Shown here: positions 1 to 64,000 of the stretch, one piece after another
Layout: each line of letters starts with the position of its first letter
How positions within the stretch are numbered: position 1 is the first letter of the stretch
IMG/VR virus record: IMGVR_UViG_3300046616_000314
Location: 372,001-436,000 of that record
Reading direction: 5' to 3' (one strand)
DNA length: 64,000 bases
The notes under the pieces: generated by a model
The model's input: only the letters and a program-made list of their open reading frames with translations
Databases searched by the model: none
Told to the model about the DNA's origin: nothing
Made by a program: the position numbers and the translations under genes

Positions 1-80
1 TAAAGCTCGCGACGTTTCGCCCAACCGTTGAAGTGGGTCAGCTTGAATACTTGTTCTTCTGTGAGATAGAGATAAAACAT
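1..80 (-). CDS. Partial ORF (MFYLYLTEEQVFKLTHFNGWAKRREL...) running off the left edge; probably the next array member
   Basis: ATG at 80 lies just after the stop of member 1; frame is open to position 1. Confidence 0.55.
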   Translation of the reverse strand, partial: MFYLYLTEEQVFKLTHFNGWAKRREL

Positions 81-87
81 GAGATAT

Positions 88-354
88 TTATAGCCATTTC
101 AATTTGAACAATGTCGCGTCATCTTCAGATTGGAATTCAATACTGTAGCTATTGATAGTTTTGTCTTCGGGGTCTTCATCAGACCAATTAAGGTGCGTGG
201 TGATCTTGATGTCATATCCCAGGTTGTCGAGACACCATTCACAAACTTCTTTGCCATGGATAGCAGGACGATAGTCGCGACCAATATAGCTCCATTCACA
301 GAGTAAGGTGTAGCCCTTCTCTTTGGTCAAATGCAATCGCGAAGTCATAGCCAT
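88..354 (-). CDS. FKLKW-family paralog, array member 1
   Basis: Ends IEFQSEDDATLFKLKWL; has EWCLDN core. Confidence 0.88.
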   Translation of the reverse strand: MAMTSRLHLTKEKGYTLLCEWSYIGRDYRPAIHGKEVCEWCLDNLGYDIKITTHLNWSDEDPEDKTINSYSIEFQSEDDATLFKLKWL

Positions 355-665
355 TTCATCTTGAACATCAGTAGATCGGCTGCGGTCTTGAATTTCAAAG
401 AATAGTAATGGGTGGCGTCCGAATGTTTGGGAGCTTTGTGACGCAGAAATAGCGGAACAAGTTCTAGATTTTGATCACACCATTCTTCAATATTTGCGGC
501 TAGTCTATAGCTATTGCACAAACGGTTGCCGACCATGCGAAAAACAAAATAGTCTCGCCAGTTCGCGCTTGGAACATCGATGGTAATTTTGTTTCGCACT
601 GATATTGGCACCTTGATTACGTGCTTCAGGTCTGATGCGCGAAGGTTTCTGGGATACTCAGTCAT
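345..665 (-). CDS. FKLKW-family paralog, member 2
   Basis: Ends LKFKTAADLLMFKMKWL; EWCDQN core. Confidence 0.88.
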   Translation of the reverse strand: MTEYPRNLRASDLKHVIKVPISVRNKITIDVPSANWRDYFVFRMVGNRLCNSYRLAANIEEWCDQNLELVPLFLRHKAPKHSDATHYYSLKFKTAADLLMFKMKWL

Positions 666-937
666 AGAAATTTCAACTTGAACTGGACCAATTGTTCGTC
701 AGTGGAATCAGGCAAACAAATCAGCCATTCGTTACCAATCATTCCGCTATTACACGTGATGTACGGAAGGGGATCGAACCCGGCGATCTTACACCATTCG
801 ATTTCATCTGGCTTGGTGATGTTGTACTCAAGTTCTTTCCCCTTCAGAACCGAGACACCATAGGGCGACCACGTTGCGAAACGAGTGAGCAACTGAGTAA
901 TGTCGATGTCGATATAGCGATCTTGTTTCATAGCCAC
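662..937 (-). CDS. FKLKW-family paralog, member 3
   Basis: Ends TDEQLVQFKLKFL; EWCKIA core. Confidence 0.88.
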   Translation of the reverse strand: MAMKQDRYIDIDITQLLTRFATWSPYGVSVLKGKELEYNITKPDEIEWCKIAGFDPLPYITCNSGMIGNEWLICLPDSTDEQLVQFKLKFL

Positions 938-1185
938 TTCAACTTGAACAGGGTCGCATCTTCTTCAGATCGAAATACCAGCTTGAGTTTTCCTACGTCT
1001 GGTTGATCAGCTTCTTGAATCCGGGGCGTAGCAATCTTGTTTTCAACACACCATTTTTTGATAGGAGGTACCCAACGGTATATGAAATATGGATTCCCCT
1101 CACTGGGATGATAATCAGGATTATGCTCTGAAAGGGTCAGAGGAATCAATGCGATATATTGACAAACGAGTGCAGTCATAGCCAC
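928..1185 (-). CDS. FKLKW-family paralog, member 4
   Basis: Ends LVFRSEEDATLFKLKWL; KWCVEN core. Confidence 0.88.
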   Translation of the reverse strand: MAMTALVCQYIALIPLTLSEHNPDYHPSEGNPYFIYRWVPPIKKWCVENKIATPRIQEADQPDVGKLKLVFRSEEDATLFKLKWL

Positions 1186-1400
1186 TTCATCTTGAACATC
1201 AACGCGGTTTCTTCGTCATCGAACACCAGTCGGAATTCTTCGTCGTCCCAGGACAGAGCGGGCATGGTAATCTTGTTGGTGGCGCACCATGACGCGACTT
1301 GCGGTCTCCAATTACACACATAGTTACCGTCTTGTGGGTAAGCGTCGATAACCAATTTAAATATCTGCATTTGTGGATAAAGATATTCAGTCATAGCCAC
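1176..1400 (-). CDS. FKLKW-family paralog, member 5
   Basis: Ends LVFDDEETALMFKMKWL; SWCATN core. Confidence 0.88.
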   Translation of the reverse strand: MAMTEYLYPQMQIFKLVIDAYPQDGNYVCNWRPQVASWCATNKITMPALSWDDEEFRLVFDDEETALMFKMKWL

Positions 1401-1615
1401 TTCAGCTTGAATAACGTTGCGTCTTCATCGTTGCGATATCCTATCCGAAACTCTTGATCGTCTATTATGCTTTGGCGCAAGTATGGGATGATGATATCGT
1501 TGGCGATACACCACTTACTGACAGCCTCGTGCCAATACCACATGCCTGAAGGTCTATTACAGCGGCATAGGTCTTTCAGTTGCGTGTATGTGTAGTAGAT
1601 GAGGATCATCGCCAT
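1391..1615 (-). CDS. FKLKW-family paralog, member 6
   Basis: Ends YRNDEDATLFKLKWL; KWCIAN core. Confidence 0.88.
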   Translation of the reverse strand: MAMILIYYTYTQLKDLCRCNRPSGMWYWHEAVSKWCIANDIIIPYLRQSIIDDQEFRIGYRNDEDATLFKLKWL

Positions 1616-1836
1616 TTCAGTTTGAAGAGTGCCGCTTCTTCTTCGGTGTCGATAAACATATCATGAACCCAATCTGTAATATAGCCCACACGACTATAAA
1701 TTGGACAAGAATCTATATTATATACTATGCGATTATCGAAGCACCATTTCTCCATTTCGGGAAGCAACTCCCATTCATTCCAATCAAATTGGGTGACTTC
1801 GCGGTCGTATAGACTGATACGGGTACGGACCATCAC
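1606..1836 (-). CDS. FKLKW-family paralog, member 7
   Basis: Ends IDTEEEAALFKLKWR; KWCFDN core. Confidence 0.88.
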   Translation of the reverse strand: MMVRTRISLYDREVTQFDWNEWELLPEMEKWCFDNRIVYNIDSCPIYSRVGYITDWVHDMFIDTEEEAALFKLKWR

Positions 1837-1994
1837 ACACCGGGTATGTGTCTAGAGTGATATTCCCGTTGATAATCGCTACACTGATCAAAATAGCCCG
1901 TCATGCAGATGGGACATTCGGGTTGATAATGTTCCTCTTCTTGCGAAGACCCTTGCCACCAATTCCAGATAGCCTTGAGAATTTTCATAGCCAT
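1833..1994 (-). CDS. 53-aa non-family passenger gene with a CPIC motif (MAMKILKAIWNWWQGSSQEEEHYQPECPICMTGYFDQCSDYQREYHSRHIPGV)
   Basis: Translated by hand (below the ORF-track cutoff); starts in the standard junction of member 8 and its TGA overlaps the start of member 7. Confidence 0.75.
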   Translation of the reverse strand: MAMKILKAIWNWWQGSSQEEEHYQPECPICMTGYFDQCSDYQREYHSRHIPGV

Positions 1995-2245
1995 TTGAAC
2001 CTAAACATCACGGCATCTTCGGGAGATTTGAACAGATAGCCGATATGTCTCGATGGGTGAGCCGCATTAGTGAACTCAGGGAAATATCCTAGACTATCCA
2101 CGCACCATTCATAGATGGTTTCTTCAAACGCTATGTATGCATCGGGACCGGCTGTCTTGTTATTACTATGCCACGTCAATAGGTCGCGGATGCCTTCAAA
2201 GACAACATGACAATCAATGATTTCGAAATTATAGGTCATAGCCAC
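1985..2245 (-). CDS. FKLKW-family paralog, member 8
   Basis: Ends LFKSPEDAVMFRFKWL; EWCVDS core. Confidence 0.88.
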   Translation of the reverse strand: MAMTYNFEIIDCHVVFEGIRDLLTWHSNNKTAGPDAYIAFEETIYEWCVDSLGYFPEFTNAAHPSRHIGYLFKSPEDAVMFRFKWL

Positions 2246-2517
2246 TTCAGCTTGAATAGCATCGCAGTCTCTTCGTCACATTCCAGATGGACATAACCAA
2301 TAACGGTTTCCGGCTGTGGATGATCCGCAAGCGCGCCCGTGATAAAGAATTCTTCTATAATAAAGAGAATGGGTGCATTGCCGATGCCGTTCTTTTTGCA
2401 CCATCGTATTTGGGATAAATTCTGTAAAACATAGCCACGATCTACCGTATCCCAAAGATATTCGGAACAGCGTTCAAGACCAAAGATTTCGTAATAGGTC
2501 ATCGGAAGTTTCGTCAT
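2236..2517 (-). CDS. FKLKW-family paralog, member 9
   Basis: Ends CDEETAMLFKLKWL; RWCKKN core. Confidence 0.88.
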   Translation of the reverse strand: MTKLPMTYYEIFGLERCSEYLWDTVDRGYVLQNLSQIRWCKKNGIGNAPILFIIEEFFITGALADHPQPETVIGYVHLECDEETAMLFKLKWL

Positions 2518-2777
2518 AGGAACTTCATCTTAAACATCATCGCAACTTCCATGTCGTTGGTACCTATATAGACATAGGCGACAAAATTATCCCTTCGGTA
2601 CATTTCTGTATCAACGATCAACTCCGGTGGTCCTATGATGCCATTCTTATAGCACCATTCCAACTGACCCTGGTTGCGCAAAGCATACCCGGATATTGTG
2701 TTCTCCCAAAGCCAGTCTTCGAATTTACGGGATACAAAAACTTCATCATATGTTACGGCTATTTTGATCATAGCCAT
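2514..2777 (-). CDS. FKLKW-family paralog, member 10 (sister of 9)
   Basis: Ends DMEVAMMFKMKFL; EWCYKNG core. Confidence 0.88.
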   Translation of the reverse strand: MAMIKIAVTYDEVFVSRKFEDWLWENTISGYALRNQGQLEWCYKNGIIGPPELIVDTEMYRRDNFVAYVYIGTNDMEVAMMFKMKFL

Positions 2778-3025
2778 TTCATCTTGAACAAAATGAAGTC
2801 TTCTTCAGTCCCGCCAGGGAACACCAATATCCATTCACCGGTTGGTATCGAATGCAAATGAGGACGGGCGATTTTATGCTCTCTAAACCAATTCAATTCG
2901 GGATGACGCACGGGCGCGAATGGTCGATCACCTGTTCGCCCATGGCGAGGCGCCATATGATCGCGCTCCCAATGCCCGATCTTATCCATGACAACTTCGT
3001 GGGGGATTGGAAAATCCATCAACAA
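2768..3025 (-). CDS. FKLKW-family paralog, member 11
   Basis: Ends TEEDFILFKMKWL. Confidence 0.88.
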   Translation of the reverse strand: MLMDFPIPHEVVMDKIGHWERDHMAPRHGRTGDRPFAPVRHPELNWFREHKIARPHLHSIPTGEWILVFPGGTEEDFILFKMKWL

Positions 3026-3252
3026 AACTTCAGTTTAAAAGCGATAGCTTGTTCTTCGGTGCAATCCAACGTTATGCTCCAAATCGAGGTTTGCATATCG
3101 CAGGTAGCCAATATCGTATCAAAAATTTCGTTCTTCGTACACCATTGTTTGATGTCGGCTCTGTCGATGATATAGGCTGTCAAATTATCATTCCAGTAAT
3201 ACACACCGCGCAGAACATCATTGGTGTGTTGAACATGAATATTCATAGCCAT
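3019..3252 (-). CDS. FKLKW-family paralog, member 12
   Basis: Ends CTEEQAIAFKLKFC; QWCTKN core. Confidence 0.88.
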   Translation of the reverse strand: MAMNIHVQHTNDVLRGVYYWNDNLTAYIIDRADIKQWCTKNEIFDTILATCDMQTSIWSITLDCTEEQAIAFKLKFC

Positions 3253-3518
3253 TTAATTCGCAACAACAGCAGTTGATCTTCGGTTGCATCTTCCCAGAAT
3301 AAAACCCAAGAATCGGGGTCCGAACGTAGATAAAACAAACACGGTATCGTGGGTGGTCCTTGTAGCTTACACCATTCAAGAATGTCGTCATCATTCAACG
3401 GATAGGCGGTGCGAGCATCAGGAAACAAACTTTGAACATACGTGGTAGTATCGTCATTCCGATACCAACCACGCCCCATATTGGCGACCTGATGATGGGT
3501 AAAATTTGCTATAGCCAT
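3243..3518 (-). CDS. FKLKW-family paralog, member 13
   Basis: Ends ATEDQLLLLRIKWL; EWCKLQ core. Confidence 0.85.
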   Translation of the reverse strand: MAIANFTHHQVANMGRGWYRNDDTTTYVQSLFPDARTAYPLNDDDILEWCKLQGPPTIPCLFYLRSDPDSWVLFWEDATEDQLLLLRIKWL

Positions 3519-3760
3519 TTCAGTTTGAACACCGTTGCTTGTTCATCGTCATAGAATCTCAAGAAATATCGAATACGATATTTTACACCACCTTTGATAG
3601 GACAGGGTGTTAAAAATTCTTGCTCGCGATCAATGTCAGGAATGACAATAGTATTTTTCACACACCATGTGTTGATAGCCCGGCTTAAAGTCGTCGTGGT
3701 GTTATTGCCATGAGTCAGCATCATGAGTTTATAGAATGAAACCTCTATTCTCACATCCAT
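3509..3760 (-). CDS. FKLKW-family paralog, member 14
   Basis: Ends LRFYDDEQATVFKLKWL; TWCVKN core. Confidence 0.88.
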   Translation of the reverse strand: MDVRIEVSFYKLMMLTHGNNTTTTLSRAINTWCVKNTIVIPDIDREQEFLTPCPIKGGVKYRIRYFLRFYDDEQATVFKLKWL

Positions 3761-4014
3761 TTGAGTTTAAACGCCGTAGCGTCTTCCTCTGTCTCGAATG
3801 ATGCGAAGTATCTGCGATTGGTTACGGACCAATTAGGCTCAAGCATGACAAGCGGAGGCTTGGACAGATTTAATGCACACCATGCCTCAATATGAGGATG
3901 AAATTCGGTTCGCAGTCTAAGCGGATGCCCCGACATCTGGCTATTGATCAGATTTCGATACTCAGGCGTTGGATAAGGATAGGTGTGACAATCGACCATT
4001 ATACTTACAGCCAT
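3751..4014 (-). CDS. FKLKW-family paralog, member 15
   Basis: Ends SFETEEDATAFKLKWM; AWCALN core. Confidence 0.88.
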   Translation of the reverse strand: MAVSIMVDCHTYPYPTPEYRNLINSQMSGHPLRLRTEFHPHIEAWCALNLSKPPLVMLEPNWSVTNRRYFASFETEEDATAFKLKWM

Positions 4015-4268
4015 TTGAGACTAAACGCCAAAGCGTCTTCCCCACTGGCAAATGTGCCGTAGAAATTGATCATGTATGATCTAGAATCTTGGCTATTATC
4101 CCACACGGTTTCGACTTCGGGCAATGCCGAAATATGTTCTTTGCACCATTCTTCAACGGGTCGTATGAGACCTCGCGCGGGAGCCGTTACAGTGGTTCTT
4201 ACAACCCCAGTGTATTTGAAGCCATCTTCGGGGTAATGGGTATCGATAAGAATTCTCATGATGCCCAT
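4005..4268 (-). CDS. FKLKW-family paralog, member 16
   Basis: Ends TFASGEDALAFSLKWL; EWCKEH core. Confidence 0.88.
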   Translation of the reverse strand: MGIMRILIDTHYPEDGFKYTGVVRTTVTAPARGLIRPVEEWCKEHISALPEVETVWDNSQDSRSYMINFYGTFASGEDALAFSLKWL

Positions 4269-4534
4269 TTCAGTTTGAATAGAGTGGCGTCTTCTTCATT
4301 TTTAAAACAACTGACTACTTGATCGTCACGACTGACTTTCGTTAAATTTCCAGCCATAATATAAAACGTCGGCGGAATATAACCCAAGTTCGCATGACAC
4401 CATTTGTCATACGCGGAGCCATAGTTTTCGGTATGACCTTCGGGATAGCGGTCGCGCCAAGTGGCATACCATCCTTCGGTCTCATAGAATGCATCTATGG
4501 AGAATTCACATTCGTATGGAAAATCTATAGCCAT
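4256..4534 (-). CDS. FKLKW-family paralog, member 17
   Basis: Ends CFKNEEDATLFKLKWAS; KWCHAN core. Confidence 0.88.
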   Translation of the reverse strand: MAIDFPYECEFSIDAFYETEGWYATWRDRYPEGHTENYGSAYDKWCHANLGYIPPTFYIMAGNLTKVSRDDQVVSCFKNEEDATLFKLKWAS

Positions 4535-4800
4535 TTGAGCTTGAACGAAATCATTTCTTCTTCAGAATAAAATGTTAGCACGAACGCAGGCGAATTAACA
4601 TATTCTTCATTCGAGAGGTTGTTCCGACGTGGATGGAATGATGACAACGGAGGATGCGAAAGATATTTCAGACACCAGTGTTTGATGTCTGGTCGCAGTA
4701 TCAAATTTCCACCGGCAAGTTCATACGCCAGAGAGTCTTTGTCCCACAAAGCCAAGGACTCTTTGACCGTGATAGTAATGGTGCTCATGATCATAACCAC
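4525..4800 (-). CDS. FKLKW-family paralog, member 18
   Basis: Ends LTFYSEEEMISFKLKWL; HWCLKY core. Confidence 0.88.
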   Translation of the reverse strand: MVMIMSTITITVKESLALWDKDSLAYELAGGNLILRPDIKHWCLKYLSHPPLSSFHPRRNNLSNEEYVNSPAFVLTFYSEEEMISFKLKWL

Positions 4801-5060
4801 TTCAATTTGAAAGCCAGGGCGTCTTCGTCGTGTTCGAAATGAAGTCTAACTTTCCACTTTAATTTTCCAGATGATAGAGCATCACCATCAGGGCGTTCCA
4901 GGCATTCAACATACGGGAATTTTTGTAACGCCTTTTCACACCACTGGCGTACAATATACACTAGAATCCAATCATCACGCATGGTGGGAATTACCAACTG
5001 GAATGGCGTTCGGTTGACGATTCCAGACCCGTATTCGTATTCAATAACCATTACAGCCAC
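4791..5060 (-). CDS. FKLKW-family paralog, member 19
   Basis: Ends LHFEHDEDALAFKLKWL; QWCEKA core. Confidence 0.88.
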   Translation of the reverse strand: MAVMVIEYEYGSGIVNRTPFQLVIPTMRDDWILVYIVRQWCEKALQKFPYVECLERPDGDALSSGKLKWKVRLHFEHDEDALAFKLKWL

Positions 5061-5320
5061 TTCAATTTGAAGACTAGGGCATCTTCATCGGATACGAAAT
5101 CTATAGAGTATTCCCATTGCCCAAAACGAGAACCAACGAAATCCACAACAGGTAGAGCAATGGCGTTATCTTCACACCATTGAGCGACTTCGGGCGAGAG
5201 TGTCATATCATCGACAAGCCGATCACCCGACAGCACGTTCAATTTAATGACCGGCTTATAATCCGCTGACAGGATATCCCCGATGCCTACGAGATAGGTA
5301 ATCGTTGTCATGTCAGCCAC
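5051..5320 (-). CDS. FKLKW-family paralog, member 20
   Basis: Ends IDFVSDEDALVFKLKWL; QWCEDN core. Confidence 0.88.
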   Translation of the reverse strand: MADMTTITYLVGIGDILSADYKPVIKLNVLSGDRLVDDMTLSPEVAQWCEDNAIALPVVDFVGSRFGQWEYSIDFVSDEDALVFKLKWL

Positions 5321-5544
5321 TTCAATGCGAATACGGTCGCATCTTCATCTGATTTGAATTCAAGATAGAACGTATCGTCACCACCGAATCTTCCGGCGTA
5401 TTCCACTTTGGGAAGCATGGACAGATGTTTGTGACACCAGTGTCGTGCATCGTCGGTAAGCATCCACTTGCCGCCGAAACGATCAACGAGCCATTTTACC
5501 ATTGCTGGTTTTGGCAAAATGTATTCGAGAACGATCATAGCCAT
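5308..5544 (-). CDS. FKLKW-family paralog, member 21
   Basis: Ends LEFKSDEDATVFALKWLT; start placed at the junction MAM (track gives 5565). Confidence 0.85.
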   Translation of the reverse strand: MAMIVLEYILPKPAMVKWLVDRFGGKWMLTDDARHWCHKHLSMLPKVEYAGRFGGDDTFYLEFKSDEDATVFALKWLT

Positions 5545-5795
5545 TTCAACTTGAACGCGGTACAATCTTCGTCTGTTTCAAATCTAAGTTCAACAACCCA
5601 CGATTCTGGTTTGATGAACTTTAATTGTTCCGCGCGAGGAATTGCAGATAGATGCTTAGCCGCCCAATCTTTTGCTTTCGGCATTAATTCCCATACCATG
5701 GGATTACCACTGGTGTCCGATGGACTAACGAGACCGTCGTACTGAAGACTTATCAATTGATCAAATGTTAAAGTTAGAAGAATGTTCATAGCCAT
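5535..5795 (-). CDS. FKLKW-family paralog, member 22
   Basis: Ends LRFETDEDCTAFKLKWL. Confidence 0.88.
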   Translation of the reverse strand: MAMNILLTLTFDQLISLQYDGLVSPSDTSGNPMVWELMPKAKDWAAKHLSAIPRAEQLKFIKPESWVVELRFETDEDCTAFKLKWL

Positions 5796-6031
5796 TTCAA
5801 CTTAAAAAGTACGGCGTTCTCTTCGGTATTGAAATACGCAATGTAATGCGTTCCTGCCGAAAATTCAGGACGATACGAACGAAGATCAACGAGACCTTCC
5901 TTTCTCCATTCAACCACCGGGTCTCGATCTTGCGCATTAATGAGGCTGCTTCCGAAGGCTTTTTGAATCTTCGGAGGTTGGTCGTTTCTAATGGAGCGTA
6001 CCCAAGATACCTGAAATGGAGTCATAGCCAC
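5786..6031 (-). CDS. FKLKW-family paralog, member 23 (QPPKIQ subfamily)
   Basis: Ends AYFNTEENAVLFKLKWL. Confidence 0.88.
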   Translation of the reverse strand: MAMTPFQVSWVRSIRNDQPPKIQKAFGSSLINAQDRDPVVEWRKEGLVDLRSYRPEFSAGTHYIAYFNTEENAVLFKLKWL

Positions 6032-6261
6032 TTCATCCGAAATAGCAGGGCGTTCTCTTCAGTATCGAAATAGGCGGTATACTCTCTACCATTGGAGCCA
6101 TGCAGCCCGGCGGATATAGTGATAAGACCCTGCCATTCGTCCTTGGGTTCACGTGTGCGCGCAATATCAGTCGAAATGATCGTGCTACCGAAGACTGCTT
6201 GAATCTTCGGAGGTTGTTGGTTTGAACTCGTGCGCCGCCACTTTACCGGGATCATAACCAT
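6022..6261 (-). CDS. FKLKW-family paralog, member 24 (QPPKIQ subfamily)
   Basis: Ends AYFDTEENALLFRMKWL. Confidence 0.88.
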   Translation of the reverse strand: MVMIPVKWRRTSSNQQPPKIQAVFGSTIISTDIARTREPKDEWQGLITISAGLHGSNGREYTAYFDTEENALLFRMKWL

Positions 6262-6533
6262 TTCATCCGAAATAGGAGAGCGTCGTCTTCAGATTCAAAT
6301 CTAAAATATACCCAAGCGCGATGATCATTACCCGCGATTTTAACGGGTGACGATGCTCCGCGTTCTTTGAACGCTTGATACTGAAGAGATACAATCACAC
6401 CCGTAGCATCGCACCATTTCTGCACGGGTGGATCAAACATCACCGTCCATTGACCAAAACCGGTGAATGACACAAGGTTTTGTTTTCTGAAGTCTTGATA
6501 GAATTCAGTAATACATGCACCAGTCATAACCAC
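6252..6533 (-). CDS. FKLKW-family paralog, member 25
   Basis: Ends FRFESEDDALLFRMKWL; KWCDAT core. Confidence 0.88.
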   Translation of the reverse strand: MVMTGACITEFYQDFRKQNLVSFTGFGQWTVMFDPPVQKWCDATGVIVSLQYQAFKERGASSPVKIAGNDHRAWVYFRFESEDDALLFRMKWL

Positions 6534-6784
6534 TTAATCCTAAACATAGTGGCGTCATCATCCGACAGGAAATTGATTTGGAATTGATCAATGGTTGAAG
6601 TCACGATAGGGGAATATCCAAAGTTATCCATCGACCATGCTTGAATACTGTCAAGCAATTTCAACTGCCAAATTGTATTGGTGTTATTGTGGTCGCCCCA
6701 CTCGGCAATATCCCGATAGGGTTGAGCCTCTAGCGGATAGCCTACTTTCACATGAAGGATGATCGAATACATCGTTACATCCAC
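6524..6784 (-). CDS. FKLKW-family paralog, member 26
   Basis: Ends INFLSDDDATMFRIKWL. Confidence 0.88.
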   Translation of the reverse strand: MDVTMYSIILHVKVGYPLEAQPYRDIAEWGDHNNTNTIWQLKLLDSIQAWSMDNFGYSPIVTSTIDQFQINFLSDDDATMFRIKWL

Positions 6785-7332
6785 TTCAGCTTAAAATGAG
6801 ACGCTTCTTCTTCAGATGCGAAATAGATAATCACGTCGGTCGAGCCGAATGTAGATTGCATGGTGCGGTGATCTAGAATGAGAATGACGGGCGGAACCAC
6901 GTCTTGTTCGAAACACCATTCCAGAGTCTTCAGTTTCAAACGCATCTGCCAGGGGACAGCCGGGCTATCGAGGAACGTCGATTCGATGAGGTACTTGGGC
7001 GTCGTATATTGCATAGAGATATGCGCGCCATGGTTCAGGATGAACTTCTTGGCGTCATCGACCTTATGGAAGATCATGGCGCCCTGCCCGTCTAAATTGA
7101 CGATGGGGTTGACGGCTCTTAGCCCTGCGTTGGGTCTGACAGAGAAATTTCTGTTGATGGTGATGTCACAGACCATTTCGTGTTGGTTCAACCAATGCAC
7201 GACGGATTGTGTGACATCCGCATCGTATTCGTTGCCGTTCTTGCCTTCGAAGACAAAGCAGCTAGAAACAATCCCTAGTTCGAAATTGAAACTAGGGTCA
7301 TCGCGTGCTGTAATAACGGTCTTCACGATCAT
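6775..7332 (-). CDS. FKLKW-family double-domain paralog, member 27 (185 aa)
   Basis: Internal degenerate motif IFHKVDDAKKF plus terminal IYFASEEEASHFKLKWM. Confidence 0.88.
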   Translation of the reverse strand: MIVKTVITARDDPSFNFELGIVSSCFVFEGKNGNEYDADVTQSVVHWLNQHEMVCDITINRNFSVRPNAGLRAVNPIVNLDGQGAMIFHKVDDAKKFILNHGAHISMQYTTPKYLIESTFLDSPAVPWQMRLKLKTLEWCFEQDVVPPVILILDHRTMQSTFGSTDVIIYFASEEEASHFKLKWM

Positions 7333-7338
7333 GCGCCC

Positions 7339-7366
7339 ATTTTAGCACATGACGAGAATATCTCAA
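7339..7366 (-). promoter_or_regulatory. Internal early-type promoter TTGAGA-N16-TAAAAT with extended -10
   Basis: Lies in the 30-bp gap between members 28 and 27; same 16-bp spacing as the other early promoters in the window. Confidence 0.6.
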
Positions 7367-7557
7367 AGGAATTTTAGTCTGAAGAGTATAGCGTCTTCTT
7401 CATCTTCGAAGATGAAGACATAACCTAACGGACTTGTACTAAAGGAAACGTATTGTTTAGATTTCAACCACTCTCTGACTTCGGTAGCGAAAATGTATCC
7501 GGCTGCATTATAGTGAGCGATGGTCAAACACTCTTCATGCGTCAGGTAAACATTCAT
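7363..7557 (-). CDS. FKLKW-family paralog, member 28 (minimal, 64 aa)
   Basis: Ends FIFEDEEDAILFRLKFL. Confidence 0.88.
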   Translation of the reverse strand: MNVYLTHEECLTIAHYNAAGYIFATEVREWLKSKQYVSFSTSPLGYVFIFEDEEDAILFRLKFL

Positions 7558-7835
7558 AAGAACTTCAACTTGAACAGCATAAGCATTTCATCTGAGATTT
7601 GCTCAAAAGCAAAACGAGCTTTCCATTCCGCTGCGACGCTATCAGTCACATAGGATACAATGAGCGGCGGGATCGGGATGTTGTGCTTGTTGAACCAATC
7701 GAAAATTATACCAGAATCGATGCGATATAGCTTAATATGTTCCGCGCCTTTTCTTTCACTGTGAAGCAAGGTGGCACGACTCTTGAAGTGCGTAAAAGCC
7801 TTATCCCAAGTCATTTCAACTTCAGTCATGACCAT
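7554..7835 (-). CDS. FKLKW-family paralog, member 29
   Basis: Ends ISDEMLMLFKLKFL. Confidence 0.88.
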   Translation of the reverse strand: MVMTEVEMTWDKAFTHFKSRATLLHSERKGAEHIKLYRIDSGIIFDWFNKHNIPIPPLIVSYVTDSVAAEWKARFAFEQISDEMLMLFKLKFL

Positions 7836-8113
7836 TTCAACTTAAACAGTGTGATGAATTCGTCGGTAGCGGCATCATCGAAAACAATTTTACCTTGCCA
7901 TCCTGGCGAATCCAATGACATATCTCTAGGATGAAACACGATTAATTCTTGGATGGGGAAGCCGTGATGAGTACACCAGTTTGTAATTTCACCTGACACT
8001 ACCCGATAGCATAATGTCCAACGGTCACTTTTACTCTCCGTTTTCAACATTACCTCATGTTGGAAATAATGCACAAGCCTATGATATGGCATTTCAATAT
8101 GCATTAGAGCCAC
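7826..8113 (-). CDS. FKLKW-family paralog, member 30 (sister of 29)
   Basis: Ends ATDEFITLFKLKWS; NWCTHH core. Confidence 0.88.
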   Translation of the reverse strand: MALMHIEMPYHRLVHYFQHEVMLKTESKSDRWTLCYRVVSGEITNWCTHHGFPIQELIVFHPRDMSLDSPGWQGKIVFDDAATDEFITLFKLKWS

Positions 8114-8343
8114 TTCATCTTAAAGAGTAGGGCGTCGTCTTCGTTATCGAAATACAAAACGTAATCGCGAGAACGCGAGCCCTTTTCAAAAGCAAGGACT
8201 ATTTCAAATTCTGGCGCCTTGGTTAGATGCTTGGCGTTCCACTCTTCGACTTCGGCGCAGAATTGCCATGTCGTACCGCTATAGCGAACGAGGTATTTGT
8301 CGAACTGATTAAGGGTGCAAAAGACTTCAGTCAGCATTACCAT
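8104..8343 (-). CDS. FKLKW-family paralog, member 31
   Basis: Ends LYFDNEDDALLFKMKWL; start refined to MVMLTEV. Confidence 0.85.
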   Translation of the reverse strand: MVMLTEVFCTLNQFDKYLVRYSGTTWQFCAEVEEWNAKHLTKAPEFEIVLAFEKGSRSRDYVLYFDNEDDALLFKMKWL

Positions 8344-8573
8344 TCCAGGGCGGATGAGCCCCATTTCATTTTGAAGGTAACGGCATCTTCTTCACGATAG
8401 AAACAGATGTCGAAGGTCGTCCACCCCATCTTCTCGATTTTGAATTCTTTGATTTCGGCATTGCGAAACCATTCCCGAATCTCTTCACGAAATTCAGGAA
8501 GCCCATGCCGGATGGGATACTTGAACAAAAATTGTGTATCGGTGTTGACCGGGACTCGTGTGATCTCAACCAT
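8337..8573 (-). CDS. FKLKW-family paralog, member 32
   Basis: CFYREEDAVTFKMKWG plus a short tail. Confidence 0.88.
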   Translation of the reverse strand: MVEITRVPVNTDTQFLFKYPIRHGLPEFREEIREWFRNAEIKEFKIEKMGWTTFDICFYREEDAVTFKMKWGSSALEW

Positions 8574-8820
8574 TGGTATGCCATTTCAATTCGTAAAGAA
8601 CCATGTCTTCATCCGTGGCGAACGTGACATCGATCCACGTTTGGGATCGCTGCTTAGGACGCTGACCGCTATTCGCCCAGTTAAGTCGTTGCATGGCGGT
8701 CAACGGAATCAATTCGGAAACAGCCTCAAAGAGTGGTGATTCGGACAAATGATCCCGGCACCATTCCCGAACTTCATCCCAGGTTTCCACGGGGGTCCGA
8801 AATGTTCTAATCTTAGTCAT
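8566..8820 (-). CDS. FKLKW-family paralog, member 33
   Basis: TFATDEDMVLYELKWHTNG; EWCRDH core. Confidence 0.88.
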   Translation of the reverse strand: MTKIRTFRTPVETWDEVREWCRDHLSESPLFEAVSELIPLTAMQRLNWANSGQRPKQRSQTWIDVTFATDEDMVLYELKWHTNG

Positions 8821-8821
8821 C

Positions 8822-9031
8822 TTAGCCCCATTTCAATTTGAATAGTGTTTGGTCTTCAATATTATGAATAACGATATACGTCACCATAGTCCATCGACCA
8901 TCGCGGCGAACATAATCTGGCATCATACACCAATTACCAGAGAGACACCGATGGCACCAATCGCCACATGCGTTGTAGACCGCATGGGAAATTTCGAACT
9001 TGTCGTCGGTCCAATCTCCAACTTGGATCAT
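8822..9031 (-). CDS. FKLKW-family paralog, member 34
   Basis: Ends HNIEDQTLFKLKWG; DWCHRC core. Confidence 0.88.
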   Translation of the reverse strand: MIQVGDWTDDKFEISHAVYNACGDWCHRCLSGNWCMMPDYVRRDGRWTMVTYIVIHNIEDQTLFKLKWG

Positions 9032-9246
9032 CCGAATTTCATCTTGAACAACATGGCATCTTCGTCACTGTCGAAAATGACATAATACGCTCTATATTTT
9101 CCGGTGGGACCAAGCACGAGATCATCATAAAAATACGACCGCTTCAGATTTTGTTTTGTCCAATACCTAGACGCCCAAAAGGTCGCTTGGGTGATTTCAT
9201 AGCGATTGGCGAAATGTCCGTTGCTTAGTTTCATGCCCCGCACCAC
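9028..9246 (-). CDS. FKLKW-family paralog, member 35
   Basis: Ends VIFDSDEDAMLFKMKFG. Confidence 0.85.
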   Translation of the reverse strand: MVRGMKLSNGHFANRYEITQATFWASRYWTKQNLKRSYFYDDLVLGPTGKYRAYYVIFDSDEDAMLFKMKFG

Positions 9247-9728
9247 TTTATTTTGTATTTCGCGGCTTCGATTTCATCAACGAAATCGATATGCAGTTCG
9301 ACCATTTCGGGTTGATTGGGAACCACATTCGTTCGTTTGATATGGTAGCCCTTCTTGACTTCTTTTTTACACCATTCGCGAACGTGTTCAGGAAAACGCC
9401 AATCCGTATCAATGTATTTCTTTACATCGAAATTATGGCAAGTAATCACCAAGGTATGATACTTGATGAATGCTTCTTTGAATTCGTTCGCGTGTTCACG
9501 GGTCTTGAATGTTATTTCGTAATGGGCGAGCACCGTGCGTTTTTTATCCGACACTAGGTTATGATCGACCGTGGTACTTGTGCGAAGAGTACAGGGATAA
9601 CCCGAATTGGCGATCCAATCGCGAACAGCCGGAAGCAACTCGCCCTTTTTGTTGAAGAAGAACGCTTCATGCAAAATATAATCAACGACATAACGATTGC
9701 CGTGAAAATTTACGCAGATTCTATGCAT
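9231..9728 (-). CDS. FKLKW-family double-domain paralog, member 36 (165 aa)
   Basis: Internal ITFKTREHANEF plus terminal IDFVDEIEAAKYKIKWCGA. Confidence 0.88.
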   Translation of the reverse strand: MHRICVNFHGNRYVVDYILHEAFFFNKKGELLPAVRDWIANSGYPCTLRTSTTVDHNLVSDKKRTVLAHYEITFKTREHANEFKEAFIKYHTLVITCHNFDVKKYIDTDWRFPEHVREWCKKEVKKGYHIKRTNVVPNQPEMVELHIDFVDEIEAAKYKIKWCGA

Positions 9729-10011
9729 TATGCCATTTCAGTTTGAACATGACCATTTCGTCTTCTTTTTCGAAACAGACACAGATATATCCAGGGTACG
9801 AACCGTTCGTACCATATGCGACAATTTCGTATTTTGCCAGGATATTTTCGTCAAACCACGCTTGGGTCTCGGGGTTCAGGCGCAATTGATAGGGATCGAC
9901 CATTTCGTGCAATTGTTCGCGCGACACACCGATTGTAATCTCGTACGGTAATCGTTGTTGAGCCGATCTCATCCGTTGATCGCTCATCGTTCTAGAAGAT
10001 GCCACTTTCAT
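9721..10011 (-). CDS. FKLKW-family paralog, member 37
   Basis: Ends VCFEKEDEMVMFKLKWHNA. Confidence 0.88.
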   Translation of the reverse strand: MKVASSRTMSDQRMRSAQQRLPYEITIGVSREQLHEMVDPYQLRLNPETQAWFDENILAKYEIVAYGTNGSYPGYICVCFEKEDEMVMFKLKWHNA

Positions 10012-10012
10012 A

Positions 10013-10291
10013 CTAGCCCCATTTCAGTTTGAAGATGGTGGCGTGGTCCTCACGATCAAATTCGATAATAAGATAAGATGGGGTGTCATCTGGTGAACGG
10101 CTAAGCATGTCAGCCGAAAAGGCGCCATAACCTTTCATCAAATAGGCATGACTCTCAATCCCGTTGGCACGCATCCATTCACCGATGGCTCCCGTGAATT
10201 TAAATCCTCCGACAGCATACATCATGTCACGAGTCATCGCGTTGATAATCGAGGCGGGTTGATGGAGTGTGACGCGATGAGCTTTGCGCAT
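10013..10291 (-). CDS. FKLKW-family paralog, member 38
   Basis: Ends IEFDREDHATIFKLKWG. Confidence 0.88.
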   Translation of the reverse strand: MRKAHRVTLHQPASIINAMTRDMMYAVGGFKFTGAIGEWMRANGIESHAYLMKGYGAFSADMLSRSPDDTPSYLIIEFDREDHATIFKLKWG

Positions 10292-10597
10292 TTAGAGCCA
10301 CTTCATCTTGAACATCAGAAATTTTTCATCATCATCAAACGGACGCTCGAAACGCAAGATGAGAGAAAACGGAACCGGTGTTGGAGACGCCATATCAAGT
10401 GCTGGCTTAGGAATACCGTTGTCAGCGCACCATTGAGCAACTTCATCACGAACTTGAACCAAGTCCTCATGACGCAATGCCAAACCACTACTGGTGGTCT
10501 TCAACATTACGAGCATCCGAAGTGCGGGAATCCAATCTTCGGGACCTATGGCTTTTGCACGGTCTTCCGTTATAACGATTTCCATCATCAGAGCCAC
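10292..10597 (-). CDS. FKLKW-family paralog, member 39
   Basis: Ends DDEKFLMFKMKWL; QWCADN core. Confidence 0.88.
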   Translation of the reverse strand: MALMMEIVITEDRAKAIGPEDWIPALRMLVMLKTTSSGLALRHEDLVQVRDEVAQWCADNGIPKPALDMASPTPVPFSLILRFERPFDDDEKFLMFKMKWL

Positions 10598-10836
10598 TTC
10601 ATTTTGAACATCAGGGCATTCTCATCGGATTGGAAAGTTAGTTCGTACATAGTTCTAACCCCAGATGGGTTTTCCAGTATGATACGCGATTTAATAATCC
10701 GAGGTAGTTCAATATCATTTTCTGCACACCATGCCCATACGTCATCGGACAATCCGACGTAATGATAGGGCGTACCTTTTACGCTCTGCCATTTCAGCAA
10801 GTGTTCGGACCAAGATATTGAGAGCTTGTTATGCAT
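10588..10836 (-). CDS. FKLKW-family paralog, member 40
   Basis: Ends LTFQSDENALMFKMKWL; AWCAEN core. Confidence 0.88.
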   Translation of the reverse strand: MHNKLSISWSEHLLKWQSVKGTPYHYVGLSDDVWAWCAENDIELPRIIKSRIILENPSGVRTMYELTFQSDENALMFKMKWL

Positions 10837-10880
10837 TAGACTAAGTAGTTGTGTGGCATTGTGTCACCTAGGAGATTATC

Positions 10881-11027
10881 ATGGCTCTATTATTTGCAGT
10901 TCTGGTTCTTGCTGGCTTTGGTTTTTGGTGGTTGGCGACTTGGCCCGTCGCATACGCCGAGCGTATTGCTAAGGGTTTATTCTTTTTCGCAGCCCTTGTG
11001 TGGTTCTTTACTAAGGTAACGATTTAA
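10881..11027 (+). CDS. 48-aa two-helix membrane protein inserted antisense inside the array (MALLFAVLVLAGFGFWWLATWPVAYAERIAKGLFFFAALVWFFTKVTI)
   Basis: Translated by hand; AGGAGA Shine-Dalgarno 5 nt upstream; two hydrophobic segments; followed by a hairpin. Confidence 0.8.
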   Translation: MALLFAVLVLAGFGFWWLATWPVAYAERIAKGLFFFAALVWFFTKVTI

Positions 11028-11034
11028 TAATACT

Positions 11035-11072
11035 ATCGTCGTTCTCTTTCAATCCAGACGGAGAACGACGAT
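11035..11072. terminator. Hairpin ATCGTCGTTCTC-N14-GAGAACGACGAT between convergent genes
   Basis: 12-bp perfect inverted repeat. Confidence 0.65.
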
Positions 11073-11329
11073 CACAACCATTTCATCTTAAACATTAGAG
11101 CATCTTCGTCTGATTTGAAATGTAATAAAATATCCGTCCAATGGGCTGATCCGCCGTTGGGTTCGACGCGGCATCGCCCGATCATTTTAATTTTTGGCAG
11201 GGTTATGTGTTTCTCACACCATGGGCGGATATCATCAGCGATGAACGGTGTGCTAAGAGCTTTGAATCTCTTGTAGCAAAACCATTGGATCACATGATGA
11301 TTTGAATGCACCGTTATAATCATTGCCAT
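11072..11329 (-). CDS. FKLKW-family paralog, member 41
   Basis: Ends LHFKSDEDALMFKMKWL; start refined to the junction MAM. Confidence 0.85.
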   Translation of the reverse strand: MAMIITVHSNHHVIQWFCYKRFKALSTPFIADDIRPWCEKHITLPKIKMIGRCRVEPNGGSAHWTDILLHFKSDEDALMFKMKWL

Positions 11330-11589
11330 TTCAACTTGAATAGAGTCGCGTCTTCTTCTGATTTGAAGAACACTTCGCATATCATATGATCTGACCTTCG
11401 GTTCTTTATAAAAGCACAATCAACACTTACGTAACGATCTGCGCGTCTAAATTTGGGGAATTCCATCCCCTGTTCTTCCATCCAAGCTTCAACGTTGGGA
11501 TGCCATTTGGCTTGGTCCGCAACCGAAGTCTTCTCCGGTGTGAACAGGAAAATATGCGAATACCAAATAACGTCTGTCTTCATTGCCAT
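11320..11589 (-). CDS. FKLKW-family paralog, member 42
   Basis: Ends VFFKSEEDATLFKLKWQ. Confidence 0.88.
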   Translation of the reverse strand: MAMKTDVIWYSHIFLFTPEKTSVADQAKWHPNVEAWMEEQGMEFPKFRRADRYVSVDCAFIKNRRSDHMICEVFFKSEEDATLFKLKWQ

Positions 11590-11855
11590 TTCAATTTAAA
11601 CAAAGCGGCATCTTCTTCGGATGCGAAGAATAGTTCATAGACAGCATGATTAGCCGCCTTACCATCCCTACCAGTAAGGGTTCGGATACGAGGCGAGCGT
11701 TTTATGAATGGAACGAACATTTCATTCGTTTTACACCATGCCAATGCTTCATCGGTAAGCTGTACTCTGAAATTCGAATCGTCGGCTTTACTACGGGTCC
11801 ATTCGAAAATTTCGTTGGTCCAATAGATATCGGTTTGCCAGAATTCAGCTTTCAC
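11580..11855 (-). CDS. FKLKW-family paralog, member 43 (sister of 42)
   Basis: Ends LFFASEEDAALFKLKWQ; GTG start at 11855 overlaps the stop of the upstream passenger gene. Confidence 0.8.
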   Translation of the reverse strand: MKAEFWQTDIYWTNEIFEWTRSKADDSNFRVQLTDEALAWCKTNEMFVPFIKRSPRIRTLTGRDGKAANHAVYELFFASEEDAALFKLKWQ

Positions 11856-12045
11856 TAGGCGAGGCGTCCTTGCCGATCCGAGCCTTGCCAGCCTGAACTT
11901 TCTTGCGTCCAGCTTGCGATAAGGCACCTTCGAATGTTTCGAAGCGTGACGGGACTTTCGCATTGGGATGTTGCCAGATGATCCACGAACCATCGGCTTG
12001 TTTCAGTTCAATGCGCCAGAGGCGTTCAACTTGATCGGTCATCAT
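11845..12045 (-). CDS. 66-aa non-family passenger gene
   Basis: Fills the gap between members 44 and 43; protein-like sequence (LWRIELKQADGSWIIW...FETFEGALSQA). Confidence 0.6.
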   Translation of the reverse strand: MMTDQVERLWRIELKQADGSWIIWQHPNAKVPSRFETFEGALSQAGRKKVQAGKARIGKDASPSES

Positions 12046-12075
12046 CGTTCTCGAAACGTGGCTGATTCCGATATT

Positions 12076-12393
12076 TTACATCCATTTCAGCTTGAATGCA
12101 ACGGCGGCATCTTCACTGTCGAATTCAACTACGTATTCTACGTCAATGAAGCCTCCATCATCGACTTCAACCCGTCTAGCAAAACCCTTGGTGGCGCCAT
12201 CCGAAGTAAATGCTTCCATAACTTCGGAACGAAAATTCCAATAACCATTGGCGAGTGTCCCTTGACACAATGACATTCCAAATTCTTGAATGCGACCGGG
12301 GTGGGTATAACGAGCGGCGGACAGCACGCGATTCAAGCCCAGTGGATCAATAAACGAGCGACGGAACCATGAAACGCGATATGTCATAGCCAC
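12076..12393 (-). CDS. FKLKW-family paralog, member 44
   Basis: Ends VEFDSEDAAVAFKLKWM. Confidence 0.88.
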   Translation of the reverse strand: MAMTYRVSWFRRSFIDPLGLNRVLSAARYTHPGRIQEFGMSLCQGTLANGYWNFRSEVMEAFTSDGATKGFARRVEVDDGGFIDVEYVVEFDSEDAAVAFKLKWM

Positions 12394-12662
12394 TTCAACT
12401 TGAATGCAACCATGTCTTCTTCAGTCTCAAAATCGACATCGTATCTTGCAAAATTTTGACCGGGGACACCAAGGCTTGCACGCATGGCAATTGCGCCGTC
12501 CATTTTGAATAGTTCTAAGACAACGGGACGAATCATCCATTCATCGCCAACGTCTTTACCCTTTGGGGATAAGCAAAGGGTATCTCCGAAGTATTCATAA
12601 ATTCGTTGTGGTTGATGGTCGCGAACGGCTCGAAACCATGTAAGTGTATGTGTCATAACCAT
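12384..12662 (-). CDS. FKLKW-family paralog, member 45
   Basis: Ends VDFETEEDMVAFKLKWL. Confidence 0.88.
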   Translation of the reverse strand: MVMTHTLTWFRAVRDHQPQRIYEYFGDTLCLSPKGKDVGDEWMIRPVVLELFKMDGAIAMRASLGVPGQNFARYDVDFETEEDMVAFKLKWL

Positions 12663-12910
12663 TTCAGCTTAAATGCTACAGCGTCTTCATCGCACGCAAA
12701 ATCAAGTGTTATCGCGATAACACTTCGATCATTATTTGCCCAAGCTGCATGAATAAACTTTATTTCTTTGAAATTAATATTCTTGAACGCCCATGTCTTA
12801 AAATCGTCAGACCATATAGGATTATGTCTCCCCGCGCCGTCTGTATCCAACCGGACGTAGATTTCTAGGACTTTGGGGTATGGAATATAAAATATGCTTG
12901 TCATAGCCAT
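12653..12910 (-). CDS. FKLKW-family paralog, member 46
   Basis: Ends LDFACDEDAVAFKLKWL. Confidence 0.88.
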   Translation of the reverse strand: MAMTSIFYIPYPKVLEIYVRLDTDGAGRHNPIWSDDFKTWAFKNINFKEIKFIHAAWANNDRSVIAITLDFACDEDAVAFKLKWL

Positions 12911-13423
12911 TTCAACTTAAATGCAACCATGTCCTCTGGGGTAACAAAACACATATCCATTTCCGTAGTCTTCATACTATTATCGTTGAAGAATGCGGGC
13001 GGCGTGAGTTTGTGTTCTTCACACCATGCGACCATAGCAAGGCTGAGTTGTAGATACGATCCACCATGCCACATTATGGGATCGTATTTCCCCTTAGTTT
13101 GATATCGAACGGTGGCGCGAATTTTATTTTCTTCGATAAAACGTTTCGCTAGTTCAACACTATCAAATGTGAAGTCACATGAATATCGACTTTCTAGTAA
13201 ACTTATCCTGTCTGGTGTGGTGATCGTATTCGGAGAACGCGACAGATCGCCATCGCAAAGACGTTTCGTTTTGATAACACCAGAACCGGCAGAGGTTCGT
13301 TATCTCGACTTCAGAGGGCGCACGGAAATGTGGGCGATAGATCAGACGCGCTTCTTCACGGGGTTTCTTGATTGTCCCCACACGGCGCCGAAAATTGTTT
13401 GCGAAAATTCCGATCATAGCCAT
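12901..13423 (-). pseudogene. FKLKW-family double-domain member 47, split by a +1 frameshift near 13175-13195
   Basis: Frame A (13423-13175) holds the RFWCYQN core; the +1 frame is open 13299-12901 and reads YSCDFTFDSVELAKRF...AWCEEH...CFVTPEDMVAFKLKWL; fused product about 173 aa. Confidence 0.75.
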
Positions 13424-13674
13424 TTCAGCCTAAAGAGTGTCGCGGCTTCCGTTGAAGTGAATATGAGACGCCAGTGAGGTTTCTTATCCAGGGATCGGAA
13501 GGCTTCGGTAACGTGCAATGCCGGGTGGTTGATACTATTTTTCATGCACCAAACTTTGACGGCGTAATTCATTGCGTAGTGGCTACCACCGAGACAATGG
13601 TATTCGCCGTGTCTATTCAATAACACGATCTTATCGACTTGATCGGGTGTTATCTCAAAGCTCACGTAAGCCAC
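13414..13674 (-). CDS. FKLKW-family paralog, member 48
   Basis: Ends LIFTSTEAATLFRLKWL; VWCMKN core. Confidence 0.88.
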   Translation of the reverse strand: MAYVSFEITPDQVDKIVLLNRHGEYHCLGGSHYAMNYAVKVWCMKNSINHPALHVTEAFRSLDKKPHWRLIFTSTEAATLFRLKWL

Positions 13675-13675
13675 G

Positions 13676-13984
13676 TCACAACCATTTCAATTTGAAAGCG
13701 ACTAGATCATCCTCGGTCTTGAAACCAATGAACCAATGATAACGTTCGCCATTCGGATAGGGCACACCGCCTCCATGGTGTGACAACAGAGGTTCTACCA
13801 TATTTTGGTCGGAACACCATGCTATAATATCGTCGCGAATTCGTTCGCAGACCAAACCGATGCGTTGACGACAGCCATTCTCATCTTGCCAAGCTATATC
13901 ATCCCACTTCCAATAACTCACGGGATGATTGAAACGAGAATCAACTTCAGTCAATTCTTCGCCAGAATAAAATTTCAAAACCAT
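13676..13984 (-). CDS. FKLKW-family paralog, member 49
   Basis: Ends IGFKTEDDLVAFKLKWL; AWCSDQN core. Confidence 0.88.
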   Translation of the reverse strand: MVLKFYSGEELTEVDSRFNHPVSYWKWDDIAWQDENGCRQRIGLVCERIRDDIIAWCSDQNMVEPLLSHHGGGVPYPNGERYHWFIGFKTEDDLVAFKLKWL

Positions 13985-14202
13985 TTCAATTTGAAAAGAG
14001 TTGCATGAGTTTCATCCGCAAATTCGAATCCATAATGACCTAAGTAATTCACCGAGTTAGGATTTATGTCATTGATCTTAAGCCATTGTGCAAATGGTTC
14101 AGCCCATGTGTAATTATAAGACGGCGGCTCGTAATGGAAAATATCATTCAAATTAAGAGAATAACTAGCGGCGACTTTATACGTATTGTTCGTCAAAACC
14201 AT
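13975..14202 (-). CDS. FKLKW-family paralog, member 50
   Basis: Ends FEFADETHATLFKLKWF. Confidence 0.88.
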   Translation of the reverse strand: MVLTNNTYKVAASYSLNLNDIFHYEPPSYNYTWAEPFAQWLKINDINPNSVNYLGHYGFEFADETHATLFKLKWF

Positions 14203-14480
14203 TTCAGTTTAAAAAGGGTTGCTGCGGTTTCTGATGGGAAGTCCAGCGTCATCCATGATGGACAACCATCCGAATGTCTTTTTTCAATATCGAGCATTCC
14301 ACAAGACTGAAAAAACACGTTGGACGAATCAAGGTTATTGAATCTGAACCACTCGACTACATGATCTGCCCAAATAGGCACAAATACCCCAGGATCGGTT
14401 TCTTGAATCCCACGGTACAGTTTGCGCATATTCGCTAGGTCAAGATAGCCGGTGATTCTATACACTGGTTGGTTCAGCAA
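14193..14480 (-). CDS. FKLKW-family paralog, member 51 (first transcribed; sister of 50)
   Basis: Ends LDFPSETAATLFKLKWF. Confidence 0.88.
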   Translation of the reverse strand: MLNQPVYRITGYLDLANMRKLYRGIQETDPGVFVPIWADHVVEWFRFNNLDSSNVFFQSCGMLDIEKRHSDGCPSWMTLDFPSETAATLFKLKWF

Positions 14481-14640
14481 TCAGACCAAGGATTTTAGCG
14501 GGGAAATCTTTGGTGTTCCACATATGCTCAGTACCGCAAGTGGTCCAGCAATCACCATCCCAGTTGGCGACCATCATTTCAGGATACTTGGAGTCAGGAC
14601 CCCAAATAACCCAATAATAACCCTCTACGTACTTTGCCAT
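14458..14640 (-). CDS. Small Trp-rich hypothetical phage protein
   Basis: 60 aa, EGYYWVIW...ANWDGDCW; sits between gp47 and the array. Confidence 0.65.
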   Translation of the reverse strand: MAKYVEGYYWVIWGPDSKYPEMMVANWDGDCWTTCGTEHMWNTKDFPAKILGLIAEPTSV

Positions 14641-14649
14641 ATCTAGTCC

Positions 14650-15708
14650 TTAGAAGTTCGGCAGGCTCTTGTAGATTTCCACCAACTTGTCGGGCTTCAG
14701 ACCGATGCTTGTCACCGACTTCAAACCTTCGACCACGATCTGATCCACCGATTGGAACACCACTTCCCCGCCGAAGTCCTGATTGGCTTCTTGCTTCGTC
14801 TGGTGCGCCAGTTCGACTTTTCGTAAACCATAGTCGTTGACGAATTTATCCTTGATATATTGGGCTTCTTCCCAGGTGATGTCAAGGTCGATGAACACAC
14901 GAGCCGTCATCTTCTGCTTAAGCATACGGTTAGCAGAGGCGGGATCAATCAGTTCCGACAGCTTCATATTGCTGAACAACGGTTGGTCGTCCCAAGCCTT
15001 GAAGAAAGGTTCCTTACCCCATTCAAGGAACATCATGCCGCGATCAGTGTCACCAGCATCAGCGAAGTTATACGGGAACTGATTGCCGATATAGACAACC
15101 TTGTCCTTTGCTTGACGGAAGTGGAAGTGACCCGAGAACACGTATTCAATACCGGGAGCATCCTTGATATCATCCGATGTAATGCCCGAACCATGGGTAG
15201 GCATTTCGATCTTGGCGTTCATTAGGAAGCCAGGAAGTTCCAAGTGCCCAAAGACATAGCGCGACTTCAGCGACTTAAGTGTCTTATACTCATCGCCAAC
15301 CAGCCAGGGGAGGATGGTGATCGCGTTCTTGCCTTCACCAAATGTGGTTGGCTTAATGATGGGCGTGATGTTCTTGATATGGCGCGACCACGACGTTGAC
15401 GACACGTCTCGCTTGTCACGGTAATAAAGGTCATGGTTGCCGGTGATAGCGTACACATTGTCGAATTCCTCCGACAGCCGTTCCAGACCACGCAACGAAT
15501 AGTCCATGGTCGAGACATTCAGGCTGAACCGATTGTCGTGCCAATCACCACCTAGAACGATGGTATCGGCACCCCAGGTTTTGGCTTGATCGATAAACCA
15601 TTCCAAGAAATCCAGATTGTCTTGGTTGGCTTGATGGCTATTGCCTGACCGACCATAGTGTTGATCGGTAAACATTGCGAGTTTTTTAAAAGGGGGAGTC
15701 GCGCTCAT
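14650..15708 (-). CDS. gp47: Recombination endonuclease subunit, Mre11/SbcD-like metallophosphoesterase (T4 gp47-like)
   Basis: Motifs FTDQHYG, GGDWHD, GNHD, FGHLE and SGHFH in the expected order; start refined to MSATPPFKK. Confidence 0.92.
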   Translation of the reverse strand: MSATPPFKKLAMFTDQHYGRSGNSHQANQDNLDFLEWFIDQAKTWGADTIVLGGDWHDNRFSLNVSTMDYSLRGLERLSEEFDNVYAITGNHDLYYRDKRDVSSTSWSRHIKNITPIIKPTTFGEGKNAITILPWLVGDEYKTLKSLKSRYVFGHLELPGFLMNAKIEMPTHGSGITSDDIKDAPGIEYVFSGHFHFRQAKDKVVYIGNQFPYNFADAGDTDRGMMFLEWGKEPFFKAWDDQPLFSNMKLSELIDPASANRMLKQKMTARVFIDLDITWEEAQYIKDKFVNDYGLRKVELAHQTKQEANQDFGGEVVFQSVDQIVVEGLKSVTSIGLKPDKLVEIYKSLPNF

Positions 15709-15709
15709 A

Positions 15710-16156
15710 CTATTTCCAAATACATAAAATACAATAACCTTCCGACAGGTAATATCCACGCTCTAGTAAAGCAGTAATCGCCGGATGTTCAGAGAGATAA
15801 CCTTTGGCTGCATCATCAGAGATTGCCGCCATCAACGCAGGTACGTCATCGGGGCTTTCAATGAATGAGAAAATTTCAGGTTCGTCCGTTACTAATTTAA
15901 CCATAATATCATGGTCGAGCACCGGATCGCCATATTTTGTTAACCGCATTATCCGATGTTTGTGTTCGGCAGGAATGTTGTAGCCAACAATCGCCCCGTC
16001 CTCATGGCGCAATAGATCGGCGTTGCGTTCCAACTCTCGTATCAGCATGTCAACATGACCCGCTGCGCTACTGGATAGAACCTGCAAATCTTGCCAAGAT
16101 GCTTTACCGAACACGCTGATCAGAGATACGAGGGTTTTGACGACTCTACTGGTCAC
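15710..16156 (-). CDS. Hypothetical protein
   Basis: 148-aa ORF overlapping the end of the methyltransferase gene. Confidence 0.6.
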   Translation of the reverse strand: MTSRVVKTLVSLISVFGKASWQDLQVLSSSAAGHVDMLIRELERNADLLRHEDGAIVGYNIPAEHKHRIMRLTKYGDPVLDHDIMVKLVTDEPEIFSFIESPDDVPALMAAISDDAAKGYLSEHPAITALLERGYYLSEGYCILCIWK

Positions 16157-17072
16157 GCAACACCTTCAGCATTTGTTGTGCGACAGCACGAATCATCGGC
16201 ACGGGAACCGAGTTACCCGTTTGCTTCTTGATCGCCGAATAGGGCACAACGATCTTATAATCAGCCGGGAAACCCTGTAGGTTCAATAGTTCCCGAGACG
16301 ATGGGCGACGAGTGCCGTTGACCAAGATGTAATTGTAAGAAGCCGTAGCTCTCAGAGCCACCGAATACGGCAGGACTGAGATATTTCCGCTCTTATTCTC
16401 GTGCCAGATGGACGGATAGAACGGAACAGACTTCAAACGTGCGCTACGCTTGGCTAGAATGTGCTCAGAAGCCTTTAAAGAGGGATCATGGTCCGCACCA
16501 GCCTCTAGGACCGTTTCAAGCCCTGGTGGGCTTCCTAGGGGCTCTGGGAAGGCAAAGGGCACGTCATCTTTGAAGCCGACGATGATTGTACGCTCACGTT
16601 TCTGCGCACACCCGAAGTCCAGGGCGTTTAGAACGGTCGAATGGACGTGGTAGCCGAGCCCTTGGAGGGTTTGTTCGATAACCGCGAACGTCTTGCCGCC
16701 ATCGTGCGTCTTGAGGTTCTTGACGTTCTCTAGGAGGAAGGCTTTGGGCTGTTTTTCTTGGATGATGCGGGCGACATCGAAAAACAATGTGCCACGGGTA
16801 TCATTGAAGCCCAACATCTTCCCGGCGCCTGAGAAGGCTTGACACGGGAAGCCGCCAACGAGAATATCGTGATCGGGGATTGTCTTTTCGTCAATCTGCG
16901 TGATGTCGCCATGGGGCTTGTCACCGAAGTTGGCTTCGTAGGTTTTTTGTGCGGCAGCATCCCATTCGGATGTAAAGACGCACTCACCACCTAGTTCTTG
17001 AAAGGGGATACGAATGCCCCCGATGCCTGCGAATAGATCAATGAATTTAAAATCGTTCCAATTGCTTGACAT
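16146..17072 (-). CDS. DNA cytosine-C5 methyltransferase (M.HhaI-like catalytic core; target unknown)
   Basis: FIDLFAGIGG, GDIT, GGFPCQAFS, ENVKNL, QKRER, LQGFP and QTGNSVPVP motifs. Confidence 0.95.
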   Translation of the reverse strand: MSSNWNDFKFIDLFAGIGGIRIPFQELGGECVFTSEWDAAAQKTYEANFGDKPHGDITQIDEKTIPDHDILVGGFPCQAFSGAGKMLGFNDTRGTLFFDVARIIQEKQPKAFLLENVKNLKTHDGGKTFAVIEQTLQGLGYHVHSTVLNALDFGCAQKRERTIIVGFKDDVPFAFPEPLGSPPGLETVLEAGADHDPSLKASEHILAKRSARLKSVPFYPSIWHENKSGNISVLPYSVALRATASYNYILVNGTRRPSSRELLNLQGFPADYKIVVPYSAIKKQTGNSVPVPMIRAVAQQMLKVLRDQ

Positions 17073-17093
17073 ATACTGAGTTTCTATTAGTAT
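17066..17093 (+). promoter_or_regulatory. Early promoter TTGACA-N16-TAGTAT
   Basis: Upstream of the plus-strand paralog cluster; overlaps the methyltransferase start codon. Confidence 0.55.
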
Positions 17094-17170
17094 AAAAATG
17101 TATCACTATGAATGACCTGATATTAACGTAAATGGGTCGTTAACTGCAATATTTTTCGGGATTAACGCGC

Positions 17171-17524
17171 GTGGATAAAGCCGATTACGATAAGTTGCTA
17201 CAGCGCGCGATTGCCGAAACGGGGTTCATCGATCATGTCCATTGTCGCCACGCGACCGAGCGCATGGCAATTGAATTGCTCACGTCATACATAGAAGAGA
17301 AATTCGGGTTGACGTATTTCCTCGAAATTCCGTACACATTCAGCGACCGGACTTATGGTGTTAATTTTGCCACCCGGTTTGAAAAATACATCAATCGTCC
17401 TGCCCGGCTTCAAGGGCGTTGGATGTATACCCCGATCCAGAAATCCCCCTTTAGTCGAACCGAGGCTCATTTGTTTTCTTTCGAGAACGAAGAAGATATG
17501 GTTCTTTTCAAGATGGTGTGGTGA
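17171..17524 (+). CDS. FKLKW-family relative, cluster 2
   Basis: Ends LFSFENEEDMVLFKMVW. Confidence 0.85.
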   Translation: MDKADYDKLLQRAIAETGFIDHVHCRHATERMAIELLTSYIEEKFGLTYFLEIPYTFSDRTYGVNFATRFEKYINRPARLQGRWMYTPIQKSPFSRTEAHLFSFENEEDMVLFKMVW

Positions 17525-17883
17525 TGGGTCGTATGACTGACGAAGAATTTGACGACCTGATGTACAGAGCCCGAAGCTCTGGCTTTATCAATCATTATAC
17601 CAAGAATAGGACTGCTATTCCGCTTAGGAATGTTGAGAAAGAAGAGATTGCTCTTACTAAGGCGTATGAATTCACACACTTTATTGTGATTCCATACGAG
17701 CATGATCCGTCGTTCAATTTCTTAAATCGATTTGCGCGTTATATTGATCGCCTAAGTCGCATTGAAGATGCGTGGACTTTTGGTCCCATTATACGAGACG
17801 GCGCGATCCAAGGGATTGCCATCGCTCATTTGTTTGCCTTCCGTAGTGAGGAAGACATGATTCAATTCAGGTTGGTGTGGTGA
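17518..17883 (+). CDS. FKLKW-family relative, cluster 2 (sister of 17171)
   Basis: Ends LFAFRSEEDMIQFRLVW; GTGTGGTGATG overlap junction. Confidence 0.85.
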   Translation: MVMGRMTDEEFDDLMYRARSSGFINHYTKNRTAIPLRNVEKEEIALTKAYEFTHFIVIPYEHDPSFNFLNRFARYIDRLSRIEDAWTFGPIIRDGAIQGIAIAHLFAFRSEEDMIQFRLVW

Positions 17884-18158
17884 TGCTGATATTCATTGAC
17901 GAAACCAAACCTTTCTGGGAAGGGCTAGAAAACGATGCAGCCGAAGACGAAGAAGGCTCGTACCCTTGGTTGAAGCCAGATGTTGAATCTTGGATGAAAG
18001 CCAAAGGCATTCCTGTCGAATGGTTCAGTAAAGGCTTAAATTTTTGGTGGGCATTGAAATTCGGCAATGACGAAGACGCCATGCTTTTCAAATTGACTTA
18101 TCCTATCGGAACATATTTTGAAAATGATCCGCGCCACAAAGCGGATTGGGACCGTTAA
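17877..18158 (+). CDS. FKLKW-family relative with C-terminal extension
   Basis: WALKFGNDEDAMLFKLTYP... Confidence 0.85.
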   Translation: MVMLIFIDETKPFWEGLENDAAEDEEGSYPWLKPDVESWMKAKGIPVEWFSKGLNFWWALKFGNDEDAMLFKLTYPIGTYFENDPRHKADWDR

Positions 18159-18400
18159 TGCTACTCTTCGTAGACAACGGCGAGCTTGGCGAATGGACAG
18201 AGCCAAACCAGCAGGTTCCAAATTTCGCGCCTCATGTTTCAGCATGGATGACATCGGTGGACATCCATGATGTCGAATGGCTAGACAAAGGACCGGACTT
18301 CCTTTGGGCTCTCGTTTTCAAGAACGATGAGGATGCCATCATGTTCAAGATGCGCTATCCTGATCACACCTTTTTCGAAGACCATGAATTTAAATGGTAA
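18146..18400 (+). CDS. FKLKW-family relative with C-terminal extension
   Basis: WALVFKNDEDAIMFKMRYPDHTFFED. Confidence 0.85.
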   Translation: MGPLMLLFVDNGELGEWTEPNQQVPNFAPHVSAWMTSVDIHDVEWLDKGPDFLWALVFKNDEDAIMFKMRYPDHTFFEDHEFKW

Positions 18401-18404
18401 CGCA

Positions 18405-18773
18405 ATGCTGATCTTTATCGACAACGACAACGAAATGTATACGTGGGGCGGTAGCGGTGCTAGCGTTAACGCTTATCAAAATTATGCCCCGCCCGCTTTT
18501 GTTCCGCGTGTTCAGGAATGGTTGGACCTGCATGGCATTGTCATTGAGGGATGGTTTGACAAAGGACCGGCGTACCTTTGGGCTGTCCAATTCAAGAACG
18601 ATGAAGAAGCCATGATGTTCAAATTGTATTTTAATGATGAGACACGTTTCGAGAACGATACTCGTTCGATTTCAAACGAAGCCTATTTGAACCTAGACGC
18701 TAATCATCCAATGTATGCCACACCGCCTCGGCTGTATCCGCATCCATGTTCGGATCATCGTGGAAGCCAATAA
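18405..18773 (+). CDS. FKLKW-family relative with C-terminal extension
   Basis: MLIFIDND start (refined); WAVQFKNDEEAMMFKLYF. Confidence 0.82.
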   Translation: MLIFIDNDNEMYTWGGSGASVNAYQNYAPPAFVPRVQEWLDLHGIVIEGWFDKGPAYLWAVQFKNDEEAMMFKLYFNDETRFENDTRSISNEAYLNLDANHPMYATPPRLYPHPCSDHRGSQ

Positions 18774-18978
18774 TATTTTTTTGTTTGTGGCGCGTGGGGA
18801 TGTAAACGCATCCGCATGACGAACAAATGTTTGCGTCGATGATCGCTGGAATGATATCAGGAGCGACTTCCGCGATCTCTTCCAATTGAGAATGATGAAT
18901 TTTGTCCTGACGATTTAAGGTCGGGCGTTCACATTCACGGTTGGGACAGGGTTTGTTCTGTTTGCTTCTATGCGCCAT
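18700..18978 (-). CDS. Small putative Zn-binding protein (CPxxxC...CxxCGCV)
   Basis: Four or five Cys in two clusters; paralog at 26024-26230. Confidence 0.7.
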   Translation of the reverse strand: MAHRSKQNKPCPNRECERPTLNRQDKIHHSQLEEIAEVAPDIIPAIIDANICSSCGCVYIPTRHKQKNIIGFHDDPNMDADTAEAVWHTLDD

Positions 18979-18985
18979 ACGATAT

Positions 18986-19363
18986 TTAGATTCGCATCAG
19001 CACCTTGGCTGGATCAACGAGCATCGTTTCGCCAAGAGCGGCGTATCCGTTCAATCCCAATTCCGACATTTCATTGGCGACTTGTCGTTCATCGGCGTGC
19101 AATCGTCCGCGACCTGTCATCATATAAGTATGCAGTCGCCCGCGATGAAAATCGACAAGCTCTACGTCGTGCTTGACTTCGAAAGTCAAGATGCACGCGA
19201 TCAGATGGCGATCATTGAGATTGTTGCGGCGTGCCATAAGCTGCGCGATGATATGGTTTGGAGCGAACCACGATTTCTCTCTAGGATATTCGAACGGGGT
19301 TCTTGAGAGCGTGCCGTGATAGAGCAACGTCCCGGCTCGTAGAATGGTCTTCTCGAATTGCAT
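18986..19363 (-). CDS. ADP-ribosyltransferase-like domain protein
   Basis: LYHGT followed by an SWF element resembling the ART H-Y-E core; activity inferred. Confidence 0.55.
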   Translation of the reverse strand: MQFEKTILRAGTLLYHGTLSRTPFEYPREKSWFAPNHIIAQLMARRNNLNDRHLIACILTFEVKHDVELVDFHRGRLHTYMMTGRGRLHADERQVANEMSELGLNGYAALGETMLVDPAKVLMRI

Positions 19364-19764
19364 TAATTGTAGTGCGCCGCAAATTCTTCGACCTTCTCCA
19401 AGGTCGCATTGCCCTTTAGCTCAACGTCAACCTTAAAACCATTGGCGAGATCGACACGATTTATGGCGCCCGCATAGTTGGCATCGGGAAACAGTCTCAC
19501 CACGGTCTCAGTACGCTCATCAAACTGGGGATGACCGATCTTGAGGAATGATCCGAAGATACGGAAGCCGTTGGGCGTATCAACGTCGAAATCGAACGTC
19601 ACCATCAAGGTTTCGTAATTGACTGTCGTCTTGAAGCAGACGCCATGAAGATCGCTCTTGAAAGCGTAGAACGGGCATTCGTCATACATGGGTTCAGGAT
19701 CAAACTTGGCATCGAAGCCAAAAATTGAAACCAATTTTGCCATTTGACGTGCGGTAATCTTCAT
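19363..19764 (-). CDS. Hypothetical early protein
   Basis: 133 aa directly downstream of an early promoter. Confidence 0.75.
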   Translation of the reverse strand: MKITARQMAKLVSIFGFDAKFDPEPMYDECPFYAFKSDLHGVCFKTTVNYETLMVTFDFDVDTPNGFRIFGSFLKIGHPQFDERTETVVRLFPDANYAGAINRVDLANGFKVDVELKGNATLEKVEEFAAHYN

Positions 19765-19770
19765 ACGACG

Positions 19771-19798
19771 AAAATAACACGTCGGAGGGATTTGTCAA
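19771..19798 (-). promoter_or_regulatory. Early promoter TTGACA-N16-TATTTT with extended -10
   Basis: Upstream of 19764. Confidence 0.65.
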
Positions 19799-19799
19799 A

Positions 19800-20675
19800 T
19801 CACCAATCGTCGTCAGGATCGATTTCGAGATATTCTATTTGATACGGAATGTTTAATTTTTGAGCCCATTCCACAACGCCTTCGGCGGGATCGCGTAGGA
19901 TAATCAACTCAACTGTTTTGTTGTTGAGCGGAAGTTCTTTGGCAACAATAACTTCCTCACTCTCCGTAGTCTGTGAGACGCGCGAGAAACCACGGTCATT
20001 ATACGGAACCATTTGATATCGTGCGGCAATGTTTTGTTGGTTCAAAACAAAAATGACGGCGGCACTACCGGGTCCGTCTTCATTGCTGTAGTTCAAACGC
20101 TCATCGCGCGAGACGCTAATACCCAGGCGGTTTTTGCCATTGATGCTGTATATCCGTCCAGCCTTGAGCACGCCGCTCTTAGCGATCATGTAGGCGCCTT
20201 CTGACGATGTACCATGATACACCGGGGCACTACGGCTCTCGTTGATTGTTCCAGGGGTCCGAGGCAAACGAACACCATCGGTCTCATGGTCAGGATCAAA
20301 TTCGAAACCGAACTTCGTATACCATTTAATTAATTGTTGTTCTGACATGGCTTGGTCATTCAAGTCTGCCAGTTTATCGATACCACGATCATCGTCGTCA
20401 TAGTGATCGAAGCGAAGATCATAATGCAATGGATGAGCGGTAAGGGTTAGCTTTACGCCAAGTTGATCGGCTACAGAGCAAAGCTCTTGCATTTTTTGAT
20501 TGCCATAGCCTTGCTTACGGTTTTCTTCCGACCATAGTTGATCCAGACTTACCGTTGTGGGGTCGCGAACAGTGAGGTCCAAACTGATATTCTTATCACC
20601 GCGCACTTGTGCGACAAGTTGGCTCGCCGGGTTCTGCGCGTTCTCGATAAGGTTGATGACAGTTCGAATGTCCAT
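19800..20675 (-). CDS. Two-domain late protein: GNAT-like domain plus ART-like domain, joined by an INES linker
   Basis: RKQGYG...LIKWYTKFGF (GNAT); VYHGTS...GISVSRD...SEEV (ART-like); N-terminus MDIRTVINLIE. Confidence 0.7.
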   Translation of the reverse strand: MDIRTVINLIENAQNPASQLVAQVRGDKNISLDLTVRDPTTVSLDQLWSEENRKQGYGNQKMQELCSVADQLGVKLTLTAHPLHYDLRFDHYDDDDRGIDKLADLNDQAMSEQQLIKWYTKFGFEFDPDHETDGVRLPRTPGTINESRSAPVYHGTSSEGAYMIAKSGVLKAGRIYSINGKNRLGISVSRDERLNYSNEDGPGSAAVIFVLNQQNIAARYQMVPYNDRGFSRVSQTTESEEVIVAKELPLNNKTVELIILRDPAEGVVEWAQKLNIPYQIEYLEIDPDDDW

Positions 20676-20680
20676 ATGTA

Positions 20681-20694
20681 TATTTACCTAAATA
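20681..20694. promoter_or_regulatory. Back-to-back late promoters TAAATA (minus 20681-20686, plus 20689-20694)
   Basis: T4 gp55-type -10 box in front of both divergent genes. Confidence 0.65.
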
Positions 20695-20698
20695 TTCG

Positions 20699-22495
20699 AT
20701 GCGCGAATTCATGAAAATCGTAGAGTCTGCTGAATACGACCAATGGTCTCCTGACCGTGGCATTGATGATTTCGTCCGCGAAGAATTTAGCACGGGTGGA
20801 TGCGGTTATCTGGCACTGGCTCTACATGAATTAACCGGTTGGGGCATTCGTGCCGAAATCGATGTTCCCCGCGATCAATACGAGCGCGTTGGCGGCGGGA
20901 TCGAACATATTTGGGTAGAGAACCCACAATACCATGCTGTAGACATTAATGGCGTTCACACAAGCGGGTTTGCTCAAACGAAATACAGTGATCCCAATAA
21001 TCTTGGAGACGTTGTAAAAATCGATCCCGATTATCTGCTGCATACATCAAACGATAAAGAAATGATGCAATGGGCTCGCGATCTAGTACGATTATTCCCA
21101 AAGCATTTTGGTTTGAAGGTAAATGAAAGTATCGAAAGTGGAGAGGGATTTTCAGTAAGCCCAGAGTCCGCCAAGAAAATTCTGTCTAGCTTCTATCTGC
21201 AACGCGGAACAAAGATCGGCAAGAACACACGCTTATGGCGCGGTGTATCTGCTGATAGCGGGTCTGGGATGGCGACCTACGGGACTGGATTCTATTTCAC
21301 CGCCGATAGGAAGCGCGCGAAAATATATGGAGACGTGGTAGAGATTGACCGCTCGAATCTCCCCCTGAACCCGTTCAGATTCAACACCAACAATGACTAT
21401 GAGGTTTGGCTTTACGAAACAGGTGAAACGCTTGGTTATGACGATCCCCGAGCGTTCGCAAATGCCTACCAAGACGTTAGATTTTTGGTTCAGGCTATCG
21501 ATCCTTACGCAGACGGAATCCAAGTCATGACCGGATCAGATGCGATGTTCGTCCGCTATCCTACCCTCAATATCACAGAGAATGCGCCTTACGAGCCGGG
21601 GGCAATGCGTAACTTCATGAACATCTTGGAAGGCGATATGCCCCAACTGTACATCCGCTTCGGTGATCTACCGGAGGGCGGACGTTCCAAGATTGGTGCG
21701 GCTCCGAACTGGTATAAAGCCCAGGCTCAAAAAGATACGCATGAAGCAGGCATTTCGGTTCTGCCCGTTTCGTTCGATGATGAAATGAACCGTTGGGCGA
21801 TCTCGGCAAACAACTACGCCACTCTTGATGCGCTATTCCATTACAAACGTCCCGCCTATCTAGTCTATGGCGAGCATGTCACCGATGAAGATGGCTACGA
21901 TCAATACGGTATGGACGATGAGCCATTGCTTAAGAATGTTAAGATCATCAAGCAACTACAATACGATGAGCTTTGGGTTCCGGCTTGGGGCAAAGACCCG
22001 TTGCCAGAAGAGTATCTAGAGGCGCGCGAGGATAATTTATCAGAAACCCATGAACAAATTTTTGAATTGTTCGGATCACCAACATCTTTCCGTGTGATCG
22101 ATCCAAAAATCGTTCCAATACAGAATGTGTGTGCTGCATATTGCTTTGCAGTAGGAGAGACAGAGTACATAGTATACATGACGCGGGAGGACGAAGATGA
22201 CTACGTTTGTAGCTTCGGCGAAGTGCTCTGGTATAACAGCGAAGGGCGTGCAAAACTCAGTTATGATACTGACGACCAAGGTAGTCCGTTTAAGGTCTAC
22301 AGCGGCGTTAAAAATGCCTTCCTGTCGTTCATACGCGATTTTGAACCGGAGACCATTAGCTTTGGGGGCTATAATGATAAACAAAATCACCTTTATCGAG
22401 CGATCCTGAGTAAGCCAAAGAATCTTCCGCCGGGCTATTCGTTTGCCGGGAGGGTGTTCGACATGCTGATGATACAGAGAAATACTCGCGCCTAA
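20699..22495 (+). CDS. Four-domain late protein, putative packaged polyprotein (Cys-His-Asp domain, ART-like domain, two unknown domains)
   Basis: GGCGYLALAL...EHIW...VDING; LWRG...YGTGFYFT; linkers VNES, ITE, LSE; the N-terminal-type motif recurs internally (MREFMKIVES, MRNFMNILE). Confidence 0.7.
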   Translation: MREFMKIVESAEYDQWSPDRGIDDFVREEFSTGGCGYLALALHELTGWGIRAEIDVPRDQYERVGGGIEHIWVENPQYHAVDINGVHTSGFAQTKYSDPNNLGDVVKIDPDYLLHTSNDKEMMQWARDLVRLFPKHFGLKVNESIESGEGFSVSPESAKKILSSFYLQRGTKIGKNTRLWRGVSADSGSGMATYGTGFYFTADRKRAKIYGDVVEIDRSNLPLNPFRFNTNNDYEVWLYETGETLGYDDPRAFANAYQDVRFLVQAIDPYADGIQVMTGSDAMFVRYPTLNITENAPYEPGAMRNFMNILEGDMPQLYIRFGDLPEGGRSKIGAAPNWYKAQAQKDTHEAGISVLPVSFDDEMNRWAISANNYATLDALFHYKRPAYLVYGEHVTDEDGYDQYGMDDEPLLKNVKIIKQLQYDELWVPAWGKDPLPEEYLEAREDNLSETHEQIFELFGSPTSFRVIDPKIVPIQNVCAAYCFAVGETEYIVYMTREDEDDYVCSFGEVLWYNSEGRAKLSYDTDDQGSPFKVYSGVKNAFLSFIRDFEPETISFGGYNDKQNHLYRAILSKPKNLPPGYSFAGRVFDMLMIQRNTRA

Positions 22496-22586
22496 TTCCA
22501 TTATCGGAAATAAAATTGCGTTCCCGGTACCTGATTTACGCAAGCCTCGGTAGTTAACTTCACTGAACGCATTCACTAAATCTACC

Positions 22587-22592
22587 TAAATA
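22587..22592 (+). promoter_or_regulatory. Late promoter TAAATA
   Basis: Upstream of the 22647 operon. Confidence 0.55.
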
Positions 22593-22646
22593 TTGATGCG
22601 CCCAAACGTGTACTGTTTGGGCTATTTTTATGAGGTAAACATAGTA

Positions 22647-23132
22647 ATGGCAGTTCATATTAACGGGACCTTTAGGGGTCCAGTTCCTATTTCCTTCCCA
22701 AATCAAGAAGGAAATGAAGGAAAGGTGTTGATGACGGATGGAGCAAGCCTGTATTGGGCAAATTCCACGTCATCCGATTCGGGGGAAGAACTTCCTCCTA
22801 TTACTAACATGGGCGGCAGAGTCCTCAAGACAGATGGCGAAACTATTTTTTGGTCCATCAACACAGGCGGTTCAGCACCGATCAATCTAGGCATGGGGTC
22901 TTCGGACGATGTTCTAGAAGCTTACTACCACTACGACGAAAACGGTCGCATCGATTACACAATTGAAACAATCTTCGGCGACGAAAAACGTTCAGAGTTT
23001 ACCTACAACGAGCTTGGTCTAATCGAAACGCTTTACGTTACGTTTCAAGGCAAGACTAGAACTGAAACCTACACATATACCGAAAATGGTAAGGTCGAAA
23101 GCATGACCGCCGTTAACACCGGAGGGGAATAA
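22647..23132 (+). CDS. Virion/tail-fibre-associated protein with two GKVLxTDGxxxxW repeats and YD-like repeats
   Basis: GKVLMTDGASLYW and GRVLKTDGETIFW; YHYDENGR, FTYNELG, YTYTENG; GAGGT ribosome-binding site. Confidence 0.7.
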   Translation: MAVHINGTFRGPVPISFPNQEGNEGKVLMTDGASLYWANSTSSDSGEELPPITNMGGRVLKTDGETIFWSINTGGSAPINLGMGSSDDVLEAYYHYDENGRIDYTIETIFGDEKRSEFTYNELGLIETLYVTFQGKTRTETYTYTENGKVESMTAVNTGGE

Positions 23133-23135
23133 TAA

Positions 23136-25376
23136 ATGAGCTTCGATCCAATTACATTTAGTTCTATCGCAATGAACAAGCCGCCGGTTGGTTCTTTCTT
23201 GCGCGTAATGACTAATTTCTCACACACTAACTACGTTGACACTAACCAACGTATCGACGTTACTCAATACCCAATGCTAGCCGATCAAGTTGCCGGTGGT
23301 TTCCAAGGTGATTACTTCAAGTCGGTTTCGTTCCCTTCTCTAGATTCGCAAGCTCCTGCATCGTTCGCTAACTTGGGCGACATGGCGTGTTCCTATACCA
23401 CAGGCGGTCACACCTATTTCATTTTTGCGAGCACGACTACACTGAAGATGTATCGTACTATTGGTTCTACGATTGACACCGGTGTCGAATTTGTTCAAGA
23501 CATCACCAATCCCTCTGCTTTGGCTCCTAATGCTCTAGTCTTCTCAGTTGCAAACGGACACGTCTTTATTTCGGGAACTACACAGAACGCCAACGTATAC
23601 CGTTATGACATTACTGTTGGTCCGTCTTCCATGACCACGATTACTCTGAATCTTTCCAGAACATGGAGATTTGTCTACGGAAGTGGTCGCTTGGTTGCTT
23701 ATGCAACTTCGATTGGTAGCGTCCTGTCCACAACGGGCAACGTTCAGGTCAGCTTGGACAACGGAGCCACATGGACCAATCACACCGCCCTGGCGGCTCT
23801 GTCCACCGTTACGTCAAGCATGGCGTACGGCAACGGTTTCTTCGTCGTTGTAACACAAGGTACTGGCGCGGCAACCAACACCGCGCGTTCGACTGATGGT
23901 CTGACATGGGTTGCTGGTTCGGGAGCCCCTGCGGGTGCTCTGTCGTCGGTTTCATTCAATCCTACGAATAATCTTTTCACAATTTATTCCATGACTAACG
24001 TGATCGCGGCTTATCGTTCGTCCAGTGCTGCGGCTCCTACCACTTGGGTCGTTTGTTCGGGCAACACGTCCAACGGTTATCTCTACGGCGATTGTACTCC
24101 GAACGGTGTGACGATTGCTCACGGTAAGTCTCCGTACGTTAACTCGTTCTATACCTCGCTTGACAACGTTACGTTTGCGGCTGGTTTTCTTGGAAACGGA
24201 TACAATGCTGCGATGTATGATCGCGGTTTTGCTATGATTGGCGAAACGTTCGTGATGTTCGGATCGAGCATTTCGGGAGCGTTGACCGCTGGTCCATCGC
24301 TGCGCGTCTATTACAAGTATTCAAATGACTATGGCGTGACTTGGACTGATGGTGGTTTCGTTGATCAGTACGCTTATACAACACAGAACTATCTCTATCC
24401 CTGCATTGGTTCGGATACGAGCAAGATCGTAATGTTTGAGAACCAAGCTGCTATGGGTTCGGATACAGTTTGGATGCCGCGTTGGTCAGGTATCGTCAGC
24501 AATGACGGTGGCACCACGTGGGAAAATATGTCCATCGAGACCCCGGAACTTGTTAACTGGGGCGGTGTATTCGCGACTACCGATGGCAAGTTCGTTGCTT
24601 GGGGTCGCCGTCACACAAACAACCTTGTGTACGTTGCGACATCTACTGATGGTGCGATCTGGATTGTTGTTCAGAACGGTACTTTCGTCAGCCCAACACC
24701 AACTGGTTCGATGGCGATTGGAACGAATGGCAACATGATGTTCACACAATCCAACTCGACAAATACTGTAGCGATCTCGTCTGACTATGGCGCAACTTGG
24801 ACTTCCAAGACTGTTCCGGCATCGGCACTCTATAAGGCTGCGTTTTTCGGTAATGTTGCTGTTGCACTTAACACGGCAACAGGATCGTACTATTCAACTA
24901 ATGGTGGTACTTCATGGTCGCTTTGTGCCATGACGGTCATCGGGGCTTCGACTATCGCTGGCTATGCTGCTAACAGCACGTATGGTCTGGTGACGTTGAC
25001 CAACAGCAACATTTGTTTCGTCACGAGCGATGGTATCTCTTGGATTCAAAAGACCCTTCCGACGACGATGGGTGGCGTAAGCCCGACTGTTGTCAACGAT
25101 TGGTTCATGATCCCGACCGGTGGTGGCACGTACTATCGCACGCAAGACTTCCTGTCGTGGGAACTGGCTTATATCAATGCAGACGTGAGCAATTTGGGTG
25201 CGTACACGGTCATGAATAGCAATCCGAACAATTCGTCGGGTGCGATCCATGGTCCGACACTTGGTGCGTCTACGGGTACGTTCTGGGTGGCTGATACTGA
25301 AGTGACGAACATGCGTCGCATTCCGTATGTGGCGCCCGACCTAGCTAATACAAAGTACGTCGTGGTGGCGCGCTAA
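23136..25376 (+). CDS. Beta-propeller (Asp-box/BNR repeat) tail fibre or receptor-binding protein
   Basis: About nine S-x-D-G-x-x-W boxes (SLDNGATW, STDGLTW, SNDYGVTW, SNDGGTTW, SSDYGATW, STNGGTSW and others). Confidence 0.75.
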   Translation: MSFDPITFSSIAMNKPPVGSFLRVMTNFSHTNYVDTNQRIDVTQYPMLADQVAGGFQGDYFKSVSFPSLDSQAPASFANLGDMACSYTTGGHTYFIFASTTTLKMYRTIGSTIDTGVEFVQDITNPSALAPNALVFSVANGHVFISGTTQNANVYRYDITVGPSSMTTITLNLSRTWRFVYGSGRLVAYATSIGSVLSTTGNVQVSLDNGATWTNHTALAALSTVTSSMAYGNGFFVVVTQGTGAATNTARSTDGLTWVAGSGAPAGALSSVSFNPTNNLFTIYSMTNVIAAYRSSSAAAPTTWVVCSGNTSNGYLYGDCTPNGVTIAHGKSPYVNSFYTSLDNVTFAAGFLGNGYNAAMYDRGFAMIGETFVMFGSSISGALTAGPSLRVYYKYSNDYGVTWTDGGFVDQYAYTTQNYLYPCIGSDTSKIVMFENQAAMGSDTVWMPRWSGIVSNDGGTTWENMSIETPELVNWGGVFATTDGKFVAWGRRHTNNLVYVATSTDGAIWIVVQNGTFVSPTPTGSMAIGTNGNMMFTQSNSTNTVAISSDYGATWTSKTVPASALYKAAFFGNVAVALNTATGSYYSTNGGTSWSLCAMTVIGASTIAGYAANSTYGLVTLTNSNICFVTSDGISWIQKTLPTTMGGVSPTVVNDWFMIPTGGGTYYRTQDFLSWELAYINADVSNLGAYTVMNSNPNNSSGAIHGPTLGASTGTFWVADTEVTNMRRIPYVAPDLANTKYVVVAR

Positions 25377-25383
25377 AGGATTT

Positions 25384-25404
25384 GGGGGAGGCAATGCCTC
25401 CCCC
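25384..25404. terminator. GC-rich hairpin GGGGGAGGC-AAT-GCCTCCCCC between convergent genes
   Basis: 9-bp perfect stem. Confidence 0.75.
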
Positions 25405-25421
25405 ATTATTCTGTAGAAAAT

Positions 25422-26027
25422 TTAAAATTGATGGCGGGTTTGAACAAACTTCCCGTTTGAATAAAGGCGAATAGCAGTAATCATTCCGCCGACATGCGGC
25501 TCTTTACGTTCATCGTTTTCTAGATCAATTTTGATCTGTTGTATACCTTTGATCGCCCGAATTTCCGGGTCAGAGCGGGATGATTTTACAGACGGCGGTG
25601 ATGGAAGGAAATGATGTTGTTTTTGAGTGAGGACATCTTTATCCCATCCATGGGTATTGTTCTGTACGAACTGAAGCCCGGTGCTAATCCCATCTAGAAA
25701 TCCAACAAGTCCGAATGTTGACTTCGATGTAGGAATAGGTAAATTATTTGTTAAAAACAAATTATTATACGCCACAAGAGCATTGGGAAGTGCAATTTCG
25801 AGGGCTGAAATCATTTCAGCCATATTAGTCGGGTAGCTATGTTCATAGATCAAATATCGAAGTAAATTGAAAAAGACTCCGTTGCCGTAGGCGGTAATAA
25901 CACAATTTGAAACGGGTTCATGCCAATACTTAGCGGCTTGTTGATCGCGTCTTTGTGGCGTGTTTACCTGTGTGTCCATTACGACGTGAATGCATTGATC
26001 AGATAGGAAAATCGCGGCGGCAGTCAT
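25422..26027 (-). CDS. Ntn-hydrolase (proteasome-beta/HslV-like fold) candidate
   Basis: Met-Thr start (MTAAAIF...VVMDTQ), ITAYGNG and HVGGMIT pattern; start refined. Confidence 0.55.
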   Translation of the reverse strand: MTAAAIFLSDQCIHVVMDTQVNTPQRRDQQAAKYWHEPVSNCVITAYGNGVFFNLLRYLIYEHSYPTNMAEMISALEIALPNALVAYNNLFLTNNLPIPTSKSTFGLVGFLDGISTGLQFVQNNTHGWDKDVLTQKQHHFLPSPPSVKSSRSDPEIRAIKGIQQIKIDLENDERKEPHVGGMITAIRLYSNGKFVQTRHQF

Positions 26028-26230
26028 TTGGGAACCCAGCCTTCTGTGCCCATGGGTGCAGAATAATAACCTTTGATTTCCCCATCGACGTGAACACATC
26101 CGCAGTAGAAACACCGTAGGGCATTATCAGTCCACGATGAGTTAATTTCGGATTTGACAGTTTCGTCCAGCCGCCGCTGGCGACCTACCGAATTGCCTGA
26201 ACAGTCGCTAGGACATTTATTCAAGTACAT
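26024..26230 (-). CDS. Small putative Zn-binding protein (CPxDC...CxxCGCV)
   Basis: Paralog of 18700-18978. Confidence 0.7.
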   Translation of the reverse strand: MYLNKCPSDCSGNSVGRQRRLDETVKSEINSSWTDNALRCFYCGCVHVDGEIKGYYSAPMGTEGWVPK

Positions 26231-26252
26231 AATTTTTCTCTATTTTATTAAA

Positions 26253-26450
26253 CTACCAAAAATTTGTGTCATCGTTCGTACGGTCAATACCAGATCGACG
26301 GCTATTGTAAGACCGACTATTGGAACGTCGTTCGGCACGATCAGCGGCTTTGTTTTGTAGTCGCGTAGCCCAATGACCATGGTAATATTCGCGTTCAGCC
26401 TCTTCAGCTATTTCACTGAAGAACCGCCAGATGGCTCGAAAAAATTTCAT
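26253..26450 (-). CDS. Small hypothetical protein
   Basis: MKFFRAIWRFFSEIAEEAEREYY; start refined. Confidence 0.5.
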   Translation of the reverse strand: MKFFRAIWRFFSEIAEEAEREYYHGHWATRLQNKAADRAERRSNSRSYNSRRSGIDRTNDDTNFW

Positions 26451-26508
26451 AACATCAATGTACCGTAGACCGTTTGCCTGTTGCAATATTTTTCGGTATG
26501 ATCCCGCC

Positions 26509-26778
26509 ATGATTCATTTGTTCCTAACCGATGTAAACCTGTGGGATTGGTACAGCGAGGTCTATAGCATCGCGCACGCCCCCATTGACGATATCCCGGT
26601 ATTCGTAAAGCCCGTGCGCGATTGGCTGGCTTCCGTTCAGATGCCTACGCCCAAGTTCGTCAATCTCGGAAATGATTCTTTTTGGGCAATCGAATTCGAA
26701 AATGAGAATGATGCGGCTATGTTTAGGATGAAATATCCAAATGATACTTCGTTCAGTATTTCGAGCTTGACAACCTAA
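26509..26778 (+). CDS. FKLKW-family relative with C-terminal extension
   Basis: FWAIEFENENDAAMFRMKYPND; same subfamily as 17877-18773. Confidence 0.82.
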   Translation: MIHLFLTDVNLWDWYSEVYSIAHAPIDDIPVFVKPVRDWLASVQMPTPKFVNLGNDSFWAIEFENENDAAMFRMKYPNDTSFSISSLTT

Positions 26779-26794
26779 GTATCTAAGCTATAGT
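26767..26794 (+). promoter_or_regulatory. Early promoter TTGACA-N16-TATAGT
   Basis: Near-consensus match upstream of the 26806 operon. Confidence 0.75.
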
Positions 26795-26805
26795 GATCAT
26801 ATTCT

Positions 26806-27099
26806 TTGATGTCTTTGGAGACTATGATGATCCCCAACGTGACCCGCATTCGTGGTACTGTCCTTCGCGACGCCCCTGGTGGCAACGACTACATCGAAGT
26901 CACGGTTGAAGGCGTGTTCCTGTTCCGCACGGACGATCCTTCGGAACACATTCAAGACATCGTGATCCGCACGGATGCGGGCGAGACCGTCTACATCGAT
27001 GAGCAAGAAGCTCGCGTGGTCACGCACACCGTTGACGGTGCAACGGGCGTGTTCGATACCCAAACCGAAACCGCCTTCGCCGAAGTGGAGGCGTGGTAA
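26806..27099 (+). CDS. Hypothetical early protein
   Basis: Acidic 97-aa ORF; GGAG ribosome-binding site before an internal ATG. Confidence 0.75.
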   Translation: MMSLETMMIPNVTRIRGTVLRDAPGGNDYIEVTVEGVFLFRTDDPSEHIQDIVIRTDAGETVYIDEQEARVVTHTVDGATGVFDTQTETAFAEVEAW

Positions 27100-27302
27100 T
27101 GTCGAACATCATTCGCCCCGTCTTCGGTAAGACCGATATCGCTCCGGTGGAAGAGTGCGGGACCGTCCTGCAATTCCCAGTGCTGAACCAAGCGGAAGAA
27201 GACCTGTACGAAGCCCTGCGCAAGGATGCGTTGGAAGGTACGGGTATGTGGGAAACGTCGTCCTTTGCGCAACTGTCGCAAAATCTCTGGGGCGATGCAT
27301 GA
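27093..27302 (+). CDS. Hypothetical early protein
   Basis: Coupled to both neighbours. Confidence 0.7.
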   Translation: MVMSNIIRPVFGKTDIAPVEECGTVLQFPVLNQAEEDLYEALRKDALEGTGMWETSSFAQLSQNLWGDA

Positions 27303-27652
27303 GCCCGCAATTCACTCTCGATTCGATGCTGTTCGATTTCGACGGCAATGATCTGGTCGGCGGCAATGCCCTGGCTCATACGTTGAAGATCGCTCGCAAG
27401 GAATGCCAGCGGCGGAACATGGCTGACGTGAAGGTCGAACCCGTTATCGTGGATTCGATCACTCGCCGTTGGGTTCAGGGTGACGAGCCCGTTTTGCTGA
27501 AGCGGGTTCAGGCGTTGGTCGTTACCGATCAGCACGACATTCGCAACACGTTCATCATTCGGTGGGGCGCCCTGAAGGCGTCGGAAAGCATTTTCAAAAC
27601 CATTGCAGAAGTCGAACGCGAAGAAACGTTCGAACTTGGAGGATACGCATGA
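27299..27652 (+). CDS. Hypothetical early protein
   Basis: ATGA overlap; start refined to MSPQFTL. Confidence 0.7.
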   Translation: MSPQFTLDSMLFDFDGNDLVGGNALAHTLKIARKECQRRNMADVKVEPVIVDSITRRWVQGDEPVLLKRVQALVVTDQHDIRNTFIIRWGALKASESIFKTIAEVEREETFELGGYA

Positions 27653-27828
27653 ATCACTGGTCCGAAATTCGCTATGGTCTGCTGACCCGCGATCAAGAAA
27701 TCGACGGCTTCTTTGTTGTCGGCTATGCTTCCGCGCTCCAAGGTGTGAGCGATGGTAAGCGCGTTCGTGGTCTCAAGGGCGCGCACATGAACTACAACCG
27801 GTACGGAGCGAAACGTGCAAGTTATTAA
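27649..27828 (+). CDS. Hypothetical early protein (59 aa)
   Basis: GGAGG ribosome-binding site, ATGA overlap. Confidence 0.65.
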   Translation: MNHWSEIRYGLLTRDQEIDGFFVVGYASALQGVSDGKRVRGLKGAHMNYNRYGAKRASY

Positions 27829-28120
27829 GACCGGCTATCTCTATTTCCGCCAGCCTCATCGTAGCGATTTCGATCAGCGCGCTTGGACAATCGATATCAA
27901 TCAGGCTGCGCGCTTCGATGACGCTACGGCTGCTGAAATCGTGCGCCACTGGTCGGAAGGTCCCCTGGACAAGAACAAGCAAGGCGAACTGGTTCCCAAG
28001 TATCCCAAATGGAGTATTGCACTCCAAGGTGTAAGCACGAGTGTTTCTAATCCGGTTGTGTTCGAACTGATCGACGTGACCGATGGGCGGGTCTATACGC
28101 TTTTGGAACGGATGCTCTGA
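27815..28120 (+). CDS. Hypothetical early protein
   Basis: GGAG ribosome-binding site, GTG start. Confidence 0.7.
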   Translation: MQVIKTGYLYFRQPHRSDFDQRAWTIDINQAARFDDATAAEIVRHWSEGPLDKNKQGELVPKYPKWSIALQGVSTSVSNPVVFELIDVTDGRVYTLLERML

Positions 28121-28266
28121 TGGAAAAGATTCCTTTCCCGACATTCGAAGAATGGCTGAAGCTGCAACCGGCTGACAAGCAAGGTGACTTGCTTGCGGCT
28201 AAGAATTCGTACTTCACGCAATGGGGCATCGCTGTCCATAAAGCCAAGGGCTATTGGTGGGCGTGA
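28120..28266 (+). CDS. Hypothetical 48-aa protein (MEKIPFPTFEEWLKLQP...)
   Basis: Translated by hand; TGATG coupling. Confidence 0.6.
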   Translation: MEKIPFPTFEEWLKLQPADKQGDLLAAKNSYFTQWGIAVHKAKGYWWA

Positions 28267-28628
28267 CTACTCAAACCATTGGTCATGAAAGTAGTTTGGT
28301 CTATGATCAATCTATGGCGGTTGTTTTTGTTGAGCGCAAAATAGCCAATAAATTTTTCATGGATTACGAGGTTAGTGACGGCACAATTGGTCGATCTGTC
28401 GTTGTAGAACCAACGACTGATATCATTATTCCCCCGCGACATTTTCCTGGCACGTCTCGTTTTCTGGCAATAGTAAAAGATATGCCATACAAGTTGTTCA
28501 TCTTGAACGACGTGGAAATGTATAAGCCGCTCAACAATCATTACCTTCTTCGGGTCGGTGAAGAAGATATGGTTCTTCTGAAGCTTCAAGGCTCAATCGA
28601 AACGGTTGAACTAAACGTCACTATATAA
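28263..28628 (+). CDS. Distant FKLKW-family relative
   Basis: LRVGEEDMVLLKLQG; GTG start overlaps the previous stop. Confidence 0.6.
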   Translation: MTTQTIGHESSLVYDQSMAVVFVERKIANKFFMDYEVSDGTIGRSVVVEPTTDIIIPPRHFPGTSRFLAIVKDMPYKLFILNDVEMYKPLNNHYLLRVGEEDMVLLKLQGSIETVELNVTI

Positions 28629-28632
28629 ATGC

Positions 28633-28660
28633 TTGACAATACTTGTCCCCATGATATGTT
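28633..28660 (+). promoter_or_regulatory. Early promoter TTGACA-N16-TATGTT
   Basis: Upstream of 28673. Confidence 0.65.
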
Positions 28661-28672
28661 GTAAGCATATTC

Positions 28673-29455
28673 ATGGAGATTGGTTCATTGGTCCCTCAAC
28701 ACCTTCATTTCGCCCTGTACGTTCTGGATTGCTATTCCGTTTGGGCTAGCGATACGAAGGCGTGGGCAAAACTCGGCAAGGGTCCGATTGAACTGGAACT
28801 GGCTCACGTTGATGAACTGGTTGCTCTGGGCTTGGGCGAGTATCGCCCGGTCAACGACGAAGGCAATCGCCGCGTCTCGACCATCCGCACGTCGGAACCC
28901 CTGCGCAATGCGTTCGTGGAAACGTTCAGCACCAATCCCGTCCCCACGCATCCTGGCTTCTGGTCCATCGGTGACTGGACGATGGAGACGGTGAAAAACT
29001 ACGAAACGGATACGACCTATCAGGTTCCGTGTCTGATGAGCGAGTATAGCGAGAAGCTGTACGTTCATAGCGGCGGCAATCAATACATGCTGCATTCGAA
29101 GTACAAGAAGGGCGTGCGCGAAACTTCGGGCGCCTACTGTGATGCATTCTTCCTGGCGACGCTGCGTTGCGTGATCTATCACGAAGTGTATTCCGCCGGG
29201 CATTCGTACGTGAAGCGCATCGACGGTCAACGTGGCTATAACTACACGCTGTCGTCGTGGTCGCTGTATGCGATGATTCGGTTTGGTCTGATCGTCGTGA
29301 CCCAAGAATATCAAAAGGACGTTGGTCCTGAAATGTATGGTCCGACCGATCTGGGCGTTGAGTTTTACAAGAAAGCTCTGCCCTATCTGGAACACATGCA
29401 CAATCGCAAGTATTGGGATCAAATCGCTGACAAGATGGATTGGAACGATGAATAA
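28673..29455 (+). CDS. Hypothetical early protein (260 aa)
   Basis: Long ORF with the genome's codon style; may contain two related winged-helix-like halves (weak). Confidence 0.75.
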   Translation: MEIGSLVPQHLHFALYVLDCYSVWASDTKAWAKLGKGPIELELAHVDELVALGLGEYRPVNDEGNRRVSTIRTSEPLRNAFVETFSTNPVPTHPGFWSIGDWTMETVKNYETDTTYQVPCLMSEYSEKLYVHSGGNQYMLHSKYKKGVRETSGAYCDAFFLATLRCVIYHEVYSAGHSYVKRIDGQRGYNYTLSSWSLYAMIRFGLIVVTQEYQKDVGPEMYGPTDLGVEFYKKALPYLEHMHNRKYWDQIADKMDWNDE

Positions 29456-29678
29456 TCTCGAAAAGCGGGTTCCAGTCACGTTCTTGGAAAGCATGATCAA
29501 CATTATCATGTTCGTCGGGATCGTTCCGGGGATGTTGTTCCTGATGATGACGATGATCGTTCAAATCACGCATCTGGGCGTGTACCCCATCTACATCGTG
29601 GTCGGCATGTATTATGTGTCGGTCATGTTCCGCTCGTTGATGCATTACCTGCACTTCGGCTTGACGAGGTTGCCGTAA
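29448..29678 (+). CDS. Small two-TM membrane protein
   Basis: Two hydrophobic stretches; start refined to MNNLEKR. Confidence 0.7.
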   Translation: MNNLEKRVPVTFLESMINIIMFVGIVPGMLFLMMTMIVQITHLGVYPIYIVVGMYYVSVMFRSLMHYLHFGLTRLP

Positions 29679-30079
29679 TGTATTTGTTCGATGATCTTTC
29701 CGACAGCACGCTTTCCAATTGTCGCCACCAAATTGAAATGTGGTGTGACATGCATGGCGTCAACATGCGTCGGCAAATGATCGTGACGAGACAACGAACC
29801 TCCGCGCCGAACTTTCGTTATTTCTTCGATAGCGAAGAGGATTTCATGCTGTTCTGGCTGGTATGGGGTAATCTGTCCAAGCGTAATATCATAGCGTTCA
29901 TTGACGAGAGTCGTCGTCGGTGGCACGGCTGGAATACTGACTTCGACATCATTCATTTCTATGAAGCGTTCTGCCAGATGTCTACGGAAGAGGCTACTAT
30001 TTGGCATCAGCAAGTTCGTGAAGTCGTCGCAGCCAATCAAGACGAATTCAATCGCTTCCATCTGAAGGGATCGGAATAG
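29678..30079 (+). CDS. FKLKW-family relative with C-terminal extension
   Basis: EMWCDMH core; YFFDSEEDFMLFWLVWG. Confidence 0.8.
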   Translation: MYLFDDLSDSTLSNCRHQIEMWCDMHGVNMRRQMIVTRQRTSAPNFRYFFDSEEDFMLFWLVWGNLSKRNIIAFIDESRRRWHGWNTDFDIIHFYEAFCQMSTEEATIWHQQVREVVAANQDEFNRFHLKGSE

Positions 30080-30083
30080 ATTA

Positions 30084-30416
30084 ATGTTTAGTTTCGATCA
30101 TTTCAAACGCGATCTTCGCATCATGCTTTCTTTCCGTCATGCCTTGACCTTCAAGGATGCGGAAGATGAAGCCGACGATTGGCTGAAATGGAGTTACCTC
30201 GTTGATAAGGCTGCGGGCATTAGCATGTTCGTCGTGTCGCCCCATGTCGCCGAATGGTGCAAGGCTCACGATATTTCCGAACCGATCCCGATTGCGTATG
30301 CTTCTCGCACAATGGTAGTCGGCGGAAAGAAGCCCACGTATCGCGAGCGTTATCATTACGCAATTCATTTCAAGAAACCCGAACATCTGGTTCAGTTTCG
30401 GATGAAATGGCTATGA
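30084..30416 (+). CDS. FKLKW-family paralog, cluster 3
   Basis: EWCKAH core; ends IHFKKPEHLVQFRMKWL. Confidence 0.87.
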   Translation: MFSFDHFKRDLRIMLSFRHALTFKDAEDEADDWLKWSYLVDKAAGISMFVVSPHVAEWCKAHDISEPIPIAYASRTMVVGGKKPTYRERYHYAIHFKKPEHLVQFRMKWL

Positions 30417-30733
30417 ATCCTATCGCAATTAAAAGATTCGTTCGGATTATCAAAACCCGTTTTTGGCGTCGATATACTCTGGATTGTTCTTATCAATCGA
30501 ACCACAACGATTCCACGTTGGTCAAACGATGGGACAAAATTATTCGTGTCGTCAAACATCCAAAGGTACTCACCGAACTTTATCTAATAGAAGAGGTTGC
30601 TGCTTGGTGTAAAGAACATCGTATGGCAGAACCTTTTCCCGATCTTGAGTACGACGACGATGACAATTATCTCTACATCATTCGTTTTAAGAAAGCGGCG
30701 GATGTAATTCAGTTTCGGATGAAATGGCTATGA
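30407..30733 (+). CDS. FKLKW-family paralog, cluster 3 (sister of 30084)
   Basis: AWCKEH core; ends IRFKKAADVIQFRMKWL; start refined to MAM. Confidence 0.87.
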   Translation: MAMNPIAIKRFVRIIKTRFWRRYTLDCSYQSNHNDSTLVKRWDKIIRVVKHPKVLTELYLIEEVAAWCKEHRMAEPFPDLEYDDDDNYLYIIRFKKAADVIQFRMKWL

Positions 30734-30948
30734 TTCAAAAACTGGATCATGACAATTATCCTGTCGTGTTGCTTGTCACCGGAGATTGGTTCAGAGCCTA
30801 TAATTCGGGTGCCGCTGGTTGGGAAATGGATGATTGGCTGGACGCCAATGGGATCGATTTCTATTGTGAGTTTGAACGTGGCGTGGGTTATGTCGCCCGA
30901 TTCCGCAATGAAGAAATGGCGATGATGTTCAAGTTGAAATATCTATGA
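30724..30948 (+). CDS. FKLKW-family paralog, cluster 3
   Basis: Ends ARFRNEEMAMMFKLKYL. Confidence 0.87.
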   Translation: MAMIQKLDHDNYPVVLLVTGDWFRAYNSGAAGWEMDDWLDANGIDFYCEFERGVGYVARFRNEEMAMMFKLKYL

Positions 30949-31241
30949 AGTGGGAAAAAGCCAATTATTCAGGGATAGAGACCTTTCGTCTCTTTGTCCC
31001 CAAAGACAGCTTCAACCGGAATTGGAATTTGGGTTGGCGTGGGTCAGGGACCGAATTGTACAAGCACGGAAGACTTCAAGACAAAGACATCTATGATAAA
31101 CGTGTGTTTGGTTCTCCATACTACAACTGGTGTATGTCGGAACTTGGGTATTATCCGCATTGCTGGGGCGATGCTTGGACCTATTCTATTTTTCTAGAAA
31201 CCGAAGAACACGTGGTTCTTTTCCAACTTAAGTGGTGTTGA
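30945..31241 (+). CDS. FKLKW-family paralog, cluster 3
   Basis: NWCMSELGYYP core; ends LETEEHVVLFQLKWC. Confidence 0.87.
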   Translation: MKWEKANYSGIETFRLFVPKDSFNRNWNLGWRGSGTELYKHGRLQDKDIYDKRVFGSPYYNWCMSELGYYPHCWGDAWTYSIFLETEEHVVLFQLKWC

Positions 31242-31242
31242 C

Positions 31243-31467
31243 ATGATGTCTTTGAAAATACCACCTATCGAGGAACGCGGCGCGTTATCGGTTTGGATTC
31301 CGATTGAGCATGAACACTATGTTCTGTTCATGCGAGGAGAAATGGACGCATGGGCGGAAGCAAACGACATTATGTTCTATTGTCGCTTCGAAACTTTCAG
31401 TGAGCAATATATTGTTTGCTTAAAGAATGACGAAGATGCCACACTGTTTAAATTGAAGTGGTGTTGA
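31243..31467 (+). CDS. FKLKW-family paralog, cluster 3
   Basis: Ends LKNDEDATLFKLKWC. Confidence 0.87.
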   Translation: MMSLKIPPIEERGALSVWIPIEHEHYVLFMRGEMDAWAEANDIMFYCRFETFSEQYIVCLKNDEDATLFKLKWC

Positions 31468-31491
31468 CAATCCAAGTATTCATAGTATAGT
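31464..31491 (+). promoter_or_regulatory. Early promoter TTGACA-N16-TATAGT
   Basis: Near-consensus match. Confidence 0.75.
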
Positions 31492-31522
31492 GCTACTATT
31501 CTTTGATTCCTAGGAGCACCGA

Positions 31523-31705
31523 ATGTCCGTTAAGGCTCGCTACGAAATTACCGTTCTGGTCGGTCGCAAGATCGAAGAACGCATCTTCCTGGCTGACTAC
31601 AACGAAGCCATGACGAAGATGGATTCGCTCGAAATCGAATTTCCGAACAAGCAATTCGAATTCACCGATCACAAGCTGTTCGGCGGCAAGTGGAAGGGCG
31701 AATAA
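31523..31705 (+). CDS. Hypothetical early protein
   Basis: AGGAG ribosome-binding site. Confidence 0.75.
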   Translation: MSVKARYEITVLVGRKIEERIFLADYNEAMTKMDSLEIEFPNKQFEFTDHKLFGGKWKGE

Positions 31706-31884
31706 TGATTACCGAAGCTCTGACCCCTGAACAAGCTGCGGCGGCGCAAGCCTGCTATCGCGAACTGATTCGCTTGATGGCGGACATCGGTGAACCGCCG
31801 AAGCTCATTCAGGCACAAGCCTCGTACGGGATGCTTCCCGAGAATAAATCGTGGGCTGAAATCTTCCGCGAAGGTTGTCGCTAA
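31705..31884 (+). CDS. Hypothetical early protein
   Basis: TAATG coupling. Confidence 0.7.
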   Translation: MITEALTPEQAAAAQACYRELIRLMADIGEPPKLIQAQASYGMLPENKSWAEIFREGCR

Positions 31885-31886
31885 CG

Positions 31887-32171
31887 ATGATCCTCCAAAG
31901 CGGAATCATTTTTAATTGGAATATGGATTCTCTTATCCAGGCGTCCATTGCTAATTTTAAAATCCCCGAGAAAGATCGGCGGCGGGGTGAAGGCACTCGC
32001 CTGTACAACGAATGGGAGGCTGCACTTCCTGAGACGGTAGAAATCGTTGAGCTATGGACGCCAGACTACGAAGGGTTGGCATTCTGGAAATCAGTAGGTT
32101 ACACGCCCAAGAATCCAGATATCGAAATTGATGAAGAATTCGGAGTTGTTCTGATTAAGAGACTCCGATGA
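31887..32171 (+). CDS. GNAT-family acetyltransferase
   Basis: IPEKDRRRGEGTRL (acetyl-CoA binding motif A) and AFWKSVGY. Confidence 0.75.
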   Translation: MILQSGIIFNWNMDSLIQASIANFKIPEKDRRRGEGTRLYNEWEAALPETVEIVELWTPDYEGLAFWKSVGYTPKNPDIEIDEEFGVVLIKRLR

Positions 32172-32461
32172 GCCTCATCATAAACCACATGCGGAGTCGT
32201 ATAGAGCTTCAAGGACCGCATACGGGCGAGTACATGCTTGAGGTTCTAGGCGACTACAGAGACAAGATTTATCGCGACCGCGAATGTCTCCGATCCAGGG
32301 TATTCACATGGTGCGTGGATCGCTTGGGCTATGCGCCTACGCTTACTGATCGCAACGAGAACGTTGCGAAGATGCACTTCAAATCCCCAGAAGATATTAT
32401 GGTGTTCCGGCTGAAATGGGGTCTTGGACCTAGCGCGGCGATGGCGGACTATACCGCTTGA
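32168..32461 (+). CDS. FKLKW-family paralog, dispersed
   Basis: TWCVDRLGYAP core; MHFKSPEDIMVFRLKWG. Confidence 0.85.
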   Translation: MSLIINHMRSRIELQGPHTGEYMLEVLGDYRDKIYRDRECLRSRVFTWCVDRLGYAPTLTDRNENVAKMHFKSPEDIMVFRLKWGLGPSAAMADYTA

Positions 32462-32485
32462 CAATACTCAAATCTACTGTAAGAT
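32458..32485 (+). promoter_or_regulatory. Early promoter TTGACA-N16-TAAGAT
   Basis: Upstream of 32515. Confidence 0.7.
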
Positions 32486-32514
32486 ACGAGTATTGATTTT
32501 CGCAGGGGTTTGTC

Positions 32515-32715
32515 ATGATTCTTCGCTCCAAGTCGTTTGAAATGAATGAACCGATTTCTGATGCGTTCATTGAGCGTAGTCATTTCGGTGTCGTCCTGAT
32601 CAACATCAATAGCGATGACCCCGCTGGCAACAAGTACGAATATGTCATCACGGGTGACAGTTCGGAATACGATCAAAATGAAATCGACGTGATCGCGAAG
32701 TTCGTGCTTGGCTAA
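32515..32715 (+). CDS. Hypothetical early protein
   Basis: Downstream of a promoter. Confidence 0.7.
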   Translation: MILRSKSFEMNEPISDAFIERSHFGVVLININSDDPAGNKYEYVITGDSSEYDQNEIDVIAKFVLG

Positions 32716-33053
32716 TGAAACAAATTCTCGGCGCCTTGCGTAATCAAACGCCTAAGTTTTTGCTCTACCGCGTTCTGTTGGAAGAGAGCGATGGCGGCTA
32801 TGCCAACCATAACTTATTTGCCGATCAGCCCTTGCACGAATTTGTGGTGGCTAGTGGAACGCTAGGCAACCATGATCGGCGCGGAACTACTGTTGTGGGC
32901 GAATGGTGCATGACGAATTTCGGCTACATGCCGACTGTTGTCATGCATGGCGGGGATGTTACGAAATCCAGTGATATCGTGCTACGCGAACACGCCATCA
33001 TCTTCAACGAGGAAGACCATGGCGTGTTGTTTCAGTTTAGGTGGAGAGTTTAA
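32715..33053 (+). CDS. FKLKW-family paralog, dispersed
   Basis: EWCMTNFGYMP core; IIFNEEDHGVLFQFRWRV. Confidence 0.8.
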   Translation: MKQILGALRNQTPKFLLYRVLLEESDGGYANHNLFADQPLHEFVVASGTLGNHDRRGTTVVGEWCMTNFGYMPTVVMHGGDVTKSSDIVLREHAIIFNEEDHGVLFQFRWRV

Positions 33054-33238
33054 AAGCGGGTCGTCCGACCACGCATAATAACCCAAAAAACCCAAATGAA
33101 GAACGGTTCAGCCGCAACATCGACGGCATCGATACGGAAGCTATTGTTCCATACGTTCAGCCCATTCTCACGGGCGATGTACCATAGCGGAAACGCCAGC
33201 ACGACAGACAGCAATAAAAAGAAAGTGGTTTTTGACAT
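33050..33238 (-). CDS. Small two-TM membrane protein
   Basis: MSKTTFFLLLSVVLAFPLW...PFFIWVFWVIM; start refined. Confidence 0.65.
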   Translation of the reverse strand: MSKTTFFLLLSVVLAFPLWYIARENGLNVWNNSFRIDAVDVAAEPFFIWVFWVIMRGRTTRF

Positions 33239-33239
33239 C

Positions 33240-33518
33240 TTAGACTCGGTTCTTACCAATGTGGAAGCCATCGCACATGGCGCATTTGTAGGGGCGGAAC
33301 TTCCCGCCATGTTTCTTTTCCATAGACACGGCAGCTTTCTCCGCACTCTTCAGGCTACCATAGGCGACCTTCGGTTTACCAGAGCCTTGCGCAATATGGG
33401 AATTCTTGTGGAACAGTCCCCAGGCATTTCGCGTGATGACGAAATTGCGGAACATCCGACTTAGGGGAAGCTGATACTTCAGAGCAAGAATTATATTTCG
33501 AATTTTCATTTTTGCCAT
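33240..33518 (-). CDS. Basic protein with a C-terminal YKCxxCxGFH Zn ribbon
   Basis: KVAYGS...AEKAA...YKCAMCDGFHIG. Confidence 0.75.
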   Translation of the reverse strand: MAKMKIRNIILALKYQLPLSRMFRNFVITRNAWGLFHKNSHIAQGSGKPKVAYGSLKSAEKAAVSMEKKHGGKFRPYKCAMCDGFHIGKNRV

Positions 33519-33745
33519 TTCAACTTGAAGAGGGCTGCATCATGATTGTTCTGAAATAGCACTTGCCATGTACGATATCCAGCATCATCCAAGAAATGCG
33601 TACACGTGATAGCATGGACATCGTAAATTTCGTTGGCGATACACCAGTCAATGATGTCTTCTTTCGTGCCTTGCTCGCGCAGAATAATGACACTACACGT
33701 GAAGCCAGGATAGTCTAATGGATCAACAACGTCTTCGAAATGCAT
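33506..33745 (-). CDS. FKLKW-family paralog, dispersed
   Basis: DWCIAN core; ends VLFQNNHDAALFKLKWQK. Confidence 0.85.
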   Translation of the reverse strand: MHFEDVVDPLDYPGFTCSVIILREQGTKEDIIDWCIANEIYDVHAITCTHFLDDAGYRTWQVLFQNNHDAALFKLKWQK

Positions 33746-33748
33746 GTG

Positions 33749-34543
33749 TTAGATAAGTCCGTTGGTCGCCACGCTAGAAGCAAGGTTCTTGCTGAAGATC
33801 AACACTTCCTTAGCCGATTTGTCCTTCGACATTCCATACGCCCACTGGGGCTCGACCTGCGGAAATTCGGCGTACATATCTAGGATTTCTTTCCCATTAT
33901 TATATGACATGACCCAGTTGTCGCGATCCTTCACTAGATCGAACAAAGCCGCATGGTCGAACCCCCGGTGTGTATCACCGCGATTGCCGTAGAGATTGTT
34001 CTTGTCTTCGTCCAACAGGTAGGGAGGATCGAGGTACAAGAACGCATCCGGGTTCTGAGCAATCGAGTCGCGGAAGTCCATCAGTTCGACAGTGAAATTG
34101 TCAACCTTGAAGTCCTTCAGATAGTCGATATTAGATACGTTAAATCGTTGACCGGCAGACATGCCGCCCGACATCGTAGAGCCACTGAACGACGAACGAT
34201 TGAGCACATAGAACGTGGCGCCCTTCTCGAAATCATCGGTCATGGTGGGGTTGGTCTTCTGAAGCGTCTTGAAGACATCCTTGGTGATCGGATGGTACTT
34301 CATCACTTCGGTATGCAGAGCCTTGTTATCCTTCAGGAGGGCATTCCAGAAACACACCAAGGGCTCAAACACGTCATAAGCCTTCACTTCCATACCTTGG
34401 GCTGCACACGCCAGTTCAACCGATCCACCGCCCAAAAATGGCGAACACAGTTTCTTAGTGTCGCGCGGGATGTACGAGAGGATGATGTCAACAGCGCGGC
34501 TCTTGCCGCCAGGGTAACGAAGGGGAGACTTGATCTTACGCAC
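33749..34543 (-). CDS. D12-class (Dam-like) DNA N6-adenine methyltransferase
   Basis: LRYPGGKSR, PFLGGGSV, FYVLNRSSFSG, YLDPPY and WVMSYN motifs. Confidence 0.93.
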   Translation of the reverse strand: MRKIKSPLRYPGGKSRAVDIILSYIPRDTKKLCSPFLGGGSVELACAAQGMEVKAYDVFEPLVCFWNALLKDNKALHTEVMKYHPITKDVFKTLQKTNPTMTDDFEKGATFYVLNRSSFSGSTMSGGMSAGQRFNVSNIDYLKDFKVDNFTVELMDFRDSIAQNPDAFLYLDPPYLLDEDKNNLYGNRGDTHRGFDHAALFDLVKDRDNWVMSYNNGKEILDMYAEFPQVEPQWAYGMSKDKSAKEVLIFSKNLASSVATNGLI

Positions 34544-35411
34544 TAGGAAGAATATCTTTCAAAATAAATTCAGGGTATTCAACAAAAATAATATTCGACT
34601 TCAGTTGGGGGCTCGATTTCATTCTTGTGTCACCGTTCTTCACGCGGACCTGTAAATGACAGGCGTGTCCCGTGTTGGTGAGCAATTTGAAATTGAACTT
34701 GTTGGCTTGCGTCTTGCCCCGCATCGGCAGGGTTTCGATGTCAACCACGTCAACGAAATTGAGTTTGTCTAAGACCGTATAATCCTCAACATAGCAACCC
34801 TTTTTCGAAATTGCGAATTTAAAATAGGGTTCGCTACCAAAAATAAATTTGCCTAGGGTGTTAGCTAACTTGGCGCGATCTTCGCTCTCGTTGATCAGAT
34901 TTACCGAAGAACTAACCCACTCGTCATAAGCATTGTACTTGCCGCCCCAAGATGAGAATCGACGTTCATCCGTGGGGAACTGATCATAAAGGCTGCGGAT
35001 ACTCGCGCCTTGATCGGGGTTGACACCATAAACTTTGGTGAAGTCGTAATTGCGATGGGTTCGATTACTTTTCAGTTCGGGATTGTTGTGCTTGCACGAG
35101 ATACCGAACCACTTGTCACCTTCGGCAACGATGTCGCGGGGATCACCCTTTGCGCCAGCCATGTCGCTATTGAAGGCGAAGAATTCTGGTAGGGGTCGCC
35201 CTTCCGAACGCTTCACGTAATCCACAACATAGTTCAGAGCAATCTCATCCATATGATTGTAGAGGGTCGGTGCATCTAAACGTAATTCGCCGTGTGCGCT
35301 TTGATTAGCGAAATACGAGGGATTTTGCGTGAATGAAATTCCAGTGACGCTCGTTAGATGATGAGCAACAAGAAATTCGAATGCTTTGCCGTTACGGACT
35401 TGTGTAGCCAT
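34536..35411 (-). CDS. HaeIII-family type II restriction endonuclease (PD-(D/E)xK)
   Basis: NGKAFE, NPSY, NSDxAGxKGDPRDI and WFGISCKHNN...KSNR match the recalled HaeIII family pattern (GRAFE...QSD...GDVRD...IGxSxKxNH...KHSR); start refined to MATQVRNG. Confidence 0.75.
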   Translation of the reverse strand: MATQVRNGKAFEFLVAHHLTSVTGISFTQNPSYFANQSAHGELRLDAPTLYNHMDEIALNYVVDYVKRSEGRPLPEFFAFNSDMAGAKGDPRDIVAEGDKWFGISCKHNNPELKSNRTHRNYDFTKVYGVNPDQGASIRSLYDQFPTDERRFSSWGGKYNAYDEWVSSSVNLINESEDRAKLANTLGKFIFGSEPYFKFAISKKGCYVEDYTVLDKLNFVDVVDIETLPMRGKTQANKFNFKLLTNTGHACHLQVRVKNGDTRMKSSPQLKSNIIFVEYPEFILKDILPSA

Positions 35412-35432
35412 GGTGAATGTTAAAAACAAAAT

Positions 35433-35457
35433 GGGGATCACCAACTAAGTGATCCCC
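35433..35457 (-). terminator. Intrinsic terminator GGGGATCAC-N7-GTGATCCCC followed by a T-rich tract
   Basis: 9-bp stem then ATTTTGTTTTT on the minus strand, 21 nt before the endonuclease ATG. Confidence 0.75.
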
Positions 35458-35527
35458 AGATTTGTTCCGGTTCCTTAATTTGTTAACCATGTATAACAAA
35501 GGCTAGGAACCATATGCATTATTAAAA

Positions 35528-35851
35528 TTACAGTGACTCGTAATTTTCTTTCAGCCACTCGATAACAGCATTGAAATCATTCGAAGAATCGCTAAGTTCA
35601 GCGAGCTTTAAAACCTCTTCTTCCGACTTGATTTTGCATCGTTTCATGGCGTCTTTGCTCATCACCAAAGGTGAGCCTGCCCACGTATAACCGTGAAGGT
35701 CGCTTTGAACCCAGGCTTCCTTGTCTAGGAAATCGAGCAACACTCCAAGAGCGCAGAAATGGTCATCGTGGTCGCGCAAACCACACTTACCATGTTTGTA
35801 TTCACCGGATTCAAGACGTTCGATCCACTTAAGGGCGGTTCCGCGATTCAT
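35528..35851 (-). CDS. Conserved-type phage hypothetical protein (WxxxLxSGxY...CxLGV)
   Basis: WIERLESGEYKHG...FCALGVLLD. Confidence 0.75.
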   Translation of the reverse strand: MNRGTALKWIERLESGEYKHGKCGLRDHDDHFCALGVLLDFLDKEAWVQSDLHGYTWAGSPLVMSKDAMKRCKIKSEEEVLKLAELSDSSNDFNAVIEWLKENYESL

Positions 35852-36702
35852 GCTGCTAGATCGTCCGACTTCGAAACCAGCGGGGGAGCCTTGGGCTTAC
35901 GACCACGGGTAGACTTGGCGCCTTCCGGTAGACGATACTCAAGTTCGTTCTCGACCTGTCGGGTGTACGACGGGGTTGCGCCAGCCATGATGAGAAGGTC
36001 ATCGCGGATGTTCTGGTTCTTCTTTTCGAGGTTCAGAATGCGGGTGAAGCAATTCTTGATGACGGTGGTATAGAAAGCGAACGGGTTGTCCGACTTGCTC
36101 TCGTCAAACTGAAGACCGATTTGCGCAAGCTGAAGGTGGGCTTGGCTACGCATTTCGTCTACATACGTATAACCGCGCCAGTTGCCGCGACGCGAGTAGC
36201 GTTCGACCAGCAACATCATCATCATGGCAAGGCGATTGTTGATCTTGCCGTTGTCGGTGCAGAAGTGACCGTTTTCAATGCCGCCCTTCCAATGCGAACG
36301 CAGCACTTCCTTCAGACCGTCTTCAGTCATGATGTAGTGCTTGAAGGGTGGGAAACCTGCCTTGACGTAAAGCTTGTCGCCAACGACCTTGCTCTTACGT
36401 GATTTAATAGGGTCTTCTGGAATGTGTTCGTAAGTCATAACCCGGAACACGAGGCTTTCGGTGGTGATGGTGTTAATGTCGATTGAGGGTTTGCCACGAG
36501 GCGATGCCTTCTTAGCCTTTACCTTGTCAATCAGTTCTTGTGTGATCTCACTCTTGTCTAAAACAATGATGTCATGGTTGGAATGCGCTTCATCAACGAA
36601 AGAACAAAATGACTTCTTGCTTTCGTGAATAGCTGCTAACAACTCTTTGTTATTGATATACTTGATTTTTGCACTTTGTGCAACTGCTGGGGTAATGCTC
36701 AT
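35848..36702 (-). CDS. gp55: Late-transcription sigma factor (T4 gp55-like)
   Basis: YINNKELLAAI, RGYTYVDEM, FDESKSDNPFAFYT and ILNLEKK motifs. Confidence 0.9.
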   Translation of the reverse strand: MSITPAVAQSAKIKYINNKELLAAIHESKKSFCSFVDEAHSNHDIIVLDKSEITQELIDKVKAKKASPRGKPSIDINTITTESLVFRVMTYEHIPEDPIKSRKSKVVGDKLYVKAGFPPFKHYIMTEDGLKEVLRSHWKGGIENGHFCTDNGKINNRLAMMMMLLVERYSRRGNWRGYTYVDEMRSQAHLQLAQIGLQFDESKSDNPFAFYTTVIKNCFTRILNLEKKNQNIRDDLLIMAGATPSYTRQVENELEYRLPEGAKSTRGRKPKAPPLVSKSDDLAA

Positions 36703-36871
36703 ATAGTTAATATATCCTATCTTAATTCTAATACGCAATTTTTATTATTCAAAAACACTTGAAATAGTGAAATTAATACAGTAACATGGAAGAATCTGGT
36801 CTCCACTAGCGATTTAGATTGCCTATTTCGTCTCAGATCGTGTATGGTTAACTCCTACTTTAATGCATTCA

Positions 36872-36877
36872 TAAATA
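36872..36877 (+). promoter_or_regulatory. Late promoter TAAATA
   Basis: At the head of the plus-strand baseplate operon. Confidence 0.6.
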
Positions 36878-36882
36878 TGAGT

Positions 36883-37404
36883 ATGGCTATGCGCGTTATT
36901 TTTACCTATGTGCGAATGAATCCAGTGACGGTTGGACACGACCGTTTGGTGGGTGAGATCGTGCGACAAGCGAAGGCAAGTGGATCGTCTGCTTATCTTT
37001 ACCTGTCGCAATCACATGATGCTGACCGCAATCCATTGAACCCGGAATACAAGCTTGGAGTGATCCAAAAGCGGTATCCAGGCGTCACGGTTAAACTTGC
37101 TAAGAACGTATTCGAGGCAGGACAAGACATGGCGTCTGAGGGTTTTAAGGAAGCTGTCATGGTGGTCGGAGCCGACCGCTATGAGTCATTTGGTCAGTCG
37201 CTTTCTAAGTACGTAGGGACGGAAGTCCTGCCCTTGGAAAAGATTGATGTCGAATTCATTACACGTGGCGAAGAAGAAGCAAGTGCAACTAAAGCACGTC
37301 TCGCCGCGCTGAATGGTGACATTGAAGGTTTCGCTGCACTCGTTGGGTCTAACGAAGTGCATGAACTGTATGAAGCTGTTCGGGAGGGTATGGGAGCAAA
37401 GTAA
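36883..37404 (+). CDS. HIGH-superfamily nucleotidyltransferase (phage cytidyltransferase-like)
   Basis: RMNPVTVGH, SHDADRNPL, VVGADR and SATKAR motifs. Confidence 0.82.
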   Translation: MAMRVIFTYVRMNPVTVGHDRLVGEIVRQAKASGSSAYLYLSQSHDADRNPLNPEYKLGVIQKRYPGVTVKLAKNVFEAGQDMASEGFKEAVMVVGADRYESFGQSLSKYVGTEVLPLEKIDVEFITRGEEEASATKARLAALNGDIEGFAALVGSNEVHELYEAVREGMGAK

Positions 37405-37407
37405 TAT

Positions 37408-38562
37408 ATGGCTGGCAATGTAACACCGATTACGACAAGTGGTGTTGAAGTTATTACAGGCGTTCAAGTTGGTGATGTTGATACAACACCTTCAAAAGTC
37501 GCGCTGGCAGTTTCGTCCTATAACTTGAAAGACGCTGATGGCAAGACTGCATTTGTCAATAGCGTTCAAGCAAAAGAAACCCCTGGCTTCAACAAAGCAT
37601 TCAATGATGCTTTGGGTATCAAAAAGAATACAAGCGTAGCGTATACGTCGGTTGAATTAACTTCGGCAACGATTGCCACTCCCGCCAATCTCCAAGGCAT
37701 TACTGCACCAAAGGCGGGTGGTGATTTCATGGCGGCTGGCGACATGCGTCAGCGCATCACGGGCATCACCGTTGCGCAGCCCGGTTCAGATTTTGTTGCG
37801 GCAGGTAGCCTTAATCCTACGATGGATTTGCAAGGTATCAGCGGGACACAACCCGGATCGGATTTCGTAGCCGCTGGATCATTTGCCCAACCTAATTTCA
37901 CCGCGTATTCCAACACGTCTAACGACATCCGCGTTCGCCTATGTGCCCAGGTGGGTCAAGAGTCGCGCGTCTATGGTGACGACACACCTGACAATCTGAT
38001 GTCGATCATGCATCCGAAGGCGCATGGCACGAATGGTCTGTTGTTCCCGTACACGCCGACGATCAGCGTTACCCAGGCTGTTGACTACAAGGAAGCTGGT
38101 CCTCTGGTTCACACCAATGCCGACATCCAAGCCTATAGCCGTACACCGAGCGTGACCTTCAGTGTCACAGGCAAGTTCACCATTCAGAACCAACGCGAGG
38201 GACGCTATGCGCTCGCGGTTCTGCATTTCCTCCGTACCGTTTCGAAGATGTATTTCGGTGAACAAGACAAGGCAAATGGTCTGGCAGGCTTGCCGCCGCC
38301 CGTGTTGGTGTTCAACGCTTACGGCAATTATATGTTTAACAATCTCCCGGTCATCCTGAAGTCGCATAGCTACACATTGAACGACACGGTTGACATGGTT
38401 GACGTGCAAACAGCCGGTGGCATTGCCCGCATTCCGGCATTGTTTGAAATCAGCATGGATTTGGCTGTTCAACAATCGCCATCGAAACTCCGCAAAGAAT
38501 TCAGCCTTGATGCTTTCCGCACTGGTGATCTGATGCGCAATAACAAGTCAGGGTGGATTTAA
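37408..38562 (+). CDS. Baseplate tail-tube initiator/cap-like protein with N-terminal repeats
   Basis: LFPYTPTI...HFLRTVSKMYFG...GLPPPVLVFNAYG; position at the head of the baseplate module. Confidence 0.7.
   Translation: MAGNVTPITTSGVEVITGVQVGDVDTTPSKVALAVSSYNLKDADGKTAFVNSVQAKETPGFNKAFNDALGIKKNTSVAYTSVELTSATIATPANLQGITAPKAGGDFMAAGDMRQRITGITVAQPGSDFVAAGSLNPTMDLQGISGTQPGSDFVAAGSFAQPNFTAYSNTSNDIRVRLCAQVGQESRVYGDDTPDNLMSIMHPKAHGTNGLLFPYTPTISVTQAVDYKEAGPLVHTNADIQAYSRTPSVTFSVTGKFTIQNQREGRYALAVLHFLRTVSKMYFGEQDKANGLAGLPPPVLVFNAYGNYMFNNLPVILKSHSYTLNDTVDMVDVQTAGGIARIPALFEISMDLAVQQSPSKLRKEFSLDAFRTGDLMRNNKSGWI
37696..37890 (+). repeat. Three GI-x4-G-[SG]-DF-[VM]-AAG repeats
   Basis: GITAPKAGGDFMAAG, GITVAQPGSDFVAAG, GISGTQPGSDFVAAG. 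Confidence 0.75.
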
Positions 38563-38867
38563 TGAGCAAGTATACTTACGCGGCGTCTTCGCCCTACGCA
38601 ACTACATCCCAAACCAATTGGTACATCGGTTACTATGCTCCGCGCGCGATCCCGCCTGCTGCGGACGACAAACCGTTCACGGTTCTGCCTAAGCACGACA
38701 CCAAGCCGACTGTTTTGAGCAATGATCTTTACGGTACGCCCGCTCTTTGGTGGGTGTTCGCCGTTCGCAATCGTAACCTGATAAAAGACCCGGTTTGGGA
38801 CTTGAAAGAAGGTTTGGAAATTATTGTCCCCTCATTGGCGACACTCAAGAAAGCACTTGGCATATGA
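38562..38867 (+). CDS. gp53: Baseplate wedge LysM-like protein (T4 gp53-like)
   Basis: SSPYA...KPTVLSNDLYGTPALWWVFAVRN...DPVWD...GLEIIVP. Confidence 0.8.
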   Translation: MSKYTYAASSPYATTSQTNWYIGYYAPRAIPPAADDKPFTVLPKHDTKPTVLSNDLYGTPALWWVFAVRNRNLIKDPVWDLKEGLEIIVPSLATLKKALGI

Positions 38868-41299
38868 CGATTAAAGACGATCAAGAGAAACAAACGTTAC
38901 TCCGTCCCTACGTCCCCCAATCGAATAGCGCGGCTCTGACACATAACTGGAATACGCTCTCAAGCTTTGAGGAACCAACACCCTTGAAGCAATCTGAGAC
39001 GCATCGGTATGAAGCCTTGGTTAGTAAAGACCAATTGGCTGTCTTAGATGCAAAGGCAGTTGTTCCACAAACGCAATCAACTTATGTAACTCAAGCGGAT
39101 GCCGTTGTTGAGAATACATCGGATATGCTTCGCGCTGAATTGGAAACCGAAGAAGGTTTCATTGAAAACATTCTTAGCCGTTATCCGAGCTATGCTTACA
39201 AGTTCCGTTTGTTTATGACAAACGAGATCGATATTGCTTTGAGAGCAAAGACCGGCACTGAAGCTAATCTGTATAATGCTCTAGATGAATTGAACCAATA
39301 CACGTTGGCTGAAAGCGGCGTGACGGCTGGCTTTAATATCAAGAGCGTTGAAATGAATACGGCGGCTGGTCCGAACTTCCGAACCCGCAATTCGTATCTT
39401 ACTGAAATCAAGATGGAAGTGAATGAGCCGAAGGGTTCAAGCTTCACGGAAGTCTTGAGCAATGCGGCAGAGCGTTTGAGAATTTCGAATTATCGCTTGT
39501 TCTGGTACTATCTGGAACTTACATTCATTTCGTATAATGATGACGGTTCGATCAACGAATCTCCATTGGAAGATTTGAACCTTCCTAATGGTGGTCGTTG
39601 GATTTGGCAGATTGACATCAATAAGTTGGATGCTCGCGTTGACGAAAGCGGGTCCAACTATACGCTATCCTGTCGTCCACATAGCATGACCGCATTCAAT
39701 GACAACTTCCTAGGTACACCAGACAACTTGACGGTTGAGGGTAGCACTATTGGTGATCTGTTCGCCGACATGAGCAAGAAACTGACCCAGGCTTATACTC
39801 GCCGCTACGCTGGTGAAATTTATAAGTTTAAGATTGTCAATCGGGGTATCGAAGGCAAAGACATCGATATGAACACCTTCAAGGTTCAGCCTGACAAGGA
39901 TGTCGATAACATTCGTGCTTTGTCGATGGTTGCCAATAAGAAGAATATTCCTTCGGCATCTATTCCCAAGGGAACAACGGTTTCTGACTTCATTGATTTC
40001 GCATTCATCCACTCGGAAGATGCACAAAAAATCATGCTGGATACGTCTTCGCCGGTTAACTTGGAAGACTCGGACGGCACGTTCAATGGCAAGGGTTATC
40101 GAGCTTCGGTCATCTTCCGAATTGAAACCGATGTTGTGGTTACAGGTTTCGACCCGATTACCAACACCTACATGAAGGAAATCACCTACAACGTTTGGGG
40201 CTACAAGACTAAGGCTGCGTTGTTGAGCCGTTCACAGGGCGACAACATTATCAAGTCGCCGAAGGTTGCTGTTGATATGGTCAAAGCCATTAAAGCAGAC
40301 GGTGGAATGAAAAAGAAATATGACTTCATGTACACTGGCATGAACACCGAAGTCTTGCGTTTCGATTTCAATTACAACATGGCATTCAGTGTCGTCTTGG
40401 GTAACATCGCCGGTTGGCGCCAAGGCTACGATCAAGTTGCGGTTCACGCCAAGGTCGCGCCCAATGGAACCAACATCAAGGCTGGTGGCAGTCAATCGGG
40501 TGAAGTCAACGAATTGACGGTTGACCAAGTAGCCAAGCAAATTGATGATTTGAAACGAGATCGCGCCACGGCAGAAGCTAATTCGCAATTGACGGATGCA
40601 CAACGCCAAACCGTCTTTGCACAAATTGATGCGCGGTCACGTCGTCTTCAAACTCGCGCCGATCTACTTCGTAAAAATTATAACGATGCGAAGGTTTCGC
40701 AATTAGAAGCCGACATTCGCGATGGTTCAACAAACGCTTATAGCGAAGACACATTCGGGGAAGACTACGTTCCTACCTATGACTCTACGCTGAAGATTTC
40801 TTATCAGTCTCAGACCGATGAATCTACCAACGCTCAAGGAACGGGTTTCTTGGGTCACTGGCATCGCGGCGAGAGCTTGACGGGTTCGTTGTTCAACCAA
40901 TTGTATCAGCCGATGAACAACGCAATGTTCAAGATCAGCATTGATATTCGCGGCGATCCTTATTGGTTGGGAGCTTCGAACTTGGATCGTCGTGCATTGT
41001 TGAATGGGCTGACCTTGAAGCAATCGCAACATGCTGATCTCAAGGCTTTGCCGACTTTCGTTCAACATGACACGGCGTTTGCTTTGAACTTCCGCTTCCC
41101 CGCTCGTATCGATCCCGAAACTCAAATCCCAGAAATCCGCAAGGACGATTCGTTTAACGGTGTTTACGTTGTGACGATGATCAAAAGCGTATTCTCGGAT
41201 GGGGCTTTCACACAAACACTAGACGCTTACAAACTTCCTTTGGTCAACATGGTTGGTCAGAGCAATCCTAAGACGACAGACGCCGGTACAATTCAATGA
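38864..41299 (+). CDS. Large baseplate hub protein (gp27-like)
   Basis: Lies between gp53 and gp5; IDIRGDPYWL and GVYVVTMIKSVFSDGAFTQTL hub-type C-terminus. Confidence 0.7.
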   Translation: MTIKDDQEKQTLLRPYVPQSNSAALTHNWNTLSSFEEPTPLKQSETHRYEALVSKDQLAVLDAKAVVPQTQSTYVTQADAVVENTSDMLRAELETEEGFIENILSRYPSYAYKFRLFMTNEIDIALRAKTGTEANLYNALDELNQYTLAESGVTAGFNIKSVEMNTAAGPNFRTRNSYLTEIKMEVNEPKGSSFTEVLSNAAERLRISNYRLFWYYLELTFISYNDDGSINESPLEDLNLPNGGRWIWQIDINKLDARVDESGSNYTLSCRPHSMTAFNDNFLGTPDNLTVEGSTIGDLFADMSKKLTQAYTRRYAGEIYKFKIVNRGIEGKDIDMNTFKVQPDKDVDNIRALSMVANKKNIPSASIPKGTTVSDFIDFAFIHSEDAQKIMLDTSSPVNLEDSDGTFNGKGYRASVIFRIETDVVVTGFDPITNTYMKEITYNVWGYKTKAALLSRSQGDNIIKSPKVAVDMVKAIKADGGMKKKYDFMYTGMNTEVLRFDFNYNMAFSVVLGNIAGWRQGYDQVAVHAKVAPNGTNIKAGGSQSGEVNELTVDQVAKQIDDLKRDRATAEANSQLTDAQRQTVFAQIDARSRRLQTRADLLRKNYNDAKVSQLEADIRDGSTNAYSEDTFGEDYVPTYDSTLKISYQSQTDESTNAQGTGFLGHWHRGESLTGSLFNQLYQPMNNAMFKISIDIRGDPYWLGASNLDRRALLNGLTLKQSQHADLKALPTFVQHDTAFALNFRFPARIDPETQIPEIRKDDSFNGVYVVTMIKSVFSDGAFTQTLDAYKLPLVNMVGQSNPKTTDAGTIQ

Positions 41300-43284
41300 G
41301 TATGAACCTTAATAAAACGCCGCCCGGTTTTAAGCCTAATGCTGGTGCATTAGGTCGGGTGGTTGACAACACAACCTATGTTGGTTTCGTAAAATATAAT
41401 CAAGATGTTCAGCGCATGGGGCGTCTTGGCGTCTACATTCCTGAATTGGGTGGTGATCCTCGTGACCCCGAAAGCTGGTTCACGGTGTCGTATGCTTCGC
41501 CCTTTGCGGGCGCGACTTCTGCGCACAAAACGGTCAAAGATTCGAAGACCATGGACGGTTCACAAACCTCCTATGGTATGTGGATGGTTCCGCCCGATCT
41601 TGAAAACGAAGTGCTCGTTACGTTCGTAAATGGCAACACGGCGCGTGGTTTCTGGTTTGCCTGTGTTTGGCAGCAGAACATGAACCACATGGTTCCAGGC
41701 TTGGCTTCGAATATTACGACTGAGCCACCGGATAAGCAAACCCAGTGTGGCTCTCTGCCTCCGGTCACGGAATATAATAAAAATAGCACGGTCAATGCTG
41801 ACGAACCACAACGCCCGGTGTTCGCACCCCTGGCGACGGGACTATCTAAACAAGGATTGTTTAGTGATCTTGAACGCGGGGTGTCTTCCACTTCGGCACG
41901 TCGTGAGGCTCCGTCTCACGTGTTCGGTTTCCTGACCCCTCGCGGCAACAGCATCCACGTCGATGACAATCCGGTCAACGAATTCATCCGTATGCGTACA
42001 CGTTCGGGCGCGCAAGTGCTTGTCCATGAGACGACAGGTTATGTGTATATCAATTCTAAGGACGGTAATTCGTGGATCGAAGTTTCTGACGTTGGTATCG
42101 ATATCTATAGCGCGGGTGCAGTCAGTGTTCGCACCGAAGGTACCTTGAACCTTCACGCCGATAAAGATGTAAATCTTGAAGCCGATGGTAATTTGAATTT
42201 GCGTGCGGGTAAGAATATTACCATGCAAGCCCCTGGCACGATGAACGTTCTCACCAACGGTGGTCTGATCTTGGAGACCGGTGGTAAGGCAAGCATCAAT
42301 GCAGGTAGCGATGTCTTGTTCGCTTCGGGTGGTGCATTGCGTCTTGGCGCCGCTGGCGACATTTCTCAAGCCTCTGGGGGCATGAATGTGCGGTCGGCAT
42401 CAGTGATCCACGACAACACGTCTACGGCGGCTCCTGCCCCCTCTCCTGCGGCTCCTACGCTACCTACGGCGACTACGGTTGCCTCAACAACAGGAAGCCC
42501 GCCTTGCTACGCTGAAGCGTCTCGTCAATCGATCACCAATCGTTTCCCGTCTCACGAACCTTGGGGCGGACACCCTAAGCGCGGTATTGCCATTCCTGAA
42601 ACGCATGATGCGATTGCAGCATCACCGGAAGAAGTGGGCACGCCTAATCAAGTCACGGGTTCTGGTAAGGTTCTACCCGAGGCTATTCCGGCTGACACGT
42701 CTCCGAAGACGACAGCTTGTAACGCTAAGATCAGCCAGACCGTGTTGACGGCTATCCGTGCAGCGGCAGGGAAGACCGGTATGGACTTTGGAATCCTCAT
42801 GGCTGTCTGTCACCAAGAAAGCTCGTTCAACCCCTCTGCGGGGGCTTCTACGTCCAGCGCGAAGGGTCTCTACCAGTTCACGTCGGGAACATGGGCGAGC
42901 GTGTGGAAACAGTACGGCGCGGCAAATCAAGTCGGACAGTCCGATTGGTTCGATGCACGCTCAAATGCGCTGCTAGGCGCCTACTTCTCGCGGGACAATG
43001 GGAATTTGTTACGTAAGCAAGGCATCGACCCGGTTTCAGCAGCCGACTACTATATGGTTCACTTCTTGGGCGTTGGTGGTGGTCCTAAGTTCCTAAAGGC
43101 TGTGAAGAGTGATCCTAATACGCTATGCTCTACTGTTGTTTCGGCAGCGGGCATTAATGCAAACCGATCTATCTTTATCAAGAACGGTCAGATGCAAACA
43201 GTTGGACAGGTTTATAACTACTTCCGCAACAAACTTGATCCTCTGGCTAAGTGCTATGAGAAATATAAGACACCGGCTGCTTAG
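41296..43284 (+). CDS. gp5: Baseplate spike/tail lysin (gp5-like): OB-fold, beta-helix and C-terminal lytic transglycosylase
   Basis: MGRLGVYIP...GMWMVPPDLENEVLVTF (OB-fold); MAVCHQESSFNP...AKGLYQF...YMVHFLG (SLT). Confidence 0.85.
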   Translation: MSMNLNKTPPGFKPNAGALGRVVDNTTYVGFVKYNQDVQRMGRLGVYIPELGGDPRDPESWFTVSYASPFAGATSAHKTVKDSKTMDGSQTSYGMWMVPPDLENEVLVTFVNGNTARGFWFACVWQQNMNHMVPGLASNITTEPPDKQTQCGSLPPVTEYNKNSTVNADEPQRPVFAPLATGLSKQGLFSDLERGVSSTSARREAPSHVFGFLTPRGNSIHVDDNPVNEFIRMRTRSGAQVLVHETTGYVYINSKDGNSWIEVSDVGIDIYSAGAVSVRTEGTLNLHADKDVNLEADGNLNLRAGKNITMQAPGTMNVLTNGGLILETGGKASINAGSDVLFASGGALRLGAAGDISQASGGMNVRSASVIHDNTSTAAPAPSPAAPTLPTATTVASTTGSPPCYAEASRQSITNRFPSHEPWGGHPKRGIAIPETHDAIAASPEEVGTPNQVTGSGKVLPEAIPADTSPKTTACNAKISQTVLTAIRAAAGKTGMDFGILMAVCHQESSFNPSAGASTSSAKGLYQFTSGTWASVWKQYGAANQVGQSDWFDARSNALLGAYFSRDNGNLLRKQGIDPVSAADYYMVHFLGVGGGPKFLKAVKSDPNTLCSTVVSAAGINANRSIFIKNGQMQTVGQVYNYFRNKLDPLAKCYEKYKTPAA

Positions 43285-43287
43285 TCG

Positions 43288-43316
43288 TTGACATGATTGG
43301 GGTTCTTTCGTAGCCT
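43288..43316 (+). promoter_or_regulatory. Possible early promoter TTGACA-N17-TAGCCT
   Basis: Perfect -35, weak -10. Confidence 0.4.
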
Positions 43317-43342
43317 GATGGTCTTACGAAAGGACTTCCGAC

Positions 43343-43534
43343 ATGACTGATCGCGCCGGTTACGTGATTTTCTACAATGAGGATGAATCAACGGTTGTCG
43401 CCATTCTGAAGGTCGCCAGCTTCGATATTGCTTCGAAATTGGTAGATAAAATCCCGGCGGATGCTTGTGACCAAGAGGGTTACGACATTTTTGCTTCTAT
43501 TCATGCCGTGGATAATCTTTTGATCAATCCATAA
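43343..43534 (+). CDS. Hypothetical protein
   Basis: AAGGA ribosome-binding site. Confidence 0.7.
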   Translation: MTDRAGYVIFYNEDESTVVAILKVASFDIASKLVDKIPADACDQEGYDIFASIHAVDNLLINP

Positions 43535-43542
43535 GTTTGTTC

Positions 43543-43570
43543 TTGACACTGTTGGTGAGTATGCTATCTT
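43543..43570 (+). promoter_or_regulatory. Early promoter TTGACA-N16-TATCTT with extended -10
   Basis: TATGCTATCTT is shared with the 60896 promoter. Confidence 0.72.
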
Positions 43571-43599
43571 GTATTCATCAACAGCGCGGAGATTTCTTT

Positions 43600-43932
43600 A
43601 TGACTACCCTGACTCAAAAGGAAATGGTTCAAGAACTCGCGCTGCAATTCACGTCGAATTTCCTCGGCAAGTATACGGTCGAGCAAGCCATCAGCATGAT
43701 GCTCCCGTACTGCTTCGCCTACGGTCGCGATAATCCGAGCCTCGTTCAATTCTACAGCAACGACGAAACCGATGTCGAGGCGTCGGCTCGCCTGCGCTTC
43801 TGCGACTTCCTCACCAACAAGATCACCATCATGCAGTTCGTGGAAGACGTGTTCCGTCATGCCGCGACGCAAGTCGCCTATGAGAAGGTTGCCGAAAACG
43901 CCGCTCGCGAAGCCGCCAAGGCGAGCGTGTAA
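43600..43932 (+). CDS. Hypothetical early protein
   Basis: GGAG ribosome-binding site; start refined. Confidence 0.75.
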   Translation: MTTLTQKEMVQELALQFTSNFLGKYTVEQAISMMLPYCFAYGRDNPSLVQFYSNDETDVEASARLRFCDFLTNKITIMQFVEDVFRHAATQVAYEKVAENAAREAAKASV

Positions 43933-43933
43933 G

Positions 43934-44164
43934 ATGGGCAAGCAACAAAAGATTCGCCATCGGATCGATGCTGTTCCGCAAGTCGGTCAACGCATTCAGT
44001 TCGGTCAGACACAAGATGGTCCCTGGCGCCAAGGTTTGGTGATCGAGCCCAGCCTTCGCGATGACTATTTCGCTGGCGTGGGTGATGACGTTCGCATCAA
44101 GCCCGATGACGGCGATCTGCTTCTGATCCCGAGCAAGACATATTTGTATTGGTCTTATATCTGA
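43934..44164 (+). CDS. Small SH3-like hypothetical protein
   Basis: PQVGQRIQF...WRQGLVI...VRIKPDDG. Confidence 0.65.
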   Translation: MGKQQKIRHRIDAVPQVGQRIQFGQTQDGPWRQGLVIEPSLRDDYFAGVGDDVRIKPDDGDLLLIPSKTYLYWSYI

Positions 44165-44428
44165 ATGAAAACGCCGTTTAAACTTCGCGTTCTGTCGCGA
44201 TGCTGTTATGCCCTGGCGAGCTTGACCGAATGGTTGGCTCGCCAGAATGATATCCCGACATACCATGCCGATTCTGATTTCGGCAACATGGTGATGCTCT
44301 CCAAGAGCGAACCCGTTGAACGAGAATGCACGGGTTTCCTGAACGGAACGGGTGTCTATGCCCTGAAGCAAAAGGGTGGTTTCTGGTTCCGGCGAGAATT
44401 CGGTAAGTGGATCGTAGTCGGTCGTTAG
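44165..44428 (+). CDS. Hypothetical protein
   Basis: 87 aa, coupled to the previous gene. Confidence 0.65.
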   Translation: MKTPFKLRVLSRCCYALASLTEWLARQNDIPTYHADSDFGNMVMLSKSEPVERECTGFLNGTGVYALKQKGGFWFRREFGKWIVVGR

Positions 44429-45609
44429 GTCTTCATAATATAAGCAAGAACCACGTGAGCCGGTAGAACGGATACCGAGCCTGTGTGGGTGTGCGAGCCC
44501 GCCGCATCCGTCGCGCCGCCCGAGTGGGTGTGCGTAGCAGTAGGCATTGGGTGATCGTGGGGTTGACCACCACCTTCATTTTCGGTGAAATAAAGCTTCG
44601 TTGCTTTAATACCGTTGCTTCCCGAATAACCGAAGCCCGAACCAACCCACGGCACGCCCGCGCCGTCTGGCGATGTTGCATGTCGGTGACTTGGGATTTG
44701 TGCTGTCGTCAAGGTCGTAGGACCCGTGACACCGCCGGGCGGGAATGCAGCAGCGGCAGGAACGTTGAACCCGTGGGCGTGGCTTCCGTCCGCACTTGTA
44801 GTGAATGACGATGTAGCCGAGCCGCCGGTTGCTCCGGTTGACGATGCACCACCGTAGACAAAGCGATTGACAAGGTTCGGTGTGCCGTTGTTTCCGTCAC
44901 ATAGAACCCAACCAGCAGGGATCGAGCCAGCGGACGGCGCCCACATGGTGACGATGCCGCGAGGAACTAAGTCGTTGCCTTGTTCCTGAATTTTTGCGCC
45001 TGTACCAGATACGTTGAGCTTTTTATTGTTGCCCGAGATCGTCAGCGAACCGATCTTGGTTTGATCGGTGTTGTCCAGGGTGACAACGTTGTTTGCTACG
45101 GCATAGCGGGGATCAAGTGTGTTGTTTGCGACTGCGTTAGTTACAGCCGTAATACGACCATCGGTTCCGACTGTGATCGTTCCAGGGGTGTAGGTTCCAG
45201 CCGCCAGACCGGGTTGTGTCTTTATATGGAGATCAAGGACGCCTGTGTTGGCGTTATATGTTCCGGTGACATCACCAGCCGGTGTAATAACAACGGCAGG
45301 CGGGTCTTCACTAACGTTGCTCCAAGTGTTGGAAGCTCTGAAAAATTTAATGCGATCAACGTTTGGATCGTACCAAGTCTGACCCACTAGAGGATTTGCG
45401 GGAGCCGTTGCCGAATTGAAATTTTCAGCAAGGCGAACAAAATTTTCCGCGTTATCTTGCGCGTAATCACGCGCGCCGACACGTTGTAGATTCAGACCAG
45501 CAGTTTCATAAGAAACACTATTGGCGAATAGAACACTACTGACGGTGATGGCAGGATTGTAGTTGCCACCATCAATTTTAGTAATTGAATATTCGTATTC
45601 GTCAGCCAT
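44425..45609 (-). CDS. Tail fibre with a tail-collar domain
   Basis: AENFVRLAENF...PLVGQTWYD N-terminus; PRGIVTMW...IPAGWVLCDG...TPNL collar; HxH tip motifs. Confidence 0.85.
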   Translation of the reverse strand: MADEYEYSITKIDGGNYNPAITVSSVLFANSVSYETAGLNLQRVGARDYAQDNAENFVRLAENFNSATAPANPLVGQTWYDPNVDRIKFFRASNTWSNVSEDPPAVVITPAGDVTGTYNANTGVLDLHIKTQPGLAAGTYTPGTITVGTDGRITAVTNAVANNTLDPRYAVANNVVTLDNTDQTKIGSLTISGNNKKLNVSGTGAKIQEQGNDLVPRGIVTMWAPSAGSIPAGWVLCDGNNGTPNLVNRFVYGGASSTGATGGSATSSFTTSADGSHAHGFNVPAAAAFPPGGVTGPTTLTTAQIPSHRHATSPDGAGVPWVGSGFGYSGSNGIKATKLYFTENEGGGQPHDHPMPTATHTHSGGATDAAGSHTHTGSVSVLPAHVVLAYIMKT

Positions 45610-45638
45610 AATACACGCCCTATCAGTAGGTTATCGTA

Positions 45639-45644
45639 TATTTA
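45639..45644 (-). promoter_or_regulatory. Late promoter TAAATA
   Basis: Upstream of 45609. Confidence 0.55.
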
Positions 45645-46544
45645 GGCTAATGGACCCCGTACATCACCGTATACTGCCCAGCTAATGTTGCCAGAGAGTT
45701 GAGCCGCATATCCAGCCGCGCCGGGGTGAGGCAATTCAGGATCGTTAGGATTGTAAGGTCCGCGTGCATCAGCACCGGGACCGCCCGGTTGTCCAAGATT
45801 TCCGCCGTAGCCACCGTTGTTAGGAGGTTTAGGACCACCGGTCGTTAATGTGCCGTTAGCCGAAGCCGCTGCGGCGCCAGTTTGAACCGGTTGACCCTTG
45901 CCAGGATCAAACCCGGCGCCACCAGCCCCGGCATCAGTAGACGGTTGGAAGATAGCGCGCATACCCATTGCACCGCCGCCACCGCCGCCGCCAACAACAC
46001 CATAATTGATAACGGTCATCGGATAACCTGCCCAAATCGCAGTCCCGCCGCGCTCACCGCTAAAGTCGCCGCCGCGACCGTCATCAAAATTGATCTGGTT
46101 TCCACCGGCTCCACCCTTACCAACGAGATACGAGCCCGCCGGGATGGTGAGAGTGATAGTTGATCCAGGCGAAATGTTACCGGTAGTGAAAGCAGGAACA
46201 CCCGTTGATGTTGAACCCAGGACATTTGCCCCGTAAGTCATGGAACCAGAATATCCAGGGACACTACCCGGTCCAGGCTTTTGTGGTGTAGCAATAACCG
46301 TGATGTTCGCGATCATCGGTGTAGAACCATCCCAGCCAGCAGCCCGAGCCGCATTCTCTAGATTATAGTTGTAGCCAACGGCAGTATCGGTGAATTCGAA
46401 ACCTAGTCCGAAGACCTTCCGCCACGTGCCTTGTTCATTGACCCATTTTTCGCGCATAGAAACCCACGAACCATTTACTTTTACATAAATGTTTTGGGCT
46501 TTGCGCCATGCACCAGCAGCATATAAATGGGTTTCAATAGGCAT
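45642..46544 (-). CDS. Gly-rich distal tail-fibre protein
   Basis: YVKVNGSWV N-terminus; GKGGAGG and GGGGGGGA segments; start refined. Confidence 0.8.
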   Translation of the reverse strand: MPIETHLYAAGAWRKAQNIYVKVNGSWVSMREKWVNEQGTWRKVFGLGFEFTDTAVGYNYNLENAARAAGWDGSTPMIANITVIATPQKPGPGSVPGYSGSMTYGANVLGSTSTGVPAFTTGNISPGSTITLTIPAGSYLVGKGGAGGNQINFDDGRGGDFSGERGGTAIWAGYPMTVINYGVVGGGGGGGAMGMRAIFQPSTDAGAGGAGFDPGKGQPVQTGAAAASANGTLTTGGPKPPNNGGYGGNLGQPGGPGADARGPYNPNDPELPHPGAAGYAAQLSGNISWAVYGDVRGPLA

Positions 46545-47416
46545 TAGTAGCGATACCAAACGTCTCCATCAACGCCGCCCGATGGGGCATTGGGAGAAAC
46601 CGTCACGTTATAAATTGAAGAAATTCCGCCTTGGAAGACACGAGTAGTTTTCGCATCAACGTCTTGTTTACGCGCAGCCGATGACGGTTGGTTCGGAGCT
46701 TGAAGCAGCAATTGACCGCCCATTGTGTCGCCAGACTTAGCAACATAGCCAGCCAAAACAGCCGGATTGACTGGAACATAACCCAAGGCATTGTTGATGC
46801 CAGCGGCGTTATTAATGAAACCTAGCGGGTTTGCGGTACCATTGTACGGAGTGTAGCCTAGAAGATCGGTGATATCTTGTGCGACAACAACCACGTTCGC
46901 GATAAGAGGTCCGCGACCGCCTTGGAACGTAATCGAGTAAACGGGCGTCGTGATGTCGTTACCTGTTAGACCGCTACCAGCAGCCGTAATACGACCATCG
47001 GCGCCAACGGTAATGTTTGCTGATTGGTAGACACCAGCGATGACACCGGTGTTCGACAAGGTAACGGGAATAGCGACATCCGCCGTACCATCGAACGAAA
47101 CGGAGCCACTTGCCGCGCCTGACAAAGAAATAGTGCGAGGAGTTGACAGTCTGGAAACCGAAAGACCGGTCCATGCACCATTGGCATACGTCTTGAAGAG
47201 ACCGGTGGATGTATCGAGCCAGAGTTGACCCGTGCGACCGTTAGCGGGCTGATCGGGACCGGCACTGTTTTGTAGAAGCTTTACGAAGTTATTCGAGTAG
47301 GGTTCACCCCAATCGGTAACGTCCTTGCCCGGCAGAACGAGCGACGTGCTTGTTGAATCCACCGCATAGCGTTGAATATCGAAATCACCATCAATGGATT
47401 TTACCAAATAACTCAT
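46544..47416 (-). CDS. Proximal tail-fibre protein
   Basis: WGEPYSNNFVKLLQN...GQLWLD; LSTPRTISLSG; LGYTP; ends PSGGVDGDVWYRY. Confidence 0.82.
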   Translation of the reverse strand: MSYLVKSIDGDFDIQRYAVDSTSTSLVLPGKDVTDWGEPYSNNFVKLLQNSAGPDQPANGRTGQLWLDTSTGLFKTYANGAWTGLSVSRLSTPRTISLSGAASGSVSFDGTADVAIPVTLSNTGVIAGVYQSANITVGADGRITAAGSGLTGNDITTPVYSITFQGGRGPLIANVVVVAQDITDLLGYTPYNGTANPLGFINNAAGINNALGYVPVNPAVLAGYVAKSGDTMGGQLLLQAPNQPSSAARKQDVDAKTTRVFQGGISSIYNVTVSPNAPSGGVDGDVWYRY

Positions 47417-47430
47417 AAAATATTTTACCT

Positions 47431-48018
47431 TTAGCTCATAAAGATACGAATGGTGTAGACCACTTCGATAGTTCTATTTAAGGCTTTTTGAACAGGGTGA
47501 AAAATGACGTGGGTCAGAAGACGACCTTGACCAACGATAGGATCGTAAGCCTTCAAGCCCAGTTCATCGAACACGAATGCACTTTCGGTATCAGCCGCGT
47601 TATCGAACACGTCTTGACCCGAAGGTTCGCCAGCAGCCAACAGACAGGTCACAACGATATCCGAATAGGTGTCGTTTTGAGTGTGCTGGATACGCATGTA
47701 ATTTGCCGAAGAATCGGCATTCAACGGCGACAGATCATCAACCACCTTGCGATAGGTTTGGTTGTAGAGTTGGGCGGTCTTACCCGTCACGTTTGGCGGG
47801 AAGTACGTTACCGCACCAGTACCCGAGACTGTCGAGGCGCCGTTGCCAAACACCATTTCATGAATGTGACCAGTAGGACGGTTCGCCAGACTGAGAGCCA
47901 GGGCTTCGCTCATGTTTTCGAAGTGGATAGCATTCTTCTTATCAACGAGAATTTCACCAGTAATGGCGTCTCGGATAAGCACAAAGCCTTCAACAGTGGG
48001 GAACATCTTATCGCTCAT
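47431..48018 (-). CDS. Virion structural (baseplate/fibre-attachment) protein
   Basis: NAIHFENMS...FDELGL...LLTHVIFHPVQKALNR. Confidence 0.75.
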   Translation of the reverse strand: MSDKMFPTVEGFVLIRDAITGEILVDKKNAIHFENMSEALALSLANRPTGHIHEMVFGNGASTVSGTGAVTYFPPNVTGKTAQLYNQTYRKVVDDLSPLNADSSANYMRIQHTQNDTYSDIVVTCLLAAGEPSGQDVFDNAADTESAFVFDELGLKAYDPIVGQGRLLTHVIFHPVQKALNRTIEVVYTIRIFMS

Positions 48019-48142
48019 CATCATCCTTCTTATTATGGTCGCGCTTAGTCAAAAGAACTTCTCCCGAATCAATATCTTTGATCACTAGGAATTCGACCAT
48101 TCGAGTATTGGTCTTATCGTCTACGTCTTTTTCTTCGCTCAT
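48008..48142 (-). CDS. 44-aa mini-paralog of the next gene's N-terminus (MSEEKDVDDKTNTRMVEFLVIKDIDSGEVLLTKRDHNKKDDDER)
   Basis: Translated by hand; VEFLVIKDIDSGEVLLTKR versus VEGFVLIRDAITGEILVDKK. Confidence 0.7.
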   Translation of the reverse strand: MSEEKDVDDKTNTRMVEFLVIKDIDSGEVLLTKRDHNKKDDDER

Positions 48143-48153
48143 AATGCTTTCAA

Positions 48154-48159
48154 TATTTA
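48154..48159 (-). promoter_or_regulatory. Late promoter TAAATA
   Basis: Upstream of 48142. Confidence 0.55.
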
Positions 48160-48167
48160 TGTGTAAA

Positions 48168-51100
48168 TTAAATCAGTCTTTGGTCAGGATTGTAACCAAG
48201 TTTATTTTTACCATCATACACTAACGAACCCGAGGAATGCACTATTCCTGATTGTTGTAGAATATAGATGGTGCTTCCCGCAGCAGGAGCTTTAGTAAAG
48301 GTGATTGTTACACCGCTACCACTACTTGCCACGGTGTAATCAATACCAAATGTCTTGGGAACGTTGATTGGATAACCGGTGTAGTCATCAGTAATGATTT
48401 GAATACCATTCGAATTGTACGGCACTTCATTTACGGTAATCTGAATTCCGGCTGACGAAGTAAACTCAGGAAGAGTAAAGACCTTAGATGTACCGTCTCC
48501 CGAGCGTGTAGCTTTCGTAAGTTGCTCTGATCCAATGCGGGTATTATGAGTACCGCGCTTCAACTCAGTCAAAACGATTGCGTTGCTTGTTTCTTCCATC
48601 TTGAAGAATTCAATGCGTTCACCATTGATCCAAATAACTCCTGGCTCCGATACATACTCACGAATACTTACTGCATTGGTAATTGTATTAGAAATGTACT
48701 GTTCAGCCATCAACGTAACATTGCTGATTACGCTTGTATTAGACAGATGAATTTCTGTGTCCGTTGAGGTAACGCTATTAGCCAGAACGCCATCTGCGTT
48801 CTTGTTCCACTGAACAAATTCCCAGGCTTCACGGCGGAATACGTAGATCGGCTTCGTTTCACCAGCGTAGGCATTGGGAACGGCGCCAGGATTAGGGACA
48901 TCGTTTCCGACGTAAACGGATGAGTTACCCACGACTTCACTACCGCCGATTGGACCGTAATCCAGGCTTAGAACTTCAAGTGGGCGAGCATCGTAGTCAC
49001 CCGTTTCGAAGGGCGTAATCAGATCACGGCTAGGCATATTCATCGAAACGTGCCAAGTCTTAGCTCCGAATGCGGGCGAAGCTTGGAACGATGTCACCAT
49101 AACTTTGTCAGCCGACGTGCCAATAGCTAGACCATTGACCGGGATATATTCGCCATTCATGGTGATCCAAGTATAGTTGGAACCATATGGTGAGTGGATA
49201 TCGTACTGACCTTCGGGATTGGCATCGAAATACGTATTCAAGATATTCAGACGATCAGCATTTGTGAACGTCATGACTTGAACCAAGCCAGTGATGGGAG
49301 CCGTAATCGTCAAGGTTCCAGCGGACACCGTATAATCAGTGTTCGGAATGAGACGCTTGCCGTTCATATCAACGAATGTACAGTTGGTTTCGTCAGTTGC
49401 CGGTGTTGTCGGATTGGTGAGAGCAACAGGACCGCTATAGGTCAACTCTTGAAGATAGACTTGCGTATCTTGTGGAGCACCAGGGTACGGTAATTGCTGA
49501 ATAGTAACAGTGACGGGATAACCATCGGGCTTACCAAACAATTGTGTAATCGTTAGCTGATCAGTGCCATCAAAAACGGCATCGTCATAGCTTTGACCAT
49601 CAATGTATACGACGATCAATTCCTGAGAGGTCGGAACCACTTCTAGAGTGACACTGATATCGCCCGCTTCTTTGTGATATTCCTTTACACTCGTAATCTT
49701 GGTGTAGCTGGACATACCGAACGTACGAATTTCTACATGCTCTGCACCAGAGACGGCATCAACGTTGACAATCGAATTGACCCAATCAACGGTGTAAGAC
49801 GCGGCAGGAACACGTAGACCATCCACGAATACATGAACGCCGTCATGCGCTTGGCATTCCTTGATGTTGATTGCGTAAGACGAGCCAACCGCATTCGAAA
49901 CATCCGATTGGAAAGAACGTTGTGCCGGGACGCCCGAGGACCATGCTGCATCAATCGTCATGGCAAGTTGTTCACCCGAGCCGACAACCATCAATTCTTG
50001 TGGACGATTGGCGCCATAAACAGCGTCGGCATAGCTAAGTGCGTTGCCGTTTGAATTCAGATATTCTTCATCCTGAACCGAAGCGGTGGCATTGCCCGTG
50101 GCGTTGCCATCCACGTCATAGTCGCGCCAGGAATTGTCCAGCAATTCACCACCATCTAGAACGTTGGCTTTGAATTCCAAACCCATCAGGCGGCGCAGAT
50201 TCTTTTCTGCGTTTGCGCCTTGAGGATCATAGAATTGGCGAATGCGATCTGCTTCAGCCCCTTCGGTGAGGTCATTACGAAGCGTTACGAAAACATCGGT
50301 GTCGCCATACAGCGGGCGCGTGACTGTCAGCTTATCATCTGCGACTTCGAAATCAGCCGTAACCAGAGACGTACCGTTTGCCTTGACATCAATTAGATAT
50401 CCAGCGGGATCGGTATCCAGGGTGAACACTTGAGGAAGTGACGTTTGGAAATTGACCGAAGTCGTCTCGATAATGTGTTGCGGATTCAAGCTGTCGCGAA
50501 TGACGACATGGATCAAGGCATCATGGTTAGGTGGTGTGACATAGACGTGTTGACCACCAGCCGTTTGCGAAACGGTAGTAACGGTTGGTTCTTTGATTTC
50601 GAATTGCGCATCAGACACCGGACCAGTGGCGCCAGGGGTAGAATTGAAATAGATGTCATTGATATTATTGGGGTAGCTTGGACCAAAATACGTACGATTG
50701 ACACGGATGCGCCCGCGCGCATGAACGTAAGGGCTTGCCGGTGTCCAAATTGCGGAAAGCGTATACCATTTATTCAATTCCCAGTTTGTAGTATTGAATA
50801 AGTCGGCTGATTCATAGCCTTCTCCATACTTCAAGCCATAACCATCAACAACGCCGTTAGCATCTTCCGCGTCGAACGACGGACGAACATACGCCGGGAT
50901 AACAATAGGGGGAGTGGTGAGCCCGGCGTTAGCATACGCAGCGGGATAATCAGTCGTTAAAGAGGTCGCGTTTGCAATCTTACGCAGCGTAAAATCAATT
51001 CGGTACGTTTGACCGATTACCGGAGTAAACTCTTCTTGATTGGTTACGTGGAATGATTCGTGTGGCTTAGAACGGAAAACCTTAACGGGTTGTCCTTGAT

Positions 51101-52901
51101 CCGTGACGGTAACTTGATAGCTTGGGTCTTCTACTACCGGAGAGTTGAAGCTACCCGACCAGATACCCAGGCTGAATTCTGAAGTGGTGATCGTATTCGC
51201 CGTCTGCAATCCATCAACCGTAAACTCGTTAGTTTGCTCACCATCGATATAGACTTCGATGAAATTTCCAATGGCATTACTGGATAGTTCAAGATCGGTG
51301 ATTGTCGATTTTCTGTAGAAGAAATCTTGGTCATCCATCACCGGCATATGGTCGATACGGTCGAACATCATTTTGATGTTCATTCGGCGGACAGGATTGA
51401 AAGTAGACGGAACAGTCGGATCGGTCCCCGTCTTCTCGTAATTTTCGTACCAATATTTCCAAGGCGCCGTATTGGCAATGATCGCCAAGTCGTCGGCATT
51501 ATCCAGGCTCAGATAGCGATTCTGCGCGGTCTTTGGATCATAGTACATCGGGAAGTCGAAATCGGTGACAGTCGTGTTGGCGACATCCACCGGAGGCGAT
51601 ACGATGCGAGTGAAGTCGCGTGTCTTGACGCGATAAGGCTTAACTTCATCGATATAATCTAGAAGGTTCTGTGTATTGTCGATAGGTTGAACCGGAACCG
51701 GAAGCAATGCTTCGTTATAACCACCGATGGTCATGAACGAAGTCTTGAACGCCCACGGAACTTGATCTTGTTGCGCATGAACGAAGTGAAGCATACTGAA
51801 GAATACTTCGTTGATTTCTAGGTTCGTAAGAACACTACCCGATTGCAATTCATCGTAGATCGCACGAAATTCCCAGCTACCATCACGATAAGGGATGAGA
51901 GCCAGATCAGCCGTTGGATTTTCCAGCAGCTTCAAATCGGGATCATAGAATTTTTCAGAAAGTTTGATCGTTCCATTCTGACGAGCCACAACAGTCCAAG
52001 TACCATCCGCATAGGCAGTCCAAATCCAAGTACCATCACCACTGTTATCAATACGAACAAAGGTGGTCTTGGGGTTCGGGTTCTCTGCACGGTCGCGATC
52101 AGCGGGGGTGGCGTAGCGAACGACAGGCGGTTCAGCCGCACTATAACCTTCCGCATACCAATCGGTATACGACCAGAAATCGACCGTGCGAGCGGTTTGC
52201 TGTTGGTCAAGGGTGAAGCCATCTTCATCAGCAGACAACGACAGGGGATCGTATTTCCAAATCGACCAGAAACCCGAGCTTTCAGGAGAGCCAGCTACGA
52301 GGACGCGATCTCCGGTGGAGATTGGAGTTAGCCCTTGCGGCAGGAGGTTGCGATCTGCGAAGCTTTCAACGGCAACATCGTATTGCTTTGCCAGGGTGAA
52401 GACGCTTGAAGGATCGCTGGCGATATCATCATCCGTTGGCGCGGTTTCACCAGCAGCAGGAGCCGAAGCATCCCAAACGGTCCATTGAGGGGTAGTGTCA
52501 ACGAGGCAGTCAACAAGCACTCGTTGTGTTTCAACGCGGATAGCGTCAATGAATGCCGAGTTAGCTAGAAGGCTGTTACGTTCTTCGATGCTGTAGACAT
52601 GATAGTTCCATGTCGTGGAAGGTGGCACGGGTTCAATGTGATTTGTGCCCGCTGGCTGAATCCAGGCGGCAGCTTGAGTGATAGGCGTTTCGTAAACCAG
52701 AGCATCAACGCCATTGGGATTTTCAATGGTGAATGCTTGGCGGGAAAAGATATCGTTGACGATACCCACGAATGATTCGCGAGCATCAAGCACACCTTGT
52801 TGACCCGACGACACGTCGAACATATTTTGGTCAGGCAAAATACCCACGGGACCACCGTTAAGGTATTTGCTCAAGTTGCCATTTGTCGTTTGCTGGACCA
52901 T
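48168..52901 (-). CDS. Giant virion/baseplate protein (1577 aa)
   Basis: YIDEVKPYRVK and WINGERIEF...LKRGTHNT segments typical of jumbo-phage baseplate proteins; late promoter upstream. Confidence 0.8.
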   Translation of the reverse strand: MVQQTTNGNLSKYLNGGPVGILPDQNMFDVSSGQQGVLDARESFVGIVNDIFSRQAFTIENPNGVDALVYETPITQAAAWIQPAGTNHIEPVPPSTTWNYHVYSIEERNSLLANSAFIDAIRVETQRVLVDCLVDTTPQWTVWDASAPAAGETAPTDDDIASDPSSVFTLAKQYDVAVESFADRNLLPQGLTPISTGDRVLVAGSPESSGFWSIWKYDPLSLSADEDGFTLDQQQTARTVDFWSYTDWYAEGYSAAEPPVVRYATPADRDRAENPNPKTTFVRIDNSGDGTWIWTAYADGTWTVVARQNGTIKLSEKFYDPDLKLLENPTADLALIPYRDGSWEFRAIYDELQSGSVLTNLEINEVFFSMLHFVHAQQDQVPWAFKTSFMTIGGYNEALLPVPVQPIDNTQNLLDYIDEVKPYRVKTRDFTRIVSPPVDVANTTVTDFDFPMYYDPKTAQNRYLSLDNADDLAIIANTAPWKYWYENYEKTGTDPTVPSTFNPVRRMNIKMMFDRIDHMPVMDDQDFFYRKSTITDLELSSNAIGNFIEVYIDGEQTNEFTVDGLQTANTITTSEFSLGIWSGSFNSPVVEDPSYQVTVTDQGQPVKVFRSKPHESFHVTNQEEFTPVIGQTYRIDFTLRKIANATSLTTDYPAAYANAGLTTPPIVIPAYVRPSFDAEDANGVVDGYGLKYGEGYESADLFNTTNWELNKWYTLSAIWTPASPYVHARGRIRVNRTYFGPSYPNNINDIYFNSTPGATGPVSDAQFEIKEPTVTTVSQTAGGQHVYVTPPNHDALIHVVIRDSLNPQHIIETTSVNFQTSLPQVFTLDTDPAGYLIDVKANGTSLVTADFEVADDKLTVTRPLYGDTDVFVTLRNDLTEGAEADRIRQFYDPQGANAEKNLRRLMGLEFKANVLDGGELLDNSWRDYDVDGNATGNATASVQDEEYLNSNGNALSYADAVYGANRPQELMVVGSGEQLAMTIDAAWSSGVPAQRSFQSDVSNAVGSSYAINIKECQAHDGVHVFVDGLRVPAASYTVDWVNSIVNVDAVSGAEHVEIRTFGMSSYTKITSVKEYHKEAGDISVTLEVVPTSQELIVVYIDGQSYDDAVFDGTDQLTITQLFGKPDGYPVTVTIQQLPYPGAPQDTQVYLQELTYSGPVALTNPTTPATDETNCTFVDMNGKRLIPNTDYTVSAGTLTITAPITGLVQVMTFTNADRLNILNTYFDANPEGQYDIHSPYGSNYTWITMNGEYIPVNGLAIGTSADKVMVTSFQASPAFGAKTWHVSMNMPSRDLITPFETGDYDARPLEVLSLDYGPIGGSEVVGNSSVYVGNDVPNPGAVPNAYAGETKPIYVFRREAWEFVQWNKNADGVLANSVTSTDTEIHLSNTSVISNVTLMAEQYISNTITNAVSIREYVSEPGVIWINGERIEFFKMEETSNAIVLTELKRGTHNTRIGSEQLTKATRSGDGTSKVFTLPEFTSSAGIQITVNEVPYNSNGIQIITDDYTGYPINVPKTFGIDYTVASSGSGVTITFTKAPAAGSTIYILQQSGIVHSSGSLVYDGKNKLGYNPDQRLI

Positions 52902-52930
52902 AAAATTCTCAGACTATAAAACTGTTACTA

Positions 52931-52936
52931 TATTTA
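52931..52936 (-). promoter_or_regulatory. Late promoter TAAATA
   Basis: Upstream of 52901. Confidence 0.6.
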
Positions 52937-53023
52937 TGTACCGATTAAAGACGGCTTTTATGGATTGACTGAGACGAAAATTTCGTATATATGAGAGGAG
53001 ATATTAGAATTAGGGATTGATTT

Positions 53024-53770
53024 ATGAACAAGCGCACGATTGGTTTGCTCGCCGGGCTTGCCCTGATTGTCATTCCGCTGTTTAGTACGTGGGCGGTCAC
53101 GTCGTTGGCGACTTATTACAAGAACCACGGCTACTCCATCCCGAATGAAGCGGGTCCTTACGTTCTCGTGCAGGGCGATGAACGTGGTGTGCTTCTGATC
53201 GATGCAGCGTCTATCACCCGTACGGGAACGCGCGTTCAGATCGCCCAATACTACATCACCTATATCCCGATCCCTTGGACCAGCAATCGCGTTGGTCCGC
53301 CTAAGCAATCCGTGAACGCTCAACAGTCGCGCAGCGATATCGAATTTGATTGTCAGCGTAAGATGCGCCGCCAAACCAATCTGACCGTCTGGGATGAAAA
53401 CAACAAGAAGATCAATTCGGGTAAGACGGGAGACATTTGGCTCGCCGTGAATAAGGATGACGGCACTGGCGTTGAAATCATGAAGATGGCGTGCGTGGGT
53501 GATCTCATTCATTCACGCTTCCCGGTGGTGAACAAGTCGTTGGATGATCTGCGTAATGATTATTACGCGACGCCGAGCAAGTACGTCACTGAAAATTCGT
53601 GGCGGTTTAACCCCGATTTGGCATCCAAGAACGCCGAAGCTTGGGCAAAAGAAAAACGTGTTCAGGCACAAATTGATCTAGCCAAAGCGGAAGCTGATGT
53701 TGCCCTCGCGCGAGCCAAATTGGCGGCTGATGTTGCCCGTGCAGAACGAGAAAAGGAAGCGTCCAAGTGA
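53024..53770 (+). CDS. Membrane-anchored/exported protein with a surface-adhesin-E-like beta domain and a C-terminal coiled coil
   Basis: N-terminal hydrophobic helix; LLIDAASITRTG...EFDCQRK...; Ala/Glu/Lys-rich tail. Confidence 0.7.
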   Translation: MNKRTIGLLAGLALIVIPLFSTWAVTSLATYYKNHGYSIPNEAGPYVLVQGDERGVLLIDAASITRTGTRVQIAQYYITYIPIPWTSNRVGPPKQSVNAQQSRSDIEFDCQRKMRRQTNLTVWDENNKKINSGKTGDIWLAVNKDDGTGVEIMKMACVGDLIHSRFPVVNKSLDDLRNDYYATPSKYVTENSWRFNPDLASKNAEAWAKEKRVQAQIDLAKAEADVALARAKLAADVARAEREKEASK

Positions 53771-53842
53771 CCGACTACCAAACCCCACGGGTGGAACCCG
53801 TTTCGGCTGGCAGCACTTGTTGCCCTGATTTTCTCAGCCGGT

Positions 53843-54058
53843 TTGATCGGTGAAAACTATACCTATCTCTGGCAGCACACGGCGGGCGTTCCTGCGTTCG
53901 CATGGGCGGCGATTCTGTTCCTGTCGCTCAACGTGTGGGTTCAGGGGCATTTCGTTTACAAGTGTATTCCGAAACCCACTGTAGTCTATCTGATGCTCGT
54001 CATCGTAACCATGTGGACCGGGATCATCTTTTCGGTCTTGTCGCTGTTATTCCAATGA
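53843..54058 (+). CDS. Multi-TM membrane protein (start uncertain; frame open from 53771)
   Basis: Hydrophobic helices; in frame with the upstream gene across a single TGA. Confidence 0.65.
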   Translation: MIGENYTYLWQHTAGVPAFAWAAILFLSLNVWVQGHFVYKCIPKPTVVYLMLVIVTMWTGIIFSVLSLLFQ

Positions 54059-54060
54059 GT

Positions 54061-54084
54061 AAGGGCGGGGAATTCCCCGCCCTT
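54061..54084. terminator. Perfect 24-bp palindrome AAGGGCGGGGAATTCCCCGCCCTT between convergent genes
   Basis: Inverted repeat seen directly. Confidence 0.8.
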
Positions 54085-54088
54085 AAGT

Positions 54089-57000
54089 TTATTGTGGTGG
54101 TTGATAAGGTTTCGGGACTACGTTTCCGCGATCATCGAAGCCAACAAGGCTGTCTCGCATCTTATTCCAGAGCCAATCAGGCGGAATAGAACGCTCGTCT
54201 TCTGGACGAAGCATGAGCCACTGATCGTGGGTAACGTCATCCTCTTCCGGGTTGTCCAGTTCCAGTTGGAAGACTGTACCCGAGGTTGAAGCTACGTTTG
54301 ACACTGGCAACAAGGGATCGGTGACGAACGGCGAGACGCCGCCTACCAGCAATGCATTGGGGGCAACCGGGGCAACCCACGCCAAATCTTGAGCGATAGG
54401 GTTCGCCAGGATGCGAGCCACGGTGTTCACGTCCAGCTTACGGAAATCAACAGCCGGGGTGATCGTGCGACCTTTTACCCAGAAGAAATACTTGGTGACG
54501 TTACGTTCCAGTTGCGAATCATATTCAACCGTCTCAGTCCAAGCGGGGTCTTCCGCATTGAAGATCGTACCTGAATATTTTTGCGGATCGCTAGCTTGAG
54601 CGTCCAGCCAATCCGCCGGGGCAACATCCGACTTGAACCACTCGTAAATATCAACACTCGTAGCCGGGGCAATCTTACCCCAGGTCGTTGAACGATAGGT
54701 CAGTTCAGATTTCAAACGATCATCAGAAATATTCGAAGTCAGGTCGGTTTCACTTTCGATGAAACGAACGGTCGAAGTATTCCACCAGACGCGCCCGACT
54801 TCCGAGTTATCCCATTGACCATCGATACCGACGTATTGAGCCGGATCGTATTCAATGCGGAAATCAATTTCACGCTCAGCCGTACCAGGGATCAAACCAA
54901 CAGCAGGAGACAGAACCGTCAAATAATTTAGACGAATGGGTTCCGGCATCAGGGATGTTGTGCTCAGCGAGGTCTTGAGATCATAGACCAAGGTCGAGGC
55001 AATCTTTTCGTTGTCCATCCGCTTCGGTTGTTGACGTGCGACAGTCCAATCAGAAACAGTAGGACCATTTCTCAGATAGACACCCCAGGTAGGACCATCA
55101 ACATAGGCGATGTCGCCTTCAGCAGGATTATAAGTTTCGCGCTCAGCCAGGAAGGCAGAGTTAGACACATAGTGCATCGAACGCATGATACGAACTTCGG
55201 GACCAGTTTCCGGGGTCTCTTGGTTCAGGAAATCATATCCAGTATCAGGGAACACGGGAACTTCGAACCACCAGCCAATAGTTTCTTCAGTATTGGTGAC
55301 TGCGTTATCGACCACGACGTGACCGACGTTGGAAATGGTCTGGACGCCAATCAAATCGGGGGTGGTCCCGGTCTGACCGTCAATGACCACGTATGCCCCT
55401 ATAAACGCCCCCACATTGCCCATGAGACCATGATCGGCTTCCATGTAGATACGCGCGCCTACAACCTCTTCATCCTCTGTAGCGGTGTCTACGCGGATCA
55501 TTGTGTTGTTCGAACCAGTGTTGGACATATTGCGAATCTTCAGGGCATCCCAATGCAAATCTTCGCCTTGGTGAACCCAGATGACTTCACCCTCTTCCAA
55601 GGTTGTCGTATCTTCGACGTAGAGAGCCGGGACATCGGACCATGCAAAAACGGTGTAGTTGGCTTCGTTCGTACGAATGTAACCGCCCATCGGAAGATCG
55701 TTTTCCAGGGCGACATAATCGGCACGTTGCGGAAAGATGGTCGAAGGCGTCTTAGGACGTTCAACCCAGTTTCCATCCACGCTCGAATTGGCATCGTTCA
55801 AATCATACCAAGTTGGTAGAGTTGTGGAATTGCCAGTGGTGAAACGAATCAGTTGGGGATCGCGCTTGATCTGTGATGATCCCAGCATGAACGCCAAACG
55901 TTCACGTTGCGGAGCACCGAAGTTGCCAATGCGGAAAGCCCACTCTTCAAAGAATTTCAGGTCGCGGCTTTGTTCGATGAAATTCGAACGCAGCAGCTTA
56001 TCAAACGCACCAGGGGCGCCCTTTTGGTGGATCAGACCTTGATAGAATTCAAACTGTTCAACATCCGACAGAACCAGTTCTGAGAGGTATGAGCGAGAGT
56101 CGTAGCCGATGGCATGGCGTGCGTGGTCGCGCAGCACCGCGTTATCTGCCTTCTCGATATCGAACATCAAGCTAAGGTCGGTTGAAGATTTTTCATAGTT
56201 CGACTTGATTTGGTTGTCGATCAGAATGAAGCCAGGAGCATCCAAGCGACCGTTCCAATCCGTCGAGCGATTACCGATTAGACGAAGGCGCGGCTGGCGA
56301 AGATCGAACAGCGGTTCATAGATGATGTCACCGAAAATGGTTTTGTTGCTGAAGAACAAGGCGTGTTCAATTTCTTGAATGTTTACGCGAGTACCATAGA
56401 CATCAGCCAGCTTCGACAAGATCGTGACTTCTTCATCGACGCGATTGACCACGACATTGCGACGATCAATCGGATTACCAGTGCGATTGATCATACCGTA
56501 TGAGCCGGTAGGGGAATTCAAGATATCCATGACGATGCCTTGATCCACGATGATCTTCAGGAGATCGGCGCCAGGGGATACGGTGATGAAGTTGCCAGGA
56601 GCCCAATCGACTTGCGACCATGCCAGGAAATCTTCAACAGCTTTCGTCCAATCCTGAGTAACGTTGTCGTCACCTTCGGTCTGTTCAAAACGCCAGCCCT
56701 TAGAAACCATATAACGTTCATGACCCAGCAAGAAATCAGCAACTTCTTGTTGTGAATACAGGATAGTTCCATACGGAACAGATTCAGTATAGTCTTCAGC
56801 GCGCAAGTAAGTGACCACGCGCGGAGCTTGCGGATACAATGTTCCATCGCTCAAGTAATAGACTTGCTCAAATGTTGAACCAGAAGTGTGGCTCTTGACG
56901 ACGCGATAGACCGATGAATTGTGAGAAACCAATACGCCCACGGTATAGTAGGTGTTCGGCTTCCACTCATTGATTGAGGGTTCGGGCGTAGCCGAGAGGG

Positions 57001-60000
57001 AAATATAACCCTTCGGACCCGACTTCATCCCAGGAATGACAGTGAAATTCGGATTGCGACCATCGTAGCCGATGACCTTCCAACCCGCTCCGGTCCATTC
57101 AATCAAGATACCGCTATAGAATTCTTCGCGAATAGAGGGAGAGCGATACAGAACAATTTCGATATCGTCGGTCGGAACCAAGCCGAAATTATCAGCGAGA
57201 ACCTTCAAGTTATCTAGTGACGTATAGCCTGCCATTTTGTGAGCCAAACGAACGTCTAGACCACGGATGGAATCACCAAAATTGGAAGCCGGTTGACCGC
57301 GATACGCCATGTAATCAACGATCCATTGTTGAACGCCGGTCTTCACATAGCGCGAACCATCGGGCGCGGTTTCGCCGTGTACGGTGTTTTGTTCCGAGCG
57401 CGGGCGATTGCCGGTTGGTTCATAAATCCACTGACCGCTAGCGTCTTTAACAATGTCAACGGTATCCCAGCACTCTTCCATGAAGCGCGAAGGCTTCATC
57501 AGGAAACTTAGCTTCGACAAATCGTATTGGAACGTCGAAGAAATTTTCCAAAGATTTTCCACTGGACCTTCATCGCCAGCAACCCAATCGGCACTAGCTT
57601 GTTGATAGGTCGGAACGTCTGTGACAATACGAGCATCGATAGGATTCAGTAGCTCACCGACATTATCGATAGGCAGGTAGTCCATCAAATTCGGGCGGAC
57701 GAATCGTGCATCGAAACCAGCGCGGGGACCTTGAGCCACGAAACCGTGTTCCATGTGATCCCAAAGCTTAGTGTTGCCGCGCGTATACGGAGCAACCCCG
57801 TATTCGGTATCCCACCAAATAGGCTTTTCACTGAAGCCCACCATTTCCCACGGGGCGATATGCGGGCGATACGTGTCGAAATAGAAACGATAGATACCTT
57901 TCCAGTTACCCGGAATAGGTTGAGCATCGCGGTCGCCAACAGCACGATAATTCCAAGTCAAAGGATCATCGGGGGCGAATTGCGAATTCACGATTTCGGT
58001 GTCGATATCACGCGAGCGATAGTTCAAACCAGCAGCTTGTGACCAACTTTCAAGGAAGGGTGTGAGCATCGCTTGGGTTTCAGCATAGGTATAGCCATTG
58101 GTAGGCGCCGTACGGAACTTACCTGCAACGTAACCTTCGATATACAAGATCGGCAGTTCTTCGGTTTTGAAGGACGCATTGATGTTGTCATAGATGCGAG
58201 TTTCCAGAGCCAACATGATGTCGTCTCGGAAATCACCATCGGTCGGCGTGACGCTATTATCGTGACCTTGCAACATGATTTGCGACGGAACAAACGAAGT
58301 GTCTTCGAAAATCATAGGCGCGGTGACGCGACCAATACCCAGGCTTGCCGGGGTAGGAGGAATGAAGAACTGATCGCCTGCCATTTCGCTCAGTGCGAAT
58401 GGGAAATCCGAAGCCTTGTTCAGACGCAGCTTTTCAAGGATAGCCTGAACCCATTCATCGGGCGTATTGATCCATACAGTTTGACCGTTGCCATCGGCAT
58501 CGATATCGACGCGCATGGTTCCGTTCTTGTAGAAATCAATAATGGCTTGCTTGAATTTGTTACGGAAACGAGTGTACTCGCTTTGAACGTAGCGAATGGA
58601 AGCCAAAACATCGTAATTGGAATTGCTAGAAACCAACATAGTCTTCAGCATCGGCGAACGATGTTGTAAAATCTTGTCGCCATTGCCTAAGAACTTGTCG
58701 GTATCGCGCCAGTTATTGACCGTATACGGGTGTCCGGTAAAGCCATCTTGGCTTAGCATGATCGAACTGAAATGGTCGAACCATTGGTTACGGCTGATGT
58801 ACGAAACTTCATCGTTGGTCGGGTTCGCCGATAGGTTCAACGGAATCGAATAGACATTCGCAGTCAAGGTTTGGCTCGATGGCTCATCAACGGTGAACCA
58901 GTTATTCGAATAGCCCTCTACCTGACCTGTCGAAGGCAGGAAGTGATGATAGTAATACCCGATGATTTCCCCAGCATCATACGTGACACGGTAGACAATC
59001 GGATCAACCTCAAAGATAGGTTGAGAGTAAGCGTTGACTGTGATCGGGAAACCCAAATACGGATCGTTTGCGCCAGTACCAATTTGGTAGCTGAATAGTT
59101 CGCTACCGTTAAAGTCAGTGCCAGGATACGACGCAACATCGCCAAGACCGTTCGTGGAAGCATCGAACAGGTTGAACAACGGATTCATCTGGGAACTATC
59201 TACCAGAATCCACTTTTCGCCATCGTACCAATATTCTTCTTGGTCTTCGAATACGCTAGTTGGTCGGTCAGCTTGTGCAGCACGCTCAATGCGGAAAATA
59301 TCGCCGCGCTTGATCTCAGCAAATTGAATCAATTCAACAACATCGGCGGTCGCGCCTGAAGGCAGCGGCGTACCGGTGTTCGAAATGACACGATAGATCA
59401 TGTTGTTAATCTCTGGTTCATTAGTAACCGTTTGATTAACAAACATCAGATCGTTCGGCTGAAGAATATAATTGTTATCCACCAGCACCGAACCAATGAC
59501 CTTGCCGTCCATAGTACCGAACAGCTTGCCATTGATAGCCGATAGATTGACTTTTTCTTTATCCCAAACGTTGTTGTCCCAAGGATAGATATCCCAGTTG
59601 TCGAAGACTGTGGCTTGCGTAGAAGTCAGAGTAGCTTGAACGTCGGGTAGACGGTTCCAACCATAGTTCCACATTTCGATATTGGGTAGGAATTCAATAA
59701 TTGGACGCTTTGCCTTGCGGGCAGCGAAATCCAGACCAGTCCATTCAAGAGCCGATTTGTGAATCCAGAGATTGCGGCGAGCCCAAGGGCTTTGCTCTAA
59801 CGAACGGCGATCAATCACGATATAACGCGGTGTCTCACCACCTTCATCAGAACTGTGATCGTCCGAAAATTGAATGAACGTTCCAACACCTTCTGTGAGA
59901 TATGTCGTTGCGCTGTTGTTCGCATCATCGAACATAACTCGCGAACCTGTGGTCAGGTAATCGGCTTCAGCCGCGATCACCCATTGGGTTTCGTCAAATG

Positions 60001-60844
60001 TTGCGCCCGAAGTGTGGGCGATCACGCATCGGCGCGGACCCACACCCGTTACATAAACAAGATCGCCAACGGCATAGGCGTGACCATCCGCTTTCCAAGC
60101 AATAAGGAAAGTCAGCGGTAGGGTTTCCGAGCCGGTGATCGTCGTCTTCAAATCACCGTAGCGATAGGTTTCAACAATGTCACCCACTACCAAACCAGAG
60201 ACGTTGATTGTTGCGTAATAGCCAGCAGGATTCAGGTCGGTACGGGTTTGATAGTTTGCCGAAACAGGCTCGCCATTGACCAACACCACCGGATTATATT
60301 TTCCGGGGAATTCTGGTTGTTCACCAGGGACCAGAAATTCACCAGCGGCATTGATGATCGGATCGAAATAGAATGTGTAATGTGGAGCCGATAATTTGAT
60401 TGAAGTCAGGGCATTTTCTTCAGTAGAAAGCACACCCATCCAAACATATTGGCTGAAGTTATTGAGCTTATCGAGATCGACAGGGGGAGCCCACGAATAG
60501 TATTCGCCTTCAAACAGGCGGCTATGGTTCGTAGTATTCGCACCTTGTGAATTCAAATAATTGATAAGATCGTCATAGCAAAGCGTATTGGCGTACGTGC
60601 CGGTATTGTCAACGCTGACCATCGCGGGCTCAAGCTGATAGGCTTGGCGCGTGTCAGTGGGTTCTTCAATATAGAAATCTTTGCTTGGATCATAGTACAC
60701 GGGCTTCTGACCAATATATCCGCTGATCGGTTCCGAAAGACCCGGTTGGAATAGATGATCGGCTGTCGCAGAGAAGAAACCCTTGAGCGTTTCAGTCTGG
60801 TGAACAGCAGGAAGTTGTGTAATGATTTTACGTTTATCAGCCAT
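54089..60844 (-). CDS. Giant virion/baseplate protein (2251 aa)
   Basis: LPAVHQTETLKGFFSATADHLFQPG N-terminus, YSWAPPVDLDKL, YQGLIHQKG and FFEEWAFRIGNFG; late promoter upstream. Confidence 0.82.
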   Translation of the reverse strand: MADKRKIITQLPAVHQTETLKGFFSATADHLFQPGLSEPISGYIGQKPVYYDPSKDFYIEEPTDTRQAYQLEPAMVSVDNTGTYANTLCYDDLINYLNSQGANTTNHSRLFEGEYYSWAPPVDLDKLNNFSQYVWMGVLSTEENALTSIKLSAPHYTFYFDPIINAAGEFLVPGEQPEFPGKYNPVVLVNGEPVSANYQTRTDLNPAGYYATINVSGLVVGDIVETYRYGDLKTTITGSETLPLTFLIAWKADGHAYAVGDLVYVTGVGPRRCVIAHTSGATFDETQWVIAAEADYLTTGSRVMFDDANNSATTYLTEGVGTFIQFSDDHSSDEGGETPRYIVIDRRSLEQSPWARRNLWIHKSALEWTGLDFAARKAKRPIIEFLPNIEMWNYGWNRLPDVQATLTSTQATVFDNWDIYPWDNNVWDKEKVNLSAINGKLFGTMDGKVIGSVLVDNNYILQPNDLMFVNQTVTNEPEINNMIYRVISNTGTPLPSGATADVVELIQFAEIKRGDIFRIERAAQADRPTSVFEDQEEYWYDGEKWILVDSSQMNPLFNLFDASTNGLGDVASYPGTDFNGSELFSYQIGTGANDPYLGFPITVNAYSQPIFEVDPIVYRVTYDAGEIIGYYYHHFLPSTGQVEGYSNNWFTVDEPSSQTLTANVYSIPLNLSANPTNDEVSYISRNQWFDHFSSIMLSQDGFTGHPYTVNNWRDTDKFLGNGDKILQHRSPMLKTMLVSSNSNYDVLASIRYVQSEYTRFRNKFKQAIIDFYKNGTMRVDIDADGNGQTVWINTPDEWVQAILEKLRLNKASDFPFALSEMAGDQFFIPPTPASLGIGRVTAPMIFEDTSFVPSQIMLQGHDNSVTPTDGDFRDDIMLALETRIYDNINASFKTEELPILYIEGYVAGKFRTAPTNGYTYAETQAMLTPFLESWSQAAGLNYRSRDIDTEIVNSQFAPDDPLTWNYRAVGDRDAQPIPGNWKGIYRFYFDTYRPHIAPWEMVGFSEKPIWWDTEYGVAPYTRGNTKLWDHMEHGFVAQGPRAGFDARFVRPNLMDYLPIDNVGELLNPIDARIVTDVPTYQQASADWVAGDEGPVENLWKISSTFQYDLSKLSFLMKPSRFMEECWDTVDIVKDASGQWIYEPTGNRPRSEQNTVHGETAPDGSRYVKTGVQQWIVDYMAYRGQPASNFGDSIRGLDVRLAHKMAGYTSLDNLKVLADNFGLVPTDDIEIVLYRSPSIREEFYSGILIEWTGAGWKVIGYDGRNPNFTVIPGMKSGPKGYISLSATPEPSINEWKPNTYYTVGVLVSHNSSVYRVVKSHTSGSTFEQVYYLSDGTLYPQAPRVVTYLRAEDYTESVPYGTILYSQQEVADFLLGHERYMVSKGWRFEQTEGDDNVTQDWTKAVEDFLAWSQVDWAPGNFITVSPGADLLKIIVDQGIVMDILNSPTGSYGMINRTGNPIDRRNVVVNRVDEEVTILSKLADVYGTRVNIQEIEHALFFSNKTIFGDIIYEPLFDLRQPRLRLIGNRSTDWNGRLDAPGFILIDNQIKSNYEKSSTDLSLMFDIEKADNAVLRDHARHAIGYDSRSYLSELVLSDVEQFEFYQGLIHQKGAPGAFDKLLRSNFIEQSRDLKFFEEWAFRIGNFGAPQRERLAFMLGSSQIKRDPQLIRFTTGNSTTLPTWYDLNDANSSVDGNWVERPKTPSTIFPQRADYVALENDLPMGGYIRTNEANYTVFAWSDVPALYVEDTTTLEEGEVIWVHQGEDLHWDALKIRNMSNTGSNNTMIRVDTATEDEEVVGARIYMEADHGLMGNVGAFIGAYVVIDGQTGTTPDLIGVQTISNVGHVVVDNAVTNTEETIGWWFEVPVFPDTGYDFLNQETPETGPEVRIMRSMHYVSNSAFLAERETYNPAEGDIAYVDGPTWGVYLRNGPTVSDWTVARQQPKRMDNEKIASTLVYDLKTSLSTTSLMPEPIRLNYLTVLSPAVGLIPGTAEREIDFRIEYDPAQYVGIDGQWDNSEVGRVWWNTSTVRFIESETDLTSNISDDRLKSELTYRSTTWGKIAPATSVDIYEWFKSDVAPADWLDAQASDPQKYSGTIFNAEDPAWTETVEYDSQLERNVTKYFFWVKGRTITPAVDFRKLDVNTVARILANPIAQDLAWVAPVAPNALLVGGVSPFVTDPLLPVSNVASTSGTVFQLELDNPEEDDVTHDQWLMLRPEDERSIPPDWLWNKMRDSLVGFDDRGNVVPKPYQPPQ

Positions 60845-60848
60845 TCTA

Positions 60849-60854
60849 TATTTA
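60849..60854 (-). promoter_or_regulatory. Late promoter TAAATA (second copy at 60876-60881)
   Basis: Immediately upstream of 60844. Confidence 0.6.
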
Positions 60855-60895
60855 CCCGCGCATAAACTACGACTTTATTTATGTATATAAAACGC

Positions 60896-60923
60896 TTGAC
60901 GTATGAAAATCCTATGCTATCTT
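60896..60923 (+). promoter_or_regulatory. Early promoter TTGACG-N16-TATCTT with extended -10
   Basis: Drives the solitary plus-strand gene at 60958. Confidence 0.7.
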
Positions 60924-60957
60924 ATGTATATAAGGAACACGGAAACGGAGATTTAGG

Positions 60958-61317
60958 ATGTACATGAGCAACGAAACCCGCACTCAAGTTCGCGCCGAAC
61001 AGCAACATGCTCAAGACATTGCCGCCGAATATCAAGGTGGTGGTTTCCGTCCCGACATCCGTCATATCAATCTGCGCGACGGCATCATGAGCCTGTGTGA
61101 TCTGGATCAAGACGATGCGCAAGAATACATTCTGCGCAATCTGGATTGGGTCAACGGTCAGTTCAAGGATGGTCTGGTCGCCGAACAAATCACCGTTCTG
61201 GTCGGCAAGAACTTCGGCATCGGTCTGACCGCCGAAGAACAAGAAACTCGCGACCGTCGTGACGCCGAACACTACGGCTACACCTACGAAGCCTATATGG
61301 CTCTGGCTGACCACTAA
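60958..61317 (+). CDS. Hypothetical early protein inserted antisense in the baseplate module
   Basis: Has its own promoter, ribosome-binding site and terminator. Confidence 0.78.
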   Translation: MYMSNETRTQVRAEQQHAQDIAAEYQGGGFRPDIRHINLRDGIMSLCDLDQDDAQEYILRNLDWVNGQFKDGLVAEQITVLVGKNFGIGLTAEEQETRDRRDAEHYGYTYEAYMALADH

Positions 61318-61321
61318 TAAA

Positions 61322-61347
61322 AAAGGGGCTCCCAAAAGAGCCCCTTT
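61322..61347. terminator. Hairpin AAAGGGGCTC-N6-GAGCCCCTTT between convergent genes
   Basis: 10-bp stem with A/T flanks. Confidence 0.8.
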
Positions 61348-61351
61348 AGTT

Positions 61352-64000
61352 TTAGCGAATACGCAGGTTGTTGGCGGTGTTCGAATCGATGATCACAATA
61401 TCGCTGACTTGAGCGGTACTGATGAACAACTCATCGGATCGGCATCGAATTTCGAAACCATCACCGAATGCCGCGCTCTCAAACAGCGGAACCAGAGCAA
61501 CCGAGGCGATGACGTTTGCTAGTTGTTGGTGAATATAAGCCGCCAGTTCGGTGAAGTAGAACGTAGAACCGAAGTCCCAGAACTGAACCGCGAAGAATTC
61601 ATTGATCGCGCGAACGATACGGCTGCTAATTTCGCCATCGCTCAGTGTGGTGCTTGCCAGCTTAACAACCTTGAACTGTGTACGCAGTTCGTCGGCGGCG
61701 CCATTACCAAACAATAATTTGTACTTCACAGGGCGCCAGACGATTTGGTCTGAGAACATGCGATAGTCTTCAAATTCCGTGAACATCAAGCGAAGGTCAA
61801 GTTCGGTCGGGGCAACTGGAATCGCGTTTACATCCGCGCCTTGGCTGATCCACAAACGAGTGAGATAATCGTATTCTGAAGTCAGAACGAAAATGTCATT
61901 GATGTTTGTACGAGCCGGGTCAATGCGATGGTCCGCAATTGCATAGTGCTTCCATTTGAAGTTCAATGCTTCGGACGGAGTTTCATTTACAGCGACGTTA
62001 GGACCGCGCCCGATGGCGTAGGAATATGCGCTAGACGGTTGGACATTCCAGCCGTTTTCGTTTCCCGAGGTTGCAGTACGAACCCAGAACGTATTGGAAC
62101 GAACTTCAACATCACTGTCGATTTGGAACGCCAGGGTTCCAACCGGAGCAATTGTTGCGTTCGCATTGCGACGATCTGTTTCGGTGTCGAACAAATGAAC
62201 GTTGTAAATCGGCATTGTATCGTTAGACGCGGTTTGCCAGAACAGATAATTTGAGTGATCTTCGACAGGTTGAAGAATAATGTTGTTATAGGTATCCGGG
62301 TTATCGGGATGCCCATTCAGGTTCGCATCAGCAAAACGAACAACGGTACGAGCCGGGTTAGGTGTGCCATCACGATTTAGGTAGATAGCTCCGGTGTATA
62401 GTTCGTAATCCTTGCCAATCGAGCTACCGGTGTTGCTGTTCAGGTCTTCGTTATACTTCAAGACGCTGATCAAATCGTTTTGTTCATTGCCGGTTTCGTT
62501 GTCGATAGAACGACGCCCGTCATTGTAGAATTCAACGTTCTTCAAGCTTTCGAAGATATAGCGAATGCCGTTTGCGTTCACACCCCATGTTCCGCCAGCC
62601 GAATAGCTCACGGTCATGACTTCGTACACGTCACCAGCTTCGGGACCAATCAGACCCCAAGCACGAACACCGTCGTTGGGGTTCACGGAAGAGTCGAAGT
62701 AAAGCGAGAACGATTGGTTGTCGTTGATCTTATCTTGGATTTCAGAAATCGTTGTCGAATCCAGGGTAGGAGAGAAACGCGGAACAATTTCAATAACTTC
62801 CCAGCCTGTAGGGATAGCCAATGACAGGGTGACAGGTCCAGGCGTGTTTGCAGCAGGCGGATTGTTTACGGCGCCGATGATGCTGACGACAGTTGCCCAT
62901 TTGAATGAGGTCGGATGGGCAGGGTCTTGGAACTTCAATGTCGCGCCTGAAGCGATATAATCAATAGAGCTTGCGCCCGCGCCAGGGAAACTACCGGTGC
63001 TGCTATAAGCAGCCGATGTTGCAGCTTCCCACGGAATCGGAGGGGAAGGGAACTTAGAATCATCCAACAGACGATCTTGCATATAGTTGAGCGTTTCCTG
63101 ACGATCCAAGATCGGCTGGATAAACGACGTAACCAATTGCGGCGCGGTCTGGTTCAAAGTGATCGGAATTTCGACGTAGGTGTTGTACTTTTCTTTGAAG
63201 AAAATACCATCGTCCGAGAACACGTTCACGTCTTGATAGTTGCCGGTCGGATCGTTCAAATCAATAAAACGGGAGTGCCCCGAATAGACACGGTTCAATG
63301 CCTTCAGCTTTACAGCCAAATTGCTTTGCAGCGGGAAGGTGTTGTAGTCTTCGCCCGAGACCATGCGGTTTTGGGTAGCGTAGACGGATGGGGCACGTGC
63401 CTTGATTTGAGCTTCGGTTTCACGCGGTGTGGAATTCGAAACAGTTTCTTCAAGAGCGAACACCATCGTAAGGGTCTTCTGGACGCCATTACGATTGTAA
63501 TACTTCAGAGGAATTTCAACACGGCTGATGTCTGATGGCTTGATTTGATAGGTCAGACCGTTCGACACGCGATACCAGACGCGCAAGTTGCCGGTTGGAA
63601 CCGAGCCGAAACGACCGTCCGAGAAACGTAGGGACACGGCATCGTTATCGCGAGTGATCACCGAATAAATGTCACGCACGCTGGCTTCATAGTTGTTGTA
63701 GGTGATGTTCTGGTTATAGATAGCCGGAACCTTCGACCATTCTGTTAGAACCGAGCCGTTGTCATTGATCGTCTGAACCCAAACGTCTGTTTCGTTGACG
63801 TTGTTGTTGCCCAGGTCGATGACTTGGTTTTCGATAGGGGTCGAAATGAAGAACGATTCCGTGAAGGTGGAGCCTTGCTTGAACAGGAAAAAGAAACCTG
63901 TATTCGCGCTGGAATTACCCGTACCGTCATTGCGGTAGAAAACATTTAGCGAATTGCCGTAGCCAGGAGTACGCTCATAGAAGCCACCACCATCGTCAAA
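61352..64000 (-). CDS. gp6: Baseplate wedge protein (T4 gp6-like), 5' end outside the window
   Basis: RFSDGRFGSVP, RAPSVYATQNRMVSGEDY and FGSTFYFTEL motifs; frame is open from 64000. Confidence 0.85.
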   Translation of the reverse strand, partial: FDDGGGFYERTPGYGNSLNVFYRNDGTGNSSANTGFFFLFKQGSTFTESFFISTPIENQVIDLGNNNVNETDVWVQTINDNGSVLTEWSKVPAIYNQNITYNNYEASVRDIYSVITRDNDAVSLRFSDGRFGSVPTGNLRVWYRVSNGLTYQIKPSDISRVEIPLKYYNRNGVQKTLTMVFALEETVSNSTPRETEAQIKARAPSVYATQNRMVSGEDYNTFPLQSNLAVKLKALNRVYSGHSRFIDLNDPTGNYQDVNVFSDDGIFFKEKYNTYVEIPITLNQTAPQLVTSFIQPILDRQETLNYMQDRLLDDSKFPSPPIPWEAATSAAYSSTGSFPGAGASSIDYIASGATLKFQDPAHPTSFKWATVVSIIGAVNNPPAANTPGPVTLSLAIPTGWEVIEIVPRFSPTLDSTTISEIQDKINDNQSFSLYFDSSVNPNDGVRAWGLIGPEAGDVYEVMTVSYSAGGTWGVNANGIRYIFESLKNVEFYNDGRRSIDNETGNEQNDLISVLKYNEDLNSNTGSSIGKDYELYTGAIYLNRDGTPNPARTVVRFADANLNGHPDNPDTYNNIILQPVEDHSNYLFWQTASNDTMPIYNVHLFDTETDRRNANATIAPVGTLAFQIDSDVEVRSNTFWVRTATSGNENGWNVQPSSAYSYAIGRGPNVAVNETPSEALNFKWKHYAIADHRIDPARTNINDIFVLTSEYDYLTRLWISQGADVNAIPVAPTELDLRLMFTEFEDYRMFSDQIVWRPVKYKLLFGNGAADELRTQFKVVKLASTTLSDGEISSRIVRAINEFFAVQFWDFGSTFYFTELAAYIHQQLANVIASVALVPLFESAAFGDGFEIRCRSDELFISTAQVSDIVIIDSNTANNLRIR

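What the first reader, a model, noticed from the sequence alone, without database searches (positions are those of the whole stretch)
19800..22495. Divergent late-expressed effector polyproteins with prohead-protease-like linkers
Seen: back-to-back TAAATA boxes drive two genes made of concatenated domains. One has GNAT-like plus ART-like domains. The other has a Cys-His-Asp domain, an ART-like domain and two unknown domains. Domains are separated by I/L/V-x-E motifs (INES, VNES, ITE, LSE), and the N-terminal peptide type (MDIRTVINLIE, MREFMKIVES) recurs internally (MRNFMNILE at 21605). Established: T4 gp21 cleaves after Glu in L/I-x-E, and T4 packages processed internal proteins and the ADP-ribosyltransferase Alt. 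Inference: capsid-packaged polyproteins cut into separate host-takeover or anti-defence enzymes and injected with the DNA.
Basis: partly seen in the sequence, partly recalled or inferred. Interest (0 to 1): 0.65.

Follow-up and report, generated by a model that had tools for sequence, protein, structure and literature searches.

The report
Tagged multi-enzyme effectors of a megaphage
Two back-to-back late genes of an uncultured 561-kb T4-related phage encode chains of unrelated enzymes that carry T4-like capsid-targeting tags and protease sites at their start and between domains. They are probably loaded into the phage head, trimmed and injected with the DNA, though nobody has yet seen the proteins.

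Summary
Two divergent ORFs, A (291 aa, minus strand) and B (598 aa, plus strand), sit 23 bp apart behind back-to-back TAAATA boxes. The window lies in a 561-kb rhizosphere phage that has a T4-type head module: a gp21-family protease, a gp23 capsid protein and a scaffold.

Genome-wide, TAAATA-N4/5-ATG occurs 52 times against about 7 expected. About 25 ORFs start with a tag, M-R-x-[FLWY]-x-x-[IL]-x-E, that resembles the T4 capsid-targeting sequence MKTYQEFIAE. Tag and promoter are associated (odds ratio 28, p = 1e-13).

B consists of four independently mobile modules:
- B1, YunG-like, with an invariant His-Asp and a nearly invariant Cys
- B2, a divergent ART-PolyVal relative
- B3, DUF6098-like
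- B4, a weakly GNAT-like fold

A is a GNAT-like domain plus a Tpt1/DarT-type ADP-ribosyltransferase fold (Z 11.5).

Each module occurs elsewhere as a stand-alone protein with its own tag. The junctions in A and B align with the ends of those tags and are predicted to be disordered.

Other tagged proteins in the genome include Acb1, ART-PolyVal and SprT-like domains.

Packaging and cleavage are inferred, not shown; cleavage between domains is the least certain step. I rate this a new variant of known kinds: T4 internal proteins and polyvalent proteins.

The parts
20681..20686 (-). TAAATA late-promoter-like box for gene A, 5 nt before its ATG
   Evidence: Sequence. Genome-wide excess of TAAATA-N4/5-ATG.
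20689..20694 (+). TAAATA late-promoter-like box for gene B, 4 nt before its ATG
   Evidence: Sequence. Genome-wide excess. The same arrangement precedes the homologue P0003 in a 570-kb relative.
20643..20675 (-). Gene A N-terminal tag, residues 1-11 (MDIRTVINLIE), candidate propeptide ending LIE-11
20238..20642 (-). Gene A residues 12-146: GNAT-like domain (motif RKQGYG 53-58, WYTKFGF 118-124), ending at INE-146
   Evidence: BLAST to P0008, whose aligned region is Pfam Acetyltransf_7. Weak but coherent GNAT hits of the family profile in PDB. AlphaFold model poor here, pLDDT about 50.
19803..20237 (-). Gene A residues 147-291: ADP-ribosyltransferase-fold domain of Tpt1/KptA-DarT type (YHGT 153-156, SVSR 187-190, SEEV 239-242)
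   Evidence: pLDDT about 90. Foldseek E 7e-5 to Tpt1 and 3e-4 to DarT. VIA Z 11.5 (7yw4, rmsd 2.5 A over 107 residues) and Z 10 for DarT. Eight family members, three of which start with an N-tag directly before the YH.T motif.
20699..20725 (+). Gene B N-terminal tag, residues 1-9 (MREFMKIVE), ending IVE-9
   Evidence: Helical in the model.
20726..21127 (+). B1, residues 10-143: YunG-like domain with conserved C35, H70, D82; ends at VNE-143
   Evidence: 38-sequence alignment. pLDDT above 90. Atlas features 0.94 and TM 0.62-0.67 to YunG / Phage_YunG-like clusters. No Pfam or PDB sequence hit.
21128..21580 (+). B2, residues 144-294: divergent ART-PolyVal-related domain (R181, Y199, D272 invariant or nearly so); ends at ITE-294
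   Evidence: Pfam ART-PolyVal E 0.055, below cut-off. hhalign of the family against this genome's ART-PolyVal domains gives probability 88%, E 3e-6. Best BFVD fold hit is an ART-PolyVal-like protein. Occurs inside polyvalent proteins of 1000-3700 aa.
21581..21631 (+). Spacer plus internal copy of the N-tag (M303-E311, MRNFMNILE, at 21605-21631), ending ILE-311
   Evidence: It aligns with the true N-termini of stand-alone B3 proteins such as P0004 and P0068. Residues 278-301 have pLDDT below 50; 302-309 are helical.
21632..22045 (+). B3, residues 312-449: DUF6098-like domain (conserved R320, S330, E349, S353, R384, D406, E408), function unknown
   Evidence: Alignment. 11 of 32 members hit Pfam DUF6098, best E 8.5e-5. 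Atlas TM 0.50 to a DUF6098 cluster.
22046..22066 (+). Linker, residues 450-456 (THEQIFE), a tag remnant between candidate sites LSE-449 and IFE-456
   Evidence: Aligns with MRAHEIISE and MRAYEIITE at the N-termini of P0010 and P0015. pLDDT below 50 over 444-459.
22067..22495 (+). B4, residues 457-598 plus stop: alpha/beta domain with a weakly GNAT-like fold (DUF6934-like), no acetyl-CoA motif seen
   Evidence: VIA Z 6.2 to phage Mu Mom and to many GNATs, a middling score. Atlas TM 0.67 by the row to a viral DUF6934 cluster. PHROG 16075 E 7.5e-4. Paralogue at the N-terminus of L002.
22587..22592 (+). Third TAAATA box, at the head of the following tail/baseplate gene block
   Evidence: Downstream genes are virion, tail and baseplate proteins.

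Best explanation
A and B are precursors of virion-borne effector enzymes of a T4-superfamily megaphage.

Shown:
- Both genes sit directly behind T4-late-type TAAATA boxes in a leaderless arrangement.
- Both start with a 9-11-residue amphipathic tag ending in [ILV]-x-Glu. About 25 otherwise unrelated proteins of this genome carry the same tag.
- The phage encodes a gp21-family prohead protease, a gp23 capsid protein and a scaffold.
- A and B are chains of independently mobile enzyme modules.
- Their junctions are homologous to the ends of N-terminal tags of stand-alone relatives.

Inferred:
- The tag works like the T4 capsid-targeting sequence. It takes the precursor into the scaffolding core of the prohead, and the protease cuts it off after the Glu.
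- The same motif in the flexible linkers (A: INE-146; B: VNE-143, ITE-294, ILE-311, LSE-449 or IFE-456) lets the protease free the single enzymes inside the head.
- The enzymes leave with the DNA and act before any phage gene is expressed.

Likely activities, by fold or family only:
- acyl transfer (A's N-terminal domain)
- NAD-dependent modification of nucleic acid (A's C-terminal domain, Tpt1/DarT-like)
- thiol hydrolase or transferase (B1)
- ADP-ribosylation (B2)
- unknown (B3, B4)
For: - Head module: Peptidase_S77 E 5.5e-27; Gp23 E 7.8e-78; adjacent acidic scaffold ORFs; protease catalytic His and Ser aligned with T4 gp21.
- Conserved cleavage sites: T4 gp23 site LTE65|A aligns with LME|S, and gp21 LIE-9 aligns with LTE-6.
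- T4 rules: a 10-residue CTS, residues 4 and 7 for targeting, 8 and 10 for processing, cut after L/I-x-E (PMC9026906). The CTS MKTYQEFIAE is confirmed in print. T4 Alt starts MELITELFDE.
- Promoter: TAAATA-N4/5-ATG at 52 sites against about 7 expected. It also precedes an untagged 2251-aa virion protein.
- Tag and promoter are associated: odds ratio 27.7, p = 1e-13.
- The hydrophobic tag positions use many synonymous codons, so selection acts on the peptide.
- The tag precedes at least 8 unrelated domains, including ART-PolyVal (3e-19), Acb1 anti-CBASS (1.4e-37) and SprT-like.
- B's four modules each occur alone with their own tag.
- Junction homology: A's TINE|SRSAPVYH matches the paralogue's MFIHEILCE|GRDAPLYH. 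B's HEQIFE|LFG matches MRAHEIISE|LFG. B 303-311 is a full internal tag.
- [ILVM]-[NTS]-E is found at 23-36% of junctions against 7% background.
- The three junctions of B are its main low-confidence (pLDDT below 50) segments.
- The same promoter and tag occur in a 570-kb relative with 58% GC.
- The genes abut baseplate and tail genes, as alt does in T4 (PMC5512222).
Against: - There is no protein, RNA or virion data. The only run holding this DNA is a DNA metagenome.
- [ILVM]-x-E is a short motif found in about a third of random 22-residue windows. B has 14 such sites and most lie inside folded domains.
- The junction statistics use related sequences and acidic linkers, so they overstate independence.
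- The cultured relatives (Phosso, PA5oct, Atu_ph07) lack the promoter arrangement and these domains. PA5oct has no such tags. No experimental system therefore carries the inference.
- 'Late' rests only on likeness to the T4 late promoter.
- The Arg-2 codon is CGC in 17 of 23 tags, so part of the N-terminal conservation may be a nucleotide signal.
Confidence: 0.55

Rival explanations
1. A and B are intact polyvalent proteins. The N-terminal tag is used and removed as in T4, but the proteins stay whole in the head and act as multi-domain effectors. The [ILV]-x-E motifs and the internal MRNFMNILE are only relics of fusions between neighbouring tagged genes, perhaps helped by recombination between the conserved promoter-plus-tag DNA.
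For: - Polyvalent proteins with 2-15 domains are thought to act as single polypeptides or to carry their own peptidase (PMC5512222).
- B2 occurs in giants of 1000-3700 aa where no tag-like linkers are evident.
- A complete internal tag with its Met is found only once in this genome, which fits a recent fusion.
- The motif is short and common.
Against: - In several junctions the Met-Arg half of the tag is lost while [ILV]-[NT]-E-[SG] is kept, across different neighbouring domains: RVNES, DITES, EIINES, NITE, PITES. This looks like selection on the site itself.
- The linkers are predicted to be flexible and exposed.
- T4 gp21 cuts accessible L/I-x-E sites with few other determinants, and cuts Alt at both ends.
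Confidence: 0.25
2. The tag has nothing to do with the capsid. It could be an N-terminal amphipathic helix, or an mRNA-level signal, needed for translation of leaderless late transcripts, for assembly into some other complex, or for membrane or compartment targeting. On this view the enzymes act inside the producing cell late in infection, for example by modifying progeny DNA/RNA or excluding competitors.
For: - The tag is strongly tied to the leaderless promoter arrangement.
- The Arg-2 codon is biased to CGC.
- Acb1 is not known to me as a virion protein in T4 (my own knowledge, not tested here).
- There is no virion data.
Against: - Tags also occur behind ordinary Shine-Dalgarno leaders (L002) and inside B, where no transcript starts.
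- Many leaderless late genes, including a virion protein, lack the tag.
- Hydrophobic positions vary in codon but not in residue class.
- The tag's length, pattern and terminal [ILV]-x-E match the T4 CTS and the specificity implied by this phage's own capsid protein site.
- Anti-defence enzymes made only late are of little use unless they are carried into the next cell.
Confidence: 0.15
3. Chance. On this view the motifs are coincidental features of ordinary multi-domain proteins and the TAAATA boxes are AT-rich noise.
For: Within the window alone the 10-mer is not over-represented: 5 against 3.5 expected. [ILVM]-x-E is frequent.
Against: - The genome-wide spacing peak is 24 + 28 against 3.5 expected per spacing.
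- Tag-promoter association has p = 1e-13.
- The tags recur on dozens of metagenomic homologues.
- The system is conserved in a relative of different GC content.
Confidence: 0.03

Closest known systems
T4 internal proteins IPI-III and Alt, with the capsid-targeting sequence and gp21 processing
   Same: - The same head module is present (gp21-family protease, gp23 capsid protein).
- There is a propeptide of about 10 residues, with hydrophobic residues near positions 4 and 7 and L/I-x-Glu at its end.
- One tag is placed on a diverse, fast-changing set of anti-defence or host-takeover proteins.
- The promoter box is of the T4 late type.
- The genes lie beside baseplate genes, as alt does.
   Different: - There is no sequence homology of the cargo to the IPs or Alt. 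The ARTs here are Tpt1/DarT-like and ART-PolyVal-like, not the R-S-E Alt clade (PMC5512222).
- About 25 tagged genes are present instead of a handful.
- Cargo is chained into 2-4-domain precursors with tag-derived linkers.
- The start codon lies 4-5 nt after the box, a leaderless arrangement.
- Nothing has been shown experimentally.
Polyvalent proteins of phages and conjugative elements (Iyer et al. 2017, PMC5512222)
   Same: - Several unrelated catalytic domains sit in one polypeptide.
- The domain repertoire overlaps: ART, GNAT, peptidase-like, zincin/SprT.
- B2 is itself found inside polyvalent proteins of 1000-3700 aa next to ART-PolyVal domains.
- The predicted role is delivery with the DNA.
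   Different: - A and B are small (291 and 598 aa) and have no built-in metallopeptidase.
- Processing is proposed to use the prohead protease, at linkers derived from a capsid-targeting tag. I did not find that link described in that paper.
Ejection/inner-body proteins of phiKZ, 201phi2-1 and SPN3US, cut by gp21-like proteases
   Same: Giant phages load many proteins into the head. A diverged gp21 homologue cuts them after Glu in a three-residue motif.
   Different: - Those proteases prefer S/A/G-x-E, and the propeptides are often longer than 100 residues (PMC5694885).
- Here the motif is the T4-like [ILV]-x-E with a short tag.
- This phage belongs to the T4/Atu_ph07/PA5oct lineage, not to the phiKZ group.
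DarT and Tpt1/KptA, ADP-ribosyltransferase-fold enzymes that act on nucleic acids
   Same: A residues 147-291 superpose on the yeast Tpt1 NAD lobe (Z 11.5, rmsd 2.5 A, 107 residues) and on whole DarT (Z 10, about 137 residues). The domain has a strand-1 His (YHGT) and a later acidic pair.
   Different: - Sequence identity is 10-15%, with no Pfam match.
- There is no Tpt1 RNA-binding lobe and no DarG-type partner next door.
- Substrate and chemistry are untested.

Membership tests
T4-type CTS-tagged, gp21-processed head proteins | The phage encodes a gp21-family (Peptidase_S77) prohead protease with catalytic His and Ser | tested here: met
   PF03420 E 5.5e-27, 92.8 bits, above cut-off. His and Ser align with T4 gp21.
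T4-type CTS-tagged, gp21-processed head proteins | N-terminal propeptide of about 10 residues ending in L/I-x-Glu, with hydrophobic residues near positions 4 and 7 | tested here: met
   A: MDIRTVINLIE. B: MREFMKIVE. About 25 further ORFs carry the tag. The T4 rules are taken from PMC9026906.
T4-type CTS-tagged, gp21-processed head proteins | Protease specificity L/I-x-Glu in this phage | tested here: inconclusive
   The T4 gp23 site LTE65|A aligns with LME|S in this capsid protein, and gp21 LIE-9 aligns with LTE-6. This is an inference by homology, not a cleavage assay.
T4-type CTS-tagged, gp21-processed head proteins | Late transcription | tested here: inconclusive
   A T4-late-like TAAATA box lies at a fixed distance from the ATG and also precedes virion genes. 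No RNA data are available.
T4-type CTS-tagged, gp21-processed head proteins | Present in virions in processed form and ejected into the host | not testable with these tools
   The phage is uncultured and only one DNA metagenome run holds it.
T4-type CTS-tagged, gp21-processed head proteins | Sequence homology of the cargo to T4 IPI-III or Alt | tested here: not met
   No Pfam or PHROG hit to those families. The resemblance is in mechanism, not in descent of the cargo.
Polyvalent proteins (Iyer 2017) | Two or more unrelated effector-type domains in one polypeptide, shuffled among relatives | tested here: met
   A has 2 modules and B has 4. The 258 relatives each share one module, in other orders and contexts.
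Polyvalent proteins (Iyer 2017) | Domains belong to the polyvalent-protein domain network | tested here: met
   B2 lies inside proteins of 1000-3700 aa that also hold ART-PolyVal domains. GNAT and ART are listed classes.
Polyvalent proteins (Iyer 2017) | Own zincin metallopeptidase or other built-in processing domain | tested here: not met
   None is present in A or B. A separate tagged SprT-like protein exists elsewhere in the genome.
ADP-ribosyltransferase superfamily (A residues 147-291) | ART fold | tested here: met
   pLDDT about 90. Z 11.5 to Tpt1 and Z 10 to DarT, followed by other ARTs down the list.
ADP-ribosyltransferase superfamily (A residues 147-291) | Catalytic His in strand 1 and an acidic residue in strand 5; NAD use | tested here: inconclusive
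   The YH.T, G.S.[ST]R and E-E motifs are conserved in 6 family members. No residue-level superposition was available, and NAD binding was not tested.
Pfam ART-PolyVal PF18760 (B residues 144-294) | Score above the curated cut-off, with an H-Y-D active site | tested here: not met
   14.7 bits against a 31.2 cut-off. The strand-1 position is Arg181, not His; Y199 and D272 are kept. Family-to-family hhalign gives probability 88%. B2 is therefore a distant relative, not a member.
GNAT acetyltransferases (A residues 12-146) | Pfam match or GNAT fold, with the motif A R/Q-x-x-G-x-G/A | tested here: inconclusive
   No direct Pfam hit. Motif RKQGYG is present. The homologue P0008 scores Acetyltransf_7 at 27.7 bits. 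The family profile hits only GNATs among natural PDB proteins, at E 0.02-2. The model is poor.
YunG / Phage_YunG-like PF24585/PF24591 (B residues 10-143) | Family match | tested here: inconclusive
   Atlas features 0.94 with all ten named hits in this family, and TM 0.62-0.67. Only one of 38 members hits Pfam, at E 0.045.
DUF6098 PF19593 (B residues 312-449) | Family match | tested here: inconclusive
   11 of 32 family members match at E up to 0.05, best 8.5e-5, but B itself does not. Atlas TM 0.50.

The most novel reading that the evidence does not exclude
A clade of uncultured rhizosphere megaphages may have turned the T4 capsid-targeting tag plus its gp21 cleavage site into a portable cassette for packing and releasing proteins. 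Any enzyme gene placed behind the leaderless late promoter and tag would be loaded into the head. Neighbouring tagged genes could fuse into polyproteins that the prohead protease cuts apart again inside the capsid. The virion would then deliver some 25-30 ready-made enzymes, including an Acb1 anti-CBASS nuclease, several ARTs, GNAT-like domains and SprT-like domains, ahead of any gene expression. That would amount to capsid-internal polyprotein processing in a DNA phage.
Probability: 0.4. Interest if true: 0.8.

Novelty: new variant of a known kind. Interest (0 to 1): 0.62.

Why it matters
How very large phages survive the first minutes of infection, before their genes are read, is largely unknown for uncultured lineages.

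If the reading is right, a short sequence rule would identify the injected protein arsenal of a whole clade directly from metagenomes. The rule is a late box, a tag of 9-11 residues and [ILV]-x-Glu. It flags about 25 candidates in this genome alone, most with no known function.

The reading would also link two bodies of knowledge that have been treated apart: T4 internal-protein targeting and polyvalent proteins. It suggests how multi-domain effectors arise, by fusion of tagged genes.

Finally, it would offer short tags and linkers usable for loading foreign proteins into T4-type heads.

All of this can be tested with ordinary biochemistry on recombinant protease and substrates.

Tried and rejected
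- No close relatives in GenBank phages. megablast and tblastn of A and B against 50,697 phage records found nothing. The word search with A found only itself.
- One alignment of full-length B with fragments of all four modules failed. MAFFT stacked unrelated fragments on top of each other. Alignment A1 was discarded. B was folded with a deep alignment for B1 only and two sequences for each other module (A6).
- As a result the B2, B3 and B4 models are of middling confidence. The whole-model fold searches were filled by B4. B1, B2 and B3 were therefore not properly tested against PDB by structure. The absence of hits there is not evidence of new folds.
- Foldseek of the whole B model against PDB gave nothing significant.
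- Profile searches of B1, B2, B3 and B4 against PDB sequences gave nothing significant.
- I looked for experimental support in cultured relatives. PA5oct, which has virion mass-spectrometry annotation, has neither the promoter spacing peak nor the tags. Phosso and Atu_ph07 lack the TAAATA-N4/5-ATGCG pattern; single-sequence searches with A and B found nothing in the three records, and my domain profiles found nothing in Phosso. Phosso has only three tag-like N-termini.
- A literature search for YunG, DUF6098 and DUF6934 returned only name collisions.
- No RNA run holds this DNA, so expression and transcript starts could not be examined.
- The neighbouring 125-aa ORF (18986-19363) with 'LLYHGT' gave only E 0.029 to my ART-PolyVal profile, so it is unresolved.
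- Complex prediction was not used. An enzyme-substrate or tag-scaffold contact is unlikely to pass that test, and a failure would say nothing.
- Genetic code 11 was used throughout.

Full report
**What is there**

The window is bases 372001-436000 of a 561,116-bp IMG/VR virus record that CheckV rates 97% complete. The only public run that holds the region is a rhizosphere DNA metagenome. Its independent assembly gives the same sequence without any difference.

Two ORFs diverge from a 23-bp spacer: A at 19800..20675 (-), 291 aa, and B at 20699..22495 (+), 598 aa. The spacer carries TAAATA on each strand, at 20681-20686 (-) and 20689-20694 (+). These boxes lie 5 and 4 nt before the two ATGs. A third box at 22587 heads the next gene block.

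**Is it more than chance?**

Inside the window the box is not over-represented. In the whole genome, however, 188 TAAATA hexamers are followed by ATG after exactly 4 or 5 nt at 24 and 28 sites, against 3.5 expected per spacing.

Forty-nine of these sites open ORFs of at least 60 aa, and 22 of those begin Met-Arg. A strict tag pattern (M-[RK]-x-h-x-x-h-x0-2-E) is found on 16 of 50 genes with the box and on 13 of 777 without it (odds ratio 27.7, p = 1e-13). Several of the 13 are clear tags behind ordinary leaders.

The hydrophobic tag positions use many synonymous codons, so the peptide is under selection. Only the Arg-2 codon, CGC in 17 of 23 tags, hints at an additional nucleotide constraint. 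The same box and tag precede homologues in a 570-kb contig with 58% GC.

**The phage**

The phage has a T4-type head module, which lies outside the window:
- a Peptidase_S77 (gp21) protease (E 5.5e-27)
- a Gp23 major capsid protein (E 7.8e-78)
- acidic scaffold-like ORFs and a portal-sized ORF beside them

Aligned with T4 proteins taken from NC_000866, the protease keeps the catalytic His and Ser. The T4 gp23 maturation site LTE65|A falls on LME|S of this capsid protein, and T4 gp21 LIE-9 falls on LTE-6.

By protease identity the nearest cultured phages are Sinorhizobium phage Phosso (66%), then PA5oct and Atu_ph07 (53%).

To the right of B lie tail, baseplate and virion genes: a gp5-like hub with lysozyme, a baseplate wedge protein, and structural proteins of 1577 and 2251 aa. 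The 2251-aa protein has the same leaderless box. That supports reading the box as a late promoter, by analogy with T4 only.

**The tag**

The T4 capsid-targeting sequence has 10 residues (MKTYQEFIAE). Residues 4 and 7 serve targeting and residues 8 and 10 serve processing. gp21 cuts after L/I-x-Glu (PMC9026906). T4 Alt begins MELITELFDE.

The tags here have the same length and layout. Examples are MREFMKIVE, MRQWINIVE, MRAYEILNE, MRAFELFEE, MRLSELFEE and MRKYMDIINE.

They precede unrelated domains:
- ART-PolyVal (3e-19)
- an Acb1 anti-CBASS enzyme (1.4e-37)
- an SprT-like zincin
- the A and B modules
- a 530-629-aa paralogue family

An anti-defence enzyme behind a late box makes most sense if it is carried into the next cell. 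That is an inference.

**Anatomy of B**

An exhaustive search found 258 relatives, and each matches one of four segments. Each segment occurs as a stand-alone protein of 110-170 aa with its own N-terminal tag. B2 also occurs inside proteins of 1000-3700 aa that hold ART-PolyVal domains.

- B1 (10-143) has invariant H70 and D82 and a nearly invariant C35. It models at pLDDT above 90. It looks like YunG / Phage_YunG-like proteins in the ESM Atlas (0.94; TM 0.62-0.67). It has no Pfam or PDB sequence match.
- B2 (144-294) is below the Pfam cut-off for ART-PolyVal. Its family profile nevertheless aligns with this genome's ART-PolyVal domains at 88% probability, with R181, Y199 and D272 where that family has H, Y and D. 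The best viral fold match is an ART-PolyVal-like protein.
- B3 (312-449) is DUF6098-like.
- B4 (457-598) gives only GNAT-fold neighbours at middling Z (6.2; phage Mu Mom is first) and a viral DUF6934 cluster.

**Anatomy of A**

The C-terminal half models at pLDDT about 90. It matches the NAD lobe of Tpt1 (Z 11.5) and whole DarT (Z 10), with other ADP-ribosyltransferases below them. It is therefore an ART fold of the nucleic-acid-directed kind, not the Alt kind.

The N-terminal half is poorly modelled. Three things suggest GNAT:
- motif RKQGYG
- a homologue that scores Pfam Acetyltransf_7
- a family profile that hits only GNATs among natural PDB proteins, and only weakly

**The junctions**

This is the core of the case. 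Stand-alone relatives end and begin where A and B have their [ILV]-x-E motifs.
- B1 proteins stop at ...HFGI(KV), against B's HFGLKVNE|S.
- B2 proteins start MRKWINLTE|S or MRKYISIVE|S.
- B3 proteins start MRFYQITE|A or MRNWINLLE|S, aligned with B 303-311.
- B4 proteins start MRAHEIISE|LFG, aligned with B's THEQIFE|LFG.
- A's TINE|SRSAPVYH aligns with the paralogue's MFIHEILCE|GRDAPLYH.

In multi-domain relatives the Met-Arg half is usually gone but [ILV]-[NT]-E-[SG] remains. Among relatives of up to 800 aa, [ILVM]-[NTS]-E is seen at 23% of upstream and 36% of downstream junction windows, against 7% of all windows. Those sequences are related, so this is supportive rather than rigorous.

In the model of B, three of the low-confidence (pLDDT below 50) stretches, 143-150, 278-301 and 444-459, are exactly the three junctions. 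The other long ones, 187-197 and 326-351, lie inside B2 and B3. Both tags are short helices. Most other [ILVM]-x-E sites lie inside folded domains.

**Interpretation**

The best reading is that A and B are late-made precursors. A CTS-like tag targets them to the prohead core, and the gp21-like protease trims them. I put roughly two in three on that part.

The protease probably also cuts them apart at the linkers; I put that part somewhat below even odds. The main rival keeps the tag function but leaves the proteins whole, as polyvalent proteins, with the linker motifs as fusion scars. A weaker rival gives the tag a role unrelated to the capsid.

Nothing here shows expression, packaging, cleavage or injection.

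**What is known and what is new**

The mechanism is that of T4 internal proteins and Alt. The idea of injected multi-domain effectors is that of polyvalent proteins (PMC5512222). Processing of many head proteins after Glu is known from the phiKZ-like phages (PMC5694885).

New here:
- the combination of the two ideas, with tag-derived, protease-type linkers between shuffled effector modules
- the size of the tagged set
- the leaderless late arrangement
- the cargo, including Acb1 and a Tpt1/DarT-like ART

The cultured relatives lack the system. It is therefore a trait of an uncultured clade and needs recombinant tests. I rate it a new variant of a known kind, of moderate to high interest.

Noticed in passing
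whole genome G000; in the window e.g. 60844 (-), 20675 (-), 20699 (+): Start codons lie 4-5 nt after an [A/C]TAAATA box at 52 sites, which implies leaderless or nearly leaderless late mRNAs. The capsid gene instead has the box plus an 18-nt leader with AGGAG. Phosso, Atu_ph07 and PA5oct do not share this spacing.
   Followed up: partly
G000:C1:155115-156191 (+), outside the window (locus L019): An Acb1 anti-CBASS homologue (Pfam E 1.4e-37) carries the N-terminal tag MRAFELFEE and the late box. It is a candidate virion-delivered anti-CBASS enzyme.
   Followed up: partly
G000:C1:52785-54668, 112841-118219, 121918-123510 (loci L021, L018, L013, L016): A paralogue family of 530-629-aa proteins, all starting MRxxELxE(A/K)RRNPxxNxK, has no Pfam match. 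Its members are the largest tagged proteins without any functional lead.
   Followed up: no
window 18986-19363 (-): A 125-aa ORF just beyond A contains 'LLYHGT', reminiscent of ART strand 1. It gives only E 0.029 to my ART-PolyVal profile and carries no tag. Unresolved.
   Followed up: partly
window 18327-18773 (+), with paralogues at about window 17877-18400, 26431-26778 and 30724-30948: A small-protein family is repeated several times around the locus (BLAST 25-41% identity, E down to 1e-15). Function unknown.
   Followed up: no
window 16146-17072 (-) and 14650-15759 (-): A C5 cytosine DNA methyltransferase (E 5e-90) and a calcineurin-like phosphoesterase lie upstream of the effector pair.
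   Followed up: no
window 23136-25376 (+), 41296-43284 (+), 48168-52901 (-), 54089-60844 (-), 61352-63679 (-): A structural block lies here. It comprises a BNR-repeat 746-aa protein, a gp5-like baseplate hub with SLT lysozyme, two giant virion proteins (1577 and 2251 aa, PHROG 10938) and a baseplate wedge subunit.
   Followed up: partly
tags genome-wide: The Arg at tag position 2 is encoded by CGC in 17 of 23 cases, although CGT is equally common in the genome. This may be a nucleotide-level preference at the transcription or translation start.
   Followed up: no
window 1-14500: The left part of the window is packed with many short ORFs (about 90-110 aa), mostly on the minus strand. They have no annotation. 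ARAGORN finds no tRNA genes in the window.
   Followed up: no

What the first reader, a model, noticed from the sequence alone, without database searches (positions are those of the whole stretch)
34536..35411. Phage-encoded HaeIII-family endonuclease with near-total absence of GGCC from the genome
Seen: the ORF has the HaeIII-family motif order. In a manual scan of all 64 kb I found only one GGCC (10942-10945), against about 160-250 expected at 45-50% GC, while GCGC, CCGG and GATC are common. I also saw no Trp-Pro dipeptide (which forces GGCC) in the long proteins. Established: HaeIII cuts GGCC and is normally paired with an m5C methyltransferase. Inference: the phage may degrade host or competitor DNA at GGCC and protect itself by site avoidance rather than methylation. 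The alternative is avoidance of a host GGCC restriction system.
Basis: partly seen in the sequence, partly recalled or inferred. Interest (0 to 1): 0.85.

Follow-up and report, generated by a model that had tools for sequence, protein, structure and literature searches.

The report
Giant-phage GGCC restriction-modification gene pair
A giant phage carries a HaeIII-type restriction enzyme together with a matching methylase that databases mislabel as adenine-specific, and its DNA lacks GGCC and about twenty other restriction sites, most likely to evade host defences rather than to survive its own enzyme.

Summary
GGCC occurs once in 64 kb (about 199 expected). It is also absent from 9.7 kb beyond the window. 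Trp-Pro is absent (19 expected). ORF 34536-35411(-) is an intact, divergent HaeIII-family nuclease.

The gene overlapping it downstream (33749-34543, -) scores as a "D12 adenine" methylase. Its closest solved relative by far is M.CbeI, the N4-cytosine GGCC methylase that partners CbeI, a HaeIII isoschizomer. The phage therefore encodes a complete CbeI-type GGCC restriction-modification pair, not a methylase-less nuclease.

The same nuclease-then-methylase module sits in five other phage-like contigs. Homologues of the methylase lie next to canonical HaeIII-family nucleases in 25 of 80 cellular loci.

GGCC loss does not need the nuclease. Viral contigs with the methylase alone are equally depleted (median observed/expected 0.17, against 0.59 for random viral contigs). 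The window also lacks 20 other 6-bp palindromes completely, a purge its closest relatives largely share although they keep GGCC.

Most likely the GGCC loss is anti-restriction site avoidance. The methylase covers residual sites, and the nuclease acts on unmodified foreign DNA. This is a new member of a known kind and of moderate interest.

The parts
34536..35411 (-). Divergent HaeIII-family (PD-(D/E)XK-like) restriction endonuclease, 291 aa. Predicted specificity is GGCC.
   Evidence: Pfam RE_HaeIII 33.4 bits, above the cutoff of 25. PADLOC REase_II. An exhaustive HMMER search found 53 relatives, the nearest at 31% identity. In a 37-sequence alignment it keeps the family's invariant or near-invariant residues: G8, E12, D83, G89-D90, D93, G103, S105-x-K107, K114, R117, R256, L270-K271. 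The AlphaFold model has pLDDT 91.9.
33749..34543 (-). Alpha-class (D12-domain) DNA methyltransferase of the M.CbeI / DmtB / M.Ssp6803II clade, 264 aa. Predicted product is GG(m4C)C. The GTG start overlaps the nuclease stop by 8 nt.
   Evidence: Pfam MethyltransfD12 101.7 bits. It falls below the cutoff of the Dam model TIGR00571 (84 against 115). The best solved relative is 7M6B = M.CbeI (120 bits, E 1e-33), against DpnM at 31 bits and E. coli Dam at 22 bits. The FxGxG and DPPY motifs are present. The overlap is seen in the sequence.
35432..35458 (-). Terminator-like GC-rich hairpin plus T-run, ending 21 nt upstream of the nuclease ATG. No Shine-Dalgarno sequence lies between them.
   Evidence: Any function is inferred.
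10942..10945 (.). The only GGCC in the window. It is probably a forced Trp-Pro (TGG CCC) in the small hydrophobic ORF 10881-11027(+).
   Evidence: The reading frame is ambiguous.
1..64000 (.). Window-wide purge of GGCC, 20 other 6-bp palindromes and 10 asymmetric 6-mers.
   Evidence: The purge continues for 9.7 kb beyond the window.

Best explanation
The two overlapping genes form a complete Type II restriction-modification module of the CbeI type. It pairs a HaeIII-family nuclease that cuts unmodified GGCC with a D12-fold methylase that makes GG(m4C)C. The module sits on a 561-kb phage related to the Atu_ph07/PBECO4/GAP32 group of jumbo myoviruses. The near-absence of GGCC is one item in a very broad restriction-site purge that lets incoming, unprotected phage DNA escape host restriction enzymes. 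The methylase covers the few GGCC sites that cannot be removed and any sites in replicating DNA. The nuclease can then attack unmodified GGCC-bearing DNA, either rival phages or hosts that do not methylate GGCC, at almost no risk to the phage. Shown: family memberships, gene arrangement, conservation of the module, and the k-mer statistics. Inferred: GGCC specificity of both enzymes, enzymatic activity, the target of the nuclease, and the selective cause of the purge.
For: (1) The nuclease is an intact HaeIII-family member with the conserved core residues.
(2) The methylase is far closer to M.CbeI than to any GATC Dam. M.CbeI, DmtB and M.Ssp6803II are D12-annotated enzymes proven to methylate GGCC at N4 (PMC3425538; PMC6105098; PMC8616854).
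(3) In 25 of 80 cellular loci found with this methylase, a canonical HaeIII-family ORF (104-352 bits; two of them broken into two pieces) lies directly downstream.
(4) The nuclease-then-methylase module, with a 4-8 nt overlap or a 6-12 nt gap, recurs in five other phage-like contigs: L090, L004, L173, L174, L375. Nuclease identity among the three aligned is only 25-31%, while the methylases are about 60% identical to the window's.
(5) Viral loci carrying this methylase are strongly GGCC-depleted compared with random viral loci (median observed/expected 0.17 against 0.59, p = 5e-6). This independently ties the clade to GGCC.
(6) Methylase-only loci are as depleted as nuclease-plus-methylase loci (p = 1.0), so the nuclease is not needed for the depletion.
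(7) 20 further hexamer palindromes and 10 asymmetric hexamers are absent. The closest relatives (48-56% baseplate wedge identity) share 11-17 of the 20 palindromes yet have normal GGCC (0.58-1.05). Other relatives lack GTAC, AGCT, CGCG or ACGT instead.
Against: No enzyme was assayed. The nuclease matches the Pfam model only over its N-terminal half and is about 20% identical to canonical members, so its specificity could have drifted. If the hosts restrict GGCC they also methylate it, which would shield host DNA from the phage nuclease and leaves its target unclear. All six carriers of the phage-type module are GGCC-poor (0.005-0.31), while 79 sigma-factor relatives without it lie at 0.41-1.22. 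Some contribution from self-restriction therefore cannot be excluded. Methylase-only status rests on 10-kb flanks, not whole genomes. A terminator-like hairpin and the lack of a ribosome-binding site just upstream suggest low expression.
Confidence: 0.6

Rival explanations
1. The phage's own GGCC nuclease is the selective agent. The genome protects itself by having no sites rather than by methylation, and uses the enzyme to shred host or competitor DNA.
For: All six genomes with the phage-type module have the lowest GGCC ratios (0.005-0.31), against 0.41-1.22 in 79 related loci without it (p = 1e-4). GGCC is the most depleted palindromic tetramer in five of the six. The purge reaches the protein level, with no Trp-Pro.
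Against: A cognate-type methylase is translationally coupled to the nuclease. The other five carriers keep 2-4 GGCC sites per 3-21 kb, so they must rely on methylation. Methylase-only viral loci are equally depleted, 13 of 39 at 0.05 or below. 13% of random viral loci are also at 0.05 or below. A 340-kb viral contig with a canonical methylase-then-nuclease pair is barely depleted (0.73).
Confidence: 0.15
2. The pair recognises a different, adenine-containing site such as GATC, as the D12 annotation suggests. The GGCC purge is then an unrelated coincidence.
For: Pfam and NCBIfam label the methylase as adenine-specific. It has DPPY, the usual N6-adenine motif. The nuclease's C-terminal half does not match the Pfam HaeIII model. 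GATC and TGATCA are plentiful while RGATCY and CGATCG are absent, a pattern resembling Dam-methylated DNA.
Against: The proven GGCC m4C enzymes M.CbeI, DmtB and M.Ssp6803II carry the same annotation and, for M.CbeI, the DPPY motif. Similarity to M.CbeI is 120 bits, against 22-31 bits for GATC methylases. The score is below the Dam model cutoff. Homologues pair with canonical HaeIII-family nucleases. Carriers are specifically GGCC-depleted and not GATC-depleted. The nuclease aligns with the family end to end, including the C-terminal R..KN..LK block.
Confidence: 0.1
3. Only the methylase matters, as an anti-restriction device. The nuclease is a decaying or repurposed passenger with no GGCC-cutting role.
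For: Most viral carriers have the methylase alone (79 of 80 loci). The nuclease evolves much faster (25-31% identity among the three aligned phage nucleases) than the methylase (about 60%). A terminator-like hairpin and no ribosome-binding site lie upstream.
Against: The ORF is intact in all six phage contigs despite deep divergence, with the putative catalytic residues invariant. Restriction enzymes typically evolve faster than their methylases (general knowledge). Overlapping stop and start codons are conserved.
Confidence: 0.1

Closest known systems
CbeI / M.CbeI of Caldicellulosiruptor bescii (Chung et al. 2012, PMC3425538; structure 7M6B)
   Same: A HaeIII-like nuclease is paired with a D12-annotated, DPPY-containing alpha-class methylase that makes m4C in GGCC. 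The window methylase's best solved relative is M.CbeI (E 1e-33).
   Different: The module sits on a 561-kb phage, not a bacterial chromosome. The gene order is nuclease then methylase with overlapping codons, whereas the 25 cellular homologous loci I examined have methylase then nuclease. The nuclease belongs to a very divergent phage subfamily. I could not obtain the CbeI nuclease sequence for a direct comparison.
HaeIII / M.HaeIII (and NgoPII, MthTI) GGCC systems
   Same: Same nuclease family (Pfam PF09556) and the same expected recognition site.
   Different: Those systems use an m5C methylase (PF00145). Here the adjacent methylase has the D12 fold. The window's only m5C methylase (16146-17072) lies 17 kb away, and its catalytic domain resembles M.HhaI, not M.HaeIII.
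Solitary GGCC m4C methylases DmtB (Anabaena) and M.Ssp6803II (Synechocystis)
   Same: Same methylase clade. Like most viral homologues found here, they occur without a nuclease.
   Different: Those are chromosomal enzymes with regulatory roles. Here the enzyme is phage-borne and coupled to a nuclease.
Virus-encoded restriction-modification systems (chlorella viruses such as PBCV-1; phage P1) - from general knowledge
   Same: A virus carries both a site-specific nuclease and its methylase. The proposed uses are host-DNA degradation or exclusion of rivals.
   Different: Those viruses keep and methylate their sites. This phage has also deleted nearly all of them.
Restriction-site avoidance in phages (T7; GGCC-free Bacillus phages facing BsuRI) - from general knowledge
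   Same: Near-total loss of short palindromes, extending to codon and amino-acid choice.
   Different: The scale is unusual: GGCC plus 20 hexamer palindromes plus 10 asymmetric hexamers in a genome of more than 500 kb. It is combined with carriage of the cognate restriction-modification pair.

Membership tests
HaeIII restriction endonuclease family (Pfam PF09556) | Score above the Pfam gathering threshold | tested here: met
   33.4 bits against a cutoff of 25, E 3.6e-8, but only model positions 1-161 of 298.
HaeIII restriction endonuclease family (Pfam PF09556) | Full-length homology and conservation of the family's invariant core (GD.RD ... G.S.K ... K..R; C-terminal R..N...LK) | tested here: met
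   The 37-sequence alignment keeps D93 and G192 invariant. G8, E12, D83, D90, S105, K107, K114, R117, R256 and K271 are conserved in at least 90% of sequences and present in the window protein. A sister phage protein matches the family profile at 99.9% probability over 263 columns.
HaeIII restriction endonuclease family (Pfam PF09556) | Cleavage of GG^CC | not testable with these tools
   Requires an enzyme assay. There is no solved structure of a relative: Foldseek against the PDB gave no hit with E below 0.3.
M.CbeI / DmtB / M.Ssp6803II clade of alpha-class N4-cytosine GGCC methylases | Closer to proven clade members than to GATC Dam-type enzymes | tested here: met
   M.CbeI (7M6B) 120 bits, against DpnM 31 bits and E. 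coli Dam 22 bits. Below the cutoff of the Dam model TIGR00571.
M.CbeI / DmtB / M.Ssp6803II clade of alpha-class N4-cytosine GGCC methylases | AdoMet motif FxGxG and catalytic DPPY | tested here: met
   SPFLGGGS and YLDPPYLL are present.
M.CbeI / DmtB / M.Ssp6803II clade of alpha-class N4-cytosine GGCC methylases | Genomic partnership with GGCC nucleases, or a link to GGCC | tested here: met
   25 of 80 cellular homologous loci have an adjacent HaeIII-family ORF. Viral carriers are GGCC-depleted compared with random viral loci, p = 5e-6.
M.CbeI / DmtB / M.Ssp6803II clade of alpha-class N4-cytosine GGCC methylases | Makes m4C in GGCC | not testable with these tools
   Needs a protection assay or SMRT/bisulfite data.
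Type II restriction-modification operon | Nuclease and methylase adjacent, on the same strand, with the pairing conserved | tested here: met
   8-nt overlap in the window. The same pairing occurs in five other phage-like contigs.
Classical HaeIII-type system (nuclease plus m5C methylase) | Adjacent C5-cytosine methylase (PF00145) | tested here: not met
   The adjacent methylase is PF02086. The only PF00145 gene in the window is 17 kb away and has an M.HhaI-like catalytic domain.
Dam (GATC) methylase | Reaches the curated score of the Dam equivalog or subfamily models | tested here: not met
   TIGR00571 84.1 against a cutoff of 114.85. NF008152 24 against a cutoff of 441.

The most novel reading that the evidence does not exclude
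The phage tells self from non-self by sequence composition. Having erased GGCC from more than half a megabase, it can deploy a GGCC nuclease freely against host or co-infecting DNA. The methylase is kept only to cover a handful of unavoidable sites. This divergent nuclease-then-methylase module would then be a specialised offensive weapon of huge phages. More broadly, this megaphage clade shows a shared, near-complete purge of about 20 hexamer restriction sites, an unusually extensive anti-restriction genome design.
Probability: 0.2. Interest if true: 0.65.

Novelty: new member of a known kind. Interest (0 to 1): 0.4.

Why it matters
The result corrects a tempting misreading. The 'Dam-like' gene beside the nuclease is almost certainly its GGCC-specific m4C partner, and this clade is routinely mis-annotated as adenine-specific. 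It shows that huge phages carry complete CbeI-type restriction-modification modules, in a distinct phage subfamily with reversed gene order. It also provides a data-based test showing that GGCC loss in phages goes with the GGCC methylase, and so with hosts that restrict GGCC, rather than with the phage's own nuclease. The accompanying purge of about 30 other sites, shared across 400-600 kb relatives, is a useful marker of the restriction landscape these uncultivated megaphages face and may help in guessing their hosts.

Tried and rejected
- Megablast of the locus and of 24 kb of structural genes against GenBank phages found no match.
- tblastn of the nuclease against GenBank phages found no match.
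- The word-indexed protein search with the nuclease found only the protein itself.
- phmmer of the nuclease against PDB sequences found nothing.
- A high-confidence AlphaFold model (pLDDT 91.9) searched by Foldseek against the PDB gave no significant hit, so no fold-based clue to specificity.
- IMG/VR and metagenome scans with the three-sequence nuclease alignment returned only the window's own contig, the contig already known to carry P0123, and one partial hit, L089, which was not examined further.
- Cluster look-up of canonical family members gave no informative names.
- Three attempts to sample distant parts of the 561-kb contig failed. A search with the small paralogue family found only the window. 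An exact-product look-up of the baseplate protein was not on record.
- I first took the methylase for a Dam-type enzyme, which would imply an adenine-containing site. I rejected this after the M.CbeI match.
- I considered whether the m5C methylase at 16146-17072 could be the HaeIII-type partner. I rejected this because its catalytic domain resembles M.HhaI, its target-recognition region is unmatched, and it lies 17 kb away.

Full report

Yes. GGCC occurs once in the 64,000 bases (position 10942). Expected are 199 from a second-order Markov model or 210 from base composition. Every other tetramer has an observed/expected ratio of at least 0.73.

In 105 crudely called ORFs the loss is seen in all three codon phases: GGC|Cnn 1 against 86 expected, nGG|CCn 0 against 33, nnG|GCC 0 against 80. 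GGC is simply not used for glycine before a C, and GCC is not used for alanine after a G.

Selection has reached the protein level. Trp-Pro, which forces TGGCCN, occurs 0 times against 19.4 expected. Arg-Pro stays at expectation by using CGT, CGC, CGA and AGA.

The single GGCC lies in a 48-aa hydrophobic ORF with an AGGAG ribosome-binding site (10881-11027 +), where it encodes Trp-Pro. An overlapping TTG ORF would read it as Gly-Pro, so the frame is probable but not certain.

The window is positions 372,001-436,000 of IMG/VR contig 3300046616_000314, which is 561,116 bp long. The next 9.7 kb of that contig also has no GGCC, against 34.5 expected. I could not read the rest of the contig.

**2. 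What is the ORF?**

ORF 34536-35411(-) is intact (291 aa). It passes the Pfam RE_HaeIII threshold, but only over its N-terminal half. An exhaustive HMMER search of 1.8 billion representative proteins found 53 relatives, the nearest at 31% identity.

Aligned with 36 of them, it keeps the family's conserved positions end to end. These are G8-K9, E12, D83, G89-D90-x-R-D93, G103-I-S105-C-K107, K114, R117, and the C-terminal R256-x-K-N and L270-K271. It is therefore a highly divergent but probably functional family member.

It forms a subfamily with P0122, P0123, P0153, P0168 and the L375 ORF. This subfamily has R-V/Y-K-N-G-D/N-T where canonical members have F-R-I-H-N-A-S-S.

A confident AlphaFold model (pLDDT 91.9) has no detectable relative in the PDB. 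Structure therefore says nothing about specificity.

**3. The neighbouring gene changes the picture.**

The gene directly downstream (33749-34543, -) starts at a GTG that overlaps the nuclease stop codon by 8 nt. Pfam calls it a D12 N6-adenine methylase. Taken at face value, that would imply a site containing adenine.

Its best solved relative, however, is 7M6B at 120 bits (E 1e-33). DpnM scores 31 bits and E. coli Dam 22 bits. It also falls below the curated cutoff of the Dam model.

7M6B is M.CbeI of Caldicellulosiruptor bescii (PMC8616854). Chung et al. showed three things about M.CbeI (PMC3425538):
- It is annotated as a D12 adenine methylase and carries DPPY, yet it makes N4-methylcytosine in GGCC.
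- It protects DNA from CbeI, an isoschizomer of HaeIII encoded next to it.
- It is 57% identical to DmtB of Anabaena, another GGCC m4C enzyme.

M.Ssp6803II of Synechocystis is a third proven member of this D12-domain GGCC clade (PMC6105098).

**4. Independent support for the pairing.**

A scan of 185,579 species genomes with an alignment of the methylase's homologues returned 80 loci. In 25 of them a canonical HaeIII-family ORF lies immediately downstream on the same strand. These score 104-352 bits against my family profile, and two are broken into two pieces.

In phage-like contigs the reverse order recurs five more times, with a 4-nt overlap or a 6-12 nt gap:
- L090/L001, next to the same late-sigma and virion-gene block as in the window.
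- L004.
- L173 and L174.
- L375, a 440-kb contig.

The three aligned phage nucleases are only 25-31% identical to one another, while the methylases are about 60% identical to the window's. The module is therefore old and both genes have been maintained. The locus is a complete CbeI-type GGCC restriction-modification module, not a nuclease without a methylase.

**5. Does GGCC loss track the nuclease?**

At first sight it does. The six carriers have observed/expected ratios of 0.005, 0.11, 0.31, 0.17, 0.23 and 0.14. Seventy-nine loci from relatives found through the adjacent sigma-factor gene have no such module nearby and range from 0.41 to 1.22.

The decisive control is phages that have the methylase but not the nuclease. 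Of 80 IMG/VR loci found with the methylase alignment, only one has a HaeIII-family ORF within 10 kb (L295). That one is canonical, in methylase-then-nuclease order, and is barely depleted (0.73).

The 39 methylase-only loci with at least 8 GGCC expected have a median ratio of 0.17. Thirteen are at 0.05 or below, for example 1 against 67 and 0 against 37. They are indistinguishable from the carriers of both genes (p = 1.0) and far below 77 random viral loci (median 0.59, p = 5e-6).

GGCC depletion therefore goes with the GGCC methylase, and so with a lifestyle that faces GGCC restriction. It does not go with the nuclease. Near-total GGCC loss is also not rare among phages: 10 of 77 random loci are at 0.05 or below.

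**6. GGCC is one of many purged sites.**

Twenty other 6-bp palindromes, each expected 12-17 times, are completely absent: ACATGT, ACGCGT, ACTAGT, AGATCT, AGCGCT, AGTACT, CAGCTG, CCCGGG, CCGCGG, CGATCG (Markov expectation 36), CTCGAG, CTGCAG, GACGTC, GAGCTC, GCATGC, GCCGGC, GGATCC, GTCGAC, GTGCAC and TCCGGA.

Ten asymmetric hexamers are absent too. They include AGATCC, CACTGC, CAGCTC, CTCCAG and AAGGAG. From memory, these match BstYI, BtsI, AceIII, BpmI and CstMI sites.

The distribution is bimodal. Other palindromes are at or above expectation, for example TTCGAA 57 and GAATTC 46. The 20 palindromes are also absent from the extra 9.7 kb, where 42.6 occurrences in total would be expected.

The closest relatives by baseplate-wedge protein (48-56% identity, contigs of 190-610 kb) share 11-17 of these 20 absences. 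They nevertheless have normal GGCC (0.58-1.05) and often lack CTAG, TGCA or GTAC instead. More distant relatives lack AGCT, CGCG or ACGT.

The hexamer purge is therefore a clade-wide habit, and tetramer purges are lineage-specific. This is the signature of site avoidance driven by the restriction enzymes of whatever hosts each lineage meets. The phage cannot plausibly encode 30 nucleases of its own.

**7. Most likely mechanism.**

Incoming DNA is protected by having no sites. The methylase covers the residual forced sites, about one per 64-74 kb, which extrapolates to roughly 8 in the genome. The nuclease is then free to cut unmodified GGCC in other DNA.

Which DNA it cuts is unresolved. If the usual host restricts GGCC, its chromosome is methylated and largely immune. 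Rival phages, or hosts without GGCC methylation, are then the more likely targets.

A strong terminator-like hairpin ends 21 nt upstream of the nuclease ATG and there is no Shine-Dalgarno sequence. This suggests low, read-through expression, which fits a toxic gene.

A contribution of self-restriction to the completeness of the purge cannot be excluded. It is not required by the data.

**8. Novelty.**

Already known: GGCC systems of the CbeI type, orphan GGCC m4C methylases, virus-borne restriction-modification systems, and restriction-site avoidance.

New here:
- A divergent, phage-specific nuclease subfamily in reversed gene order on 400-560 kb phages.
- The quantitative link between this mis-annotated methylase clade and GGCC loss in viral contigs.
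- The extent of the shared hexamer purge in this megaphage clade.

I rate it a new member of a known kind, of moderate interest.

Noticed in passing
window 1-64000; L377 (9.7 kb beyond the window); relatives L378, L379, L393, L408, L411 and others: Twenty 6-bp palindromes besides those containing GGCC, and 10 asymmetric hexamers (including AAGGAG, CACTGC, CAGCTC and CTCCAG), are completely absent, while other palindromes are at or above expectation. The closest megaphage relatives (contigs of 190-610 kb) share 11-17 of the 20 absences, so this looks like a clade-wide restriction-site purge.
   Followed up: partly
L013, L018, L023, L034, L040, L061, L062, L065; L379, L408, L411: Related huge-phage contigs each lack a different 4-bp palindrome almost entirely: GTAC, AGCT, CGCG, ACGT, CTAG or TGCA. 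I did not test whether each carries a matching methylase or nuclease.
   Followed up: no
window 16146-17072 (-): A second DNA methylase: a C5-cytosine methylase (PF00145, E 5e-90). Its catalytic domain closely matches M.HhaI (231 bits over residues 7-179), but its target-recognition region matches nothing solved. Specificity is unknown. GCGC is not depleted in the window.
   Followed up: partly
window 9721-11993 (-), 13975-14480 (-), 17171-18773 (+), 33506-33745 (-): A large family of small paralogous ORFs (about 75-150 aa) ends in ...(E/D)(E/D)xAxxFK(L/M)KW(Q/L/F). They are often arranged head-to-tail with overlapping stop and start codons (repeated 14-mer TGAAATGGCTATGA). There is no Pfam hit for the one tested. 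One member sits just downstream of the methylase.
   Followed up: partly
window-wide GATC-containing sites: GATC (388) and TGATCA (28) are plentiful, but AGATCT, GGATCC, AGATCC/GGATCT and CGATCG are all zero. From memory, this is the pattern expected if GATC is adenine-methylated, which blocks MboI and BclI but not BamHI, BglII, BstYI or PvuI. No GATC-type Dam was identified in the window.
   Followed up: no
L090 13096-14952 (also L091 9948-11606): The related phage that carries the P0122 nuclease has a second restriction-modification-like pair 2 kb downstream: another D12-domain methylase followed by an EcoRI-family (PF02963) nuclease. GAATTC and CAATTG are not depleted there.
   Followed up: partly
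L375 7425-9051: In the 440-kb contig an N6_N4 methylase (PF01555) and an HNH protein lie next to the nuclease-methylase module, forming a small cluster of DNA-modification genes.
   Followed up: no
L149, L160, L161, L163, L165, L144, L172 (cellular loci): Several bacterial genome loci (Campylobacter-related, Chitinophagaceae, WOR-3, Dolichospermum) carry a homologue of this methylase without a HaeIII-family neighbour. They have almost no GGCC in 5-11 kb, for example 0 against 37 expected. They may pair with an unrelated GGCC nuclease, or may be prophage DNA.
   Followed up: no
window 35432-35458: An 11-bp-stem GC-rich hairpin followed by TTTTGTTTTT separates the late-sigma-factor operon from the nuclease gene. 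The nuclease has no recognisable ribosome-binding site.
   Followed up: partly
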